The notes under the pieces are model-generated. The model saw only the letters and a program-made list of their open reading frames with translations. It was not told the origin of the DNA and ran no database searches. The position numbers and the translations under genes are program-made. A DNA stretch of 63,864 bases, the filler included, from an uncultured Ignavibacteriales bacterium (GTDB lineage: Bacteria > Zixibacteria > MSB-5A5 > GN15 > JAAZOE01), in assembly GCA_964611355.1 (NCBI GenBank). It is 3 parts of 3 records of this genome, joined end to end, with 100 filler letters (N's around TTAATTAATTAA, not from the genome) between each part and the next. Parts side by side here need not be neighbours in the genome. Positions count along the whole stretch, not along the records: positions 1 to 22,406 come from CAZSYD010000038.1; 2 more parts are not named here. The stretch is one strand, 5' to 3'. The stretch's first letter is position 1; every line of letters begins with the position of its first letter. Below, piece by piece: positions 1 to 63,864 of the stretch.

Positions 1-735
1 CGACGGCCTGACACAGCCCAGACAAACGCCAACGCCGCACGGCATCGGCGCTTCGAGGGAAACTTCCCCTGAAAACCCGGTTTTAAGAGTTAAATCCTGC
101 AGAGCCGCCAGCATCGGTTCCGGCCCGCAGCCGCAGATAAAAGTATTCCTTTTGCCCAGACTTTCCAGCCGTTGCGCCACGGCGTCGGTAACAAATCCTT
201 TGAATCCGTATGACCCATCGTCAGTACAGGGGTTGAAATCAATTCCGAGCCTGCGGAGGCGTCCCATTTCTATAAGATCATCTTTCGTGCTCCCGCCGTA
301 GAAGAATAAAATCCTTCCCGGATCATGACCCCGGTCGGTCAAATGTCGGGCCAGAAAATAAAGCGGGGGCAAGCCGATACCGCCCGCGATTATTACTACC
401 GTCTGTTTTTTGGATAACGGCCTAAACCGATTACCCAAAGGGCCTATCAAGTCCAGGGTATCGTCTTTCGTCTTTTGCGTCAGGCAAGCGGTTCCTCTGC
501 CAACAACCTTATATATAATTTCCAGATTGCCGGCTTTTTCATTAAAGTCGGCAACGGAAAAGGCCCGACGAAGGAAGGGATCGTTGCCGTTCGCCGTCCT
601 TACATGAACAAATTGGCCCGGGTAAATACGGCGCGGCGTCCGGAAACCGCCGACGGTCAGACTGTAATACAGACCGGCTTTATCGAGTTTTCTGTTCCGA
701 ATAACCCGGCATCGCTGAGGAACGATTTTTCTCAT
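1..735 (-). CDS. pyrK: Dihydroorotate dehydrogenase electron transfer subunit (3' end runs off the window)
   Basis: Not in the ORF track; manual translation from ATG 735 gives MRKIVPQRC..PGQFV..LRRAFSV..GPLGN..AGGIGLPPL..CGPEPML..SLEAPMPCGVGVCLGC; ATGA overlap with the upstream stop. Confidence 0.9.
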   Translation of the reverse strand, partial: MRKIVPQRCRVIRNRKLDKAGLYYSLTVGGFRTPRRIYPGQFVHVRTANGNDPFLRRAFSVADFNEKAGNLEIIYKVVGRGTACLTQKTKDDTLDLIGPLGNRFRPLSKKQTVVIIAGGIGLPPLYFLARHLTDRGHDPGRILFFYGGSTKDDLIEMGRLRRLGIDFNPCTDDGSYGFKGFVTDAVAQRLESLGKRNTFICGCGPEPMLAALQDLTLKTGFSGEVSLEAPMPCGVGVCLGCVRPS

Positions 736-3503
736 TGCCTGTACTCTCTGGGCATGATCACTTCTTTGGTATAGTAGAACCAGGTGTCGTACCATTCCGG
801 CGGGATTCGACCCACGTCGAACCGGGTGTTTTCAATGGTTCTGATTATCCGGTCATTCAACTCGTCCGAGACGGTCGGATTCATCAGCTTGACCTCGGCC
901 ACCTCGCCGGAAAAATCAATCCGTATCTTGAAATAGAGTTTATCCTGGATATTATAAGCGACCGCCTCAATCGGGTATTGAAAGGCCACATCCTCCCTGA
1001 GGTAATATTCATTGGCTGGAGGCAGTTGATTGCCTTCCTCGTCGGTGATGAACCTCGACTCCGCACTTGTCTGCTCCGAGGTTGAATAGGCATTGGCTAT
1101 TTCTTCCGGCTCCTCATCGTTAAACAGGGAGTCTTCCGGTTCTTTCTCCTGTTCTCTTTCCTGCGTTTTGCTTTTTAGAATATTAAGCGGGTGAATGTTG
1201 TACTCCTCGGCTATGGCGTCGGCGTACTCGGTTTCCGGAAAAGAATCGACAAAAGCACCGTAAAGATCAATCAGCGACGAATCGCCCGGTGCGAGGTAGT
1301 TGTCGTAAATATACAGAAGCACGTATCGAGCCTGGATGCTGTAGTCGGACATCGGGAAACTGTCAATTATATACTGGTAGTAATAATAAGCCGAATCGAG
1401 CAGTTGCATCTGCTGCCGGTTATACTTTTCTCCGGCAAGAGCAAAGGCTTCCTTCCAATAATCGACTGCCGGTAACGAATCGACCGCCGGTTCCGCCACC
1501 GCCCAGGTCGAATCGAAGGTCAGGCTGGAATCGAGCGTCAGGACGGAATCCATTACCAGCGCCGAATCAATCGAAAACGTGGAATCGGTTGTAAGGATGG
1601 AATCTGTTATCAGAATGGAATCAGCCTGCCTGAGCGAATCATCCACCGTTGCGGAATCTATCGTCCAGATGGAATCAGGCGACCATATCGAATCGACCGC
1701 CCATACGGAATCGATCTTCAGCGCGGAATCCGGCGTCCAGATGGAGTCAACCGCCCAGACAGAGTCCACGGTCAGGACCGAATCGATAACCTGTGTAGTA
1801 TCAGCCATAAGAGTGGAATCGACCACCATAGCTGAATCTGCCATCTGAGTGGAATCCGTAATCGGTATGGAATCGACAGGCATTATTGAATCGTCGATCT
1901 CGGTGGAATCCGGCGTCAATGTCGAATCGGCGGCTCGCACCGAGTCGGCTACGCGGATGGAATCGGCCATGCGCATCGAGTCGGCCAGGATCGAATCAGC
2001 CAGGATTTGAAAATAATATCGGGTGGAATCCAGTTCTTGGAACTCTTCGAAAAAGCGTTCCGCCCTGAAGAACGTCGGGGCGGCATATCCGGTATCGGCG
2101 AGGGTTCCGGCCAGCCCGAGAAGGTTCACGACCGATTGGGCATCGTCGAAACGGGGATAATCGGACAACACGCGGCGCAGGAGGCTGTCGGCCGCAGCGG
2201 TATCGCTAAAATCGTTGCGATATATATAGGCCATCGACATAAGCGCGCGCGGCGCATATCGCGATTCCGGGTATCTATCCAGCAGGGTTTGAAAAACCTC
2301 CAGCGCCGAATCAGGCTTTTCCAGATCGAAGCAAAACAGCTCGCCCAGAAGATACTGACTTTCGCTGATTTGGTCGATTCTGTTCTGATTTACCTGACCG
2401 GCTGAATCAGCCGTCAGGGTATCCTCTCTTCCCATGCTGTATTGCTCCATAAGCGACAGCGTGGAAGCTCGCCTTGTGGCATCTTCGTAAATGGGTGAAT
2501 TGCGTTTTTCCTTAAATGCCTTATTATAGTACACTCGAGCTTTAAAAAGGTCTTCCAAATCGTACTGATATACCAGGCCAAGATAATAATTGGCGACCGC
2601 AGCCGAATTTTTGCCGGCGTTTTCAATGACCACCTCTTCATAGGTATAAATGGCGGCATCCAGATCACCGTCCCGTTCATATCCTTCGGCCATCATCAAT
2701 TTGATAGCCGCCAGTGAGTCGTAGTACTGCTCGTTTTTTGACAGCTTCGTCAATTTATCCAGGCCGGCCGAGATGTTATTAAGAAAATAGTCGCACTCTG
2801 CCATCCGAAACATGATCCGGTAGTATTCCAACGTATCGGGATCATGCTTAAGCGCCACCCTGTAATTTTCGAGAGCGTCACCAAACCGGTACACGTCAAA
2901 AAACCCATCCGCTATAAAGGTATAAGCCTGCAGTCTATCGGATCCCCCTCCGAGGGAATCGATCAGAGACCTAAAATAAAGGTTGGCTTTTTCATACTCT
3001 TTGGCGTTGAAGAAATACTGCCCCAGCGAACGGGCCGCATTGGCTTTCATTTCCTTATTGGTCTCTTTTTCAAAAATCTCTTCAAAAATAACCACCGCTT
3101 CGGCTTCTTCCTTAAGCTGCAATTTCGCCTTGGCAAACATAAGCCGTGAGCGGGGGATATATTCGGATTCGGGGTAGTTGGCAAACAGCTCTTTGAACTT
3201 GCGCGCGGATTTGTCAAATTCTTCGAGATAATAATAAGAAGTGCCGATTATATACAGCGCATCGTCAACATAGCTTGAATTGGGATGCCGCTCCAGTACC
3301 CCGGAAGCCTTGGTAACGGCCGTGTTATATTGTTTGATTTCCGCGCCTCTGGCTTTTTCGCGCTTGTCCTTATTGCGCGTTTTTTCAGCGGCATTGAAAT
3401 TTTTGCGGATATTATGGAAGGTGTTGAAATAAATACAAGTGCAGGAACTGAAGGTTAAAACCAAAAAGATAATAATAAATACCGGAATCGATTTCTTAGG
3501 CAC
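732..3503 (-). CDS. TPR-rich exported lipoprotein (BamD/SprE-like) with D-S-x hexapeptide repeat insert and TonB-C-like C-terminus
   Basis: Signal peptide followed by Cys; many TPR motifs (DDALYIIG, YPESRYAPRAL); C-terminal YPIEA..KIRIDFSGEVAEVK. Confidence 0.75.
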   Translation of the reverse strand: MPKKSIPVFIIIFLVLTFSSCTCIYFNTFHNIRKNFNAAEKTRNKDKREKARGAEIKQYNTAVTKASGVLERHPNSSYVDDALYIIGTSYYYLEEFDKSARKFKELFANYPESEYIPRSRLMFAKAKLQLKEEAEAVVIFEEIFEKETNKEMKANAARSLGQYFFNAKEYEKANLYFRSLIDSLGGGSDRLQAYTFIADGFFDVYRFGDALENYRVALKHDPDTLEYYRIMFRMAECDYFLNNISAGLDKLTKLSKNEQYYDSLAAIKLMMAEGYERDGDLDAAIYTYEEVVIENAGKNSAAVANYYLGLVYQYDLEDLFKARVYYNKAFKEKRNSPIYEDATRRASTLSLMEQYSMGREDTLTADSAGQVNQNRIDQISESQYLLGELFCFDLEKPDSALEVFQTLLDRYPESRYAPRALMSMAYIYRNDFSDTAAADSLLRRVLSDYPRFDDAQSVVNLLGLAGTLADTGYAAPTFFRAERFFEEFQELDSTRYYFQILADSILADSMRMADSIRVADSVRAADSTLTPDSTEIDDSIMPVDSIPITDSTQMADSAMVVDSTLMADTTQVIDSVLTVDSVWAVDSIWTPDSALKIDSVWAVDSIWSPDSIWTIDSATVDDSLRQADSILITDSILTTDSTFSIDSALVMDSVLTLDSSLTFDSTWAVAEPAVDSLPAVDYWKEAFALAGEKYNRQQMQLLDSAYYYYQYIIDSFPMSDYSIQARYVLLYIYDNYLAPGDSSLIDLYGAFVDSFPETEYADAIAEEYNIHPLNILKSKTQEREQEKEPEDSLFNDEEPEEIANAYSTSEQTSAESRFITDEEGNQLPPANEYYLREDVAFQYPIEAVAYNIQDKLYFKIRIDFSGEVAEVKLMNPTVSDELNDRIIRTIENTRFDVGRIPPEWYDTWFYYTKEVIMPREYRQ
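1473..1997 (-). repeat. Coding repeat: 29 D-[ST]-x units, mostly at 6-aa period
   Basis: DSMRMA DSIRVA DSVRAA DSTLTP ... DSTWAV read from the translation. Confidence 0.95.
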
Positions 3504-4455
3504 TGCCGGGACCTATCTTCTGGATATAGCCGTTTTTCAACCCTGCATTATAGAACATCTTAACAACCTTGTCAAACTCCGATGGCGTGATCGGCCGGCC
3601 AAGTTCGCTGTGTCCGACGGCGCGGTATGCGGGGAAATACTGGCTCATCAGGCTAACGTAAATATCCTTGGAAATCTCTTCGGCCAGAAATCCAAATATT
3701 TCAGCCGAACCCGAAAAACCGCCCGGCAGCACCAGGTGACGAATAATGACGCCCCGGCGCGCGGTTCCGTCCGGCTCCAAAACGAGGTTGCCGACCTGTT
3801 CAAGCATTTCCTTTACGGCCGCTCGGTTTATTTCTTTATACTTCTCCGCCCCGGAACAGTTGCGCGCGATATCATTATCGGAGTATCGCATATCGACCAG
3901 ATAAATATCGAATATACCCCGAAGAAGCCGAAGCGTTTCCAGCTTCTGCCAGCCGGAACAATTGCAAACGATCGGAATATCCAGACCCTGCTCGACAGCC
4001 AGCCCGATCGCCCTGACGATAGGACCAAAAAAATGATCGGGAGTTACAAGGTTGATATTATGAGCCCGACGGCGTTGAAGAGTCATCATCTGACCGGCCA
4101 ACTCCTCAATAGATATTTCCGATCCAACTAAGTGCTGGCTGATCGGGTAATTCTGACAATAACAACAATTAAGCGAGCAACCGGAAAAAAATATCGTTCC
4201 CGAACCGCGACACCCGGAAATTGGCGGCTCCTCGCCGAAATGAAGGTTGACGCTGGCAACTCTCGGTTTGTCCGAGACGCCGCACCGGCCGGTCTGGCCG
4301 GCGGTACGGTTAACGCCGCATTCGTGCGGGCAAAAGCGGCAGGCGGTCAGTTGATCCATAAGCTGATCGCCGATTTCCATTATCCGGACCGGGTCCTTGA
4401 CAGCCATTTGCACTCTTCCGTTTTCCGAAGCCGGTTTTCCTTTCGGCAAATTCAT
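3496..4455 (-). CDS. Radical SAM protein, PflX-like (start uncertain)
   Basis: CRFCPHECGVNR, HFGEEPPISG, CSLNCCYCQN (CxxxCxxC), RHLVLP. Confidence 0.85.
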   Translation of the reverse strand: MNLPKGKPASENGRVQMAVKDPVRIMEIGDQLMDQLTACRFCPHECGVNRTAGQTGRCGVSDKPRVASVNLHFGEEPPISGCRGSGTIFFSGCSLNCCYCQNYPISQHLVGSEISIEELAGQMMTLQRRRAHNINLVTPDHFFGPIVRAIGLAVEQGLDIPIVCNCSGWQKLETLRLLRGIFDIYLVDMRYSDNDIARNCSGAEKYKEINRAAVKEMLEQVGNLVLEPDGTARRGVIIRHLVLPGGFSGSAEIFGFLAEEISKDIYVSLMSQYFPAYRAVGHSELGRPITPSEFDKVVKMFYNAGLKNGYIQKIGPGSA

Positions 4456-4496
4456 TCCCTTATCTATGCGCCTGAGAGTTCGAGGAGGTTAAACTT

Positions 4497-5246
4497 TCAG
4501 TTCGTCTCCGAGTCTGCGTATTTTTCGAGAATACGTGGGAGAACCTCGCCTGACTTTCCCTGAAGAAAAAGATCGACCGTGGGCGTCAAACCGGTCGGCT
4601 CGACGTTCACCTCAACTACAAATGCGCCGCCTCGGGAAGCGATCAAAGGAAGCGAAGCGGCCGGCTGCACTATCGCGGAAGTTCCCACGGCGAAGAAAAC
4701 CTGGGCTTCTTCAGCCGCCCGGAAAGCCCTCCGGAGGATGTCCTGAGGCAGCATTTCACCGAACCATACCACGTCCGGTCTGATCATCCCGCCGCATTCG
4801 CAGAGAGGCAGCCCCTCGTCAAGATTTATCTCCTTCTCAAACGGATGGCCGCATTTCAAGCATTTATTGCGGGAAATATTGCCGTGCAATTCGAGGATAG
4901 CGGTGGAACCGGCACGGGCATGAAGCCCGTCAACATTCTGAGTTATGAGTATCATTTCCGGGTAATGCTTTTCAAATTCGGCGATGGCCCGGTGCCCCCG
5001 GTTCGGCTCTACCTTGCTCATTAGTTCGCGGCGATACTGGTACCATTCCCAGACAAGTCGAGGATTTTTCATAAACCCATCAACCGACGCCAGTTCTTCA
5101 GGCCTCATTTTGGACCATATCCCGCCCGCGCCGCGGAAGGTCGGCACGCCCGATTCCGCGGAAACACCCGCGCCTGTGGAAAAGACTATCCTTTGCGACC
5201 GGCGCAGGCGTTCGACTATAATATCGGGAATATCATACATATACAA
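4497..5246 (-). CDS. cobB: NAD-dependent protein deacylase (sirtuin)
   Basis: TGAGVSAESGVPTFRG, TQNVDGLH, RPDVVWFGE, GTSAIVQPAA. Confidence 0.93.
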   Translation of the reverse strand: MYMYDIPDIIVERLRRSQRIVFSTGAGVSAESGVPTFRGAGGIWSKMRPEELASVDGFMKNPRLVWEWYQYRRELMSKVEPNRGHRAIAEFEKHYPEMILITQNVDGLHARAGSTAILELHGNISRNKCLKCGHPFEKEINLDEGLPLCECGGMIRPDVVWFGEMLPQDILRRAFRAAEEAQVFFAVGTSAIVQPAASLPLIASRGGAFVVEVNVEPTGLTPTVDLFLQGKSGEVLPRILEKYADSETN

Positions 5247-5318
5247 AAGATACGAAAAAACGATACGCCGTCAAGCGGGATACATGCGCAAGTAAATTCG
5301 GATGTGAATCCGGATGAT

Positions 5319-5349
5319 AAAAAACGGGGAAGCCTTTCGGTTCCCCCGT
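5319..5349 (-). terminator. Intrinsic terminator after the carboxypeptidase gene
   Basis: cggggaagcc-tttc-ggttcccccg hairpin preceded by an A-run on the + strand. Confidence 0.7.
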
Positions 5350-5372
5350 GTTATTTCAATCCCCGTCGGGTA

Positions 5373-8231
5373 CTACTTTTCCGGGCCCTCTCTTGGAGGC
5401 GGCGCACCGGGACAGAAGACGAAATTATTAATATAGACCGCATCGCCGAGATTGACCAAACCGTCGCCGTTGGCGTCGCCTTCGGCCATACAGGACGGCG
5501 GCGGTGAACCGGCATGGAAGACGAAATTATTAACATATACCGCATCGCCGAGATTGACGGCGCCGTCATTGTTGGCGTCACCGGCCAGATCGAGACAGTG
5601 ACGCCTGATCTCAGGCTGAGCCTTGACCCATTCGTTGGCGGCCTCAACCAGCGCCAGGTAATTCGACAAACCGGTTTTGGTGGTAACCAGGATATAAGTA
5701 TAAGTATATTCCACGCCGGGCGGCAGGTCATACTCGCCGAAAGTAACCAGGGTGGAAAGATTGGGGAAATCGTAAGGATCGCCCGGCTGGTAAGGATTGA
5801 AGCCTTCGTTTTCTTTCATTATCCTGTACATCGCCCCGGGCGGAAGAGGCGCCTGACTTCCGTAGGGGCCATTGGTGTCCACATAAACCGCGTTATTAAA
5901 AGTCTGAGCATTCTTAAAAAGCGTGCGCGGGTCGCAGGCAATACCGCCGAAGCGGTCATCGGAGTACTGGCCGCAGTCGCCCATCAGCGAATCATAAAGT
6001 TCGGCTCCGAATTGGTAAATAGTGGCAAGGTAAGTGGTGTCATCGTTCGGCTGGTGAATCGTGGTCACTATGGTATCGATATGGCAACCGGAACCGTTTT
6101 CGGCTCCGGAGTCGGAAGGGATGTTCCAGTCAAGAAACTCGCCGATCAGCGCCCCAAAGAGAGTATCGCCGGTTAGGTTCCTAAAAGTTTGCGTTACGAC
6201 GACGAAATCGCAGGCTTCTTCATTTTTCGGGACAAAATACTCGGATGACAACGAAACGGCGTCGTCAGCCGTGCGATACTCGGCCCTGGCATAGGTGAAA
6301 TTTGGGTAAGTTGTCGAATCAACCTGCAGATTGCTTTGCGGACGGAAAGCGTCCTCGGCGGCGAGCATTTTTGAATACATGGTAAACCTGAGCGTATCGC
6401 CGCCGTCGCCAAGGCGGCAGATAATCGGCGAAGCCTCGTAAAGGTAGATCTCCGGATTGGTACAGACGTTAAAGGTATCGCAATCATCGATATAATCGAG
6501 CGAGGCGTTGGCGGCGTTTTTACTCAGACCGCCGTTATTGTAAATCCGGAAACGTTTACATACTGTGGCCAGATCGGCCGATTGCGGGCGCATAAGATCG
6601 GAAGCCACTTCCAGGCAGACAGGGATATCATTGGGGCTGCCCAAACCGTCGTGATGAATCCTGATGGTGGCCCGCCACAGGGACGGGTCCGGAGCGCCCG
6701 CCGGCGCATTAACGATTACCTGCAGGTCGATGGTATTTTTTTCGCCGTACGGAATGACACCGGCGGGAGGGATTATCGAAATCCAACCTGCGCCGTCGTT
6801 ATATGCAACCGAGGTGTAGAAATTGTTATCAAAGGAATAATAACCGTTGTTTGATAAAGTAATAACAAGACTGGTATCTTCCTGCGGGGCTACGATCAAT
6901 GGTTCATCCGAATAGCAGGCGCCGAAGCCATTGCCGGCGTTGTCGGCATAAAAGGGATTATCGGCGACCCTGGCATAAAACAGATTGGGTTCCAGGTTTT
7001 CGTGGATGAGAGCCTGTATCCGATTACCCGGCGGCCAGAAGCCGTCCATGTAATCGCCGACTTCCATAGTGAAGGCAAAAGTCTTGTTTTTCGCGGTTTG
7101 TTCGCCGTAAATCCAGTCGTCGCTGTCGCCGTTAGTGAGATACAACATCCAGCCCGGACAGGGCCAGTAACCATTCATGTACAAAAGACTGTCACCCATG
7201 GCGGCGAAAATATCCTCATCAGGTGTATATATCTCCGCATATCCCCAGGGCCATAGAATCAGGTTGGAATAGGAGTGATAATAAACAGAAACGACAAATT
7301 CACGGCTCTCGGCAAAATCACGCATAGTCTGCGTTTCCGGCTCGGAAAACGGCCCGGTGCCCCGATATGTCTGGTCATCGGTATCGGGAGACGAACCGGT
7401 GTTATCATAGCCCCACTTGTATCCGAAGTTGCGGTTGAGATCAACGCCGTAAGTGCCGTCGCCATTGTTGCGACGATTTTTTCGCCACATTCCGCCCCCG
7501 GCCGGACTGATGACCTGGTTCCAAAAATAGCCATCCGGGTTGACCATCGGAACAAACCACAGTTCACGGTTGTCAACCAGCCAGGTAATATCCGGGTCGC
7601 CGCCGTAGTTCGAGGTCAGGTGGTCAATAAAATAAAACAGAACTTCGGGCGTGATGACTTCCCGAGCGTGAATACAGGCGGTATATAATACCTCCGGTTC
7701 TTCTTCATCCACGGTGGGATTGTCGGAAATCTTAAAGGCCCAGATGTCGCGCCCGTCGATCGTTTGACCGATGCTGATCTTCGGCGAGACTATGCTCGGA
7801 GTCGAAGTGACAATGCTGTCGATTTTCTGATTGATCTCCTCCAGGTTCTTGTAATTGCCCATTCCCTTGACCGCCATCCGCGACTGATAAAACTTCACCA
7901 CGTCCGGGTGAATAATCTCGGTCGCAAACCCCACGGCTTGAATCAGGCCCAGTTCATCCCGGTCGGTGATTACTTCGACGAAGTTTTCGTCACACCAGAC
8001 AATATCAAGATGCATCGCCTGTAACTGCCGGATTTCATCACGGGAATCAAAATATACGCGCACCTGCATATTAGGCGTGTCTTCCGCGGCGCAATAAGCA
8101 GGGGCAAATAAAAACATAATCAGGAACAGAGCCAAAAACCCGGCTGATCTTGTTAATAATCTCCGTGACCGGGAAAAGACGGATGATATAACCAGGGTAA
8201 GGTATAATCGAAGCTCGGACTTTGCTGACAT
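5373..8231 (-). CDS. Secreted M14 zinc carboxypeptidase (CpT-like) with C-terminal dockerin
   Basis: HARE, NPDG, WRKNRR, GVDLNRNF, HSY motifs; two [16 protein letters not shown] repeats. Confidence 0.9.
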   Translation of the reverse strand: MSAKSELRLYLTLVISSVFSRSRRLLTRSAGFLALFLIMFLFAPAYCAAEDTPNMQVRVYFDSRDEIRQLQAMHLDIVWCDENFVEVITDRDELGLIQAVGFATEIIHPDVVKFYQSRMAVKGMGNYKNLEEINQKIDSIVTSTPSIVSPKISIGQTIDGRDIWAFKISDNPTVDEEEPEVLYTACIHAREVITPEVLFYFIDHLTSNYGGDPDITWLVDNRELWFVPMVNPDGYFWNQVISPAGGGMWRKNRRNNGDGTYGVDLNRNFGYKWGYDNTGSSPDTDDQTYRGTGPFSEPETQTMRDFAESREFVVSVYYHSYSNLILWPWGYAEIYTPDEDIFAAMGDSLLYMNGYWPCPGWMLYLTNGDSDDWIYGEQTAKNKTFAFTMEVGDYMDGFWPPGNRIQALIHENLEPNLFYARVADNPFYADNAGNGFGACYSDEPLIVAPQEDTSLVITLSNNGYYSFDNNFYTSVAYNDGAGWISIIPPAGVIPYGEKNTIDLQVIVNAPAGAPDPSLWRATIRIHHDGLGSPNDIPVCLEVASDLMRPQSADLATVCKRFRIYNNGGLSKNAANASLDYIDDCDTFNVCTNPEIYLYEASPIICRLGDGGDTLRFTMYSKMLAAEDAFRPQSNLQVDSTTYPNFTYARAEYRTADDAVSLSSEYFVPKNEEACDFVVVTQTFRNLTGDTLFGALIGEFLDWNIPSDSGAENGSGCHIDTIVTTIHQPNDDTTYLATIYQFGAELYDSLMGDCGQYSDDRFGGIACDPRTLFKNAQTFNNAVYVDTNGPYGSQAPLPPGAMYRIMKENEGFNPYQPGDPYDFPNLSTLVTFGEYDLPPGVEYTYTYILVTTKTGLSNYLALVEAANEWVKAQPEIRRHCLDLAGDANNDGAVNLGDAVYVNNFVFHAGSPPPSCMAEGDANGDGLVNLGDAVYINNFVFCPGAPPPREGPEK

Positions 8232-8392
8232 GAATACCTCCGATGACGATATAAGTCTGACGGCGCAGTACCTGCTGGACTAACGGTTGTAATAGACACG
8301 CGGACTTTGGGTTAATATACGTAAAATCGAAAATTTGGCAACTGATTAATCCGACTTTGTATGCCATTGGCTTATTATGGGTTAATACAGGC

Positions 8393-8498
8393 CAAATAGG
8401 TTTTTTCATTTTTTTTGCTCTGCCGGAACAAAAAAAGCTTGACAAATAGGTTTTTTCATTTTTTTTGCTCTGCCGGAACAAAAAAAGCTTGACAAATA
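8393..8498. repeat. Perfect 50-bp tandem duplication containing TTGACA
   Basis: caaataggttttttcattttttttgctctgccggaacaaaaaaagcttga occurs twice in tandem. Confidence 0.95.
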
Positions 8499-8525
8499 TT
8501 AATATAATCAGTATTAATTATCATT
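8489..8525 (+). promoter_or_regulatory. Sigma70 promoter with overlapping putative PerR/Fur operator
   Basis: TTGACA at 8489, TATTAA 17 bp downstream; inverted repeat ATTAATA-N7-TATTAAT; directly upstream of the perR-like gene. Confidence 0.55.
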
Positions 8526-8544
8526 AGCACTATTGGAAAAGATT

Positions 8545-8988
8545 ATGAGGACTACCGGAAAAATTCAAAGAAACACAAGGCAACGCCGGGTGATTCTGGA
8601 AGAATTAAAAAAACTCAACTCGCACCCCACGTCGGCTGACCTGTATAAAATCGTACGCCGACGACTGCCCAAAATCAGCCTTGGGACGGTTTACCGCAAT
8701 CTGGAGCTTCTCGCCCGGAATAATATCATTCAGAAGCTGCATATCAGCGGTACGGAAGCGCGATTCGACGGCAACCCGGAGCCGCATAGTCATATTCGCT
8801 GCACTGAGTGTGGGCTGGTTAGTGACCTCTGTAAAATCCCGGCAGATCCAATAGGTAATGCATATAAGGATATTACCGGCTGGAAGATTCTCGGATATCG
8901 ATTGGAATTCATCGGCATTTGTCCTGAGTGCAGGCGGGATCAACTCAAGAAACAGAATCTCAATATTGCCGGGAAGAAACAACATTAA
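8545..8988 (+). CDS. perR: Fur-family regulator, PerR-like
   Basis: HPTSADLY, SLGTVYRNL, HSHIRCTEC, CPEC; first gene of a peroxide-stress operon. Confidence 0.8.
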   Translation: MRTTGKIQRNTRQRRVILEELKKLNSHPTSADLYKIVRRRLPKISLGTVYRNLELLARNNIIQKLHISGTEARFDGNPEPHSHIRCTECGLVSDLCKIPADPIGNAYKDITGWKILGYRLEFIGICPECRRDQLKKQNLNIAGKKQH

Positions 8989-9010
8989 AGAAAATAAGGA
9001 GTACAAACTG

Positions 9011-9209
9011 ATGTCCACAGGAGAAGTTCAAAAGGAGATTGTTTCCAACACAAGGCGCCGGCTGCCCTAAAGGCAGGAAGATGACGGCGCAGGAATACCT
9101 GCTTGATTATCTCCAGATTGATGAGGGGAAGTATAACAAAACCCTCAAAACATTGGCGACAATCAAGAAAAGTATATGCCCTGTGGCTAAATCGATATTG
9201 AAAGGATAA
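9011..9209 (+). pseudogene. Probable internally deleted, frameshifted remnant of a small ferritin-like gene
   Basis: AAGGAG RBS, then MSTGEVQKEIVSNTRR; after a frame change, MTAQEYLLDYLQIDEGKYNKTLKTLATIKKS (9081-9209). Confidence 0.45.
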
Positions 9210-9215
9210 TTAACC

Positions 9216-9737
9216 ATGGCTGAACGGAGTGATCTAATAAAAATGAAAGGCAACCCTCTGACTCTTGTCGGTGATGAAGTCAAGGTTGGCGATACCGCGC
9301 CTGATTTCACGGTTTTTAACGAAAACCTTGAACCTGTCAAACTCTCCTCTTTTAGTGGAAAGACGGTTGTCATTATCTCGGTTCCGTCTATAGATACGCC
9401 CGTTTGCGACATGGAAGCACGACGGTTTAACCGGGAAGCCGGGAATTTGGCCGATGATATCGTGATTCTTACGATTAGTATGGATTTGCCATTCGCCCAG
9501 AAGCGTTGGTGTGCATCTGCCGGAATAGAAAATATTCAATTGCTTTCCGATTATCGCAACGCTTCTTTTGGCAATTCGTTTGGTGTTCTGATCAAGGAGC
9601 TTGGACTTCTGGCCAGAACAATCTTCATTATCGACGGTGAAGGAAAGGTACAGTATGTCCAATATGTCAAAGAGACGACCGATGAGCCTGACTACGATGA
9701 AGTATTAACGGCCGTCAACGAAACATTAAAGAAATAG
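9216..9737 (+). CDS. tpx: Thiol peroxidase (atypical 2-Cys peroxiredoxin)
   Basis: VPSIDTPVC, ISMDLPFAQKRWC. Confidence 0.95.
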   Translation: MAERSDLIKMKGNPLTLVGDEVKVGDTAPDFTVFNENLEPVKLSSFSGKTVVIISVPSIDTPVCDMEARRFNREAGNLADDIVILTISMDLPFAQKRWCASAGIENIQLLSDYRNASFGNSFGVLIKELGLLARTIFIIDGEGKVQYVQYVKETTDEPDYDEVLTAVNETLKK

Positions 9738-9760
9738 GTATTTTCAGGAGGATTTAAGTT

Positions 9761-10135
9761 ATGACTGAAAAATTGCAGATTTACAAATGCCAGGTATGCG
9801 GCAACATCGTTGAAGTAATCCATACCGGCGCCGGAACGCTGGTCTGTTGCGGCCAGCCGATGAATCTACTCAAGGAAAACAGTACCGACGCCGCCACTGA
9901 AAAGCATGTACCGGTGATTGAGAAGACAAACGGCGGCTACAAGGTGACCGTCAGCAGCGTCGCTCACCCGATGGAAGAGAAGCATTATATCGAATGGATT
10001 GAACTGATTGCCGACGGCCGGGCGTACCGCCGGTTCCTGAACCCGGGGGATACGCCGGATGCAACGTTTATGATTACGGCCGATAAGGTTTCGGCCCGTG
10101 AATACTGTAACGTGCATGGTTTATGGAAAGCTTAG
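9761..10135 (+). CDS. dfx: Desulfoferrodoxin (superoxide reductase)
   Basis: [31 protein letters not shown]. Confidence 0.95.
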
Positions 10136-10153
10136 TTATTAAAGGAGGATGGA

Positions 10154-10609
10154 ATGAAGTTTGGTTCAGTTGATGAGATCCTTGATTACGCCATCCGGAA
10201 GGAGCAAGAAGCGGCCGATTTGTATACGTCGTTGGCCGGCAAGGTGGAAAAAAAGCATATGAAGGCTGTATTTGAGGAGTTTGCTCTCGAAGAAAAAGAC
10301 CACAAGGTAAAGCTCGAGAAAATTAAAGATGGTAAGCTGGATTTCTCTCCGTTATCGCAAAAGATAACGGATCTGAAAATCGGCGATTATTTGGTAGACA
10401 CCTCCCCTGATGCTAACCTCACTTATCAGCAGGCGTTAATCATAGCGATGAAAGAGGAAAAGGCGGCTTTCAGGTTGTATAACGATCTGGCTGCGTTGAC
10501 TTATAACCCTGAATTCAAACAGATTTTCCTCGGTCTGGCCCAAGAGGAGGCAAAGCACAAGTTACGGTTTGAGATCGAGTACGATGACATGATCCTGACA
10601 GATAACTAA
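10154..10609 (+). CDS. Ferritin-like / rubrerythrin-family diiron protein
   Basis: Repeated ExxH motifs (EEKDH, EEAKH); RBS AAGGAGG. Confidence 0.85.
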   Translation: MKFGSVDEILDYAIRKEQEAADLYTSLAGKVEKKHMKAVFEEFALEEKDHKVKLEKIKDGKLDFSPLSQKITDLKIGDYLVDTSPDANLTYQQALIIAMKEEKAAFRLYNDLAALTYNPEFKQIFLGLAQEEAKHKLRFEIEYDDMILTDN

Positions 10610-10634
10610 TGAGAATAGTAAGTTAAAAGGAAGT

Positions 10635-11153
10635 GTGATGATTAGTAAGAAAATCCAGGACGCTTTAAACGACCAGGTGGCTGCTGAATTCTATTCGGCA
10701 TACTTGTACTTGTCAATGTCCGCATACCTGGAATCTATCGATATTCCCGGGTTTGCCCACTGGATGCGAATCCAGTACCGGGAAGAAGTTACCCACGCGG
10801 AGAAGATATTCGATTACGTTATTGAGCGTGACGGCCGGGCTGCCGTTAAAGCCTGGGAGGCTCCGCCAACAGAATGGAAGTCGGTCCTCGACGTATTTGA
10901 GACAGCCTATGCCCATGAGCAAAAGGTAACCAGCCTGATCAACAACCTTGTCGATTTAGCTCTTGCTGAGAAGGATCATGCCTCGTACAACTTCCTTCAG
11001 TGGTTTGTGAATGAGCAGGTCGAGGAAGAAGCGTCCGTCAAGGCGATAGTCCAACAGCTCAGGTTGTTTGGCGATTCGAAGGCCGGGCTGTTCCAGATCG
11101 ACCGGGAGCTTGGACGGAGAACTTTTGCGCCCCCGGCCGACACTGCACAATGA
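10635..11153 (+). CDS. ftnA: Non-heme ferritin
   Basis: EFYSAYLYLSMS, EEVTHA, HEQKVT, FLQWFVNEQVEEE. Confidence 0.92.
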   Translation: MMISKKIQDALNDQVAAEFYSAYLYLSMSAYLESIDIPGFAHWMRIQYREEVTHAEKIFDYVIERDGRAAVKAWEAPPTEWKSVLDVFETAYAHEQKVTSLINNLVDLALAEKDHASYNFLQWFVNEQVEEEASVKAIVQQLRLFGDSKAGLFQIDRELGRRTFAPPADTAQ

Positions 11154-11183
11154 TACCAATTGAACCTGCGTAAGGAGGACAAT

Positions 11184-11759
11184 GTGGCAGACCTGAAAAA
11201 TACACAGACGGAGAAGAACCTTCTCACTGCTTTTGCCGGTGAGTCTCAGGCGCGGAACCGCTATACCTATTTTGCCGGCAAGGCTAAAAAAGAAGGTTTC
11301 GTCCAAATCGCGGACATATTCGAGGAAACCGCCAACCAGGAGAAAGAACACGCCAAACGGCTTTTCAAGTTCCTCGAAGGCGGCGAGGTCGAGATTCGAG
11401 CCGCTTTTCCGGCGGGGGTGATTGGCAATATGGCTGAGAACCTGAGGGCCGCGGCCGGTGGAGAGCATTACGAATGGGAAAGTATGTATCCCGATTTCGC
11501 GAAAGCGGCAAGAGAAGAAGGTTTCAATGAAATCGCATCGGTTTTTGAGGCTATCGCCATAGCTGAAAAGCAGCACGAGAAACGGTACCTTGATTTGCTG
11601 GCGAATATAGAAGCGGGAACGGTCTTCAGGAAGGAAAAGAAGGTAGTTTGGCGATGCCGGAACTGCGGGTACCTTCACGAAGGTACCGAAGCGCCCGATG
11701 TTTGCCCGGCCTGTGAGCATCCGCAGGCGCACTTTGAACTACTGGGTGAGAACTGGTAG
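11184..11759 (+). CDS. rbr: Rubrerythrin
   Basis: [35 protein letters not shown] start after AAGGAGG. Confidence 0.95.
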
Positions 11760-11861
11760 AACGCCAATAGTCCGGAGAAAGGATTCGTTTGCTTGATCGC
11801 CCTCAGCAACGGTTGGGGGAGGCCAAGTGGAGTTCACTCGAAGACTAACAGGTTACTGAAA

Positions 11862-13007
11862 ATGCTTGATTTCATAGCCGCAATCCTTACGGAGAGTTGG
11901 CTGGTTCTCGGCCAGATGGGGCCTTACCTGCTGTTTGGTTTCCTGGCCGCCGGAATGCTGTCAGTATTGATTTCACGGGAGTGGGTTGAACGCCACCTCG
12001 GCGGACACGGATTCGGGCCCGTGTTGAAAGCCTCGTTGTTCGGCGTGCCGTTGCCTCTATGCTCGTGCAGCGTAATTCCGGTATCGGTGTCCATGCGCCG
12101 GCACGGCGCGAGTCGCGCCGCGACGACAGCGTTCCTGCTTTCTACGCCTCAGACCGGCGTGGACAGTATCGCCGTTACCTACGCCCTGCTCGGCCCGGTT
12201 TTTGCAATCTTCCGACCGCTGACAGCTCTTCTCACCGGCTTGTTTGGCGGTGAACTGATACGGCATTATGGCGAGCAAAACGCGGCGGTGGCCGCAGACG
12301 GATCAACACCCGCTGCCGGCACCGACGTCTGCTGCGCGGGAGGACACCGAGCGAGCATTCCGGGCCGCATCTTGCGTTATAGTTTCGTGGCGCTGCCGCG
12401 GGACATCGGCGCGGCCTTACTGGTGGGAATTCTCATTGCCGGAACAATGGCGACGGTTATACCGAAGGATTATCTGGCGTTATATATAGGCGGCGGCGTA
12501 CTGTCAATTCTGCTAATGATGGCAGTGGGCATACCGTTATATGTGTGTGCCACCGCATCCGTGCCCATCGCCGCCGGATTTATACATATGGGCGCTTCTC
12601 CGGGCGCGGCCCTGGCATTCCTGATCGCCGGATCGGCAACCAATGCCGCAGGATTTGCCGCCATCTGGAAGGTATTGGGCACGAGGTCTGCTCTATTATA
12701 CCTTTCGACCGTTGCCGGCAGCGCACTGGGCGGCGGGCTACTTCTGAACCGGGTGATTCCGATGACGGGCTCGTCGCTGCCACAGCTTGCCGATCATGCC
12801 CACGCGCTGTCGGGAGGCAGCTGGTCGCATCACGTCTGGGCTGTCCTGCTCCTGACTGTGCTGGCATTTTCATACATATCGAAGGCTCATCCGGGAGACG
12901 ATGTTAAAAACGCGGGAAAGAGCGGCGGGGCGGCAACCGTTTATTCTCATGAAGGCGGCTTTGATATCCCGGCGGGCGACACCTGCTGCTCCCATGGAAG
13001 CAGATAG
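11862..13007 (+). CDS. SO_0444/DUF318-family metal permease
   Basis: GVPLPLCSCSVIP, STPQTGVDS, PLYVCATAS; His/Cys-rich loops. Confidence 0.85.
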   Translation: MLDFIAAILTESWLVLGQMGPYLLFGFLAAGMLSVLISREWVERHLGGHGFGPVLKASLFGVPLPLCSCSVIPVSVSMRRHGASRAATTAFLLSTPQTGVDSIAVTYALLGPVFAIFRPLTALLTGLFGGELIRHYGEQNAAVAADGSTPAAGTDVCCAGGHRASIPGRILRYSFVALPRDIGAALLVGILIAGTMATVIPKDYLALYIGGGVLSILLMMAVGIPLYVCATASVPIAAGFIHMGASPGAALAFLIAGSATNAAGFAAIWKVLGTRSALLYLSTVAGSALGGGLLLNRVIPMTGSSLPQLADHAHALSGGSWSHHVWAVLLLTVLAFSYISKAHPGDDVKNAGKSGGAATVYSHEGGFDIPAGDTCCSHGSR

Positions 13008-13032
13008 AGAACTGATCTATTAAAGGACGCTT

Positions 13033-14220
13033 ATGAATATAACATTGCGAGAAAATATTGACTGGGTCGGGTATGTGGATTGGACCATCCGCGACTTTCA
13101 CGGCTACCGGACCGAACAAGGCACAACTTATAACGCCTATCTCGTTCGGGACGAAAAGACAGCGCTGATCGACACCGTCAAGGCTCCCTACAGGCAACAT
13201 TTACTCCGGAACGTTTTAGCCTTAACCGCACTGTCGGGTATTGACTACATCGTCTGCAACCATGCCGAGCCTGACCATTCCGGAGCCCTTCCCGAAGTTA
13301 TGGCGGCGATACCCAACGCGACACTCGTGTGCGACCAGAAATGCCGGGCGGCATTATCCGGATATTACGACATTTCCGACTGGAGAATCCGGATTATTGC
13401 GAGCGGCGATACGATATCTCTCGGCAGGCGGACGCTTCAATTTGTCGAAACGCCGATGCTGCACTGGCCTGAATCGATGTTTACCTATGTCCCGGAAGAG
13501 AAGCTGCTATTCTCAATGGACGCTTTCGGGCAGCATTATGCGACCTCGCAAAGGTTTGATGACGAGGCGTCATTATCGAATATCATGGCTGAGGCCCGGA
13601 CTTATTACGCCAACATAGTAATGCCATACGGCGCGCGCGTCGCAGCAACGCTGAAAAGCGCAGCCGGGCTCGATATCGAGATGATCGCACCGAGTCATGG
13701 ATTGATCTGGCGCAGCCACATACCGGAAATTATGAAAGCCTACGGAAACTGGGCGCTCTGCCGTCCAAAGCCAAAAGTGCTGATAATATACGACACCATG
13801 TGGGACAGCACCGGCGAGATGGCGCGGGCTATTCTCGAAGGAGCTTCTCTTCCCGGCGTTGAGGTGCAGCTTATTTACATCCGCAGCTCAAACCTTACTC
13901 GGATAGCGGCTGAATCACTTGACGCCGCCACTATTGCTTTTGGCTCATCCACGCTCAACTCGGGAATGATGCCGATGGCCGCGGCAGCTCTGACGTATCT
14001 GAAGGGCTTAAGACCCGCCGGTAAAGCCGGCTTCGCTTTTGGTTCATACGGTTGGGGGCGAGGCGGGCCGGAGGCAATAGATGAGTATATGAAGGCCATG
14101 AAATGGGAAATATTGCGTGATCCGCTCAAGGCCCGGTACCGCCCTACAGCGGAGATACTGGATGAATGCCGCAGCGCCGGGAAGCTGCTGGCGACAAAGG
14201 CAAAGGACTTGGCTGAATGA
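13033..14220 (+). CDS. fprA: Flavodiiron protein (FprA/ROO)
   Basis: HAEPDHSG, HWPESM, DAFGQH, APSHG, flavodoxin domain FGSYGW. Confidence 0.93.
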   Translation: MNITLRENIDWVGYVDWTIRDFHGYRTEQGTTYNAYLVRDEKTALIDTVKAPYRQHLLRNVLALTALSGIDYIVCNHAEPDHSGALPEVMAAIPNATLVCDQKCRAALSGYYDISDWRIRIIASGDTISLGRRTLQFVETPMLHWPESMFTYVPEEKLLFSMDAFGQHYATSQRFDDEASLSNIMAEARTYYANIVMPYGARVAATLKSAAGLDIEMIAPSHGLIWRSHIPEIMKAYGNWALCRPKPKVLIIYDTMWDSTGEMARAILEGASLPGVEVQLIYIRSSNLTRIAAESLDAATIAFGSSTLNSGMMPMAAAALTYLKGLRPAGKAGFAFGSYGWGRGGPEAIDEYMKAMKWEILRDPLKARYRPTAEILDECRSAGKLLATKAKDLAE

Positions 14221-14283
14221 AGATGACGGTAGAATCGACGAATCGATCTTTGGTTTTCTACTCAATGCAAAGGAGAACATAAA

Positions 14284-14445
14284 ATGAAGAAGTACGTCTG
14301 TAATGTCTGCGGATGGGTTTATGACCCTAAGGTTGGGTTGCCGGAAGAAGGTATTGATCCGGGCACTTCGTTCGAAGATCTCCCTGAGGATTTCGTTTGC
14401 CCCGAGTGCGGCGCGGGTAAAGATGAATTTTCTCCGGAAGATTAG
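14284..14445 (+). CDS. Rubredoxin (53 aa, not in the ORF track)
   Basis: [44 protein letters not shown]. Confidence 0.95.
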
Positions 14446-14749
14446 CGGTATAATCTTCCGACTTCCTGCTGCTTATCGCAGGAGAGTTTGAGTAATTAAC
14501 GCGAGGTTTGCCGTATCTTCTGCGCCACGGCCGTAAAGAAATCGAAAACGTCCAGGCGCATAGCCCTGCCCGTGCGACTTTGACCGAGTCTATGCGGCAA
14601 AATGCTAATTAAAGAAAAGCCAAAACGGCGAGTCATATCAACTGCCTTTCGGGTATTAGGCAAAAGTCCTTGTGAATAAAGGAACTGCCTCTTATCTTAA
14701 AACCGAATATCCCTTTTTTATCAAATATGACTGTGGCCCCGATTGGTAT

Positions 14750-15799
14750 ATGGGAAAAGACAGTGACCATGAAGTTGTAAAACGCTTTCTTGAGGAGCCT
14801 CGCTCCAGGGAACGTTTTGACGCCTTTTTCGAGTTGTGTTACCGGCATATTCTCGGATTTTTGGGATATCTTAGGGCCAGGGGATTTCTACTGCCGATCG
14901 AGCAAAAATCCGATCGCGACCCGTTATCCGATCTCGCTATTGATGTTCTTGGGCCTTTTCTGCAAAGCTCCGGCAATCGACCATGCGTGTTGGTTTTTGA
15001 TTTCTTCCACAGGCGGGGAATTACCGATTTTAAATCGGCTGATTCGGTCAAGCTTTACGACTTATTCAGGTCTCTCTTGTTTGGATTCACCCGCCAGGAA
15101 CTGAGCCGCCTGAGAAAAGACGCCGACACTCAACTCGATCATCTCAAAAGACGGTTTAAAGATGTTCTTAAAGGCGACGAATATACTTCGTTTTCGACCG
15201 GAAACGACCGAATCGAATACATCAGGCTCGCCAATGTTGAAACGGACAAACACGAGAACCGTCCGATGATTTTATATGACAGGTTGACGGCCTTGGTTGA
15301 GAATGCCTACCACCAGAGCAAAAGCCGCAAGGAATGGTGCCGGAATATCTTCAATGCTCTGAATGCGGAGATATCAGTTCAGAACTGCCTTAAAAAACAT
15401 GAACTGCTCAGTGCGGTGGTAACGGTCAACATGAAATATGTTGAGGTTGACGCCCTGATACCGTCATACTCCCAGGCAGCCGATAACGGCATCCTGAAAG
15501 AGGCGATTGAAATCGCCAAAAAGCAGACTCTTGCCTGGTTGGATAAAAACGTATTGCGAAAATTCGTCCAAAAGGATCGTATAACAACCGAAGTTGCTGA
15601 CCGGTTCCGGGATGCGGCGGAACGGTATTTGTCGGATCTTGCTCACTCGCCGGGGGTTGACCTGCTTCCCGTGTATTTCAGAGAGGTAATGCCGGAAAAT
15701 GAACACAACCGTTACCTGAAAGATTATAAACATATCTTCGAAACGACTATCCGCAAAGCCGAAGATGATTTCAAAAAAAGATTAAGAAAAAACCTATAA
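14750..15799 (+). CDS. Divergent ECF-sigma-factor-like protein (alternative GTG start at 14672)
   Basis: N-terminal pattern resembles sigma region 2 (FDAFFELCY..DLAIDVL..FRSLL..RQELSR); basic C-terminal helix; lies upstream of a zf-HC2 gene. Confidence 0.5.
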   Translation: MGKDSDHEVVKRFLEEPRSRERFDAFFELCYRHILGFLGYLRARGFLLPIEQKSDRDPLSDLAIDVLGPFLQSSGNRPCVLVFDFFHRRGITDFKSADSVKLYDLFRSLLFGFTRQELSRLRKDADTQLDHLKRRFKDVLKGDEYTSFSTGNDRIEYIRLANVETDKHENRPMILYDRLTALVENAYHQSKSRKEWCRNIFNALNAEISVQNCLKKHELLSAVVTVNMKYVEVDALIPSYSQAADNGILKEAIEIAKKQTLAWLDKNVLRKFVQKDRITTEVADRFRDAAERYLSDLAHSPGVDLLPVYFREVMPENEHNRYLKDYKHIFETTIRKAEDDFKKRLRKNL

Positions 15800-15833
15800 A
15801 AACCAATTATGGTATCTATCTTAAAGATGTAGA
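15794..15833 (+). promoter_or_regulatory. Bipartite motif, copy 1: CTATAAA-N11-GTATCTATC-N5-GATGTAGA
   Basis: Same spacing of the first two blocks as copy 2 at 19028; precedes the anti-sigma gene. Confidence 0.65.
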
Positions 15834-15852
15834 GAACTATGAAAGGTAAATT

Positions 15853-16707
15853 GTGCATCCGCCAAAAGACAAACTGAAGCTTTTTGTTGAACGCCGGCTG
15901 GATATTTCAGAGGTCGAGCCGATCAAAGACCACCTCGAAGAATGCGAATTCTGTCGGCAGTTCTGCGAAAATTATCGCTTGTTGCTGGATTCCCTGAATA
16001 AAACAAAAAACCAAAAAATCCCGCCCGCCGCCATGGAACTGGCCGACCGGATATTCCGACAAGCTATGAAGGCCAGTATTATTCATCTTTTCCCGCTCAC
16101 TACGGCTGAAATCGAATCAATCATTCTCCTCGCCGCCGACGGTCAAAAAAAACCGACTCCAACCGTGCAAAACCTGACCACTTTGTATTCCGAAGACCCG
16201 GAGGTCGTTCTGCGCGTCATGCGCGACCCTGACCGCGATCACGACTACCTTCAGTTAATCAGCGATGACCCCGGTCTGGTGTCTTGTGTCATGGTGCAGC
16301 TTCCCGAGCTGGGCCGCGAATATATCACCGATGAAAACGGCCACGCTGTCATCGAAGGCGATACTCCTGAAGAATGCGGCAAACTCAAATGGCAGATCAA
16401 AATGCCGGACGCCGTCTTCGATCTCGAACCGCTCGTTTATGATCCAAACAAAGTCGAGTATTCCGGAGAGACCATCCTTGAAACCGAAAACAGGGATAAG
16501 ATACGGGTAACCTTCGAGGGAAAAACCGAAGGCAAACAGATTACGCTTCGCATAATCGAACTCGACGGCAAAACCGATTTCGGAAACATCAAGGTATTTG
16601 TTTCCCAGCACAAGATCGGCAGGCTGATCAAAGCCGGGCCGAATGAATCGGTCACGTTCGACATAGCCGATCCGGAAAGTTCGATAAATATCAGGTTGTT
16701 TCAATAA
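15853..16707 (+). CDS. Putative soluble anti-sigma factor (zf-HC2) with beta-rich C-terminal domains
   Basis: MHP..DHLEECEFC (H-x3-C-x2-C); no TM helix apparent. Confidence 0.7.
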   Translation: MHPPKDKLKLFVERRLDISEVEPIKDHLEECEFCRQFCENYRLLLDSLNKTKNQKIPPAAMELADRIFRQAMKASIIHLFPLTTAEIESIILLAADGQKKPTPTVQNLTTLYSEDPEVVLRVMRDPDRDHDYLQLISDDPGLVSCVMVQLPELGREYITDENGHAVIEGDTPEECGKLKWQIKMPDAVFDLEPLVYDPNKVEYSGETILETENRDKIRVTFEGKTEGKQITLRIIELDGKTDFGNIKVFVSQHKIGRLIKAGPNESVTFDIADPESSINIRLFQ

Positions 16708-19023
16708 ATGGGCGTATCGCCGTTACAATTCGCCAAAAATTTCGCCCGGCTGAAATCCGACCTGCCAACTTTGTTGGCACCGGATTTGAAGCTGCTTCGT
16801 TTGATCCGATTCTGGCCCGATCTTAAACCGCTGGCAGGTAAAGTATCGTACCGCACGTATTTTGACGAATACATTCCCTTCATTCACCATCTCGTTACCG
16901 AACAGACGTTGTTTGATTTTTCGATCGACGAGCTTTCGGCTCTCCGTGACATTCTCCGCTCTTTGGATGAGTCAAACGAAACCGAATCGACGCGCGACCT
17001 GAATAGTCATAAACTGCGACTTGTTACTTACAGGCTGGCGACTATTCTCTGCTATGTCGGAGACTTCGAAAAGGCGATACCGCTTTGTGCCGAATTATCC
17101 GCTGATGGAGATATCGCTTTTCCCGATAGCGAGGATTTGGAAGATCTGGATGCTTTCGATGCGCTGCGGGTTCTTTCTGAAAGATACAAGCCCGAACATC
17201 CGGCTTTGGGAAATATCCTGAAGGACATCTATGAATGCTGGGAAGGCGAAAGGTCGTGCCTGAATCATGACCGCGCCTGGTGCCTGTTTGTGGAGAAAAA
17301 TCAAATCGGTCAGGCAACGCGCGGGCGAATGAGAACGCTTCACGGAACGGTTGAGCTTCGCGCTCCACTGAAAAAAGATGGCGACGCCCCTGACACCGTC
17401 ACCTTCGACAACCAGGTCAAATCACCGGATGACCCTTTTATCGGTGTTGTCTATGATTCCCTGACAGCGGTCAGGAATCTCCTGAAAAAGACCCGCTTTT
17501 CAGGTAAGGCGGACGGGTCATATCGAGCGTTTTTCTCCATACCGGAAAGTCGGCAGACGTTCACCGGCGATTCGATAGGTCTGGCGGCGGGGCTGGTGGC
17601 TTATACTCAGCTTCTCAAAACAGAAATCATGCGTCAGGAGAGGTTTGTCGCTTCCGAAGTTGCTTTCACCGGCGGCCTTGACGCAGACGGCAGACTGCTC
17701 CCGATAGACAAAGACACGCTGGGTGTCAAAATCGAGCGGGCGTTTTTCTCGCCGGTAAAATATCTGGCTCTGGCCGAAGAATGCCTTGCCGATGCCGGAG
17801 AATACCTGAACAGCCTGTCCCGCAAATATCCTCGCCGCCGTTTGCTTCTGATCGGCCACGAACGCCTGACTGACGTTATTGAAAACCACAACGTCGTCCG
17901 TTCCCAAAAGGTCTGCATCGGCGAGTTTGTGGTCAGAAAAGCGGCCAAATACAGCCGCGCGACAAAGGTCCAAGTGCCGATAATGCTGATCTTATTATAC
18001 TTCTTTCTATGCCTGATATACCCAAAAGCCTGGGTCTTTTTCGACTGGAATCCCCAGTATGTGAAGTTTAATGCATCATCCACAGGATTTGTTGCAATGA
18101 ATAAGGATTCCATTCCCTTGTGGTCAGTGGAGTATGAGTGCAATTCTATTGATACAACATCCAGTTGGAGAATCGGCGACCTTAACGGCGACGGGAGAAA
18201 CGAGGTGGCGTTTGTTCCAGGAGCTTCAAAAACGTTGCGTTGTGGAAGCAATGCAAACCTCTTTGTTTACGATGACGATGGCACTCTGCTGTTTCAACGA
18301 TATTGCGCAAAAGACGATGAGTACCCCGGCACCCAACCACCATGTGGTGTTAAACCAGTGGTGGTTGAGAAGGTTGGTGACAGGAGCATAATCATAACAG
18401 GAGCCACACGATCCTTCCCTGCTCGGCTATACCTAATGTTCTGGAATCACGAAGGCGACTTGCTCGGCTGGTATATAAATGCCGGCTACAGCGGAGCCTT
18501 TGGCAGCAACTTCTTACGCTATTCCGATTCGCAGTTCGTATTCCTGGGCTACAACAATAGGATGGAATGCGCATGTTTGTATGTTCTGGAGCCATATTCA
18601 AGTTATGGCGTGTCTCCACCTTATACCGATCCAGGCTATAATCTCGATAATGTGAAGCGGGGCAACCAGATATACTACGTGCTCTTTCCGCGTTCTGACC
18701 TGAACCGAGCAGTATTTGCCGATTACAACTCCCCGGGCGGACTCTTTCTCGAGTCTGACGGCCGCTTCAGGGCCGATGTCTTTGAGCGGGACGCTAAAAG
18801 TGCGGCACTCAGCTACTATCTTGACAGCAGCTTTCGCGTGGTTAATGTATCGTACGACGACTGTTTCCGACCATGCCGCGACAGCCTGGTCGCAGAAGGA
18901 AAGCTCTCAGCTATCAATTGGTCAACATACTGCAACAATTTGCGCGACTCTTTGACCTACTGGAGGGAGTCCGGCTGGGTAACAGAAGGCCAACGTCGCA
19001 AATCCGAACAAAAAGCAAAATAA
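16708..19023 (+). CDS. Single-pass membrane protein: cytoplasmic Lon/S16-type Ser-Lys protease domain plus external FG-GAP domain
   Basis: FTGDSIGLAAG..VAFTGGLDADGRLLPI..GVKIERA; TM segment VPIMLILLYFFLCLIY; GDLNGDGRNEV. Confidence 0.75.
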   Translation: MGVSPLQFAKNFARLKSDLPTLLAPDLKLLRLIRFWPDLKPLAGKVSYRTYFDEYIPFIHHLVTEQTLFDFSIDELSALRDILRSLDESNETESTRDLNSHKLRLVTYRLATILCYVGDFEKAIPLCAELSADGDIAFPDSEDLEDLDAFDALRVLSERYKPEHPALGNILKDIYECWEGERSCLNHDRAWCLFVEKNQIGQATRGRMRTLHGTVELRAPLKKDGDAPDTVTFDNQVKSPDDPFIGVVYDSLTAVRNLLKKTRFSGKADGSYRAFFSIPESRQTFTGDSIGLAAGLVAYTQLLKTEIMRQERFVASEVAFTGGLDADGRLLPIDKDTLGVKIERAFFSPVKYLALAEECLADAGEYLNSLSRKYPRRRLLLIGHERLTDVIENHNVVRSQKVCIGEFVVRKAAKYSRATKVQVPIMLILLYFFLCLIYPKAWVFFDWNPQYVKFNASSTGFVAMNKDSIPLWSVEYECNSIDTTSSWRIGDLNGDGRNEVAFVPGASKTLRCGSNANLFVYDDDGTLLFQRYCAKDDEYPGTQPPCGVKPVVVEKVGDRSIIITGATRSFPARLYLMFWNHEGDLLGWYINAGYSGAFGSNFLRYSDSQFVFLGYNNRMECACLYVLEPYSSYGVSPPYTDPGYNLDNVKRGNQIYYVLFPRSDLNRAVFADYNSPGGLFLESDGRFRADVFERDAKSAALSYYLDSSFRVVNVSYDDCFRPCRDSLVAEGKLSAINWSTYCNNLRDSLTYWRESGWVTEGQRRKSEQKAK

Positions 19024-19027
19024 TTTT

Positions 19028-19066
19028 CTACAAATCGCTCGGTTAGTATCTATCCCTTGATATAGA
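19028..19066 (+). promoter_or_regulatory. Bipartite motif, copy 2: CTACAAA-N11-GTATCTATC-N4-GATATAGA
   Basis: Matches copy 1; precedes the secreted FG-GAP gene. Confidence 0.65.
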
Positions 19067-19201
19067 AAAGACACGTTAACGGAAGTCTTTAAGGGATCAG
19101 TCAGGTTTTGTTGACAGAACCCAGGGTGGCTTGGTCAACAGCGCCGGACGAGAATTGGCGAAAACCTGAAACTTCGCGAATTAAAGAAGGAAGGAACTGA
19201 C

Positions 19202-21949
19202 ATGTTCAGAAAGGTAAAAAACCTGATGCTGATGCTCTGTCTCGCGGCTTTTTGCATTGTTTCAGCAGCAAAAGCTGATGGGCCAGCATGGGAAAGGTTC
19301 GAGTACGACCTCGCCCGTACCCACTATTATCCATACGGATCATCTTACGAGATTTCGTTTGATGATTTTCAACCGGCGTGGATAGTGCCAGTCGCAACTC
19401 AGGCCGTCTTGACTGGTGACATAAATGGTGACGGGAAGCTTGAGGTTGTGTCTTGGGACGCGCCGAATATACGAGTCTTTGACAACGAAGGTCAAGAGCT
19501 GTGGACCGTTCCCATATCTGGATTTGTTCGAGAACCATCCTTGTTAGATGCTACAGGAGATGGAGTCCCGGAAATTGCGGTTGGAAGGAGAACGAGCTCA
19601 GACAGCTTGCAGATACTCGTCTATGACGGTTCAGGTACTCTACTAAAAACAATTGGCAAAGCGGGTGGCTACGATAGCAGTATTCGTCCTTGGCTCGCCG
19701 CCGATTGTAACAGTGACGGTACAATAGAAATACTTGCCATCCAAGATGCGGCTTGGAGTAATGAGCCCCGGGGAGTCTCGCTCTTTGATTACGAAACAGG
19801 TCAGGAGTTGTGGTACTATGATATGGGTCCGCAAATCTGCAATGGGGCGGTTGGAGACATTGACGAGGACGGAGACCTAGAAGTAATCAAAGACGCCGCG
19901 ACGGTGTTCAATGGCGCTTGGGGGTGCGGTGTTAATGGCCAAAACACCTGTACTTATGACAATGCAGTCGCAACGATAGTTGTAGATGCGTGCACGGGAG
20001 ACGAGGCCTTCACGAAATTCTACAGTCCTGAAAGGGGCTGGTTATATCACGCTATTGTAGACTTGGATCGCAGCGGTGATGCAAATATCCTGTGCTTTCG
20101 GGGGCACGATAGTTACTATCCAGGAACCATGAATATTTTGCTTCTGGACGATCAGGGCGACACCCTCAGTACGTGGACATATGACGGGCCGGAAAACAGG
20201 TTTACTAGGGCTGGGAGCTGGGCGATAGCAGATGTCGATGCCGACAACCGGGAAGAAATAATAGTCTGTGACTGGAATGCTCCACTTGGACTGACTACCG
20301 ATTATACTATGCGTATAATAGACGATGATCTCAGTCAGCAATTGTTTGTAAATGATACAGTTGTAAACGCTGACAACAACCGAATTACGATAAATGTGAC
20401 CGACCTGAACGGTGACGGAAGCAATGATATACTGGTCACAGATTACCAAAACGGCAAACTGAGAGTGCTTAACAACACCCTCAATGAAATCTGGTCATAC
20501 GATGCTCCGCACATCCAGCAAATAGCCCTCAGCGATTTGAATGGCGATGGCATACCGGAGATTATCGTGGCGGCCGATTCCCTCGTCGTTTTAGCTTATC
20601 CCAGCCAAATCTCCATCCCCGCCATCGATACCTGCGTATGGTGGAAAGATTCTCTTGGTGGAGTAATCGTACCTGTATATGCGTCGGTATCCAGCCCTGT
20701 GTGCGGTTTGCAGGTACCTATTTCATGGAATGGACCGACAGATTGTGAACTTATTGAAATTGAATACGCAGGTACAGGGTTGGCAACCTGGGGCTACATG
20801 GGCGATTCGATAAATAATGTCGAAAAGTTTGTCAATTTTGGCGGTGCCGTCGGGGAAGGAACGCCTATCCCTGCGGGATGTAATCAGCTTATTGCCAAAC
20901 TGCATTTTGTCTATACCGGTGAAGGTTATCCGACCGAGCCGTTTGAATTAACCTTTGATACGACGACCGTAGGTCCCTCTTCTCTGCTATTCTACGGTTG
21001 CGAAGAGCCGGTTGGAGTCAGTATTGTGCCAATTGTAGCATTTGACACGGTTAATGTTTTGTTTGGTTACCTACCGGGTGATGCCAATGCGGATTGTGCT
21101 GCGAATGTCGGCGATGCTGTGTATTTGCTGAATCACGTATTTAAGGACGGTCCAGCGCCAATGCCACCCAATTCGGGTGACCCCAACGCAGATGGTTCCG
21201 TGAATCTTGGCGACGCCGTATATCTCATTAATTACGTATTCAAAGGCGGCGCTGATCCTGATTGCGGCAACGTTCCTGACGATGAATCAATTTGCTGTGG
21301 CGGCGGCGGCGAGAAAATGGCAAAGGCGTACAGGCTGGATTCACCAGCGGTAAATACGCGGTTTGATGGTGAAAAGACAACCATCGAAATCGAATCGGCC
21401 TTTGACCTCTATGGCGTTCAATTCGATATCGAATGCGTCGAAAACGCCGTTATCACAAATCTTGCGCAAAACACCCAGCTTTATGAGGGACATTCGGGCG
21501 ATCAGGCGCGCATCGGTCTGCTTGACATGAAAGGAGAGGGTTACATACCCGCCGGTCAGAGGACAATCCTCGAAATATCCGGCGCGGCAAATATCCTGTC
21601 GGCTCTTGGCGCAGACGAAAAGGGCACGACAGTTGAAATTGTCATCGGATCAACCGAAAAGATCGCTTCTTTGCCGGAGGCTTTCTCACTCAGCCAGAAC
21701 CACCCCAACCCGTTCAACCCGATGACGACGATCAGCTTCAACCTGCCCGAAGCGTCCGACGTTACGCTGGATGTATTCAACGTCGCCGGACAAAAGGTTG
21801 CGACTCTTGTTNNNNNNNNNNCGGGAGGGCACAGAATCACCTGGGACAGCAAAGATGATAACGGTAATGCCGTTGCCAGCGGTATTTATCTCTACCGGAT
21901 CAAGGCCGGCAGCAATACCGATACCAAGAAGATGCTGCTTCTCAAATAA
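19202..21949 (+). CDS. Secreted FG-GAP repeat protein with cohesin-like, dockerin and FlgD-Ig/T9SS-type C-terminal domains
   Basis: Signal peptide; many DxNGDG repeats; [41 protein letters not shown]; short N gap at 21812-21821. Confidence 0.85.
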
Positions 21950-21997
21950 CCATGGGGGGCGGTCCGTGAATCAATCAATGCAGCATTGATTGATTGT

Positions 21998-22039
21998 AAA
22001 AGCCCGGCGGAGATAATGCTTTCCCCGCCGGGTTTTTTT
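21998..22039. terminator. Bidirectional intrinsic terminator
   Basis: aaaagcccggcgg...ccgccgggttttttt between convergent genes. Confidence 0.8.
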
Positions 22040-22062
22040 ATGGCTGTATTGCTCTATGTCAA

Positions 22063-22406
22063 TCAGATATTCGGCAGATTGAAACAGACCACCTTCGGTT
22101 CGGTCATCTCCTGAAGCGAAAACTTGAGGCCTTCCCGACCAAGACCGGAATACTTCACCCCGCCGAACGGCATCGAGTCGAGACGGTAATCAGTCGAATC
22201 GTTTATCATCACGCCGCCGCAGTCAAGATCGTAGGCCGCCTTGAAGGCGACATCGACGTTGCTGGTGAATATCGCCGCCAGCAAACCGTAAGGAAGCGAA
22301 TTAGCTTCTTTGATTGCCTTATCAAGGTCGTCAACCGGATAGAGATTAACGGTCGGGCCGAATACCTCTTCATGGTGAATAGTAGCATCAGGCGGTACGT
22401 TTTCCA
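22063..22406 (-). CDS. Aldehyde dehydrogenase, C-terminal part (truncated by gap)
   Basis: EEVFGP, ANSLPYGL, MPFGGVKYSGLGREG. Confidence 0.9.
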
Positions 22407-22506
22407 NNNNNNNNNNNNNNNNNNNNNNNNNNNNNNNNNNNNNNNNNNNNTTAATTAATTAANNNNNNNNNNNNNNNNNNNNNNNNNNNNNNNNNNNNNN
22501 NNNNNN
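22407..22506. other. Artificial contig linker
   Basis: N-run, TTAATTAATTAA (stops in all six frames), N-run. Confidence 0.97.
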
Positions 22507-23171
22507 CTCATCCCAATATCAAGTTTGAGGTTTTTGAGCGCTTGAATTCTGGCTCGATTACTTTAAACTCCCAAGAGATGCGGAATTCTCTTTTCCGCGG
22601 ATCATTCAACCGCATGTTGCAAGAACTGGTAACATATTTAGGACTGAGGGAGCTATTGGGGACGAAGGAACCACGTAGGAGAATGGTCGATCAAGAGCTA
22701 CTTCTCAGGTTTTTTGCCCTAAGTGACAGACTTGGAGATTACCGAGCTCCGCTTAAGAGGTTTCTCAACGAATATATGGATGACGTGCGAGATGCCGATG
22801 AGAGTGCCTTGGGTGAATACACGCGCAAATTCGAGTCGACTGTAGAAAGGCTCAGAGAACTTTTCGGAGGAAGTGCATTTAGACTATGCGATGAGAGTGG
22901 GGTTCCTATCGAGAGGACAGTTAATAGGGCCTTATTTGATGCTCAAATGATGGCAGCATCTTGGATTACGGATCAATCCCCATTTAATACTAGCGTCAAG
23001 ACTCGGCTAACTAGCGAACTCGCGCATCTTTATCAGGACCAGGATTTTCTCGATTCAATTCAGAAAGCTACTGGAAACACATCCAACACGCGCCGTCGTA
23101 TCAGATTGATGGCTTCAGCATTTGAGCGGAGTGGTTTGGCATTGACTATACCATTTGACCTTAGCGAGTGA
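22507..23171 (+). CDS. DUF262-family protein, C-terminal part
   Basis: FEVFERLNSGSITLNSQEMRN, RMVDQELLLRFFA. Confidence 0.85.
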
Positions 23172-23178
23172 CTTCACT

Positions 23179-23850
23179 ATGCCGTCGAATTCGCAAATTG
23201 CACTTAGAAGGTCAATGGTGGAGGTCGTGGATCTACTGAGTTGTGCAAGGCCCGGTGCCATGAAACTTGCCCAGCAAAAAGCACTCGGCAGGGCTGCTAT
23301 TGTACTCATAACCAGTCACATGGAACGCTATCTGCGTGCCGTAAATGAAGAATTAGTGGATTGTCTTGTCGCCTCTAACGTTATTGGTGAGGTGTTGCCT
23401 GAAGGCATTCGACTTTTGCACAGCAAGGTTCCTATAGAAGAGATTGAGCCCGTCCAGTGGGATAACAGATCTGGCAAGCTGGTAGACTTTGTCGAGACGG
23501 ACGCTTGGCTCTGGTCGGCAGGGAATTCTGGACAGCTAAAGCACCGCCGTCTTCTATCTTGGATGAAGTCACCGAAGCCAGCAAGTCTTGTTCGTTACTA
23601 CAAGTACTGGGGAATCGAAGACATCTTTAAGGCAATTACACGGAAATCGGCCACACGTAGTGACCTTTGGTTCAGGATAAAGGAAGTAGTCGACAAGCGA
23701 AACAACATCGCGCATGGTGATGCATCCGCATCTGCCACGTTTTCAGATGTTCGCAAGTACATCGTGGCAGTAACTAGCCTATGTGATAGGGCTGATCGAA
23801 TTCTGGCAAAGGCAGTAGCAACTAGACTGAAAATAGCAAAGCCGTGGTGA
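23179..23850 (+). CDS. HEPN-domain putative RNase (MAE_28990/MAE_18760-like)
   Basis: RNNIAHG (Rx4H) motif; directly downstream of the DUF262 gene. Confidence 0.8.
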   Translation: MPSNSQIALRRSMVEVVDLLSCARPGAMKLAQQKALGRAAIVLITSHMERYLRAVNEELVDCLVASNVIGEVLPEGIRLLHSKVPIEEIEPVQWDNRSGKLVDFVETDAWLWSAGNSGQLKHRRLLSWMKSPKPASLVRYYKYWGIEDIFKAITRKSATRSDLWFRIKEVVDKRNNIAHGDASASATFSDVRKYIVAVTSLCDRADRILAKAVATRLKIAKPW

Positions 23851-24010
23851 TTGTGTCACGAATTCCCCAGAAACACATCCGCTGAAGTATCTAATGGCCA
23901 TTACAGGCTATTGCAGTATCCTTTAATTCTCCTACACTGAAGGGGCGGCTATCGGTTCGATGCCGCTGTTCTTTCCACAATCAATCCCAATCAAACAGTA
24001 GGAGGATCAA

Positions 24011-24193
24011 ATGTCACAAAATCTGCACGATGCTCACCGCCAATGGGCCGTGCGCCCACCAGATGAGCGATTTCCGAGCCTGGAGACCCTCTACGGCGTC
24101 TTAAACGCCCGCAGAAGGGCTTCTGAGGAGGAAACTAGCCAGCAGGAGTCTTGGGACAAAAAGTCCCTTGTGTTACCTATTGAATTCTCGTAA
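24011..24193 (+). pseudogene. Truncated DUF932-like mobile-element gene
   Basis: GGAGG RBS; AHRQWAVRPPDERFPSL N-terminus, followed by apparently unrelated sequence. Confidence 0.55.
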
Positions 24194-24203
24194 GTTGTTG
24201 TCA

Positions 24204-24289
24204 GCCGGAGTGGTGGAATTGGTAGACACCAGGGACTTAAAATCCCTTGCGCCATCAGGCGCGTGCCGGTTCGAGTCCGGCCTCCGGCA
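24204..24289 (+). tRNA. tRNA-Leu(TAA)
   Basis: GCCGGAG/CTCCGGC acceptor stem, aggga-cttaaaa-tccct anticodon arm, long variable arm, GTTCGAG. Confidence 0.95.
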
Positions 24290-24446
24290 TTGATTTTATC
24301 CCTGTACAAAATACTTGCGGCGAAATTGGGTATCTTTTTAATTAAGGGTAGTTTAAGAGGTTGAACCCTGTACTTGATCGAGTGTAATAAGATATTCGGG
24401 CAACAGGACGGAGTTGGACCCTCTTGCATTGAAATTGGAGCATGAT

Positions 24447-25400
24447 ATGTCCAGTAATTTTGCCATAATCGGCGTCGGCGGGTATGTCGCCCCAAGACAC
24501 CTCAAAGCAATTCGCGATACCGGCAACAGGCTGGTGGCGGCAGTTGATCCCGGCGATTCGGTCGGCGTTCTCGACAGCTATTTTGACGACGTCAGGTTCT
24601 TTGTCGAATTTGAACGTTTTGACCGCCATATCGAAAAAGTAAGACGGCGTGGGGGGGACGGCCGGGTGCATTATGTCAGCATCTGTTCGCCCAATTATCT
24701 GCATGACGCTCACGTGCGTTTTGCCCTTCGGGTCGACGCCGACGCTGTTTGCGAAAAGCCGCTGGTCTTGAACCCGTGGAATCTTGATGCTTTGGCGGAG
24801 CTTGAGCAGGAGAGCGGCCGCAGGGTATATACCATTTTGCAACTGCGAGTGCATCCGTCGCTGATTGCCCTGCGCAAAAAACTTATGGCCGACAATTCAG
24901 GCAAAAAGCATGACGTCTGCCTGACTTATATCACCTCCCGGGGGCGGTGGTACCTGGTATCCTGGAAAGGGCACATGGAACGCTCCGGCGGTTTGGCGAC
25001 CAATATCGGTATTCATTTTTTTGATCTTTTGATCTGGCTTTTCGGCCCCGTCGATCGCTCCGAAGTGCATCTGGCCGACGCCGCCAGAACAGGCGGATAT
25101 ATGGAATTGGAAAGGGCGCGTGTCAACTGGTTTTTGTCCATCGACGACAGGGATCTTCCGGAAGTTGCCGTCAGGGAGGGTAAAAGGACATATCGTTCAA
25201 TTACCATAGATGACGAAGAGATCGAATTTTCCGGCGGCTTTACCGACCTGCACACGGTTGTTTATCAGGATATTTTGAACGGCGGCGGTTTCGGGCTCGA
25301 AGACGCCCGCCCGTCAATTGTGCTGGCGCACAATATACGGAACGCCGTTCCGACAGGCATTCCGGATAAGTCGCACCCTTTTATGCTGAAGAGAAAATAG
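24447..25400 (+). CDS. wbpB: Gfo/Idh/MocA oxidoreductase, WbpB-like UDP-GlcNAcA 3-dehydrogenase
   Basis: GGYVAPRHLKAI, CSPNYLHDAH, CEKPLVLNPWN, TNIGIHFFD. Confidence 0.85.
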   Translation: MSSNFAIIGVGGYVAPRHLKAIRDTGNRLVAAVDPGDSVGVLDSYFDDVRFFVEFERFDRHIEKVRRRGGDGRVHYVSICSPNYLHDAHVRFALRVDADAVCEKPLVLNPWNLDALAELEQESGRRVYTILQLRVHPSLIALRKKLMADNSGKKHDVCLTYITSRGRWYLVSWKGHMERSGGLATNIGIHFFDLLIWLFGPVDRSEVHLADAARTGGYMELERARVNWFLSIDDRDLPEVAVREGKRTYRSITIDDEEIEFSGGFTDLHTVVYQDILNGGGFGLEDARPSIVLAHNIRNAVPTGIPDKSHPFMLKRK

Positions 25401-25439
25401 ATTACTCAAGGATATTTAATCGTGAGAAAAGAAGTGATA

Positions 25440-26120
25440 ATGCGGACATTGTTTAAGATTGGCATTGTTCTGTTAGTGTTATTATCGGTGGAAACGGTAA
25501 TTGCACAGGATTATCGGATTGTCCTCACCGTGGATAATGTCATCGCCTTGCGCGATGATACTCTTGTAACCGTGCCGGTTTATATTTCCCATCCGGGCGA
25601 TTCGATTGCCGGAATGGAGTTGTATCTGAAGATTGACCCGAACAGGAACTTCACGTTTGCCATGGACGATATCAGGCCTGATGGTCTCTGGATGGCGGCC
25701 GATACCTCCAAAACGATAATGTCCGGCTGGGAATGGATGGGAATCAATTCGCTTGAAGATAGTTTATTTGATCTCAAGGTATCGGGCATGGCCGACTGGC
25801 CGAACAAAAAGGTAACGCCGCCCGCTCCGCCGGGCGAGGATGATCTTCTGGTAAAACTGCTGTTCAGGTTTGACGGTTATTTCCCCATCGCCGACGATTC
25901 CGTTTTTGTCATCAAAGTCATCCCTGAAAAATCGGGCTTTTCCGACCCGAAAGGATACAGTATCGGAGTGGTGACCAAAATCGAAAGGGTCTGTCGCGAA
26001 TATAGGGGCGACTCCTGCCTGTCGTGGAAAAGAATGCGAACCGGTTATCTCGATACTGCTGTCGTCAGATTCAATAACGGCTCCATTACCGTTGTCGACA
26101 GCCTTGGCGCTATTCGGTAG
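25440..26120 (+). CDS. Secreted hypothetical protein, cohesin-like
   Basis: Signal peptide; VTVPVYISHPGDSIAGMELYL pattern. Confidence 0.55.
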   Translation: MRTLFKIGIVLLVLLSVETVIAQDYRIVLTVDNVIALRDDTLVTVPVYISHPGDSIAGMELYLKIDPNRNFTFAMDDIRPDGLWMAADTSKTIMSGWEWMGINSLEDSLFDLKVSGMADWPNKKVTPPAPPGEDDLLVKLLFRFDGYFPIADDSVFVIKVIPEKSGFSDPKGYSIGVVTKIERVCREYRGDSCLSWKRMRTGYLDTAVVRFNNGSITVVDSLGAIR

Positions 26121-26197
26121 AAGCAGCACACTCGTTGGCGCTCATGGTTAAATTGCTTGACTTGCAGGCGATATAGAATAATATATGTGGAGCTTAT

Positions 26198-26272
26198 GCT
26201 GGGGTAGCTCAGCTTGGTTAGAGCGCCTGACTGTGGATCAGGAGGCCGGCGGTTCAATTCCGCCCCCCAGTA
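26198..26272 (+). tRNA. tRNA-His(GTG), atypical: no encoded G-1, G1:U72, A73
   Basis: GCTGGGG/CCCCAGT acceptor stem, cctga-ctgtgga-tcagg anticodon arm, ggcgg-ttcaatt-ccgcc T arm. Confidence 0.93.
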
Positions 26273-26299
26273 TTTTTTTATTTTCATTTCCGCGGGTAT

Positions 26300-27757
26300 A
26301 TGGGCAAAAAGAAAAGCAAACCGAATAAAATTAAGCCGGAAGTCCTGAAAGGCTTCAGGGATTACCCGCCGGAAGAAGAAATCGCCCGGCAAAAGCTTAT
26401 CTCGGTTTTTCGCGAAGTGTTCGAATCGTTCGGCTTTTCGCCATTCCAGACGCCGGCATTGGAAAAGGTCGAAATCCTCACCGGTTCCGATTACGGTACA
26501 GATAATCTTGAAACCATTTTCAGCTTCACCGGCCCGGAAAATGTCGATATGGCTTTGCGGTTCGAGTTGACCGCTTCGCTGGCGCGCTACGTGGCCGGAA
26601 ATCCCGACCTGCCTCTTCCGTTTCGGCGCTACCAGATCGGCCCGGTCTGGCGGGTAGATAAGCCCGGGCCCGGGCGATTCCGCGAATTCATCCAGTTTGA
26701 TATTGATACCGTCGGGACTGATTCGATGCTGGCCGACGCCGAAATTATGGCGGCCATCTGCCGGTCGTTCGAAAAACTGGGTTTGCCTAATTATCGGACT
26801 CGTTATTCCAACCGGAAAATCCTAAACGGCCTGGCCGAATTTGCGGGTATTCCGCAGGATCAGGCCGGTGACGTTTTCCGCGTTATTGATAAACTTGAAC
26901 GGCAGGGAATGGAAGCGGTTAAGCTGGAACTCGGGCCGGGCAGAGTTGATAAATCAGGCGACAGGATTCCCGGTCTGCGTCTGCCGCGGGAGCAGGTCGA
27001 TACGATTGAAAAATACCTGACCCTGCATCTGCAAGGTTCCGGCGATATCCTGGACAGAGCATCCGATTTCCTAAAGGGCATTGCCGTAGCCGAAGAAGGG
27101 ATAACCGAACTGCGGCAGATTCGTGATTTTCTTATTGATCTGGGCGTGCCGTCCGATAAGGCTCAAATTGATCTGACAATCGTTCGCGGCCTGGGATACT
27201 ATACCGGGCCGGTTTTCGAGACTTTTCTTGATGATGTCCCTGAGGTCGGATCGGTTTTCGCCGGCGGACGGTATGACGGTCTTGTGGAACGTTTTCTCGG
27301 CCGCAAGATTCCGGCCGTTGGCGCTTCGGCCGGAATAGATCGACTGCTGGCCGCTTTGATGTCGCGGGATTATATCGCTTCCGATAGCACGATTTCCGAA
27401 GTGCTTGTAACCGCCATGGACAGGGACAGGATACCGGATTATATAAAAATCCTCAATGAAATTCGCTCCGCCGGGATAAGGGCCGAAATATTTCTGGGCG
27501 AAACCAGGAATCTGACAAAGCAACTAAGATATGGCGACCGGGTCGGCATTCCGGTGGCGGTAATTCTCGGCTCGGAAGAATTTGAAACGAATCAGGTAAC
27601 GGTTAAAAACCTTGTCGCCGGCCGGCAGCAGGCGCCGGAGGTTTCCGACCGGGAGGCCTGGCTTAAAGCCGAAAATATCCAGGAAACCATCCCTCGCGGC
27701 GATCTGATCAAACATGTCCGAGAGCTTCTTCAAAAAATCAGCCGCAAACGGGATTAG
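26300..27757 (+). CDS. hisS: Histidyl-tRNA synthetase, divergent Caulobacter/Rhizobiales-like type
   Basis: LRFELTASLAR, DKPGPGRFREFIQFDID, RGLGYYTG, GGRYDGL. Confidence 0.95.
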   Translation: MGKKKSKPNKIKPEVLKGFRDYPPEEEIARQKLISVFREVFESFGFSPFQTPALEKVEILTGSDYGTDNLETIFSFTGPENVDMALRFELTASLARYVAGNPDLPLPFRRYQIGPVWRVDKPGPGRFREFIQFDIDTVGTDSMLADAEIMAAICRSFEKLGLPNYRTRYSNRKILNGLAEFAGIPQDQAGDVFRVIDKLERQGMEAVKLELGPGRVDKSGDRIPGLRLPREQVDTIEKYLTLHLQGSGDILDRASDFLKGIAVAEEGITELRQIRDFLIDLGVPSDKAQIDLTIVRGLGYYTGPVFETFLDDVPEVGSVFAGGRYDGLVERFLGRKIPAVGASAGIDRLLAALMSRDYIASDSTISEVLVTAMDRDRIPDYIKILNEIRSAGIRAEIFLGETRNLTKQLRYGDRVGIPVAVILGSEEFETNQVTVKNLVAGRQQAPEVSDREAWLKAENIQETIPRGDLIKHVRELLQKISRKRD

Positions 27758-27906
27758 TCACGGCCCATGCGCCGGTCGAGGCGTATGGAAACTCCTCTTT
27801 TTGTCAAATCGTTGGACCCGGATAGAATTCCGTTGCGACTGAAGAAGATTTCTATAATACCGAAAGAATTGATGGGGGAGAATGCAATCATACCGACAGA
27901 GTAAAT

Positions 27907-28647
27907 ATGTCTGACTTTTCGGCGATTGCCCAATATTACGATCTTATGACCGGCTATCAAGACCGGCTTATCAATGAATTCGGGGTTGTCAAATACCTGG
28001 TCGAGAAATTCAACGTAAAAACGGCCCTTGACGCCGGTTGCGGCACGGGCGTTATTACAATAATCCTTGCCAAAATCGGCGTTGATGTTATCGGGCTCGA
28101 TTCGTCGCCCGATATGCTCGAAATAGCCCGAACCAATGCTCTCAGGGAGGGCGTGGAGCCGGATTTTGAACAGGAATTTTTCGAATCGATGCCCGGTAGC
28201 TGGACGGGGAAATTTGACGCCGTTTTCTGCCCGGACAATTCGCTGGTCGGCATCGAAACGGGGGAAAGGTTAGCGCTGGCGTTTAAGTCGTTTCACCGTG
28301 TTCTGAAACCGGGCGGGCGCGCAATTGTTCAATTGCTCAATTTCATAAAGTTCCGTCGTACTAATCGCCGAATCATAAAAGTTTCCAGCGCGCAAAACTA
28401 TACTTTTGTTCGTTTTTTCGATTTCGAAGAAAAAGAGACCCGGTTCAATGTTATCGTCATAAAACACGACATGGGTAAGACCAAATATGAATTTACATCG
28501 CAGCGAATTCTGCCGATCAATAATGATGTTTTAACGGTTGCCTCGAATATCGCCCGATTTTCCAGAGTAGAGTTTTATTCTGACCCGGGCCTGACTGAGC
28601 CCGACTCACCCGATTCGGAAGACATTATCGCGGTATTGACTAAATAG
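27907..28647 (+). CDS. Class I SAM-dependent methyltransferase
   Basis: LDAGCGTG, VLKPGG. Confidence 0.85.
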   Translation: MSDFSAIAQYYDLMTGYQDRLINEFGVVKYLVEKFNVKTALDAGCGTGVITIILAKIGVDVIGLDSSPDMLEIARTNALREGVEPDFEQEFFESMPGSWTGKFDAVFCPDNSLVGIETGERLALAFKSFHRVLKPGGRAIVQLLNFIKFRRTNRRIIKVSSAQNYTFVRFFDFEEKETRFNVIVIKHDMGKTKYEFTSQRILPINNDVLTVASNIARFSRVEFYSDPGLTEPDSPDSEDIIAVLTK

Positions 28648-28695
28648 CTGTCGTACCTCAATAATATCTAAAATAATTCCGATAACTATTCTATG

Positions 28696-28836
28696 AAACT
28701 GCCGGTTTCTTTTTCGGGGAACCGGACGAAGAAGAGGTCAGGCAGGCCGTAAGCAGGTCGCTGCGCAAAATCCTGTCTCTGGAAATAGAGGATGTTCCCG
28801 GTGTTTCGGAATGCCAATGCGGCAACTGGCGGGACC
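28696..28836 (+). ncRNA. Candidate 6S-like RNA (long hairpin with central bubble)
   Basis: ctgccggtt/aactggcgg closing stem, further stems and a purine-rich internal bubble; intergenic. Confidence 0.4.
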
Positions 28837-28882
28837 ATTCGCTTTATACGGCTCAAAAATATGCAGTGCAAATAATTAAAGG

Positions 28883-29614
28883 GTGGGAGAAATGATTGGA
28901 ATAATGGGCGCGTTGGAGGAAGAGGTCAGCCTTTATATATCAAAAGCTGAAATTGAAACGTTTGAAACATATGCCGGCATGAAATTCTATCGGGGTAAAC
29001 TGGGCGAGGAATCGGCGGTTATTGTCCGAACCGGAGTGGGCAAAGTAAATGCAGCGATTGCGGCACAGATACTGATCGACCGGTATAATATCGACAGGAT
29101 GATTTTTACCGGTCTGGCAGGCGCTCTGGTGCCGTATTTGCAGCAGGGTGATCTGGTCGTGGCCAATTATCTGGTTCAGTATGACGTTGATCTGACGGCC
29201 TTTGGTCGCCGCGTCGGTGAAGTTCCTTCCGTCGGTCGAATGATTGAGGCTGATTCCGAAATGCTGAAACAGGTTACCGATGCCTATGATGTCGTCTTTG
29301 CCGGGATGTCCAACCGGCCGCAAATGATAGTCGGAACCGTGGTTTCAGGCGACCGGTTTATCTCAGATCATAAAACCATTGCATGGCTGCAACGTGAATT
29401 CGGGGCTGTGGCTACTGAAATGGAAGGCGCCGCAGTGGCTCAGGTTTGCCAGATGAATGATAAACCGTTTCTGGTCATTCGTACTATTTCCGATTCCGCC
29501 GCCGAAGATGCTCCGGAAGAATTTGAATCGGCTCTGAAATCAGCCCCGGAAAACGCTTTCAATCTGGTTCAGAATTTGCTTAGCTCCGAGAGAATGGAAA
29601 AGGCGGTGGTATAA
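28883..29614 (+). CDS. mtnN: MTA/SAH nucleosidase
   Basis: GVGKVNAA, TGLAG, SGDRF, EMEGAAVA, RTISD. Confidence 0.93.
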   Translation: MGEMIGIMGALEEEVSLYISKAEIETFETYAGMKFYRGKLGEESAVIVRTGVGKVNAAIAAQILIDRYNIDRMIFTGLAGALVPYLQQGDLVVANYLVQYDVDLTAFGRRVGEVPSVGRMIEADSEMLKQVTDAYDVVFAGMSNRPQMIVGTVVSGDRFISDHKTIAWLQREFGAVATEMEGAAVAQVCQMNDKPFLVIRTISDSAAEDAPEEFESALKSAPENAFNLVQNLLSSERMEKAVV

Positions 29615-29745
29615 CTTGAAAAACCTCGCCTGGCCGTCTAACCTATGCCGATTTATTGGCTTGGGTTAAACCTGCCTATTCTCAGATTAGAGTTGGTGAA
29701 CATCTAATTTCCCCCAAAATAATAATCATTTTTGATAAAGAATTG

Positions 29746-29790
29746 TTGACAAATTCCGTATTACGTATAAATTGAGAATGATTTTCAATT
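29746..29790 (+). promoter_or_regulatory. Promoter with Fur box
   Basis: TTGACA at 29746; palindrome AATTGAGAAT-G-ATTTTCAATT at 29770-29790, upstream of fur-feoAB. Confidence 0.8.
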
Positions 29791-29808
29791 TCGATTAGTG
29801 GAGATATA

Positions 29809-30246
29809 ATGGCCTCCCGGGCGCGACAGATTTTTGAGGATTATATCAGGTCTTCGGGTCTCAAAGAAACGGCGCAAAGAAATTTTGTTCTGGACGCCTT
29901 TCTTGCCACAAATAATCATGTTTCCGTTGAAGATATTCACCGGATTATGGCAGGGCGAAATAAGAAGGTCGGCTTCGCAACGGTCTATCGAACGATGAAG
30001 CTTATTGCCGATTGCGGTCTGGCCCGCGAAGTCGTTTTTGGCGACGGCGTGTCACGTTTTGAGCACGCTCTTGATCGCCGGCATCACCATCACCTGATCT
30101 GCACGCGCTGCCGAAAAGTTATTGATTTTGAAAGCAGGGAGATAGACGAGGGAGAGAAGGCCATTCTTGAAAAGTACCGTTTTGAAGCGCATTCCCATCG
30201 CTACGAGATATTTGGCCTTTGCAATGATTGTCGGAAAAAGGAATAA
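29809..30246 (+). CDS. fur: Ferric uptake regulator
   Basis: ATVYRTM, HHHHLICTRC, CNDC; heads the feo operon. Confidence 0.88.
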   Translation: MASRARQIFEDYIRSSGLKETAQRNFVLDAFLATNNHVSVEDIHRIMAGRNKKVGFATVYRTMKLIADCGLAREVVFGDGVSRFEHALDRRHHHHLICTRCRKVIDFESREIDEGEKAILEKYRFEAHSHRYEIFGLCNDCRKKE

Positions 30247-30368
30247 ATGATGTCCCGCCATGCAAAAATACGTCTGCCGGCGAATGGCGGGAGGAAAAGC
30301 GAAATAAACTATGGAAACAAATACGCCGTGAATGCGGTTTTAAGCGAATAGATCTTCGGGAGATGTGA

Positions 30369-30617
30369 ATGAACAGCGATGCAAATATCCTGGCTCTAAG
30401 TGAAGCGAAGCCGGGTCGGACATATATCCTGGTCGGTTTTGATACCGGACAGATGCTGAAAGAGAAAATATATTCAATGGGGTTGAATTTCGGAACCGGA
30501 TTCAGGATTCTGCTAAATCCGGGACACGGGCCGGTGGAGCTGGAAGTCCGACGGACAAGACTTGGAATCGGGAGGGGAATGGCCAGAAGGATCAGAGTCA
30601 AAGAAATTGAACGATGA
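30369..30617 (+). CDS. feoA: Ferrous iron transport protein A
   Basis: SMGLNFGT..GPV..RLGIGRGMARRI. Confidence 0.88.
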   Translation: MNSDANILALSEAKPGRTYILVGFDTGQMLKEKIYSMGLNFGTGFRILLNPGHGPVELEVRRTRLGIGRGMARRIRVKEIER

Positions 30618-32766
30618 CCGGAAGCAGTTCGTTGTAGCCCTGGCCGGTAACCCCAATTCCGGGAAAACCACCATCTTTAACAATTTGACCGGTGCCAATC
30701 AGCACGTCGGCAATTATCCCGGAGTCACGGTAGAGAAAAAAGAGGGTTTTTTCAATCATAGAGGGCATCGAATCAAGGTGGTCGATCTGCCCGGAACTTA
30801 TTCGCTTTCCGCACACTCCATAGAAGAAATCATCGCCAGGAATTTCATTATCAAGGAAAGGCCTGACCTTGTCATACATATCGTTGATGCTTCCAATATC
30901 GAACGCAATCTTTACCTGACCACTCAACTTTTTGAACTGGGCGCGCCGGTAATCATCGCCCTTAATATGGGAGATACGGCGCGGCAAAGGGGCGTTGTCA
31001 CCGACGTCAAATGCCTTTCTCAATTGCTTGGCGTTCCAGTAGTGCCCACAATCGGAAATAAGCGTAGAGGTATGGGTGAACTTCGGGAGGCCGTCGTCGA
31101 ACAACTTGAAGACACCAACGATTTCAGACCGGCTACGGTGAACTACGGGAAGGAATTCGAAGAGGAACTGATCAGGCTGACCGAAGTTCTCGAAAAAGAT
31201 TGCCGTCTTGCCGGCGGATATCGACCGCGCTGGTTAGCCATAAAGCTCATGGAAGATGACGCGGAAGTAACAGAGCTTGTTATAAGTCAACCGTCGTCCG
31301 AAAAAATACTGGAGACGGCGGGGGAGGGGCGCAAGCGTATTGAATCGCTTTTCGGCGATCCTCCTGCGACGGTAATAGCCGACCGCAGGTATGGCTTTAT
31401 CAGCGGGGCTTGTTCGGAGGCGGTATCACTTACCGAACATCGTCGGCATGATATTTCAGATCAAATCGATCTGGCTCTTATTCATCCCTTTTTTGGCTTG
31501 CCGATTTTTGCCCTTTTGATGTGGCTGATGTTTAATCTAACCTTCGTCCTTGGCGAAAAACCGATGGAATGGATCGAAGCCGGAATAGGCCTCCTTTCCA
31601 AATTTGCTTTATCGGTCCTGCCTGAAGGGATATTGAGTTCGCTCATTGTTGACGGCATCATCGCCGGCGTCGGCGGCGTAATCGTATTTCTGCCCAATAT
31701 CATGCTGCTGTTTCTGGCTATCGCTGTCCTGGAAGACACCGGTTATATGGCCCGGGCGGCCTTTGTGATGGACCGCATCATGCACAAAATCGGCCTTCAC
31801 GGAAAATCGTTTATTCCCATGCTCATCGGGTTTGGATGTTCGGTTCCCGCTTATATGAGCGCCCGGATTCTGGAAGACAAGTCCGACCGACTTGTCACCA
31901 TGCACGTAACGACCTTTATGAGCTGCAGCGCGAGGCTGCCGGTGTATATCCTGGTCTGCGGCGCTTTCTGGCCGCAGAACGCCGGAAATGTCGTTTTCTC
32001 AATTTACGCTCTGGGCGTAATAGTAGCCGTCACCACCGTAAAATTGCTTCGATCCACCCGCTTTAAGGGAATGTCGACTCCGTTTATCATGGAACTGCCG
32101 CCTTATCGTGTGCCTACCCTGCGCAGCCTTGTAATCCACATGTGGGAAAGGGCATGGTTATACCTGCGCAAAGCCGGAACGATTATCCTCGGTATTTCGA
32201 TAATCATGTGGTTTCTGATGACCTTTCCGGTCAAACAATCCTTTACGCAGGATTATGACGTCCTGATATCGTCCGCGATGGCTGCGCGTGGCGCAGGTGA
32301 GATTACCGGGGAGGAACTCGACAAGCGGTTGACCGGATATGAAAACGTAATATCTTCTGAAAGAATGGAATATAGTTTTGCGGGCCGCGTCGGCAAATTC
32401 ATTGAACCGGCAATCAGGCCGCTGGGACTGGATTGGCGGCTGGGCGTGGCTATAATTGCAGGATTTGTCGCCAAAGAGGTGGTGGTATCAACCATGGGAA
32501 CCATTTACGGCGTCGGCGAAGGCGGCGAGGAATCTTCCTCGCTAAGAGAAAAGCTATCGAGCGATCCGAAATATTCAAAGCTGACGGCATACGCTTTCCT
32601 TGTTTTTATCCTGCTTTATATCCCCTGTATGGCGGCGATGGTAGTCTTTTTCAGAGAGACCGGTTCATGGAAGGAACTGGCTTTCCAGATAGGATATACT
32701 ACCGGCCTGGCCTGGTTATTGTCGCTGGTTGTATATCAGGGCGGCAGGCTTATGGGTCTTGGATAA
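30607..32766 (+). CDS. feoB: Ferrous iron transporter B
   Basis: GNPNSGKTT, GNYPGVTVE, DLPGTYS, GFGCSVPA, ELPPY. Confidence 0.96.
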   Translation: MNDDRKQFVVALAGNPNSGKTTIFNNLTGANQHVGNYPGVTVEKKEGFFNHRGHRIKVVDLPGTYSLSAHSIEEIIARNFIIKERPDLVIHIVDASNIERNLYLTTQLFELGAPVIIALNMGDTARQRGVVTDVKCLSQLLGVPVVPTIGNKRRGMGELREAVVEQLEDTNDFRPATVNYGKEFEEELIRLTEVLEKDCRLAGGYRPRWLAIKLMEDDAEVTELVISQPSSEKILETAGEGRKRIESLFGDPPATVIADRRYGFISGACSEAVSLTEHRRHDISDQIDLALIHPFFGLPIFALLMWLMFNLTFVLGEKPMEWIEAGIGLLSKFALSVLPEGILSSLIVDGIIAGVGGVIVFLPNIMLLFLAIAVLEDTGYMARAAFVMDRIMHKIGLHGKSFIPMLIGFGCSVPAYMSARILEDKSDRLVTMHVTTFMSCSARLPVYILVCGAFWPQNAGNVVFSIYALGVIVAVTTVKLLRSTRFKGMSTPFIMELPPYRVPTLRSLVIHMWERAWLYLRKAGTIILGISIIMWFLMTFPVKQSFTQDYDVLISSAMAARGAGEITGEELDKRLTGYENVISSERMEYSFAGRVGKFIEPAIRPLGLDWRLGVAIIAGFVAKEVVVSTMGTIYGVGEGGEESSSLREKLSSDPKYSKLTAYAFLVFILLYIPCMAAMVVFFRETGSWKELAFQIGYTTGLAWLLSLVVYQGGRLMGLG

Positions 32767-32781
32767 AACGGGTACTATTCA

Positions 32782-32955
32782 ATGATTGAATATATAGTAG
32801 TTTTTATCATTGTTGCGCTGGCTGTCTGGTTTGTGGGGAAAAGGGTATGGCAGGATTCCAGCGGATTTGCCTGCGATGGCTGTGGTTGCTGTGCAAGGCG
32901 GAGAGAAACCGACAGGATTTCCCATATCCGGCCTGCGAACAAGAAAAGGCTATAA
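32782..32955 (+). CDS. FeoB-associated Cys-rich membrane peptide (57 aa, not in the ORF track)
   Basis: MIEYIVVFIIVALAVWFVGKR..CDGCGCC. Confidence 0.75.
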   Translation: MIEYIVVFIIVALAVWFVGKRVWQDSSGFACDGCGCCARRRETDRISHIRPANKKRL

Positions 32956-33010
32956 TCGAATACCATATAAATCCGGTATTTATACATGGCGTTTCACCGG
33001 CTTAACCTTC

Positions 33011-33038
33011 TTGACGAAAACTTAATTTTAAGTATATT
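33011..33038 (+). promoter_or_regulatory. Sigma70-like promoter
   Basis: TTGACG-N16-TATATT upstream of the protease gene. Confidence 0.5.
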
Positions 33039-33145
33039 GCTTTTACAGATTACCAACCAAAGGACCAGACTTGCCCAAGCTTTTTCTTTACAATAATTCG
33101 AAAGAATCCGGGGGATAAATCAAGTCTGCCACACTGGAGGAGACC

Positions 33146-35524
33146 ATGAACAAGGCGATATTTTTTATTCTGCTTATCCTCGTTGCCTTTCCCGGCGTTT
33201 TGCTTGCCGACCCGCCGGCCAGCTTTGACCTTCGTAATGTAAGCGGCTACAATTACGTTAGCTCAGTAAAGGATCAGACCGGCGGAACCTGCTGGACGCA
33301 CGGCGCTATGGCGGCCATGGAAGGAAATTTAATGATGACCGGCAACTGGGATGCCGCAGGGGAAACCGGCGAGCCCAACCTTGCCGAATATCACCTCGAC
33401 TGGTGGAACGGATTCAATAAACATAACAACGACGATATCGACCCTCCTACCGGCGGCGGCCTGACGGTTCACGAAGGAGGCGACTATCTGGTTACATCGG
33501 CTTACCTGACCCGTGGAGAAGGCGCGGTTCGGGATATCGACGGACAATCATACTACACGCCGCCGGCAAGGTCTGATCCCGGTTTCCACCGTTATTATCC
33601 GAGAGATATTGAATGGTATACGGCGGGGGCGGACTTGAGTAATATTAATACGATAAAAAACGCGATTATGACATACGGCGTGCTGGGAACGTGTATGTAC
33701 TACGGCGGCGGCTATATGGTCAATTATGTCCATTACCAGCCGCCGGAAACCACAGAAGATCCCAACCACGCTATTGCCATCATTGGCTGGGATGATAATA
33801 AAGTTACTCAGGCTCCTCAACCCGGCGCCTGGCTCTGCAAGAACAGCTGGGGAGGCGATTGGGGTGAAAGCGGCTGTTTCTGGATTTCGTATTATGACAA
33901 GCATTCCTGTCAGCACCCGGAGATGGGCGCCATTTCATTCCAGAACGTCGAACTCCAGGTTTATAACAAAATTCATTACCACGACTATCATGGCTGGCGC
34001 GACGAAAAAACAGACTGCTCCGAGGCCTTTAATGCTTTTGTCGTCGATGGTTTTGAAATCCTGCGGGCGGTGAGCTTTTTTACCACGACGGATGGCGTAA
34101 CCTATACGGCGAAAATATTTAATCGCTTTGAAGGCGGCGAGCTTCTGGATGAATTATCCGCCAAAACCGGGACAATCGCGCATACCGGGTTCCATACTGT
34201 CGATCTGGATGCGCCGATTGAATTTTTACCCGGCGATGATTTCTATATTTATCTGGAGTTGTCGGATGGGGGACACGCCTTTGACCGCACTTCGGAGGTG
34301 CCGGTTCTTCTGGGAGCGAAATACAAGGTGCTTGTTGAATCGGCTTCTGAGCCGGGACAAAGTTATTACCGCAGCGGCGCGGAATGGATGGACTTATACG
34401 ACGATGATAATACCGCGAATTTCTGCATTAAAGGTTTGGCCGAAAGGAACCCGCCTCTGAATATAATTCTGCCCGATGGTGTGCCGCAGTACCTTGAGCC
34501 GGGCGTGCCGACGACGGTAGCAATTGAAATCACCGACCAGGCTGATACCTATGTACCGGGATCGGGATTGCTTCATTATCGCAGTATGGGCGAGACTTTC
34601 ACTACCATTCCGCTGGTTTCGCTGGGCGGCGATCTGTTTGAGGCCACGCTGCCGGCGGCATTATGCGGGTATGTTCCGGAATATTACTTCAGCGCCGAGG
34701 CCGAGATGTCCGGAAAGGTATATAATCCTTCCGACGCGCCGGACAGCGTATATGCTTCGTATGTCGGCGAAATAACGGTATTGTTTGTCGACAGCTTTGA
34801 AACCGATCTTGGCTGGACCGCCGAAAACCTCGGCGCAACCAGCGGCGAATGGGAACGGGGCGTTCCGGTGAACGATATGAACTGGGCGTACGATCCCGAA
34901 TCCGACGCCGACGGCAGCGGCCAATGCTATTTGACTCAAAATGATTACGGCAATACCGACATTGATGATGGGGCGGTGCGGTTGATATCGTCGGTTTTCA
35001 GTCTGCCTGAGGGAGCCGATATAGGTTATGATTACTATCTCTACCTGACCGATGCCGGCAGCGAAGTTGACCGATTGCTGGTTGAGATCAATAACGACGG
35101 CGGGGTCGGCGACTGGACTGAAATCGCCCGCCACGAAATGAGCGGCGGTCTGGTCTGGCGTCATCACGAAATTACCGCCGCCGATCTCGCTTTGGCGGGA
35201 GTAGTACCGACGTCAAGTATGCAGATTCGATTTACGGCCAATGATGCTTACCCTCAAAGCGTGGTCGAAGCCGGTCTGGATTGTTTCACGGTAACGGCTC
35301 TGGTCTGTGAAGAAGTAATCTGCGGTGACGCCAACGACGACGAAAGCGTCAACCTCGGCGATGCCGTCTGCGTGATCAACTATGTTTTTCACGACGGCCC
35401 CGCTCCCGGAACGGTCGGCGCAGGCGACGCCAATTGCGACGGGAATGTAAATATGGGCGATGCCGTTTATCTGCTCAATTACGTTTTCCATGACGGGCCT
35501 GTTCCCTGTGCTAATTGTCCGTAG
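33146..35524 (+). CDS. Secreted C1A papain-like cysteine protease with lectin-like and dockerin domains
   Basis: QTGGTCW, NHAIAIIGW, KNSWG; two GDANxDxxVNxGDAV repeats. Confidence 0.9.
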   Translation: MNKAIFFILLILVAFPGVLLADPPASFDLRNVSGYNYVSSVKDQTGGTCWTHGAMAAMEGNLMMTGNWDAAGETGEPNLAEYHLDWWNGFNKHNNDDIDPPTGGGLTVHEGGDYLVTSAYLTRGEGAVRDIDGQSYYTPPARSDPGFHRYYPRDIEWYTAGADLSNINTIKNAIMTYGVLGTCMYYGGGYMVNYVHYQPPETTEDPNHAIAIIGWDDNKVTQAPQPGAWLCKNSWGGDWGESGCFWISYYDKHSCQHPEMGAISFQNVELQVYNKIHYHDYHGWRDEKTDCSEAFNAFVVDGFEILRAVSFFTTTDGVTYTAKIFNRFEGGELLDELSAKTGTIAHTGFHTVDLDAPIEFLPGDDFYIYLELSDGGHAFDRTSEVPVLLGAKYKVLVESASEPGQSYYRSGAEWMDLYDDDNTANFCIKGLAERNPPLNIILPDGVPQYLEPGVPTTVAIEITDQADTYVPGSGLLHYRSMGETFTTIPLVSLGGDLFEATLPAALCGYVPEYYFSAEAEMSGKVYNPSDAPDSVYASYVGEITVLFVDSFETDLGWTAENLGATSGEWERGVPVNDMNWAYDPESDADGSGQCYLTQNDYGNTDIDDGAVRLISSVFSLPEGADIGYDYYLYLTDAGSEVDRLLVEINNDGGVGDWTEIARHEMSGGLVWRHHEITAADLALAGVVPTSSMQIRFTANDAYPQSVVEAGLDCFTVTALVCEEVICGDANDDESVNLGDAVCVINYVFHDGPAPGTVGAGDANCDGNVNMGDAVYLLNYVFHDGPVPCANCP

Positions 35525-35546
35525 CGCAGCATATTGATTGAATTCC

Positions 35547-35576
35547 AAAAGGGCCTTTTGAAAAGGCCCTTTTTTT
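35547..35576 (+). terminator. Intrinsic terminator
   Basis: aaaagggccttttgaaaaggccctttttt. Confidence 0.85.
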
Positions 35577-35699
35577 ATTACCATATTTGGATGGGCATCA
35601 GCATCTGCGGCGAGGTATTCCGTTTTTGCCCTTGAAAATAATTATATATTATACTATAGTAGTATGCTGACTTGTAACCGTTAAGACCGGGAGTAAGAA

Positions 35700-36644
35700 A
35701 TGCCTTTTAATAAAGCTGACAAAATCTGGATGAACGGGAAGCTGGTTAATTGGGACGACGCCAAGATACACGTCCTTTCTCATGTCGTTCATTACGGTTC
35801 CTCGATTTTTGAAGGACAGAGATGCTATAATACACCCAATGGTTCGGCCTGTTTCAGATTGCAGGAGCATACCGACCGGCTGTTTAATTCCGCTAAAATT
35901 TATCGAATGGAGATACCGTTCACCAAAGAGGAAATCAACCGGGCGGAACTCGATCTGATTGCCGTCAATAAACTCGATTCATGCTATATCCGGCCGGTGG
36001 TTTATCGCGGGTATGACAGCCTCGGTGTTGACCCCCGAAGTTGCCCGGTCGATGTTACCATTGCCGTCTGGCCCTGGGGTAAATATCTCGGGGAGGAGGC
36101 CCTGGAGCAGGGGGTATCGGTCTGCGTTTCTTCCTGGCACCGCAATGCCCCAAACACGATGCCGATGATGGCCAAAGCCGGCGCCAACTACATGAATTCA
36201 CAACTGATCAAACTGGAAGCGCTCTCTCACGGCTATGTCGAGGGGATAGGCCTCGATACGCGGGGAATGGTGTCCGAGGGTTCCGGCGAGAACTTATTCA
36301 TTGTTATGAAAGGCACTTTGATTACGCCGTCGTTCTGCTGCTCGATTCTGCCGGGGATTACGCGAAACACCGTCATTACGCTGGCCAAAGATATGGGCAT
36401 CGGGGTGATTGAACAGCCGATCCCGCGGGAAGCGTTATATATCGCCGACGAGGTATTCTTTACCGGGTCGGCCGCCGAGGTCACACCGATTTCAAAAATC
36501 GACGGCATCACTATCGGCAAGGGCAAAGCGGGCGAAATTACCAGCCGGCTCCAGAAACGTTTCTTCGACATCGTCGAAGGCCGGATTGAAGATAAATACG
36601 GTTGGCTGACCTTTGTGCCGGCTTCGGCTACGGCCGAAGTCTGA
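35700..36644 (+). CDS. ilvE: Branched-chain amino acid aminotransferase
   Basis: HYGSSIFEG, AKAGANY, EGSGEN, ILPGITR. Confidence 0.95.
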   Translation: MPFNKADKIWMNGKLVNWDDAKIHVLSHVVHYGSSIFEGQRCYNTPNGSACFRLQEHTDRLFNSAKIYRMEIPFTKEEINRAELDLIAVNKLDSCYIRPVVYRGYDSLGVDPRSCPVDVTIAVWPWGKYLGEEALEQGVSVCVSSWHRNAPNTMPMMAKAGANYMNSQLIKLEALSHGYVEGIGLDTRGMVSEGSGENLFIVMKGTLITPSFCCSILPGITRNTVITLAKDMGIGVIEQPIPREALYIADEVFFTGSAAEVTPISKIDGITIGKGKAGEITSRLQKRFFDIVEGRIEDKYGWLTFVPASATAEV

Positions 36645-36652
36645 GGACACTC

Positions 36653-37099
36653 ATGCGGATTGCCATAGGTTCTGACCACGCAGGCTTTGAGTTGAAAGAA
36701 ATAGTTAAAGTTATTCTTGAAGCCCGGGGACACGAAGTAATCGATTACGGCACCGATTCCACCGAGTCGGTCGATTACTCCGATTTTGCTCTTAAGGTGG
36801 CGCGAGCGGTTGCCGCTGGGGAAACCGACCGCGGCGTGGCGGTTTGCTGGACAGGAAACGGCGTTACTATTTCGGCTAATAAGATTGACGGGATTCGAGC
36901 GACTCTGGCGTTGAATCCCGACATGGCCATGCTGGCCCGTGCGCACAATGATTCCAACGTCTTGACTCTTTCATCGAAGTATATGGAAAAAGACAAGTTG
37001 GAAGAAATACTTAAAGCATGGCTTGAGACAGAGTTTGAAGGCGGCCGGCACCTGCGGCGGCTTTCCAAGATCCCGGGTTCGGGAATTTCGATGAATTAA
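36653..37099 (+). CDS. rpiB: Ribose-5-phosphate isomerase B
   Basis: SDHAG, CWTGNG, HNDSN, FEGGRH. Confidence 0.95.
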   Translation: MRIAIGSDHAGFELKEIVKVILEARGHEVIDYGTDSTESVDYSDFALKVARAVAAGETDRGVAVCWTGNGVTISANKIDGIRATLALNPDMAMLARAHNDSNVLTLSSKYMEKDKLEEILKAWLETEFEGGRHLRRLSKIPGSGISMN

Positions 37100-37117
37100 A
37101 ACATGGAGAGATAACCA

Positions 37118-38383
37118 GTGTCATATGTCAAAGATATTGATCCGGAGCTGTACGAGGCGCTGACTTCGGAGGCCAAACGACAGGCTTTTAAGCTGGAGTT
37201 GATTGCTTCGGAGAATTTCGTTTCGGAGGCTGTTCTGGAGGCGGCCGGCGGCGTCATGACCAATAAATATGCCGAAGGGTATCCGGGCAAACGCTACTAT
37301 GGCGGTTGTGAATATGTCGATGTCGCCGAAAACCTGGCTCGTGATCGCGCCAAAAAATTGTTCGGCGCGGAGCATGTCAATGTCCAGCCTCATTCAGGTT
37401 CGCAGGCCAACATGGCGGTTTATTTTACGGTTCTCAAGCCGGGCGATACCATGATGGGATTGGACCTGTCACACGGCGGTCACCTGACTCACGGTCATCC
37501 GATTAATTTCACGGGACAATTCTACAATATCGTCCCGTACCGGGTGGAACCGGAGACTGAAGTAATTGATTATGATAAGCTGATTAAGCAGGCGGAAGAG
37601 GTTAAACCGAAGATTATCGTGGCCGGAGCTTCGGCCTACCCGCGAACGCTTGATTTCAAAAAGTTCCGGGAGGCGGCCGACGCCGCAGGGGCCTTTTTGA
37701 TGGTTGATATTGCCCACATTGCCGGCCTGATTGTGGCGGGCATTCATCCCTCGCCGGTGCCTTATGCCGATTTCGTGACTACCACAACGCACAAGACCCT
37801 CCGCGGACCGCGCGGCGGCATGATTATGTGCAAGGGAAAATACGCCGCCGATCTCGACCGGATGGTAATGCCCGGAATCCAGGGAGGCCCGCTGATGCAT
37901 ATAATTGCCTCCAAGGCGATCGCTTTCAAGGAAGCGATGACCCCGGAGTTTAATGATTATCAAAGGCAGATTGTCGCCAATGCCGTGCATCTGGCCAAAA
38001 ATCTTATGGAGCGCGGTCACAAACTGGTTGCCAACGGGACGGATACTCATTTGATGCTTATGTCGTTTATCGGTCAAAAACGCGCCGATGGAAAAACAGT
38101 TACCGGCAAGATGGTGGAAAACGCACTTGACAAGGCCAACATCACGGTCAACAAAAACACCGTTCCGTTCGATCCGGCCAAGCCGTTTGTTACCTCCGGC
38201 ATTCGTATCGGGACTCCGGCGATTACCACCAGGGGCATGAAAGAACCGGAAATGGAAAAAATAGCCGAGTTTATCGACCGTGTCATCAAAAACCTGGGCA
38301 ATAAAGAGCTTTATGCCGAGGTGGCCAAAGACGTAATTGAGCTTTGTTACCGCTTCCCGCTCTATGTCGGAAGGCAGGAGTAA
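37118..38383 (+). CDS. glyA: Serine hydroxymethyltransferase
   Basis: [29 protein letters not shown]. Confidence 0.97.
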
Positions 38384-38424
38384 TCGGCCAACCTGAAGTA
38401 TAATCGTTTCGGCATCAAAGAAGC

Positions 38425-39885
38425 ATGCTGACATCCAAAAGACTTATCTTTCTCGCCTCGGCGATTGTTTATTTTGTATATATTTTTGTTTTTTGGAATT
38501 ACTCGATAGACGATGCTTTTATCACTTTCAAATATGCTGAAAATTTCGCCGACGGCTATGGCCTGGTATTCAATATCGGCGATAAGCCGGTTGAAGGTTA
38601 TTCCAATTTTCTGTGGTTGTTGCTGCTATCGATTTTGTACAAGATTGGTCTGCCGACCTGTCTGAGCGCCAAACTGATCGGCCTATCTTCGTTTTTTATT
38701 GCCGCCGGTATTTTATTTTATCATCACGAAAGAGATGATACCACACCGGCCTGGTTGGCGGCGCCGCTTTTACTTTTCTGTCCTGTTACCGCCTTTTGGG
38801 GATTGAGCGGTCTTGAACTGGGCCTGCACACCATGTTGGTGGTCGGCTCAGCGGTGGCGCTTTTTCGCCGTTCGCGCTGGCTGTACGCCCTTTTGCCGCT
38901 GGTAGTTCTCAGCCGCCCGGAAGGAATTGCCATCGGTGTCGGTTTGATTGTAATCGGCGCGCTGGCGGATTTTGTCAACGGCCGATTTGACAAAACGTAT
39001 TTTTTGACCGGTTTGGCCGTGCTGGCAATTACTGTCGGGGCTCTGATTATTTTCAGACTGCAGATATTCGGCTACCCGTTGCCGAATACGTACTACGCCA
39101 AAATACACCACAAGTGGCAGCTCGGCTTTTATGAATTAGGCCGGATGCTGCGCCTTTTTGCGCCGCTTACCATTGCATTTTTATGGGCGATCTATCGGGT
39201 TGTTTCTCGCAAAGCCGCCGAAAAAGAGCTGGCCGTCTATGTCGTCATGTTTGTGATGCAGGGACTGATAAGCGCCCGGGTTGATCCGGTAATGAATTTC
39301 CTTTTCCGTTATATGATTCCGGTTATGCCTTTTTTCCTCGCCGCGACGCTTTTGATGGTCTCCCGCTTCCGTAAAGCAGCTCTGTGTCGGGTCGCAATAG
39401 CCGCCTTTGCCGTTTCGCTTGTGCTGCCATTACCGAAAGTCGTCCATTTTGTCAATGCCACCAATGACATGATGAAAGCTCAATGGAAGGTTATCGAATG
39501 GGCCGGGACTTTGCCGGCAAAGACGACTATCTCGATTTCGGATATGGGTCGCATTCCGTATTATGCCGACAATATCTATTATTACGATATCTACGGATTG
39601 GTGAATGAAGATATCGGACACGAGGGATTCAGCTTGCAACGGGAATTTATGCGCCTGCCCGATTATTTTGTGCTTGTCGGTTATATTGAATCCGATAAAC
39701 TAAAACTGAGCTTCTGGCGGGAACAGGTTTTGGCGTATAACGAAACTTTTGAAGCGATGTATCAGGCGATTAAGGTATGCGCGCCGGAAGGAGGCGATCC
39801 TCGCGTGCAGGGGTATTATTATTTTGTTTTTCAGCGAAAGTCGCCGCCTTCGATATCCCCCCGGCATATGGGCGATGGAAACTAA
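38425..39885 (+). CDS. Polytopic membrane protein, GT-C glycosyltransferase-like
   Basis: DDAFITFKYA, VEGYSNFLW, SGLE, RPEG, PNTYYAK. Confidence 0.7.
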   Translation: MLTSKRLIFLASAIVYFVYIFVFWNYSIDDAFITFKYAENFADGYGLVFNIGDKPVEGYSNFLWLLLLSILYKIGLPTCLSAKLIGLSSFFIAAGILFYHHERDDTTPAWLAAPLLLFCPVTAFWGLSGLELGLHTMLVVGSAVALFRRSRWLYALLPLVVLSRPEGIAIGVGLIVIGALADFVNGRFDKTYFLTGLAVLAITVGALIIFRLQIFGYPLPNTYYAKIHHKWQLGFYELGRMLRLFAPLTIAFLWAIYRVVSRKAAEKELAVYVVMFVMQGLISARVDPVMNFLFRYMIPVMPFFLAATLLMVSRFRKAALCRVAIAAFAVSLVLPLPKVVHFVNATNDMMKAQWKVIEWAGTLPAKTTISISDMGRIPYYADNIYYYDIYGLVNEDIGHEGFSLQREFMRLPDYFVLVGYIESDKLKLSFWREQVLAYNETFEAMYQAIKVCAPEGGDPRVQGYYYFVFQRKSPPSISPRHMGDGN

Positions 39886-40038
39886 TCGATTCAGGCGGCT
39901 TGATTCATTTTAGGCGGAATAACCGGAATAAACGGTCAACTGTTTAACTTTTCCCGGCTTTCATGTTGCCAGCCATCAACTGCCTGCGTATATTCTTTCG
40001 CAAGAGTGGATTGAACAACAATTACACGGAGTTAGGGT

Positions 40039-40344
40039 ATGCTGGCGCAAATATCGATATTCCCGGTGGGGCCAAAAGAATCGCTGGCCCGGGAGGTCGC
40101 AAAAGTAATTGACATTATCGATAAATCGGGCCTTTCTTATAAGACGACGGCCATGTCGACTATCGTCGAAGGAAAATGGGACGACGTCATGGCCCTGGTG
40201 AAGAAATGTCATTATATTATGAAGCGGTCGCATAATCGGGTCTATACTTCGATTGTTATTGACGACCGCAAGGGGGCCGGAAACAGGCTGGCCGGAAAAG
40301 TTGAAGACGTGGAAAAAATTATAAAGAGAAAGTTGCGAACATGA
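40039..40344 (+). CDS. MTH1187-family thiamine-binding protein
   Basis: ISIFPVG..SGLSY..MSTIVEG. Confidence 0.88.
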   Translation: MLAQISIFPVGPKESLAREVAKVIDIIDKSGLSYKTTAMSTIVEGKWDDVMALVKKCHYIMKRSHNRVYTSIVIDDRKGAGNRLAGKVEDVEKIIKRKLRT

Positions 40345-40736
40345 GCGAACATCGAATTACGTACGTGACCGCTCCGACCGAGGTCGGCGAACAGATCGCC
40401 TGCGCCCTGGTTGAAGAAGGTCTGGCGGTCTGCATCAATATCATGGAGAACGTCAAATCGATCTACAAGTGGGAAGGCCAGGTCGAAAAATCGACCGAAG
40501 ATCTTTTGATTATCAAGGCGATGACCGAAAAAACCGAAGCCCTCATCGAACGGGTGCGCGAATTACATCCTTACGAGGTTCCTGAGGCTATATCTTTCGA
40601 TATCGTTGCCGGTAATCAAGACTATCTGGACTGGCTTTCGGGCAAGGAAATCAAGGTAGATGAGAGTCTCCTTGAAGAAGAAGAAGAGATCGAACCGGAA
40701 GAGGAAGCGGAAACTGAAATAGAAGAACAACCATGA
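40341..40736 (+). CDS. cutA: Divalent-cation tolerance protein with acidic tail
   Basis: SIYKWEG, HPYEVPE, YLDW. Confidence 0.9.
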   Translation: MSEHRITYVTAPTEVGEQIACALVEEGLAVCINIMENVKSIYKWEGQVEKSTEDLLIIKAMTEKTEALIERVRELHPYEVPEAISFDIVAGNQDYLDWLSGKEIKVDESLLEEEEEIEPEEEAETEIEEQP

Positions 40737-41152
40737 AATCCCGCAAAGTAACCGGCGGATATCTGGTGCGGCTGGAAAAAGGCGAGGAAGCGATAGAAAC
40801 GCTGACCGCTTTTATCGCTAAAAAGAAAATCCCCTGTGGAATATTCCTGGGAATCGGCGCTATCCAAAATGTCGAACTGGGTTATTTTGACCTTAAAGTA
40901 AATCGATACCGCACCAGGAAGGTCAGAGGAAGCGTCGAGGTCGTCAGCCTGATGGGGAATATATCTTACGTCGATAAAAAGCCATTTGTTCACGCTCATA
41001 TTACAGTTGCCGGGCCGGATCAAAAGCTTCTGGGCGGGCATTTCTTCAAAGGAAAGGTTTCGGTAACGCTGGAAATTTATATTCAGGTCATCAACCGACG
41101 GCTTAACCGTTTCCATGACCCTGCGATGGGTTTTAATTTTTGGGATCTGTAG
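40733..41152 (+). CDS. PPC/DUF296-domain protein
   Basis: GIGA, SLMGNI, HAH, GGHF. Confidence 0.88.
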   Translation: MKSRKVTGGYLVRLEKGEEAIETLTAFIAKKKIPCGIFLGIGAIQNVELGYFDLKVNRYRTRKVRGSVEVVSLMGNISYVDKKPFVHAHITVAGPDQKLLGGHFFKGKVSVTLEIYIQVINRRLNRFHDPAMGFNFWDL

Positions 41153-41907
41153 TAACACTGACGACCGACTTCGGAACTTCCGACGGTTATCAGGCCGTTC
41201 TCGAAGGTATTATCGCCGGTATTAACCCCGAAGCCAAAGTTATAACCATCACCAACGACATAGCCCCGGGCGATATAGCCGACGGATGGTATCTGCTCAA
41301 AACCCATCACCGTTATTTCCCGCCCGGTACCGTGCATCTGGCCATAATCGACCCCGGCGTCGGAACAAAACGTAAAATCATAACCGTCAGAACCGGTCGA
41401 TATATCTTCGTCGCGCCGGACAACGGCCTGCTTTCGTTTCTTCCCGAAAGAGAGATTATTTCGATTCATTCCATAACCAACCGAAAATACGCGCTGGCGC
41501 AGGTTTCGCCGGTATTCCACGGCCGCGATATAATGGCTCCGGCGGCGGCCTACCTGAGCCTTGGCGTTGATCCTTCCTGTCTGGGACGAGTCTGTAAAAA
41601 AATCGCTGTGCTACGAATGGCAAAGCCGGTTAAGACGCGCCGCGGATTAAAAGGACAGGTTATCAGAGTTGACCGCTTCGGCAACCTGATTACAAATATT
41701 ACCGAATGGCCTGAGAACTCTTCAGTATCCGTCAACGGCCTTTCCGTAGGCCCTATCCGCTGCACCTTTGCCGATGTCAAAGCGGGCCGGCCGCTGGCTT
41801 ATATCGGTTCGGGTGGGCGCCTTGAGATTGCCGTGCGGGACGGCTCAGCATTTGATTTTTTCTCTGTTGGGTGTAAAGAAGAAATCGAAATTCTTGTTGC
41901 CAGGTAA
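41140..41907 (+). CDS. SAM hydroxide adenosyltransferase (DUF62 family)
   Basis: TLTTDFG, DPGVG, APDNGLL, FHGRDI, DRFGNLITN. Confidence 0.9.
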   Translation: MGSVVTLTTDFGTSDGYQAVLEGIIAGINPEAKVITITNDIAPGDIADGWYLLKTHHRYFPPGTVHLAIIDPGVGTKRKIITVRTGRYIFVAPDNGLLSFLPEREIISIHSITNRKYALAQVSPVFHGRDIMAPAAAYLSLGVDPSCLGRVCKKIAVLRMAKPVKTRRGLKGQVIRVDRFGNLITNITEWPENSSVSVNGLSVGPIRCTFADVKAGRPLAYIGSGGRLEIAVRDGSAFDFFSVGCKEEIEILVAR

Positions 41908-41934
41908 CGGCTCGAACGATAGCTTGACTGACCT

Positions 41935-42384
41935 ATGAAATGCCCTTTCTGCGGACACGAGGAAAACAAGGTGGTTGATTCCCGGACCGTTCAGGATGGC
42001 CGGGCGGTCAGGCGGCGGCGGGAATGCCTGGGTTGCCAGGAACGGTTTACCACGTACGAATATATCGAAGCGGTGACCATGACGGTCACCAAGTCGGACG
42101 ACCGGCATGAACCGTTTGATCGTCAAAAAATAATCCGCGGAATCAAACTGGCCTGCAACAAGCGTCCCGTCAGTCCCAAGAAGATCGAAGTGATAACGTC
42201 TGAAATCGAGGCGCGCCTTCAGGAATTGTCCAAAAACGAGGTTTCTTCCAAGTATATCGGTGAACTGGTCATGGAAAAGCTGAAAGAGGTTGACGAAGTT
42301 GCTTATGTCAGGTTCGCTTCGGTTTATCGCAAATTCGCCGACAAGACCGAATTTCTGGAAGAACTCAAAAAGCTGTTGGATTGA
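41935..42384 (+). CDS. nrdR: Transcriptional repressor NrdR
   Basis: MKCPFC, RRRREC, RFTTYE, AYVRFASVY. Confidence 0.97.
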   Translation: MKCPFCGHEENKVVDSRTVQDGRAVRRRRECLGCQERFTTYEYIEAVTMTVTKSDDRHEPFDRQKIIRGIKLACNKRPVSPKKIEVITSEIEARLQELSKNEVSSKYIGELVMEKLKEVDEVAYVRFASVYRKFADKTEFLEELKKLLD

Positions 42385-42459
42385 TTCCTTCCGGCATTTC
42401 CCGTTACCTGCAATCGATTTGACTTTCCATGACGATAATGCTATTTAGTGTTTTAGAAA

Positions 42460-43194
42460 ATGCTGGAGAAACCACCCGAAAAAGAGATGGCTTTCCTCGA
42501 TCATCTCGAGGAACTGCGCTGGCGGATATTAAAATCGCTTTTCGCCGTTATTATCTTTGCCGTCGGAGCCTATTTTATCAGCGCCTGGCTGATCGATATC
42601 GTTTCCGCACCGCTCCGGGATGTGGGAGTGTATTTTAAGGCTCCGGCCGAGGCTTTCCTGGTTCGTTTGAAATTATCGATATTTGCCGGGGCCATTGTCG
42701 CCGTGCCGGTTGTTTTTTATCAGATATGGATGTTTGTCGGCCCCGGTCTGCTTAAAAGCGAAGCCAAGGTCGTGATTCCGATTGTTTTTTCTTCGACCGT
42801 TTTTTTCCTCATGGGAGGCTCTTTTTGCTTTTTCTATGTTATTCCGCTGGCCGTGAGGTTTCTGCTTGGGTTTTCCACCGGCAACATGCAGCCGATGATT
42901 ATGATCGGCGATTACGTCAGTTTTGCGGGAATGATGGTTTTGGCTTTCGGGATAGTTTTTGAATTGCCGGTGGCTTCTTTTATTCTGGCCCGGATGGGTG
43001 TGATCGATCACAAAATTATGGCCAAAGGCCGCCGCTATGCAGTGGTCGGTATTCTAATTCTGGGCTCGATTTTAACCCCGCCCGATCTGATCAGCCAACT
43101 CCTTCTTGCCGGGCCGTTGTACTTACTGTATGAGATTTCGATTATCGTCGTCTGGCTGACCGGCAGGCGGGAAGCTGATTCTATTGGCGCGTAG
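42460..43194 (+). CDS. tatC: Twin-arginine translocase subunit
   Basis: DHLEELRWR, FVGPGL, FELP, TPPD. Confidence 0.95.
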   Translation: MLEKPPEKEMAFLDHLEELRWRILKSLFAVIIFAVGAYFISAWLIDIVSAPLRDVGVYFKAPAEAFLVRLKLSIFAGAIVAVPVVFYQIWMFVGPGLLKSEAKVVIPIVFSSTVFFLMGGSFCFFYVIPLAVRFLLGFSTGNMQPMIMIGDYVSFAGMMVLAFGIVFELPVASFILARMGVIDHKIMAKGRRYAVVGILILGSILTPPDLISQLLLAGPLYLLYEISIIVVWLTGRREADSIGA

Positions 43195-43290
43195 CATGAG
43201 CCTTGTATCTTGACAGCTCGACTTGGACTAATTAGATTTGGCCTGGAAATAAAGGCCGGAAAAGACCGGCAATGTTTTAAGAATTAACCG

Positions 43291-43362
43291 GCGGGCGTAA
43301 TTCAGCGGTAGAATGCAAGCTTCCCAAGCTTGACGTCGTGGGTTCGACCCCCATCGCCCGCT
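43291..43362 (+). tRNA. tRNA-Gly(CCC)
   Basis: GCGGGCG/CGCCCGC acceptor stem, caagc-ttcccaa-gcttg anticodon arm. Confidence 0.95.
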
Positions 43363-44688
43363 TTAATCTCAAGTCTTCCAAGAGAAAATGCGAATCCTGA
43401 GGTCAGCTCATCTCCGATAACCGGGGCTGCAGAAGACAAGCTCCAAGGAGATGAGACCATGCAGGCTATCAGGAAACTCATTGAAGCTGCCAAAAATACT
43501 CGGCCACTCGGACATCAGTACGACCGCGATCTACACTCACCTGCTGACTGAAGATATGGTAAAGAGCTACGATCAGTTCAGTCCGGCCAACAGTCCGAGC
43601 GTTTGATTCTAAAATGTGGTTGACAAATCGGCCCAGAGATTACTACTTTTAGCCATGTTCGGGACTCTACGTTGGGTCAAGATTCACATGGTTTAGGCCG
43701 CGTTCATCTTGGGGATCGTCATCATCGTCTATGCTGTGCGGTGGTTATTGAATAATCTTTAAGGGGCAATGTGACAGACTTTTCGAAGAGATATGGGTAT
43801 CAACCCGAAAAGCCGATCCAGGCCAATTCAATGGATGGGAACCTCCGAACAAGCTTGTGGAATTGCCTTTACGAACATTTTTGGTCGTTTCGACGGCCGG
43901 TTCCCAACCCCTCTGCTAGACCTCGTCTTGCAGGACGCAGCGTGAAAGGGTCTCTCTCCAAGGTAATCGAATCTCTTTGGACGCGCCATCTCAGGTGGCC
44001 TGCCGATGAAATACCTAATATATGGAGTAAGCTGTTTAGTCTCCTTAAAGACTACTATTTTGCGTGCGAGTGGTATAAGGTATATGACTTTCTTGAATTC
44101 TTGGCACCACAGGCTGATAGTATTACAGAAACCAACACCGAGAAATTTGCGCAGTGCTGTAATCGCACTCTGGAAGAGGAGCACTCTGCCTTTCGCTTCG
44201 TGGGACCGTATATCGCACCCATTACGAATGAAATTGAGGTAAAGGAAATCGAGAAGGCACTTAGCACCCCCTATGATGTAGTTCGTGTTCAAATCCGCTC
44301 GGCAGTAGAGAAGCTGTCTGAGAAACCAAAGCCGGACCTTCGCAACTGCATTAAGGAGTCCATTAGTGCTGTTGAGACTGCTGCGCGGCTTGCTGCAAAT
44401 GATCCGAAAGGGACACTCGGCAAACTGCTCCCGATCCTCAAGGAGGAGATTAATCTGCATCCGGCTCAAGTCGAAGGGTTTAAGAAGCTCTACGGCTATA
44501 CCAGTGATGATGAGTCGGGTATTCGGCATGGCATGATGGATAAGGATGATTTAACTGTCGACGATGCTCGGTATATGCTGGTCATCTGTTCGGCGTTTGC
44601 TAACTATCTACTACGTTTAGCTGAGCGGGCTGGAATCCTTAAGTTGCCTTCATAACCTATATTGGGTTCGACCCCCATCGCCCGCTTT
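43339..44688 (+). mobile_element. Integrase-less islet at the tRNA-Gly 3' end, bounded by a 26-bp direct repeat
   Basis: tgggttcgacccccatcgcccgcttt at 43339-43364 and 44663-44688. Confidence 0.85.
43771..44655 (+). CDS. AbiJ-NTD4 / HEPN-like putative abortive-infection protein
   Basis: FSKRYG..LRTSLWN..WYKVYDFLE; IKESISAVE; LYGYTSD..GIRHG. Confidence 0.75.
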   Translation: MTDFSKRYGYQPEKPIQANSMDGNLRTSLWNCLYEHFWSFRRPVPNPSARPRLAGRSVKGSLSKVIESLWTRHLRWPADEIPNIWSKLFSLLKDYYFACEWYKVYDFLEFLAPQADSITETNTEKFAQCCNRTLEEEHSAFRFVGPYIAPITNEIEVKEIEKALSTPYDVVRVQIRSAVEKLSEKPKPDLRNCIKESISAVETAARLAANDPKGTLGKLLPILKEEINLHPAQVEGFKKLYGYTSDDESGIRHGMMDKDDLTVDDARYMLVICSAFANYLLRLAERAGILKLPS

Positions 44689-44699
44689 TTTTTATTGCC

Positions 44700-44847
44700 A
44701 TGAATATTATCGCCATTGACGAAAATTCACCGCTGTTCGGCAGAATCTCACCCGGAGCCGATCTGCTGAAGGTTAACGGTCATCCGGTTGATGACGAAAT
44801 CGACTTTCAGTTCTACAATACCGAAAGTACGCTGGAATTGAAAATAT
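44700..44847 (+). CDS. N-terminus of a PDZ/DUF512 radical-SAM-like protein (truncated by gap)
   Basis: SP..PGADLLKVNGHPVDDEIDFQFY. Confidence 0.6.
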
Positions 44848-44947
44848 NNNNNNNNNNNNNNNNNNNNNNNNNNNNNNNNNNNNNNNNNNNNTTAATTAAT
44901 TAANNNNNNNNNNNNNNNNNNNNNNNNNNNNNNNNNNNNNNNNNNNN
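44848..44947. other. Artificial contig linker
   Basis: N-run, TTAATTAATTAA, N-run. Confidence 0.97.
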
Positions 44948-45268
44948 AGGGAATTAAGGAATATAAAACTGGAAAAATATGATCTTGTTGTTAATATTAA
45001 TGATAGGGCAGAACAATACTCAAATAAGGTTGCAAAATACTTATTCGCTGCTAGTGCAATATTTTTAATGATTGGATTAAGTATAATGGTAACTCCAAAT
45101 ACATTTACCTTTCTCGGTATTTTTAAATATCCTTTGTTTGTTGTTTCATTTGTCGCCACTCTTGCAAGTCTATTATATGGATTTAACCTAAAAGGTCTAC
45201 GTTCACGTTTTAAGGCATGGTTGAAAAGTAGATTTATAAAGAGGATTATGAAGAAATCTGCCTCATAG
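44948..45268 (+). CDS. AT-rich partial ORF with two C-terminal TM helices
   Basis: Open frame from the gap; hydrophobic segments; composition unlike the flanks. Confidence 0.5.
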   Translation, partial: RELRNIKLEKYDLVVNINDRAEQYSNKVAKYLFAASAIFLMIGLSIMVTPNTFTFLGIFKYPLFVVSFVATLASLLYGFNLKGLRSRFKAWLKSRFIKRIMKKSAS

Positions 45269-45806
45269 GGCTTTCGAAATAGTACCCCACCCAGCGGGTT
45301 CGTTTATAATATTTGTCCTGAGACGTCACCGGACAGTAACCGAATCACCATCCACAAAACAGTTTCACAACATCATCACCGCTAATTCAAAAACCCCCGC
45401 TTTCTATGGATAACTATGTCAGATTATTCAAATATATATGGATGCTGTCCTGACGTAAGGAAGGACAAAGTCCTGATGTTAGGAAGGACAAAACGTGAAC
45501 CACTCCAACAATCACCACCAAACATGTAGTCCGCAAAACATAAATATGACAAAACAAACCCATTTCGCCGTATCCGCATGACCGGTATCAGGATAGACGA
45601 TATTTTCAACGTCTGGAATTGTGGATAACTCTGTGCCCGACGGATGTCCGTATTTGCCGTATGATCTTTGCCGCAAGCCCGCCGCGCATAGAAATGGGGA
45701 TCGATTGGGATGCAGCAGGGAAATGTACAAGTATAGGATCGCCGCGGTGGCCCCACGATATGGCGGGCGACCTCACGATGAGGCCGGGCCTTTTTATCTC
45801 AGCTTC

Positions 45807-46265
45807 TTATTGACCTTCTCGCAGAACGCCGAAGCTGAATATCTTCCAGACGTTGTTGACCTTCCGTAAGCCCCACTTGTTGTAGTACTGCTTGTTGGTT
45901 TCTTTGCTGATAAAAGAAACTTCAACAAAGGCGCTGTCTCCGCTCAGGGAATCGTTGCCGACTATACGCTGCATCGACAGCCAGCGCTCGCGGGTGAGGC
46001 CGCCCTCGGTCAGGTCATCCAGAATATCGTTGGGAGTTTTGAATGTCCGAATCGAATCCATCTGGAGAGCGTAGTCCCGGTACCCCGGTCTTAGAAGTGA
46101 ACCGAAATCGAGATAATGAAACAGCGCATCGCGGTCGTTATCTTCCACCGCTTTTAACACCTTAACGACCACGCGGCGTGCGTTAGGTTCGGTATCGCCC
46201 TTCGAGCTACAACCTGGCAAAAGAAGAAAAAACACCGGCAAAAGAAAAATCGGTAACCTTTTCAT
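45807..46265 (-). CDS. Hypothetical lipoprotein
   Basis: LPGC lipobox; C-terminal LRKVNNVWKI. Confidence 0.7.
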   Translation of the reverse strand: MKRLPIFLLPVFFLLLPGCSSKGDTEPNARRVVVKVLKAVEDNDRDALFHYLDFGSLLRPGYRDYALQMDSIRTFKTPNDILDDLTEGGLTRERWLSMQRIVGNDSLSGDSAFVEVSFISKETNKQYYNKWGLRKVNNVWKIFSFGVLREGQ

Positions 46266-47330
46266 CTAAAACTCTCCCGTGACTGTGACCCGGTGACTGG
46301 CGCCGAGGTCAAGATAGGGCATGAAGCCATACGCTATATGATAATTTTTATGATCGAGACCGAATCCGAAAGAAAAGCCGCCCAGAGCGCCGTCATTTGA
46401 TCCGGTTTTGTAGTTTTCGCCAAATGTGGAATATCCCAGCCGCAGATAGAGCGGCTCGAATTCATACATTTCCATCCCGACGTTCAGGTAGGGGTCATTA
46501 TCGTTCGGAAGGACAGCGTCCAGAGCGGCCACCACGGGTAATTCTCTCAAAGAGTGCGCTACCCCCGCCCGAATACTAAACGGCAGGTCATCTTTATGTT
46601 CGCCTGCCGAGCCGGATGAGAATCCGGACAGGACAAATCCGAGATTGGAAACCGTAAATCCGACGGTGGTTGAGGTATCCCTGAATTCGTAATATAGTCC
46701 AAAATCGGCGGCCAGAGCTTCCGCCGAATATCCGGCGGCGGTTTCGCTCATGAACTTGACGTTAATACCGGCCATAAGCTCCCGATAAATACGAGTCGAG
46801 AAATTGGCCCCCAGCAGAAAATCACCACCGGAGAATTCACCGGTCTGTTCACCAGATTCATCAGTCTCCACGAAATCACCAAAGTTGAGATAATCTATAA
46901 AAAAGCCGGCGCTTTTTTCTTCCGCAAACGGAATGGTGACGGCCACAAAACCGGACTGGATATCGAGGATATAATTATGGTATCCGGCGAGAAACTGCCT
47001 GACTTCAAGATTCATAGTCCCGGCCGGATTATAATATATAGTCGTGGGATCATCGGCCACAGCCGTAAAGGCGCTGCCCATCGCCACCGCCCTTGCGCCG
47101 ACGCCGAGCTTTAAGAACGGAAATCCGGTCGTTCCGGCTTTTTTGTGTATCCCCCCCGTTGCCGCTGTTTCGGGAAACAGCAGCAGGACAACCAACAACA
47201 CCGGCAGCAAAACAAATATTTTTTGCCCCGGCGATCCGGCAGGCAATAAATAAGTCATAAAATTTCTCTTCCTATTTTCCATCATTTCCGCCTGTTTTCT
47301 GACGTTTTCAGACGACCTTGCGCCTGACAT
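46266..47330 (-). CDS. PorV/PorQ-family outer-membrane beta-barrel (start may be later)
   Basis: FLKLGVGARAVAMG, YYNPAG, LRLGY, SHRVTV. Confidence 0.85.
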   Translation of the reverse strand: MSGARSSENVRKQAEMMENRKRNFMTYLLPAGSPGQKIFVLLPVLLVVLLLFPETAATGGIHKKAGTTGFPFLKLGVGARAVAMGSAFTAVADDPTTIYYNPAGTMNLEVRQFLAGYHNYILDIQSGFVAVTIPFAEEKSAGFFIDYLNFGDFVETDESGEQTGEFSGGDFLLGANFSTRIYRELMAGINVKFMSETAAGYSAEALAADFGLYYEFRDTSTTVGFTVSNLGFVLSGFSSGSAGEHKDDLPFSIRAGVAHSLRELPVVAALDAVLPNDNDPYLNVGMEMYEFEPLYLRLGYSTFGENYKTGSNDGALGGFSFGFGLDHKNYHIAYGFMPYLDLGASHRVTVTGEF

Positions 47331-47371
47331 TATACGCCGTGTATAGTACCACGATTACCTGCTTTTGCAAG

Positions 47372-47860
47372 TTACCACGATTTGGTGGTCCTGTCCATTA
47401 TATCGGACGTTAAAAGGGCGACCGCTCGATCCTGCCCGACTTCTTCGGTCTCATCGAAAGCGTCGTAAATCCCCTGGGCAAAAAAATCCTCTTCCCATAT
47501 AACATCTTCGGAATTAGCTTTGACCACCTTGACGTTGATCGATACCTTGACGACATATTCGGTAACCACGTCTTCCTTATCATAGGTATATGGATCGCGG
47601 CGATAGCCGGAAAGCGTTCCCGTAAGAATTGCGTCGGCTTTAGAGGACTCCTTTACTTTGATGGTATTGTCCTTGATAAAAGCATCCACAATGGCGTCGG
47701 TGAGCCGGTCAGCGAGCTGATATTCTATCGTTTTATTTTCGAATTGCGGGATATTGACCGATTCGAATGGAGGTTTTCCACCCGGCGAAAAGGAATAAAT
47801 GCCACACCCTGCCAGTATCGCCATAATCGTTATCAGGCCAATTTGAATTATCGACTTCAT
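47372..47860 (-). CDS. lptE: LptE-family lipoprotein
   Basis: LAGCGIYSF, FENKT, ADAILTG, C-terminal W. Confidence 0.75.
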   Translation of the reverse strand: MKSIIQIGLITIMAILAGCGIYSFSPGGKPPFESVNIPQFENKTIEYQLADRLTDAIVDAFIKDNTIKVKESSKADAILTGTLSGYRRDPYTYDKEDVVTEYVVKVSINVKVVKANSEDVIWEEDFFAQGIYDAFDETEEVGQDRAVALLTSDIMDRTTKSW

Positions 47861-49128
47861 CGTTTGACTGCAACTTTGCCGTTTTTAACGACTGTCTTCA
47901 CAAGGTTAACACCATAGTGATATGGAAGTTCCCTGTAATCTTTCATATTCCATATGGTTATATCCGCCGGAAGGCCGCTTTCCAAACGGCCTAGCCGATC
48001 GCCAATGCCGATGGCGCAGGCGGCGTTGACGGTTACGGCCGAGAGAGATTCCGCGGCGGTTATCTTCAATTTCAAGGCGGCCAGCGATATTATCATCGGC
48101 ATAGATTCAGTCATGGACGAGCCGGGATTGCAATCGGTCGAAAGGGAAACAACAACGCCTTTTTCGATCATTTTCCGGGCCGGCGCGGCTTCGTCCAGCC
48201 CCAGGGCAAACGAGGTTCCGGGCAAAAGCACGGCCACCGTGTTGGAACCGGCCAGCATATCTATGCCCTTGTCCGATATATAGACCAGGTGGTCGGCTGA
48301 TATAGCGCCTATCTCAACCGCCAGTTCCGCCCCTCCGGTCGATTTCAACTCGTCGGCATGAATTTTGGGCCGCATCCCGGCCTTTTTCCCGGCTTCCAGA
48401 ATTGCCCGTGATTCATCAACGCTGAAGACGCCTTCCTCGCAGAAAACATCGCAGAACCGGGCCAGCTTTTTGTCGGCCACGGCCGGGATCATTTCGTTGA
48501 TTACCAGGTCGATATATTCGGCCCGGTTATCACGATACTCATCGGGAATTTCGTGAGCGCCCAAAAAGGTAGGATACAGATCCATCGGCTCGCTCTCATC
48601 AAGGCGCTTTATAACCTCCAGCGATTTGATTTCCGATTCGGTCGACAGGCCGTACCCGGATTTGGCCTCAATCGTTGTCGTGCCATACGACATCAGGGTA
48701 TCGACGGTTTTTTTGGCCCGGGCATACAACTGGTCGGGATTGGTTTCGCGCAGGCGGCGTACCGAAGAACGGATGCCTCCACCGGCCCGGGCGATTTCCA
48801 TGTAACTTTTTCCAGCCAGCCGCATTTCAAACTCGATTTCCCTGGTTCCGGCAAATACCGGGTGGGTATGAGGATCAATAAGCCCCGGCGTGACCACTTT
48901 ATCTTCAGCCGAAATAACAGTACAATTCTCCGCCAGGTCCACTTTTCCGGCAACATCGTCCGATTTGCCGACGGCAATAATCTTGTCGCCCGAAACGGCC
49001 ACGGCGCCATTATCGATCAATCCGATCTCCGACATTTCCCGTCCCCGTCTGGGAAGCTGGCCCTGCATGGTAATAAGCTGGCCGATATTTTTTATCAGGA
49101 GGGTAGTTTTTTTATTTCCCGGCGGCAT
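47857..49128 (-). CDS. hutI: Imidazolonepropionase
   Basis: DPHTH, EAKSGYGL, HADE, TDCNPGS. Confidence 0.95.
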   Translation of the reverse strand: MPPGNKKTTLLIKNIGQLITMQGQLPRRGREMSEIGLIDNGAVAVSGDKIIAVGKSDDVAGKVDLAENCTVISAEDKVVTPGLIDPHTHPVFAGTREIEFEMRLAGKSYMEIARAGGGIRSSVRRLRETNPDQLYARAKKTVDTLMSYGTTTIEAKSGYGLSTESEIKSLEVIKRLDESEPMDLYPTFLGAHEIPDEYRDNRAEYIDLVINEMIPAVADKKLARFCDVFCEEGVFSVDESRAILEAGKKAGMRPKIHADELKSTGGAELAVEIGAISADHLVYISDKGIDMLAGSNTVAVLLPGTSFALGLDEAAPARKMIEKGVVVSLSTDCNPGSSMTESMPMIISLAALKLKITAAESLSAVTVNAACAIGIGDRLGRLESGLPADITIWNMKDYRELPYHYGVNLVKTVVKNGKVAVKR

Positions 49129-49132
49129 ATAT

Positions 49133-50785
49133 CTACTTCAGCATTGGAATCTTGATGTTATTATCCTTGGCAAACTGCCTGGCTTCTTTGTAGCCGGCGT
49201 CGGCGTGCCGGGCGATACCGATGCCCGGATCGTTGGTCAGCACGCGTTCGAGACGCTTTTTCATTTCATTGGTGCCGTCCGCGACAATGACCATGCCTGC
49301 GTGAATGGCATTGCCTATGCCGACTCCGCCGCCGTGATGAATCGAAACCCAACTGGCGCCGGAGGCAATGCTGAGCATACCGTTGAGCAGCGGCCAGTCG
49401 GCGATGGCATCGGAACCGTCCAGCATTCCCTCGGTTTCACGATACGGGCTGGCCACCGAGCCGCAATCGAGATGGTCGCGCCCGATGACGATCGGGCCGG
49501 AAATCTTGCCTGACTTGACATACTGGTTAATGATATCCCCGAATCGAGCCCGTTCGCCATAACCCAGCCAGCAGATACGCGCCGGTAAACCCTGGAACGG
49601 TACCTTTTCGCGGGCCAGCTTAATCCAGCGGACAAGCGATTTATTGTATTTGAATTCCTTAAGGATAACATTATCGGTCAGTTCGATATCTTTGGGATTG
49701 CCGGAGAGGGCTACCCAGCGAAAAGGCCCTTTTCCGCTGCAGAAAAGCGGGCGGATATAGGCCGGCACAAAACCGGGGAAATCGAAAGCGTTTTTGAGTC
49801 CGCCTTTTTTGGCCTGACCTCTTAAGTTATTGCCATAATCAAAAACGACTGATCCGGCTTTTTGGAAGCGAATCATGGCCTCGCAATGCCGCACCATGGA
49901 AGCATAAGCGCGCTTCATATATTCGGTCGGGTTTTTCTTGCGAAACTTGGCCGCCTCATTAACGGTCAAACCTTCGGGAATGTAGCCATTTAGCTCATCG
50001 TGAGCCGACGTCTGGTCGGTAACGATATCAGGGATCATCCCGCGGCGGAATATTTCGGGGAAGATATCGGCGCAGTTACCGATCAAACCTATTGAGATCG
50101 GGTTCTTCGCAGTGATATGCTCCTTGATCAGTTTGAGGGCCTTATCCAGGGTTTTGACCTTGACATCGCAATAGCCCGTCTTTATCCGGCGGTTAATCCG
50201 AGCTTCGTCAACCTCCACCACCAAAATTGTGGCGCCGCTCATGGTGCCGGCCAGAGGCTGAGCGCCGCCCATACCGCCCATGCCGCCGGTCAGAATCCAG
50301 CGACCGGAAAGATCACCGCCAAAATGATTATCGCCAACGGCGACGAAGGTTTCATAGGTACCCTGTACAATGCCCTGAGTGCCGATATAAATCCAGCTTC
50401 CGGCGGTCATCTGACCGAACATAATCAGGCCCAGTTTTTCCAGTTGGCGAAACTTCTCCCAGGTCGCCCAGTGAGGAACCAGGTGGCTGTTGGCGATTAA
50501 GACCCGGGGAGCATATTCGTGCGTCCTGAAAATGCCGACCGGCTTGCCCGATTGAATCAGGAGGGTTTCGTCGTTTTCCAGCTTTTTGAGCGAATCGACG
50601 ATCGCGTGATAGGCGGGCCAATTGCGGGCGGCCTTACCGGAGCCACCATAGATAATCAGGTTTTTCGGGTCCTCGGCGACTTCGGGGTCAAGATTGTTGT
50701 TTAGCATGCGCAGGGCAGCTTCCTGGTGCCAGCCCTTGCAACTCAATTTGTTGCCCCGTGGGGCTTTGACAGGGATATATTTCAT
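49133..50785 (-). CDS. hutU: Urocanate hydratase
   Basis: [31 protein letters not shown]. Confidence 0.97.
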
Positions 50786-50961
50786 TATTCCACCTACCAT
50801 TCCTGATTTAATGCATGTTATAAAATTAAAACCGTTTGTTCAATAAGTCAATTGATTTATGTCCCTGTAAAAACCGGTTAAACGACTAGGCATACATGCC
50901 GATTAATAGTCAAAAGGTCTCCGTTTTGGCTCGAATCACCTGAAAGGGATAAAAGCCCGGT

Positions 50962-51816
50962 ATGCTTACTATTGTAGGGTTCATTATCGTTGCCGCCTCT
51001 ATTATTATCGCATTTGTCTGGGAGGGAGGACATCTGATGGTCCTCTTTCAGCCGGCCGAGTTTCTTATTATCGCCGGGGCAGCTATGGGTTCGATTCTGG
51101 TGGCCACGCCTGTGAGCGTCATCAAGGATATGATCAGGCAAATTATGGCCTCCTTTGGTTCGAGCTATATCGAAAAAGACTATATGGATCTGATGGTCAT
51201 GCAGTACGAGATCTTTAATATCGCCCGGCGCGAAGGGCTGGTGGGTCTTGAATCGCATATCGAAAAACCGTATGAATCGGACGTTATATCTCAATATCCG
51301 TCATTTCTGAAAAACCACGAAGCGGTCAATTTTATGTCGGATACCATGCGCCTGATTATAACCGGATCGGTTCAGCCTCACGAACTGGAGTCGCTTTTGG
51401 ATATCGATCTGGAGACGCTTCACGACGAAACGGACCGGGCACCCGCCATACTTGCCACCACGGCCGACGCGCTACCCGGGCTTGGTATAGTAGCGGCTGT
51501 GCTTGGCGTTGTGATCACCATGGGTGCTATCGGGGGCCCGGCCGAAGAAATCGGTCATAAGGTTGCTGCGGCCCTGATAGGAACCTTTTTGGGCGTTCTT
51601 TTATGCTATGGTTTTGTCGGGCCGCTGGCCAACGGCCTCCGTGGCCGGAACACCAGCAACGGGTCCTATATAACCTGTCTCAAACAGTGCCTTATGGCCT
51701 TTTGCAAAGGGTTCCCACCTTCCATAGCTGTTGAATATGGCAGGCGTTCGATTCCGACCGAAGTTCGTCCTTCATTTCTTGATGTTGAAGAGAGTTGTAG
51801 GAATACCCGCAAATAG
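50962..51816 (+). CDS. motA: Flagellar stator MotA
   Basis: QPAEFLII, LPGLGIVAAVLG, AVEYGRRSIP. Confidence 0.92.
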   Translation: MLTIVGFIIVAASIIIAFVWEGGHLMVLFQPAEFLIIAGAAMGSILVATPVSVIKDMIRQIMASFGSSYIEKDYMDLMVMQYEIFNIARREGLVGLESHIEKPYESDVISQYPSFLKNHEAVNFMSDTMRLIITGSVQPHELESLLDIDLETLHDETDRAPAILATTADALPGLGIVAAVLGVVITMGAIGGPAEEIGHKVAAALIGTFLGVLLCYGFVGPLANGLRGRNTSNGSYITCLKQCLMAFCKGFPPSIAVEYGRRSIPTEVRPSFLDVEESCRNTRK

Positions 51817-51824
51817 AGAAGGCC

Positions 51825-52667
51825 ATGATCGAAGAAAAAAAAGAACAACCGATCATAATCATCAAAAAGAGCAGCAAACATGGTGGACACCACGGGGGCG
51901 CCTGGAAGGTGGCCTACGCCGATTTTGTTACTGCCATGATGGCCCTCTTTTTGGTGTTGTGGATTGTGACACAGTCGCAGATAATAAAGGAGGCGGTTCA
52001 GGGATATTTCCAGGATCCGATCAATTTTAAGAAAAATTATATATCGGGTGTCTTCAAGGGCGGAATGGGAGTCCTTGAAGGAAGCTCTATCAGCGATGTA
52101 TCGGAATCGACTCCGTCGCTCGATGAACAGATGCGCAAAGAAATGGAAGAGCTGGCTGATCGCGTAAGGCATGCTATCGACGAAATGCCGGGTCTTAATA
52201 TATTAAAAGACCATGTTGATATCGAGATCACCCGTGAAGGCCTGCGAATACAATTGATCGAGGGCAGCGAGGACGTCTCGTTTTTCAAACCGGGTTCGCC
52301 AATGCTCAGCCTGAAAGGGGAATTGATTCTCAAAACCATCGCCATGGAATTGGCCAAGCTTCCCAATCAACTGGTTATAGAAGGGCATACCGACGCTTCC
52401 GATTTTTCCCGAGGCGAGCATTATACGAATTGGGAACTATCCGCCGACCGAGCCAATGCCGCCCGACGGGCAATGATGGAAGGCAAGCTCAATTCCGGCC
52501 AGGTCTATCAGGTTCGCGGTTACGCCGCCAACAAACCGCGCTTCAAAAACAATCCGCGCGATCCGCGCAACCGGCGCATTACTATCCTGGTGCTCAATCG
52601 GCTGACCGGTAAATTGGCTCCCGGAGATGATTATCAGACTCCGATTATTATGTCCAAAAATAATTGA
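51825..52667 (+). CDS. motB: Flagellar stator MotB
   Basis: WKVAYADFVTAMMALF, EGHTD, NWELSADRA, NRRI. Confidence 0.92.
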   Translation: MIEEKKEQPIIIIKKSSKHGGHHGGAWKVAYADFVTAMMALFLVLWIVTQSQIIKEAVQGYFQDPINFKKNYISGVFKGGMGVLEGSSISDVSESTPSLDEQMRKEMEELADRVRHAIDEMPGLNILKDHVDIEITREGLRIQLIEGSEDVSFFKPGSPMLSLKGELILKTIAMELAKLPNQLVIEGHTDASDFSRGEHYTNWELSADRANAARRAMMEGKLNSGQVYQVRGYAANKPRFKNNPRDPRNRRITILVLNRLTGKLAPGDDYQTPIIMSKNN

Positions 52668-52810
52668 TTGATTTCCGGTACGTTCTATTATCACCATCTG
52701 AAAACAACGGCAGCTTTCGAAGAAATCCACGAAAAGCCATAATCCGCTCTAAGTATGACGGCCGGGTTTTATCGGAAGAGTCTTTAAGATAATCCGGCGG
52801 TAAATGCGGA

Positions 52811-52984
52811 GAGGCTGTCTCATAAGTTCCCCGTCATCGCGAGCGACCGAAGGGAGCGTGGCGATCTCAAATCTATAATCGTATCCACGATAAGAGATTG
52901 TCGCGTCGTTCGCCACAGGCGAACTCCTCGCAATGACGTTCCTGGGAGCTGACGTGATTAAAAATGAGGTTTTGGGACAACCTC
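52811..52984. mobile_element. Non-autonomous MITE-like element containing a REP-like palindrome
   Basis: Imperfect 15-bp TIRs GAGGCTGTCTCATAA / TTTTGGGACAACCTC; internal GTCATCGCGAG...CTCGCAATGAC. Confidence 0.65.
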
Positions 52985-53031
52985 CGTAGGTTTGCCGCAT
53001 ATAGGCGGTTTAGTATTTCGAATGAACAACG

Positions 53032-53065
53032 AAAAACGGCGCCGGTTGACCCGGCGCCGTCTTTT
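53032..53065. terminator. Bidirectional intrinsic terminator
   Basis: aaaaacggcgccgg-ttgac-ccggcgccgtctttt. Confidence 0.8.
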
Positions 53066-53088
53066 GCTAATATGAATCAATTGACGAT

Positions 53089-55221
53089 TCAGATGCCTTC
53101 CGGTTTCTCGAAAATGGAGCCGTCAATTTCGCCGTTGATTTCCATTTTAACAATTTCAATTTCAATTCCAATTCCGCCCGCATCCTGCATAATTCTGGCA
53201 GGTTGCATTATCGGGCCGTACTTTTTGAATTCGGAATAGGTTTCGACGATCTTGCCGGGGCCCATCATCGTTTGTCCCATATAGCGGAGACCAAGAGGCA
53301 GGTAATCTTGCGGATTGATGTATATAGTGAACTGAACTCCGGTATCGGTCAGGAAATCGAGTCTGATTGCGGAGACACCGTTAAACTCTTCTTCTCCTTT
53401 ATGAGCGACCTTGAAGTAGGGATTGTCAGCGTGAGCAAATAACCGGATCATATCCCGGTCTATTTCCTTTTTCTTGTCTTCCAGATCGGCGGAAGACATC
53501 GGTTGAGTCTGGCCCGCCATTGACGTCCAGCCCGCAACGCCGTTAAAGATTATTACCTGTTCTCCCATCGGAGTTTTCATAAACTGGGCGCTCTTATCGG
53601 GCAGTACCTGAATGCTTGTAAAATCAAGCGTCATGGCTCCCTGAGGCATATTAACGGTTACTTTGGCGCCGGCGCTGATATTTTTAACTTTTTTGAAATT
53701 GACCGCGCCGCCGCATGCTTTAGCGGTTTTTTTTAACGTCTCCAAACCCAGAGCCAGCTCTTCGTCAGTGGCGGCGAATTCCCCCTCGGTCGGACCCGGA
53801 ATGGTAATGTCGATTTCATTTACCTCACCGAATACGCTCAGCGGTTCTTTAAAATCCTCCGCTTTGCCGACGACCAGAATCTGCAGGTTTTCCGGGTTTA
53901 ATTTACGCTGGGCGACATCGAGCACATCCTGCGGCGTTATCTTCTCCACCTTGTTTTTCAATTGCTGGAGATAATCAGCCGGCAGACCGTAGTAATCGTA
54001 GGTCATTATCCGGCGGATAACCTCTCCCTTGGTGTCGAATTTGAAGACAAAGGAATTGAGCCAGCCGTCTTTGGCCAGCTTCATTTCTTCTTCGGTGGCC
54101 GGGTCAGTCTGCATCGATTTTATCTGCTTTTTAATTTCCCGGATCGCTTCGATCGTGCTTTCCGACTTGGTGACCGAATAGGCATAGAAAAAGCCGGGAT
54201 AGTCGAAGCGGAAGATATACTGCCCCTGGGCGCTATAAGCGAGGCTTTTGCGGGAACGGACATTATTGAATAACCGGCTGCCAAAGCCGGTGCCCAAAAT
54301 CGAATTCATGACGATCGTGGCCGGATAATCGGGATCGCCCATCCGGCCGCCGATATGGCCCATGATAACGCTGGATTGATTAATGTCGGTCTTCTCGGCG
54401 TAGTTCAACGTCGGGCGAAAGGTATAATCAAAATCGGGCGGAGGCGGTATTTCAGTTTCGCCGCGAGGCCAGTCAGCGAAGTATTTCTTTATTAAGTCCA
54501 GCATTTCATCCTTGTTAAAGTCGCCCCAAACGGACAGTTGAACGCAATTCGGTTTCACGGCCATTTTGTGAAACATAATCATATCATCGCGGGTGATGGC
54601 CTCGATGGTGGCATATTCGATATTGCGAGCGTAAGGAGAATCCGGTCCATAAATCAGTTTAAAGAACTCACGAACGGCGATTTGAAAAGGTTCGTCGTTT
54701 CGTCGGGAAATGGTGGTCCTGCGCCTTGTTTTGGCAAGTTCGATTTTGTCTTCGTCAAAGACCGGATTGCGCAAAATATCGGCGGCGACGCTTATTATTT
54801 TCTCCTTGTATTCGGAAAGGGCGTTGGCGCCGACATAACCGGAAACAGTGCCAATAGATGATTCAACGTAAGCGCCGATCCCCTCGAGTTCCTCATCTAT
54901 CCGGTCCCCGGTCATCCCGGCCGTTCCGCCGGTGCGCATCACCGATCCGGTTATTCCCGCCAGTCCAATCAAATGCGGCGGATCGAGGTATGAACCGCAG
55001 CGATTGATGACTATTGAAATATTGACCCTGGGAAGCATATGATCCTCGAGCAGATAGACGGCCATACCATTACCGAGATCTACTCTGTCCGGCTGCGGTA
55101 TTTCAAAGCCGCCCAGCGGAGGATATTTCAAATCCTTGATTTTCTTACCCGAAGCGGGCACCGCCGAAACTGCGACAAGGATACACAGCAGTAGAACCGT
55201 TATCGCATTTATGCGTTTCAT
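53089..55221 (-). CDS. M16 peptidase, non-catalytic subunit, with extra C-terminal domain
   Basis: M16 motifs (SRLFNNVR..LAYS) without HxxEH; about 230-aa beta-rich tail. Confidence 0.8.
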   Translation of the reverse strand: MKRINAITVLLLCILVAVSAVPASGKKIKDLKYPPLGGFEIPQPDRVDLGNGMAVYLLEDHMLPRVNISIVINRCGSYLDPPHLIGLAGITGSVMRTGGTAGMTGDRIDEELEGIGAYVESSIGTVSGYVGANALSEYKEKIISVAADILRNPVFDEDKIELAKTRRRTTISRRNDEPFQIAVREFFKLIYGPDSPYARNIEYATIEAITRDDMIMFHKMAVKPNCVQLSVWGDFNKDEMLDLIKKYFADWPRGETEIPPPPDFDYTFRPTLNYAEKTDINQSSVIMGHIGGRMGDPDYPATIVMNSILGTGFGSRLFNNVRSRKSLAYSAQGQYIFRFDYPGFFYAYSVTKSESTIEAIREIKKQIKSMQTDPATEEEMKLAKDGWLNSFVFKFDTKGEVIRRIMTYDYYGLPADYLQQLKNKVEKITPQDVLDVAQRKLNPENLQILVVGKAEDFKEPLSVFGEVNEIDITIPGPTEGEFAATDEELALGLETLKKTAKACGGAVNFKKVKNISAGAKVTVNMPQGAMTLDFTSIQVLPDKSAQFMKTPMGEQVIIFNGVAGWTSMAGQTQPMSSADLEDKKKEIDRDMIRLFAHADNPYFKVAHKGEEEFNGVSAIRLDFLTDTGVQFTIYINPQDYLPLGLRYMGQTMMGPGKIVETYSEFKKYGPIMQPARIMQDAGGIGIEIEIVKMEINGEIDGSIFEKPEGI

Positions 55222-55241
55222 CTTTGAATTCTCCTCTTTTA

Positions 55242-56759
55242 TTACTCTTCAACCGTTTCAATATAGGCCACGGTGCGGTTATTCCTCGTCAGGTATTTTT
55301 TGGCCACGCGCTGCATATCATCAGCCGTTATGGCATTGATTTCATCAAGGCTGGTAAACAACTTCCGCCAGTCGCCGTAACTATTCTCGTAAACGGCCAG
55401 CTGTGTAGGCATGCCGCCAAAGCCGGAGAGGTTGGCCAGGCTATTTACCAGCGAAGCCTTGGCGCGGGCTTTGATTTTGGCGAGCTCTTCTTCCGGGATC
55501 GATTTGCTTTTCAGCAGCTCTATTTCGGCCAGAACCTCGCTCTCGCATTCCTCGGCGGTTACGTCCTTTGATGGAACAACGAAAATTCCGAAGAGGGTGG
55601 GGTACTCGCCCCCCGGGAAGGCTGCAAAGGCTGAAGCATTGGTCGCTATCTTTTTTTCCTTAACCAGCTTTTTATACAAAAGCGAAGTCCGTCCTTCGCC
55701 CAGATAATCGGCTATGGCGTCGAAGACCGGATCATCGGAGTCGGTTATAGCCGGGCGGTGGTAACCCATTACGAGGAAAGGTTGGGATTTATCAAAGACG
55801 GCCACCCGCCGCTCTGCGTTTTGTTCAGGTTCCACCGTCGCGATTCTTGCCGGCTTGGGCACCAGTGGCAGTTTGGCGAAGTATTTGTCGGCGAGTTTTT
55901 TAACCTGTTCCACGTCAACATCGCCCACGATAGCTGCAGTTAGATTCGAGGCGACGTAATACTTGCGGTAAAACTCCATCGCAGCTTCAGGATTCATATT
56001 ATGAATGTCAGACATATGGCCGATTATTTCGATCCCATACGGATGGGCTCTAAAAGCAGCGGCGAAAAACTCTTCAATCAATCGACCTACGGGCGAAGAC
56101 TCAAGTCCCATGCGGCGCTCTTCCTTAATCGGGCCCATCTCCTTGTAAAACTGCCTTAATACCGGTTTGAAAAAGCGTGACGATTCCAGTGCAAACCATA
56201 GCTCCAGCTTATTGGAAGGAAAAGAGTAAACGTACATTGTGTAATCGTAGCTGGTACCTGCGTTGAGATTTATACCTCCTTCGGTTTCAACAAGTTGCCC
56301 GAACTCGTTCACCTTGACATATTTTTCAGCCTCTTCCTGAACGGCCTCAAAAGTTTCCTTGAGTTCAGCCAGTCGAGCGGAATCGGTCAGAATTCCCTTT
56401 TTCTCCTCGGCCCGCATCTCCAGATATATGGCGTCAAGTTTTTCCAGAGCCTTCTTTTCTTTCTTGTGGTTATTGGTGCCGATTTCGTCGGTTCCCTTGA
56501 AGGCCATATGCTCGCAATAATGAGCCTGGCCGGTGTATTCCTTGGGGTCATCGACGCTGCCGACGTCGGCCAGTATCACAAACGACACCACCGGAGCGCT
56601 GTGATCTTCCATTACGATAAACTTCATGCCGTTGTCCAGCGTAAAGTCGCTGATTTTGCCCTCGATGGCTGAAAAATCAAAACCGCACAGATTCCCGGCG
56701 GCTGATGCCAGCCACAATAGTAAGAGCACGACCCGAAAAGTAAAACTTCGCTTAATCAT
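55242..56759 (-). CDS. M16 zinc peptidase, catalytic subunit
   Basis: AHYCEHMAFKGT, NAGTSYD, EERR, HPYG. Confidence 0.9.
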   Translation of the reverse strand: MIKRSFTFRVVLLLLWLASAAGNLCGFDFSAIEGKISDFTLDNGMKFIVMEDHSAPVVSFVILADVGSVDDPKEYTGQAHYCEHMAFKGTDEIGTNNHKKEKKALEKLDAIYLEMRAEEKKGILTDSARLAELKETFEAVQEEAEKYVKVNEFGQLVETEGGINLNAGTSYDYTMYVYSFPSNKLELWFALESSRFFKPVLRQFYKEMGPIKEERRMGLESSPVGRLIEEFFAAAFRAHPYGIEIIGHMSDIHNMNPEAAMEFYRKYYVASNLTAAIVGDVDVEQVKKLADKYFAKLPLVPKPARIATVEPEQNAERRVAVFDKSQPFLVMGYHRPAITDSDDPVFDAIADYLGEGRTSLLYKKLVKEKKIATNASAFAAFPGGEYPTLFGIFVVPSKDVTAEECESEVLAEIELLKSKSIPEEELAKIKARAKASLVNSLANLSGFGGMPTQLAVYENSYGDWRKLFTSLDEINAITADDMQRVAKKYLTRNNRTVAYIETVEE

Positions 56760-56872
56760 GTATCCCTCCATGTATTAAATCTCGATTCAAATCAGGATTG
56801 ACAATCTAAAGAAAAAACGTCTTGACCACAAGAGCCGGTTTTCGGTTTTCAAGTTTGTTGATGATTTCACCG

Positions 56873-59284
56873 TTATTCAATTGTCATATAATATGGCATA
56901 CGGAAAAAAATCAGTCCGGTTTCGGGAGTCTCCAGCGATACAAAATTTTCTTCGCTCCCGAAAAGCTTTTTCGAAACTTTTCCCCAGAGGCCCGGGAGGT
57001 CAAACGGGTTTTCGAAGAAGTAATATTTTTCCGGCAATGTTACTATTTCTATGTCTTCAGGTCTCAGGCGGCACGTTTCCCGCAAAATCTCAAGCGACTG
57101 ATGCAAGCCGCCGATCCGGTCGGCCAAACCGTTTTCGACCGCTTCGGTGCCGGTCCAGACCTGCCCCCGGCCCAAGGCATTAACCGAATCCGGGGTTATT
57201 GAACGGGCTTCGGCGACCTTGCCTATAAAATGTCGATAAAACTCGGAGATATGAGTTTTCAGCTTTTCTCTTTGTTCCGGAGTGAACGGTTCCGATAAAG
57301 AGTACATTCCGGCGTTGCGGCCGCGAAGATGCGACTCCGAGTATATGCCGATTTTGTCAAACAGGCGCGACAGGTTTGCCTTGCCGGCAAAAACGCCGAT
57401 GGAGCCGGTGATGGTACTTTTGTTAACAAGGATTTTGTTTTTGACCGAACTGATATAGTAGCCGCCTGAGGCGGCCACGTTTCCCATTGATATGACCAGA
57501 GGCTTGACCTTCGCTGTTTTTTCGATCTCGTGCCAGATCAGGTCTGACGCCAGGGCTGACCCGCCGGGTGAATTGACTCTTAATACCACCCCATTTATAT
57601 TTTTGTCACAGCGGGCTTTTTTGATGGCCGAAAGCATTTCATATTCGCCGATCCTGCCTCCGGATTTACCGTCGGTTATTTCACCGTCGGCGATCACCAG
57701 GGCCAGTTTCGGCGGTTCGCCCCACCGGTCGTCGCATATAGGCCGGTGAAGATACTCATGTAAAGATACCCGCCGCCGGCTTAACGGACCGCCTGATCCG
57801 GAATAATCTTTGAGTGCTTTATCGAGATAACAGGTATCATCCACCAGCCCGTATTCTTTGGCCTCGACCGACATCAGCGGCGCTTTGTCAATGAGGGATT
57901 TTACCGAATCGGACGTCATTCCCCGGTTGGCTGCGATAGATATTACAAGTTCCGCATACAGGCCGTCAAGAATACGGTTTATCTGTTGCCTGTACGGTTC
58001 CGAAGGCCGGTCAAAGATAAACGGTTCGGGCGCGTTCTTATATTCCTCGACCCGCTCCACTTCAACTTCGACGCCGATTTTGTCCAGAAGCCCCTTATAA
58101 GTTTGCAGTTCCGCCCGCAAACCGACCAGCGACAGTTCCGAAACAGGAGGAACAAAGACCGAGTCGGCGGCGCTGGCCAATAGATATCCGAGGTTGTTTG
58201 GCCGCTCCAGATACGCAATCACCTTTTTATCCCGGGCTCGGAAACGGCGGACGGCGTCGGACAGCTCCTCTACCTTGCCCATTCCGCATTTCAGTGAACC
58301 AATCTGCAGAAAGATTTTATCGACGGAATCATCGTCAGCCGCGCGGTAAATGCCGTCGATGAAGTCGAAAAAACGGAGCGACCTTTTTCTAAAGTGGGGT
58401 ATTTTCGGATTTTCCGGAAGATCGCCATCGAGGGTAATAAGAAGCGTTTTCCGAAGAGGTTTGATAAGAGACGGTTGTTTCCCTTTCACCGACCCGATAT
58501 ACGAAGTGCCCAAGATGGTCTTGCCGTCGCGATCAAAATTATGATAATGCCCGGCATAACCGGAACCGAAATTGAGCCGGAAACCCAAATTGAATTGGGA
58601 ATGGTTGTCGAAATCGAGGTATAAATACATACCGGGCAGCGGCCGGACTTCGATACCGGTTCGGAAATCAGCCTGACGGAGGCTCTCTTTGCCAGTTATA
58701 TCAACGTCAAATGTGACCGTTACCATGTTACGATAAACGCGCGCCGCGGTTCCGAAAACATAGCGAATATCGCTTCGTTCGCCGTCGATTCTTCCCCGGT
58801 TCAAATTCTCAATTCGGATACCATAAGCGAAATTCCCTTTATTTCTTGACAGGAAACCGAGCGTCCAGAGGTGTCTTCGGTTAAGATAACCGGGGCCGTC
58901 CTTGATATAGCGGTACGAGAACCCATAGCTGAATTTGCGGCCACCTCCCAGGGCGAAAACGTACTCGTTCAAATCGGGCTCATCGCCGCCGTCGATGTGG
59001 CGGTATGCCATACCGGAGACTTTCAGCGTCGAAGCCGTTCCCCAATCGCGGATCATACGTTTATTGCGGTTAGTAAAAATAATGATGTTTCCCGTGTGGC
59101 CGTATGAAAGCGCCGCCGGATTAGTCCATACCGCGGTTTGCCCCCAAACCGAGGCAACCGGCCGATAAAAGAAGAGATTTTTGGGCAGGATAAGTTCGAC
59201 GCCGCCGGCCGCGCCGGTCAGGATAAACAGCGCGGCAAAAAAAGCGATTATCCGGCGAAATCTCATTCGACACAAGCCAGCCAT
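56873..59284 (-). CDS. sppA: Signal peptide peptidase SppA with N-terminal beta-barrel-like extension
   Basis: RVNSPGGSALAS, AASGGYY, TGSIGV, GQVWTG. Confidence 0.9.
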   Translation of the reverse strand: MAGLCRMRFRRIIAFFAALFILTGAAGGVELILPKNLFFYRPVASVWGQTAVWTNPAALSYGHTGNIIIFTNRNKRMIRDWGTASTLKVSGMAYRHIDGGDEPDLNEYVFALGGGRKFSYGFSYRYIKDGPGYLNRRHLWTLGFLSRNKGNFAYGIRIENLNRGRIDGERSDIRYVFGTAARVYRNMVTVTFDVDITGKESLRQADFRTGIEVRPLPGMYLYLDFDNHSQFNLGFRLNFGSGYAGHYHNFDRDGKTILGTSYIGSVKGKQPSLIKPLRKTLLITLDGDLPENPKIPHFRKRSLRFFDFIDGIYRAADDDSVDKIFLQIGSLKCGMGKVEELSDAVRRFRARDKKVIAYLERPNNLGYLLASAADSVFVPPVSELSLVGLRAELQTYKGLLDKIGVEVEVERVEEYKNAPEPFIFDRPSEPYRQQINRILDGLYAELVISIAANRGMTSDSVKSLIDKAPLMSVEAKEYGLVDDTCYLDKALKDYSGSGGPLSRRRVSLHEYLHRPICDDRWGEPPKLALVIADGEITDGKSGGRIGEYEMLSAIKKARCDKNINGVVLRVNSPGGSALASDLIWHEIEKTAKVKPLVISMGNVAASGGYYISSVKNKILVNKSTITGSIGVFAGKANLSRLFDKIGIYSESHLRGRNAGMYSLSEPFTPEQREKLKTHISEFYRHFIGKVAEARSITPDSVNALGRGQVWTGTEAVENGLADRIGGLHQSLEILRETCRLRPEDIEIVTLPEKYYFFENPFDLPGLWGKVSKKLFGSEENFVSLETPETGLIFFRMPYYMTIE

Positions 59285-60351
59285 CAGATGCCTCCATTGA
59301 CATTATTTCGATCCGGTCCGTTGATTATAATATCGCCGTCGCCATTGGTATATATTCGCACTTCCGCCATTCCCTTACCGGCGATAAACTCCAGGCGGTT
59401 ATCATCAACGATAGTCGGCTCCATGGTCATATGCTCGGCCACAATTCGGCTGCTTTTGCCGTTTTTACAGATAAAACGGGCGTCCACCCGCCCTGCGATG
59501 TCGATTGAGATTTGGCCATACCGGTTATTTACTCGAATTTTTCCGGTCGTAAGCGAATCAAACGACAACATGATCGGACCGGAGGTATTTTTGACCCTGT
59601 TTCCAGCACCGGTGAGAAAGAGATTACGCGCCGTGATACGGTCGTAGCTGGTTCCAAGATCAAGACGGCCTCGATAATTACTGACGGTCACTTCGCCGTG
59701 CTCGTTGCGAATCGTTCCGCTTTTTTCGCCGGTATCGATATTCTCCAGTTTAATCCGGCCGTATTCGTTCGAAATAAACAACCTCCCGCTGATATCGGTA
59801 GCCGAAAACGGGCGGCTGGAAACCCTGACTTCCGTTACTCCGGTAACTTTTTCCACCTGAACTTTACTGAGCGACTCCGATACGATGAATTCCGTAAACG
59901 GACCGACCGCATCAATGTCAAAATAGGCCGTGTTGAATTGGACCGAACTGCTGTCGGGAATGGTTATCTCAACATCCAATCGTCCGGAATTTTTCGTCCC
60001 GGACCAGGGCGCGCTGCTCGGTGAGCGAAGCGAGACGGTAATACCGTCCTTATTTTTCTCGACATCAACCGAAATGGCCTCCGCAAACGCGGCGGCTTCT
60101 TTTTTGGTTGTTGCCTTCAGACGTTTTCGGTACCTGATTCGGCAATCCTCGCCACCGGCAATAATCTTCAGGCTGCCTGAAAGCGTTGCGGCGGAATTAA
60201 CGATTAATGTTTGACCGGATTGCATCGCCGCTGTTTCCTCGTATCGTTCGCCAAGGAAAACGCCCCCTTTTCCACCGGTAATTGATTCGGCGGATAAACC
60301 ATGCCAGGCGATAAGTATCAGGCCGCCGCAAATAAAGGCCCGTTTGATCAT
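59284..60351 (-). CDS. Exported beta-strand repeat protein (DUF4097-like)
   Basis: Signal peptide; repeated N-x-x-G-x-I motifs. Confidence 0.65.
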   Translation of the reverse strand: MIKRAFICGGLILIAWHGLSAESITGGKGGVFLGERYEETAAMQSGQTLIVNSAATLSGSLKIIAGGEDCRIRYRKRLKATTKKEAAAFAEAISVDVEKNKDGITVSLRSPSSAPWSGTKNSGRLDVEITIPDSSSVQFNTAYFDIDAVGPFTEFIVSESLSKVQVEKVTGVTEVRVSSRPFSATDISGRLFISNEYGRIKLENIDTGEKSGTIRNEHGEVTVSNYRGRLDLGTSYDRITARNLFLTGAGNRVKNTSGPIMLSFDSLTTGKIRVNNRYGQISIDIAGRVDARFICKNGKSSRIVAEHMTMEPTIVDDNRLEFIAGKGMAEVRIYTNGDGDIIINGPDRNNVNGGI

Positions 60352-61139
60352 TTCTTTGTCCTTTCCCTGGTATTTATCCAGAACATGAGTATCGATCCGG
60401 CCACAGCGGCGTTGAGCGATTCCATGTTCTTTGACATCGGGATTTTGATCCGATAATCGGCTCCGACGGTGAGTATATGGCCCGAACCGACCGCTTCCGA
60501 TCCGATCACCAGCGCGGCTTTGTCCGCTCTCGGCGCAGATTGGCCGATATATTTTCCATTGACGTCGGCGCTGTATATCTTGTAGCCGGATTCTTTCAGC
60601 CGTTTGGATAAAGCAGTATCATTAACGCCGCTTACCATCGGGATTTTGAAAAAACCGCCCATAGTCGCACGAATTGTTTTCGGGTTGGTAACCTCGGCCG
60701 AACCGTCAGTGGTGATAACAAAATCGAAATCAAAAGCCGCCGCCGACCGAATAAGCGTTCCCAGATTGCCCGGATCGGCGATCCGGTCGCACACCAGTAT
60801 CCTACGAGGCCGAGCGGCCAATTGTTGCTCAAGGTTGGATTCCCTGGCGTCAAACAGGGCCACAATACCCTGCGGCGATTTTGTGTCCGCCAGCCGCTTG
60901 CACTCCCTGGCGGATATCGTTTGCGCTTCAATCCCGCGGGCGATAAATCCCCTTATCAGTTTTTGGCCGCGATCGCTTGTCTCGGATGGCGCGTAGAACA
61001 GCGCCCGCGGCAGGTAATCGGCCGCCAGCGCTTCTTCCAGCAGGCGTACCCCTTCAAGGAGAAATTGCTTTTTCCCGGCCCGTTCTCTCTTGTTGTGCAA
61101 CGAGAGGAGATATTTGATTTCCTGTCCGGTTAAGGCCAA
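60348..61139 (-). CDS. TrmH/SpoU-family RNA methyltransferase
   Basis: DPGNLGTLIRSA, GSEAVG, ESLNAAVA. Confidence 0.92.
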   Translation of the reverse strand: MALTGQEIKYLLSLHNKRERAGKKQFLLEGVRLLEEALAADYLPRALFYAPSETSDRGQKLIRGFIARGIEAQTISARECKRLADTKSPQGIVALFDARESNLEQQLAARPRRILVCDRIADPGNLGTLIRSAAAFDFDFVITTDGSAEVTNPKTIRATMGGFFKIPMVSGVNDTALSKRLKESGYKIYSADVNGKYIGQSAPRADKAALVIGSEAVGSGHILTVGADYRIKIPMSKNMESLNAAVAGSILMFWINTRERTKK

Positions 61140-61214
61140 ATCAGATTATCCTTGTTTTTCCGAGCGTACATCACCAATTTATATCAAGGAATTACTTTTG
61201 CTTTCGGGTAGCAA

Positions 61215-63863
61215 GTGAAAACTGCTGTCTGTATATTGTCCATCGTTTTTATGATTTCTACCGGCGTATCAGCCGGATCGGATATCGTGGATTCCGTCGC
61301 ATCGCCGACCACCGTTGATAGTATCGCAGTAGAGCGTGATTATTTTGAACCGCGCGATTTCCGGCGGAAAAACAATTTCTCTCCTTTGAAAATCGGTCTG
61401 GCGCTATCGGGCGGAGGGGCGCGGGGTATCGCACAGATAGGCGTTCTTAAGGCATTCGATGAAGCCGGGCTTGACATATCGGTTATCGCCGGAACCTCGA
61501 TGGGAAGCATTATCGGCGGCCTGTATGCGTCAGGTTACTCGGCGACCGAGATTGAAGAAATCGTGCGGGAAGTCGATTTCACTTCGCTGTTTTCCGATTC
61601 GCCTCGGCGGCAGTCTCTGTTTATCACTCAGCGCACTGAACGCGACCGGTATCTGTTGTCGGTCCGCTTTGACGGTCTGAAGCCATATATTCCCCGGGCG
61701 CTGGCCGCCGGACAAAGATTGACGTCGTTTTTAACCGACCTGACTATCGAGGCCAACTATCGTTGCGGCGGTGATTTTGATCGCCTGCCGATACCGTTTC
61801 GGGCGGCAACCACCGATATCGGCGCCGGCGAACCGGTATCGGTTTCGCGCGGCAGCCTGGCCAACGCCATGCGAGCGTCGATGGCCTTCCCGCTGGCTTT
61901 CACGCCGGTGGAACTGGACGGCCACTACCTTATGGATGGCGGCATAGTAGCTCCCGTTCCGGTTACCGTTTGCCGGGAGATGGGCGCCGATTTTATCATC
62001 GCGGTCAATACGGTCTCGCCTTTGCTGCCGGTTGAAAAAATCGACGACCCGGTCGATATCGCCGGGCAGGTAACCGCTATTATGTCGCAGGATGCGCTGA
62101 AGAAACAGTTATCGGGAGCTGATTTGATTATTACCCCTCCGCTGAATAGTATGGATAATCGTGATTTCAAACTGCATGATTCGCTTGTGGCTCTCGGCTA
62201 TCAGGCCGGTAAGAGGGTTCTTGAAGAAATTGACAAGAGATTGAAAGAAAGCCGCCGGGGCGGCCGTGTACGGATTCAAGCAATCGAAATTGCCGAAGAC
62301 ACGCCCGAATTGATTGAATTGAGACGTTATTTTCCTTTCAAACCGGGCCAATTTATTGAATCTAATTCACTGCGGGAAGCCCTGCTTTTCGCTGATCGAG
62401 ATTTTTCTTTTCACCTGCTAAAGGCGGAGATAGTCCGTCGTGATAATAACGTCATTATCCGCCTTGACGGCGAATCGAACCGCACCTGCGATAAGGTGAA
62501 ATACAGGCTGGTCGGCAACGCTTCCGTTCCAGATTCTTTGGTATTGCCGCTTTTTCCATCCGAATTGGGATCGGTTCTTTCGATGGCCGAAGTAAAGGTC
62601 GCCGGTGATTCGGTCATAAGCCGTTTTCATCAGGCCGGATATGATCTGTCCCACCTCAGATCAATCAACTACGATCACGAAGCCGGAACGGTTACTATTA
62701 CCATCGACGAAGGCCGATTGAAATATGTCGATATTCGCGGTAATAAACGCACCCGTGACTGGATGATTAAAGCCAATTATCCCCTCAGGCCGGGGGCGCC
62801 ATTCGACACCCACAAATCTGATAGAGGCGTGGCCCAGATTTACGGCACCGGTTTTTTTGAACGGGTCAGTCTCGATATTCAACCGACCAACTCCGGCGCT
62901 CACCTGACCATTAACGTCAAAGAGAAGAAGTTTACCCAGTTGCGCCTTGGCGGCCACTGGGACGATGAATATCAGTCTGAAATGTTCGCCGAACTTCTGG
63001 ATGACAACGTCTTCGGGGCCGGAGTGCAGGTTTTGACACATGCCCGGCTTTCATCGCGTCGATGTAATTATTACCTATCATTCAAAGCCGACCGCCTGTC
63101 GAGAACGCTTATTATGGGGCAGACGAAATTCTATTTCTTGCGGCTCCACCGTCGTCTTTTTCAGCCCGACGGGGCTCCTCACGGTTTCCGAATCGAAGAC
63201 CGTCTCGGATGGTCGGTATTATTGGGGCAGCAGATCGAACGACTTGGAAATGTCTATTTCGAGTACCGGCTGGAGGATATAAAAACCGAATTGACTATTC
63301 CCGATTTGGAAAACGACGAGGTTCTTTCTGTTTTTGCCTTCAAATCATCGGGCGAAACTTTCAACAGATTTCCCTTTCCCGATAAAGGTCACCGTCATGA
63401 TCTGGCCGCCGAATTCAGCGGCAAATCGCTGGGCGGAACATACGACGAATATACCAGACTGTTCGGTTCAATCGAGGGGTACTTCCCTCTGGGAAATTAT
63501 CTGAATTTTCATCCCCGCATGGCCGTCGGCATCTCGACTGCCGACCTTCCCGACATCGAAAAGTTTAATATCGGCGGGTTGTATAATTTTTCAGGGTATC
63601 GCACCGATCAACTGGCCGGAGACAAGTTTTTTATGACCAACCTGCAGTTTCGCATCAAGCTGCCTTATCGGTTTTACCTTATCGGCAACTATGATTACGG
63701 CAATGTCTTTGACGATTACGAAGAGATAAAAATCAGGGATTTCCGCAAGGGCTGGGGAGCCACGCTGGCCTGGGACACGCCCCTCGGCCCGTTTGATTTC
63801 GGCTACGGCAAAGCCGAAGGCGCACCGTATCGGCTGTATCTTAGTATCGGTTTGAGGTTTTGA
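61215..63863 (+). CDS. Patatin-like phospholipase with POTRA and BamA-type barrel (PlpD-like)
   Basis: GGGARG, GTSMG, DGG; TPLGP..C-terminal F. Confidence 0.9.
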   Translation: MKTAVCILSIVFMISTGVSAGSDIVDSVASPTTVDSIAVERDYFEPRDFRRKNNFSPLKIGLALSGGGARGIAQIGVLKAFDEAGLDISVIAGTSMGSIIGGLYASGYSATEIEEIVREVDFTSLFSDSPRRQSLFITQRTERDRYLLSVRFDGLKPYIPRALAAGQRLTSFLTDLTIEANYRCGGDFDRLPIPFRAATTDIGAGEPVSVSRGSLANAMRASMAFPLAFTPVELDGHYLMDGGIVAPVPVTVCREMGADFIIAVNTVSPLLPVEKIDDPVDIAGQVTAIMSQDALKKQLSGADLIITPPLNSMDNRDFKLHDSLVALGYQAGKRVLEEIDKRLKESRRGGRVRIQAIEIAEDTPELIELRRYFPFKPGQFIESNSLREALLFADRDFSFHLLKAEIVRRDNNVIIRLDGESNRTCDKVKYRLVGNASVPDSLVLPLFPSELGSVLSMAEVKVAGDSVISRFHQAGYDLSHLRSINYDHEAGTVTITIDEGRLKYVDIRGNKRTRDWMIKANYPLRPGAPFDTHKSDRGVAQIYGTGFFERVSLDIQPTNSGAHLTINVKEKKFTQLRLGGHWDDEYQSEMFAELLDDNVFGAGVQVLTHARLSSRRCNYYLSFKADRLSRTLIMGQTKFYFLRLHRRLFQPDGAPHGFRIEDRLGWSVLLGQQIERLGNVYFEYRLEDIKTELTIPDLENDEVLSVFAFKSSGETFNRFPFPDKGHRHDLAAEFSGKSLGGTYDEYTRLFGSIEGYFPLGNYLNFHPRMAVGISTADLPDIEKFNIGGLYNFSGYRTDQLAGDKFFMTNLQFRIKLPYRFYLIGNYDYGNVFDDYEEIKIRDFRKGWGATLAWDTPLGPFDFGYGKAEGAPYRLYLSIGLRF

Positions 63864-63864
63864 G

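Follow-up and report, generated by a model that had tools for sequence, protein, structure and literature searches.

The window, that is, the whole stretch of 63,864 nucleotides analysed, carries four co-oriented ORFs on the plus strand, which is also the strand of all features given below for their contig. g1 (14672..15799; 375 aa) encodes a sigma-factor-like helical protein; g2 (15853..16707; 284 aa) a soluble anti-sigma-like protein of the zinc type (ZAS-like); g3 (16708..19023; 771 aa) a protein modelled as a single-pass receptor protease; and g4 (19202..21949; 915 aa) a secreted protein featuring a signal peptide, an FG-GAP propeller, a dockerin, and a T9SS sorting domain. The shared orientation and the coordinates agree with an earlier note on this DNA, as does the direct succession of g2 and g3: the g2 TAA ends with base 16707, and the g3 ATG begins with base 16708. 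Downstream of g4, a GC-rich hairpin is followed by a T-run (22000..22040). This element was spotted by eye, is absent from the listing of the consensus scan, and is the probable terminator of the operon. The contig with g1–g4 stops at window position 22406. HEPN genes are present at 22542–23850, on a contig separate from that of g1–g4.

The AF2 model of g3 has a pLDDT of 88.3, and 114 homologues were found. The protein starts with a cytoplasmic N-terminal domain (residues 1–183; 16708..17256), which is all-helical in the model and is swapped for a different domain in subfamily 2, and continues with a cytoplasmic Lon (S16) proteolytic domain (residues 185–400; 17260..17907). No AAA+ module accompanies the protease, as the earlier note had claimed: g3 gave no Pfam ATPase match, and residues 1–183 are devoid of β-sheet. 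A SAVED domain was not matched in g3 either. The Lon domain superimposes on the P-domain of Escherichia coli Lon (3wu4_A) with a Foldseek E of 1.9e-8 and a TMt of 0.81, and on Bacillus subtilis Lon (8dvh_B) with a VIA Z of 21.0 and an rmsd of 2.3 over 177/188 aligned residues. Across nine Lon P-domains, VIA Z values range from 18.9 to 21.0 (20.1 for 1rr9_A), compared with 12.0 for CalpL (7qda_A), which places the domain nearer to canonical Lon than to CalpL. In Pfam, Lon_C (PF05362) has no match in the window g3 at E ≤ 1 and is detected in 3/35 relatives at E ≤ 0.01 (best 7e-4); one homologue bears the UniRef name “Lon proteolytic domain-containing protein.” The dyad consists of Ser289 (codon 17572–17574, in GDSIG) and Lys341 (codon 17728–17730, in GVKIERA). 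In an alignment of 119 relatives, five of them members of subfamily 2, the Ser is found in 117—the remaining two being gaps in fragments—and the Lys in all 119, which bears out the intact Lon/S16 dyad proposed for positions 17572 and 17728. In the g3 profile, KIERA lines up with the QKIEAA motif of Archaeoglobus fulgidus Lon, Lys on Lys, the latter being the catalytic Lys of that enzyme.

The sole hydrophobic segment of g3 in a Kyte–Doolittle scan is a TM helix (residues 418–446; 17959..18045), modelled as a helix over residues 416–437. Five K/R residues occur in the 18 residues before this segment and one after it, and the N-terminus is hence placed inside and the C-terminus outside. The part beyond the membrane is an extracytoplasmic, FG-GAP-like β-propeller with a small C-terminal α/β part (18046..19020) and is the presumed sensor. 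Its VIA matches have Z values of 10.5 to 12.5, with integrin-alpha-type propellers at about 10.7, and its profile matches 6mlt_A (1.4e-4) and YesW (2.6e-3). FG-GAP_3 stays below threshold in the window g3 (E 0.077) and is found in 6/35 relatives at E ≤ 0.01. The single TM helix and external FG-GAP-like domain of the earlier description are, thus, both present. Computationally, g3 combines a Lon fold, a Ser289–Lys341 dyad, and an N-in/C-out single-pass topology. In three further loci (L055, L056, and L062), the TM–propeller module is fused to HATPase_c (E 5e-12 to 2.8e-9); because it also occurs with a histidine-kinase-type ATPase, it appears to be a swappable sensor.

g2 features the zinc motif H27-x3-C31-x2-C34 (15931..15954; alignments A3 and A6), all three residues of which are invariant in 33/33 g2 sequences and across both subfamilies. 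A further His/Cys is located 25 residues upstream, a spacing known from ChrR; the likely fourth ligand is His2 (codon 15856–15858), whose site is occupied by Cys in subfamily 2. The highest 19-residue Kyte–Doolittle window reaches 1.58, and g2 is therefore regarded as lacking a TM segment. Motif and solubility are as first described. As to zf-HC2, PF13490 is matched by 5/33 relatives at E ≤ 0.01 (best 7.6e-9), and the top match of the g2 profile in the PDB is the anti-sigma factor RsiW (E 0.011), but the window protein itself has no Pfam zf-HC2 match and reaches E 0.047 with NCBIfam RsrA. A second motif, L93-A94-A95-D96-G97 (16129..16143), sits in a variable linker. A94, A95, and D96 are invariant in the 33 g2 sequences, of which five have MAA in place of LAA, and both subfamilies retain A94, A95, and G97 throughout, giving the consensus [L/M]AA-D/Q-G. 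This motif is the proposed cleavage site (after A95) and would hold a latent ssrA-like C-degron. The C-terminal domain of roughly 190 residues (about 105–284; 16165..16704) carries the conserved residues T159, D160, G163, and W180. By analogy, it is a candidate for the site at which the protease docks, because the C-terminal fragment of CalpT binds the N-domain of CalpL, as stated in 10.1101/2024.05.08.593097.

The family of g1 comprises 1145 representative clusters, and its AF2 model has a pLDDT of 83.6. The alternative ATG at 14750 is more likely the true start, since alignments with homologues begin around residue 27 and residues 1–28 have pLDDT values below 50. The model shows three domains: an N-domain (about 30–166) of sigma-2-like shape, a middle domain (170–260) made up of a β-hairpin and three helices, and a helical C-terminal domain (270–375). 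As judged by VIA, the N-domain resembles region 2 of pro-sigmaK (Z 6.9, rmsd 3.1, 98 aligned), sigma70 7xya_F (Z 6.6, rmsd 3.2, 96 aligned), SigI6 (Z 6.3), SigC (Z 6.1, rmsd 2.8, 82/89 aligned), and BldN (Z 6.0), the sigma-2 matches overall having modest Z values of 5.5 to 7.1—a range that VIA itself rates as common among helical proteins—and rmsd values of 2.8 to 3.3. Sigma factors make up 10 of the 12 VIA matches that begin in the N-domain. For the C-terminal domain, VIA returns generic helical bundles with no sigma-4 match, and whole-length sigma factors align over residues 22–375 only at an rmsd of 18 to 24. Foldseek finds nothing at E ≤ 0.001. At the sequence level, g1 has no match in searches of Pfam, NCBIfam, and the PDB; neither g1 nor any of 24 distant relatives matches a Pfam sigma family, Sigma70_r2 included; the g1 profile finds no sigma factor in the PDB; and hhalign against eight ECF sigmas of the same genome gives probabilities of 1.9% (A2) and 0.4% (A5). 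For the ECF-like sigma of the earlier note, the fold of the N-domain speaks at modest Z, with no backing from the sequence. g1 is described here as a very divergent sigma-70-like protein that may work as a sigma factor.

Binding of g1 and g2 to each other is supported by co-folding, a check proposed along with the earlier reading. The predicted complex has an ipSAE of 0.70 (0.70, 0.71, and 0.65 in three runs), compared with 0.00 for the best of three controls; this mark is reached by 58/80 solved complexes and 2/110 mismatched pairs. The runs have at least 49% of contacts in common, and the partner pLDDT is at least 67. Residues 43–105, 130, 213–219, and 256–259 of g1 contact residues 2–74 of g2, leaving the C-terminal domain of g1 untouched. 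Class I anti-sigma domains are sandwiched between sigma2 and sigma4, an arrangement from which this prediction differs. Since complexes of zinc anti-sigma factors with their sigma factors have already been solved, the co-fold result may stem from likeness to them.

Among 43 loci, 37 are testable, and 31 of these have g1 and g2 directly upstream of g3; the end of the g2 ORF and the start of g3 are no more than a few bases apart in most of 32 loci. In a sample of 151 genomes, 64 have both g1 and g3, nine have g3 only (seven of the kinase-type class), g1 occurs alone in five, and 73 lack both. A second, more divergent triad family is represented by L057–L060. Because they are conserved family-wide and in synteny, the operon features are far beyond chance. 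The neighbours of the trio are not conserved, with the exception of a secreted protein: in many loci, g3 is followed by a co-oriented, domain-variable, mostly T9SS-tailed gene, and the secreted proteins associated with the trio carry dockerins or carbohydrate-binding modules. In several loci, this gene starts only 7 to 42 nt after g3, so that the two are probably cotranscribed there. In the window, g4 has a dockerin at ~21074–21238 and a T9SS C-terminal sorting domain at ~21704–21937 (TIGR04183, E 1.7e-9, score 37.5 at a cut-off of 23 bits; PF18962, 1.1e-7), the match to the latter crossing a 10-N assembly gap at 21812–21821. g4 is, hence, a variable T9SS-secreted partner and may be the induced output of the system. 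The reading in the earlier note is partly supported as a whole. None of the three findings that it named as refuting came up: the Ser–Lys pair is conserved, the three genes recur together, and g1 has a sigma-2-like N-terminal fold, the last at modest Z.

Sequences, models, and analogies together lean toward a transmembrane proteolytic signalling module of g1, g2, and g3, in which g3 would clip g2 to free the sigma-like g1. g2 would hold g1 through the sigma-2-like helices of the latter, and g3 would reside in the inner membrane with its propeller sensor outside and its ATPase-less Lon-type protease inside. The protease would be turned on by a signal that reaches the propeller (a surface protein, perhaps, or a glycan), probably because protease domains are brought into contact, as happens in CalpL. 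The protease would cleave g2 after [L/M]-A-A and before D/Q-G, leaving an N-terminal fragment that ends in LAA and resembles an ssrA degron, and ClpXP would degrade this fragment and release g1. The freed g1 would direct or modulate transcription, with the operon itself and the g4-type T9SS gene as the likeliest targets. clpP-clpX is encoded in the same genome. Cleavage after LAA with subsequent removal by ClpXP is suggested because the tmRNA tag of this genome, GDFEYAMAA, ends in AMAA and because, according to 10.1101/2024.05.08.593097, the LAAA of CalpT is cleaved by CCaCalpL at the A204–A205 bond, generating a fragment whose PETLQLAA serves as a C-degron like ssrA ENYALAA; cut CalpT needs more processing before the sigma factor is released. 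The earlier choice of LLAADG as cleavage site is strengthened by the invariance of AA-x-G in both subfamilies and by this LAA/A precedent, g3 being the putative protease that makes the cut.

Distinctly less probable, yet a serious contender, is the same relay (g3 cutting g2) with g1 as another helical regulator or effector that is sequestered by g2, the sigma-2-like shape of g1 then being a common helical arrangement. This would fit the failure of sequence and profile comparisons to connect g1 with sigma factors, the Z values below 8 with no sigma-4 match, and the promoter regions: a search of the sequences upstream of g1 and of g4 gave no conserved promoter motif of an alternative sigma, and the sole enrichment upstream of g1 is a housekeeping-like TTGAC/TATAT pair (6/30 sequences, shuffled maximum 4). 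It fits less well with the predominance of sigma factors among the N-domain matches (10/12) and with the docking of a zinc anti-sigma-type protein on the same N-domain helices in the co-fold. In addition, a Sigma70_r4 protein (E 1.9e-7) stands in for g1 in L031, upstream of a zf-HC2 g2.

It is improbable that g3 acts as a membrane protease on something other than g2 (the T9SS cargo precursor, envelope proteins, or g3 itself), with g1 and g2 as its regulators or adaptors. The secreted T9SS protein downstream in many loci, often at a very short gap, would suit such a role, but the protease domain is cytoplasmic and g4 is exported via a signal peptide. Homologues of g3 without g1 and g2 exist in four testable loci (L022, L036, L038, and L042), and the sequence specificity of canonical Lon proteases is low, a point also made in the introduction of the CalpL preprint (10.1101/2024.05.08.593097). 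The tight coupling of g2 and g3 and the invariant LAA-D/Q-G in an otherwise variable linker, however, suit a dedicated substrate.

Taking g1–g3 as the proteolytic relay, no description of a trio with this architecture was found in print, in line with the earlier note. The closest known system is CalpL–CalpT–CalpS (10.1101/2024.05.08.593097), which is likewise a three-gene cassette with a soluble inhibitor on a sigma-like protein and an ATPase-less Lon-type Ser–Lys protease with an N-terminal helical domain, and whose LAA/A cut site resembles the invariant [L/M]AA-D/Q-G of g2. The systems differ in the sensor, which is a cytoplasmic, cA4-binding SAVED domain in CalpL and a TM helix with an outside propeller in g3; in g2, which is of the zinc (HxxxCxxC) anti-sigma type, unlike CalpT; and in g1, which, compared with CalpS, is a protein of 375 aa with an additional domain in the middle and without a Pfam sigma match. 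The context of CalpL is type III CRISPR, whereas no cas or other defence genes were found in a Pfam scan of contig ORFs of at least 150 aa, as the earlier note had said for CRISPR genes. Very improbable is a CalpL-kind anti-phage or envelope-attack alarm, in which the propeller senses phage or surface damage and the response is defence transcription or growth arrest: the architecture parallels CalpL/T/S and the distribution is patchy (73/151 genomes match the g3 profile, seven of them on the propeller only, at up to five copies per genome), but PADLOC yields nothing above noise for g1–g3, the contig is free of defence genes, the neighbours other than the secreted protein are not conserved, and the HEPN genes belong to another contig.

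The proposed relay shares single features with further systems. RsrA and ChrR are zinc-binding class I anti-sigma factors and, like RsiW, carry H-x3-C-x2-C in a helical domain at the N-terminus; g2 differs from the three by its large conserved C-terminal domain, the lack of a TM segment, and a putative trigger by a receptor protease instead of redox or site-1/site-2 cleavage. In the RseA–DegS–RseP–ClpXP system, the anti-sigma factor of sigmaE is cleaved in response to a signal from outside, and the fragment, which ends in Ala-Ala, is destroyed by ClpXP, so that sigma is freed, as is proposed here. RseA, however, spans the membrane and is cut sequentially by two proteases, whereas g2 is soluble and receptor and protease are one protein, g3. 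BlaR1/MecR1 also unite an outside sensor and a cytoplasmic protease in one membrane protein that cuts a soluble regulator, BlaI/MecI; there, a zinc metalloprotease, a penicillin-binding sensor, and a DNA-binding repressor take the places of the Lon Ser–Lys domain, the propeller, and the anti-sigma-like g2. SigI–RsgI of Clostridium thermocellum governs cellulosome genes and, according to PMC10328401 and PMC12203970, likewise connects an outside sensor to a sigma factor via proteolysis and is associated with secreted proteins bearing dockerins or carbohydrate-binding modules; there, RsgI is itself the membrane anti-sigma factor, undergoes autoproteolysis and RseP cleavage, and, unlike g3, is described without a Lon domain. 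The trio would, hence, be a variant of regulated anti-sigma proteolysis in which receptor and protease are united in one protein.

The genes g1, g2, and g3, which encode a sigma factor-like protein, a zinc anti-sigma-like protein, and a membrane Lon-type protein, form a genuine module that is conserved and has so far gone undescribed. Together with g4, which encodes a secreted T9SS protein, they are four co-oriented ORFs on the plus strand—g1 at 14672–15799, g2 at 15853–16707, g3 at 16708–19023, and g4 at 19202–21949—as the earlier note had described, and the ATG of g3 indeed abuts the stop codon of g2. The locus lies on a single contig (C38; 1–22406 of the window) of a 2.57-Mb genome in 110 contigs. 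This contig ends at 22406 and is followed by N-runs with a short 'ttaattaattaa' spacer between them (22407–22507); because the window continues past this point with other sequence, attached via N-linkers, genes beyond 22406 are no neighbors of g1–g4. The HEPN genes at 22542–23850, namely a RiboL-PSP gene (23155–23850) and its upstream partner (22542–23171), both past the contig join, were rejected as neighbors for this reason. A Pfam scan of ORFs of at least 150 aa finds no cas gene on the contig, in agreement with the claim that CRISPR genes are absent nearby.

The protein g3 is nearly silent in family searches (Pfam, NCBIfam, PADLOC, and PDB sequence), with no match above threshold, and a homologue search retrieves 114 proteins of 31–64% identity, most of them labeled Zixibacteria. 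The AlphaFold model, built on 35 homologues, has a mean pLDDT of 88.3 and features a helical domain (residues 1–183), an alpha/beta domain (185–400), a long helix (404–437), and a beta-rich ectodomain (450–770). The modeled alpha/beta domain has the fold of a Lon proteolytic domain: it aligns with E. coli Lon (3wu4_A) in Foldseek at E 1.9e-8 and TMt 0.81, and with B. subtilis Lon (8dvh_B) in VIA at Z 21.0 and rmsd 2.3 over 177 residues. The VIA matches below 8dvh_B are more Lon domains as well as RadA and BrxL domains; CalpL (7qda_A), the SAVED-Lon protease of type III CRISPR, scores Z 12.0. The proposed Lon-type dyad is conserved in the family, with Ser289 of GDSIG in 117 of 119 members—the remaining two being gaps in fragments—and Lys341 of GVKIERA in all 119. 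In the family profile, KIERA is aligned to the QKIEAA motif of A. fulgidus Lon. The other features claimed for g3 hold as well: it carries no AAA+ ATPase module, and its single TM helix is the sole hydrophobic segment (418–446). This segment is preceded by five Lys/Arg residues and followed by one, and the protease is therefore cytoplasmic and the propeller outside. The external FG-GAP domain is recovered as this outward propeller, whose profile matches FG-GAP propeller proteins and whose model resembles integrin-alpha-type and other propellers (VIA, Z 10.5–12.5).

The protein g2 lacks a TM segment, and the H-x3-C-x2-C motif recognized earlier is invariant across 33 homologues (H27, C31, and C34). 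A further histidine, His2, is nearly invariant in the same set; a Cys stands near its position in subfamily 2, a more divergent second family of the triad. By its sequence, this is the pattern of a zinc anti-sigma factor, with a spacing of the four ligands that we take to be like that of ChrR. Pfam zf-HC2 matches 5 of the 33 relatives (best 7.6e-9), and the best match of the g2 profile in the PDB is the anti-sigma factor RsiW (E 0.011). Conservation outside the zinc site is highest in the motif [L/M]-A-A-D-[G/S/T], which lies in an otherwise variable linker, with Leu at the first position in 28 of 33 homologues and Met in 5. The motif of the divergent subfamily is LAA-Q/K-G, and A94, A95, and G97 are invariant in both subfamilies. 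After the linker motif comes a C-terminal domain, about 180 residues long and likewise conserved.

The protein g1 belongs to a family of 1145 representative clusters (E ≤ 0.001), for which no sequence method (Pfam, NCBIfam, PDB sequence, hhalign, or profile) gives a link to known families. The hhalign probability is 1.9% and 0.4% against the eight ECF sigma factors of the same genome and 0.1% against the sigma-like protein that takes the place of g1 at one other locus (L031). Sigma factors are absent from the PDB matches of the g1 profile, Pfam finds no sigma domain in 24 distant relatives, and Foldseek returns nothing for the g1 model at E ≤ 0.001. The ESM Atlas yields only unnamed clusters at 0.95; a Sigma70_r2 cluster at 0.84 and a Sigma70_r4 cluster at 0.82 both lie under the lead level of the tool. 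A match to CTD11 of ABC-3C systems is noise (E 0.02, 15.9 bits versus a cut-off of 27.7), as are weak PADLOC matches among g1–g3 (E 0.0095 and 0.0048). Two family members carry long extra regions, P0252 (951 aa, g1 domain at 623–948) and P0256 (487 aa), and these extensions match no Pfam family.

The g1 model (pLDDT 83.6, pTM 0.43) consists of three parts. In a structural search against 48,161 chains, the N-terminal domain (about 30–155) resembles sigma region-2 domains: pro-sigmaK (Z 6.9, rmsd 3.1, 98 aligned), SigI6 (Z 6.3), SigC (Z 6.1, rmsd 2.8, 82/89 aligned), BldN (Z 6.0), sigmaE region 2 (Z 6.0), and sigmaA domain 2 (Z 5.5). A second structural look gives sigma factors in 10 of the 12 rows starting in this domain, among them sigma70 7xya_F (Z 6.6, rmsd 3.2, 96 aligned). 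This likeness is moderate evidence, as the tool cautions that helical proteins commonly reach Z values in this range. The three-helix middle part of the model could be a sigma-3 equivalent, and the C-terminal domain matches generic bundles only, with no sigma-4 in the structural search. The earlier description of g1 as a divergent sigma factor thus gains modest support from the fold of its N-terminal domain but finds no counterpart in the sequence searches or in the C-terminal domain. We infer a sigma identity for g1.

Co-folding of g1 with residues 1–110 of g2 yields an ipSAE of 0.70 (runs 0.70, 0.71, and 0.65), and none of three controls exceeds 0.00; this pass may partly reflect likeness, because zinc anti-sigma/sigma complexes have already been solved. 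Among solved complexes, 58 of 80 reach this mark, as do 2 of 110 mismatched pairs. The runs have 49% or more of their contacts in common, and the partner pLDDT is at least 67. The predicted interface joins the zinc domain of g2 (2–74) with g1 helices 43–105—the sigma-2-like ones—as well as with residues 130, 213–219, and 256–259. The model supports binding of g1 by g2.

Relatives of g3 are encoded at 43 genome loci, six of which cannot be judged—four at contig edges and two with N-runs directly upstream. At 31 of the 37 testable loci, g1 and g2 lie directly upstream of g3 (tblastn), so the three genes co-occur at other loci, as the earlier note required. In addition, one locus (L043) carries a divergent g1 recognized by eye, and at L031 a Sigma70_r4 protein (E 1.9e-7) replaces g1 ahead of a zf-HC2 g2. 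A g2 ORF is present at 32 loci, and at most of these its end is just a few bases away from the start of g3. Lone g3 relatives occur at 4 of the 37 loci and are in pieces at two of them (L036 and L038). At L022, the lone g3 homologue (7974–9548; 524 aa) stops after the protease domain, is without g2, and is divergent to a canonical ECF sigma gene on the minus strand (6720–7418; Sigma70_r2 2.3e-18, Sigma70_r4_2 5.5e-15). Among the loci compared, g3 relatives have no conserved neighbors besides g1, g2, and the downstream secreted protein. The second triad family (L057–L060) encodes g1' of 335–371 aa, g2' of 267–274 aa, and g3' of 706–718 aa with a different N-domain. At L061, a subfamily-2 locus, a TM1506/DUF1893 protein (2526–3185; E 2.3e-20) occupies the expected place of g1', upstream of g2' and g3'.

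In a sample of 151 genomes of the phylum, g3 is matched in 73 and g1 in 69; both occur in 64 genomes, g3 only in 9, g1 only in 5, and neither in 73, counts that are not independent because the genomes are related. At least two of the five g1-only matches (G015 and G021) start at most 10 bases from a contig end. In seven of the nine g3-only genomes, the match is confined to the TM-plus-propeller part, which in the three cases examined follows an N-terminal HATPase_c domain (E 5e-12 to 2.8e-9) within fusion proteins of about 700 aa (L055, 3952–6045; L056, 4029–6143; L062, 2960–5044, minus strand). The propeller stands either on a kinase-type ATPase or on a Lon protease and is therefore a swappable sensor module, which is the strongest argument for g3 as a receptor. 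The topology of the HATPase_c proteins, with a cytoplasmic N-terminus and a C-terminal sensor, is unusual for a histidine-kinase-like protein, and at L055 and L062 their genes adjoin a bactofilin and an M23 peptidase gene.

Immediately upstream of g1, an oxidative-stress cluster (8533–14446) encodes a Fur-family regulator, a peroxiredoxin, two rubrerythrins, a ferritin, an ArsP-type permease, and a flavodiiron protein, and includes a small rubredoxin-like ORF read by eye (14285–14446). The lone g3 homologues at L036 and L042 likewise adjoin rubrerythrin, the rubrerythrin-like gene lying directly upstream. Redox links are common among zinc anti-sigma factors; the oxidative-stress genes beside g1 and the lone g3 homologues may be a coincidence.

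The protein g4 features a signal peptide, an FG-GAP propeller, a dockerin, and a T9SS sorting domain, the match to the latter running in frame across a 10-N assembly gap (21812–21821). Its propeller is weakly similar to the g3 ectodomain (pairwise BLASTP, E 7e-4). A conserved g4 orthologue was dropped as an idea, as only the cohesin/dockerin/T9SS-type C-terminal part recurs and the heads differ. Among 22 co-oriented genes directly after g3 in other loci, 14 have a T9SS-type tail and 6 a dockerin. Their heads are FG-GAP (4), lactonase/YncE-type propellers (3), CBM_4_9 (3), and one each of LVIVD, GH43 plus laminin-G, C-type lectin, and sortilin-type; four of the 22 genes have no Pfam match. Gaps to g3 of just 7–42 nt make co-transcription likely at several loci. 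Hence, g4 is a linked, variable surface or secreted partner and is possibly a target, co-sensor, or ligand of the module. Further secreted enzymes in the window carry dockerins (5373–8231, minus strand, and 33146–35524; an M14 carboxypeptidase and a C1 papain-like protease with a lectin-like domain), which points to a surface system built on dockerins in this organism. A dyad search of 30 sequences upstream of g1 finds only a housekeeping-like TTGAC/TATAT pair, in 6 sequences versus at most 4 after shuffling; in 18 sequences upstream of the gene that follows g3, nothing exceeds the shuffles, and a scan for consensus promoters and terminators stays at background level. The 178-nt spacer between g3 and g4 contains an inverted repeat seen by eye, GTTGAC...GTCAAC (19100–19140), which may form a hairpin or serve as a binding site for a protein.

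By analogy, a close precedent for how the module would work is CalpL, which acts on CalpT, the anti-sigma of the ECF-like sigma CalpS. CalpL is reported to cut CalpT within LAAA (A204/A205), in trans and inside an oligomer; the N-fragment ends in PETLQLAA, a C-degron like ssrA ENYALAA, and cleavage alone does not free CalpS (10.1101/2024.05.08.593097). A cut of g2 after A95 would leave a CalpT-like LAA C-terminus. This genome encodes clpP–clpX and a tmRNA (contig C64, 1678–2037, minus strand; aragorn) with the tag peptide GDFEYAMAA, whose MAA end agrees with the L/M alternation of the g2 motif. The parts list of g1–g2–g3 is secure, and from the CalpT precedent, the invariant LAA of g2, clpP–clpX, and the GDFEYAMAA tag we infer a relay that is conditional at every step: a signal would reach the g3 propeller; the cytoplasmic protease would be switched on, perhaps via clustering; g2 would be cleaved at LAA↓D/Q-G; ClpXP would remove its zinc-domain fragment; and g1 would be set free.

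The module would thus resemble CalpL/T/S in its working, but differs from it by lacking a SAVED domain and a CRISPR context, by a g2 of another anti-sigma type, and by a g3 Lon domain nearer to canonical Lon. All three proteins are "hypothetical" in the databases, with "Lon proteolytic domain" and "zinc-finger domain" as the only automatic UniRef names. The earlier claim that the architecture is undescribed agrees with full-text literature searches, which found no description in main texts. In passages of PMC2605481, FG-GAP is paired only with trypsin-type proteases, and in passages of PMC7826278, Lon is not mentioned in the context of ECF groups; the supplements of these papers could list such contexts. 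We rate the module as a previously unknown variant of regulated anti-sigma proteolysis. Its proposed degron logic resembles that of the sigmaE RIP cascade, and BlaR1–BlaI likewise unites sensor and protease in one membrane protein. We tentatively propose, at somewhat less than even confidence, widespread receptor proteases in which an outside propeller would control an ATP-independent Lon-type domain that clips a soluble zinc anti-sigma factor at the invariant LAA↓D/Q-G, exposing an ssrA-like degron and releasing an unrecognized, very divergent sigma-70 branch of at least 1145 sequence clusters, with control over glycan-binding surface proteins secreted by the T9SS.

If this is true, the module does with one protein what the RIP cascade does with two proteases and is the membrane counterpart of CalpL/T/S, and it joins Lon-type signaling proteases—so far from CRISPR-associated CalpL—with zinc anti-sigma factors and the unmasking of degrons for ClpXP. 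Three large "hypothetical" families would gain their first function, and a sigma-70 branch invisible to sequence methods could come to light. The idea lends itself to direct in vitro tests, given its invariant putative cleavage motif, its catalytic dyad, and its soluble partners. Should the mechanism prove right, it would be a new transmembrane signal route with receptor and protease in one protein and a soluble anti-sigma target. Roughly half of the sampled genomes of the phylum contain the module, and the swappable propeller, found also on a histidine-kinase-type ATPase, offers a handle on surface sensing by these uncultured bacteria.
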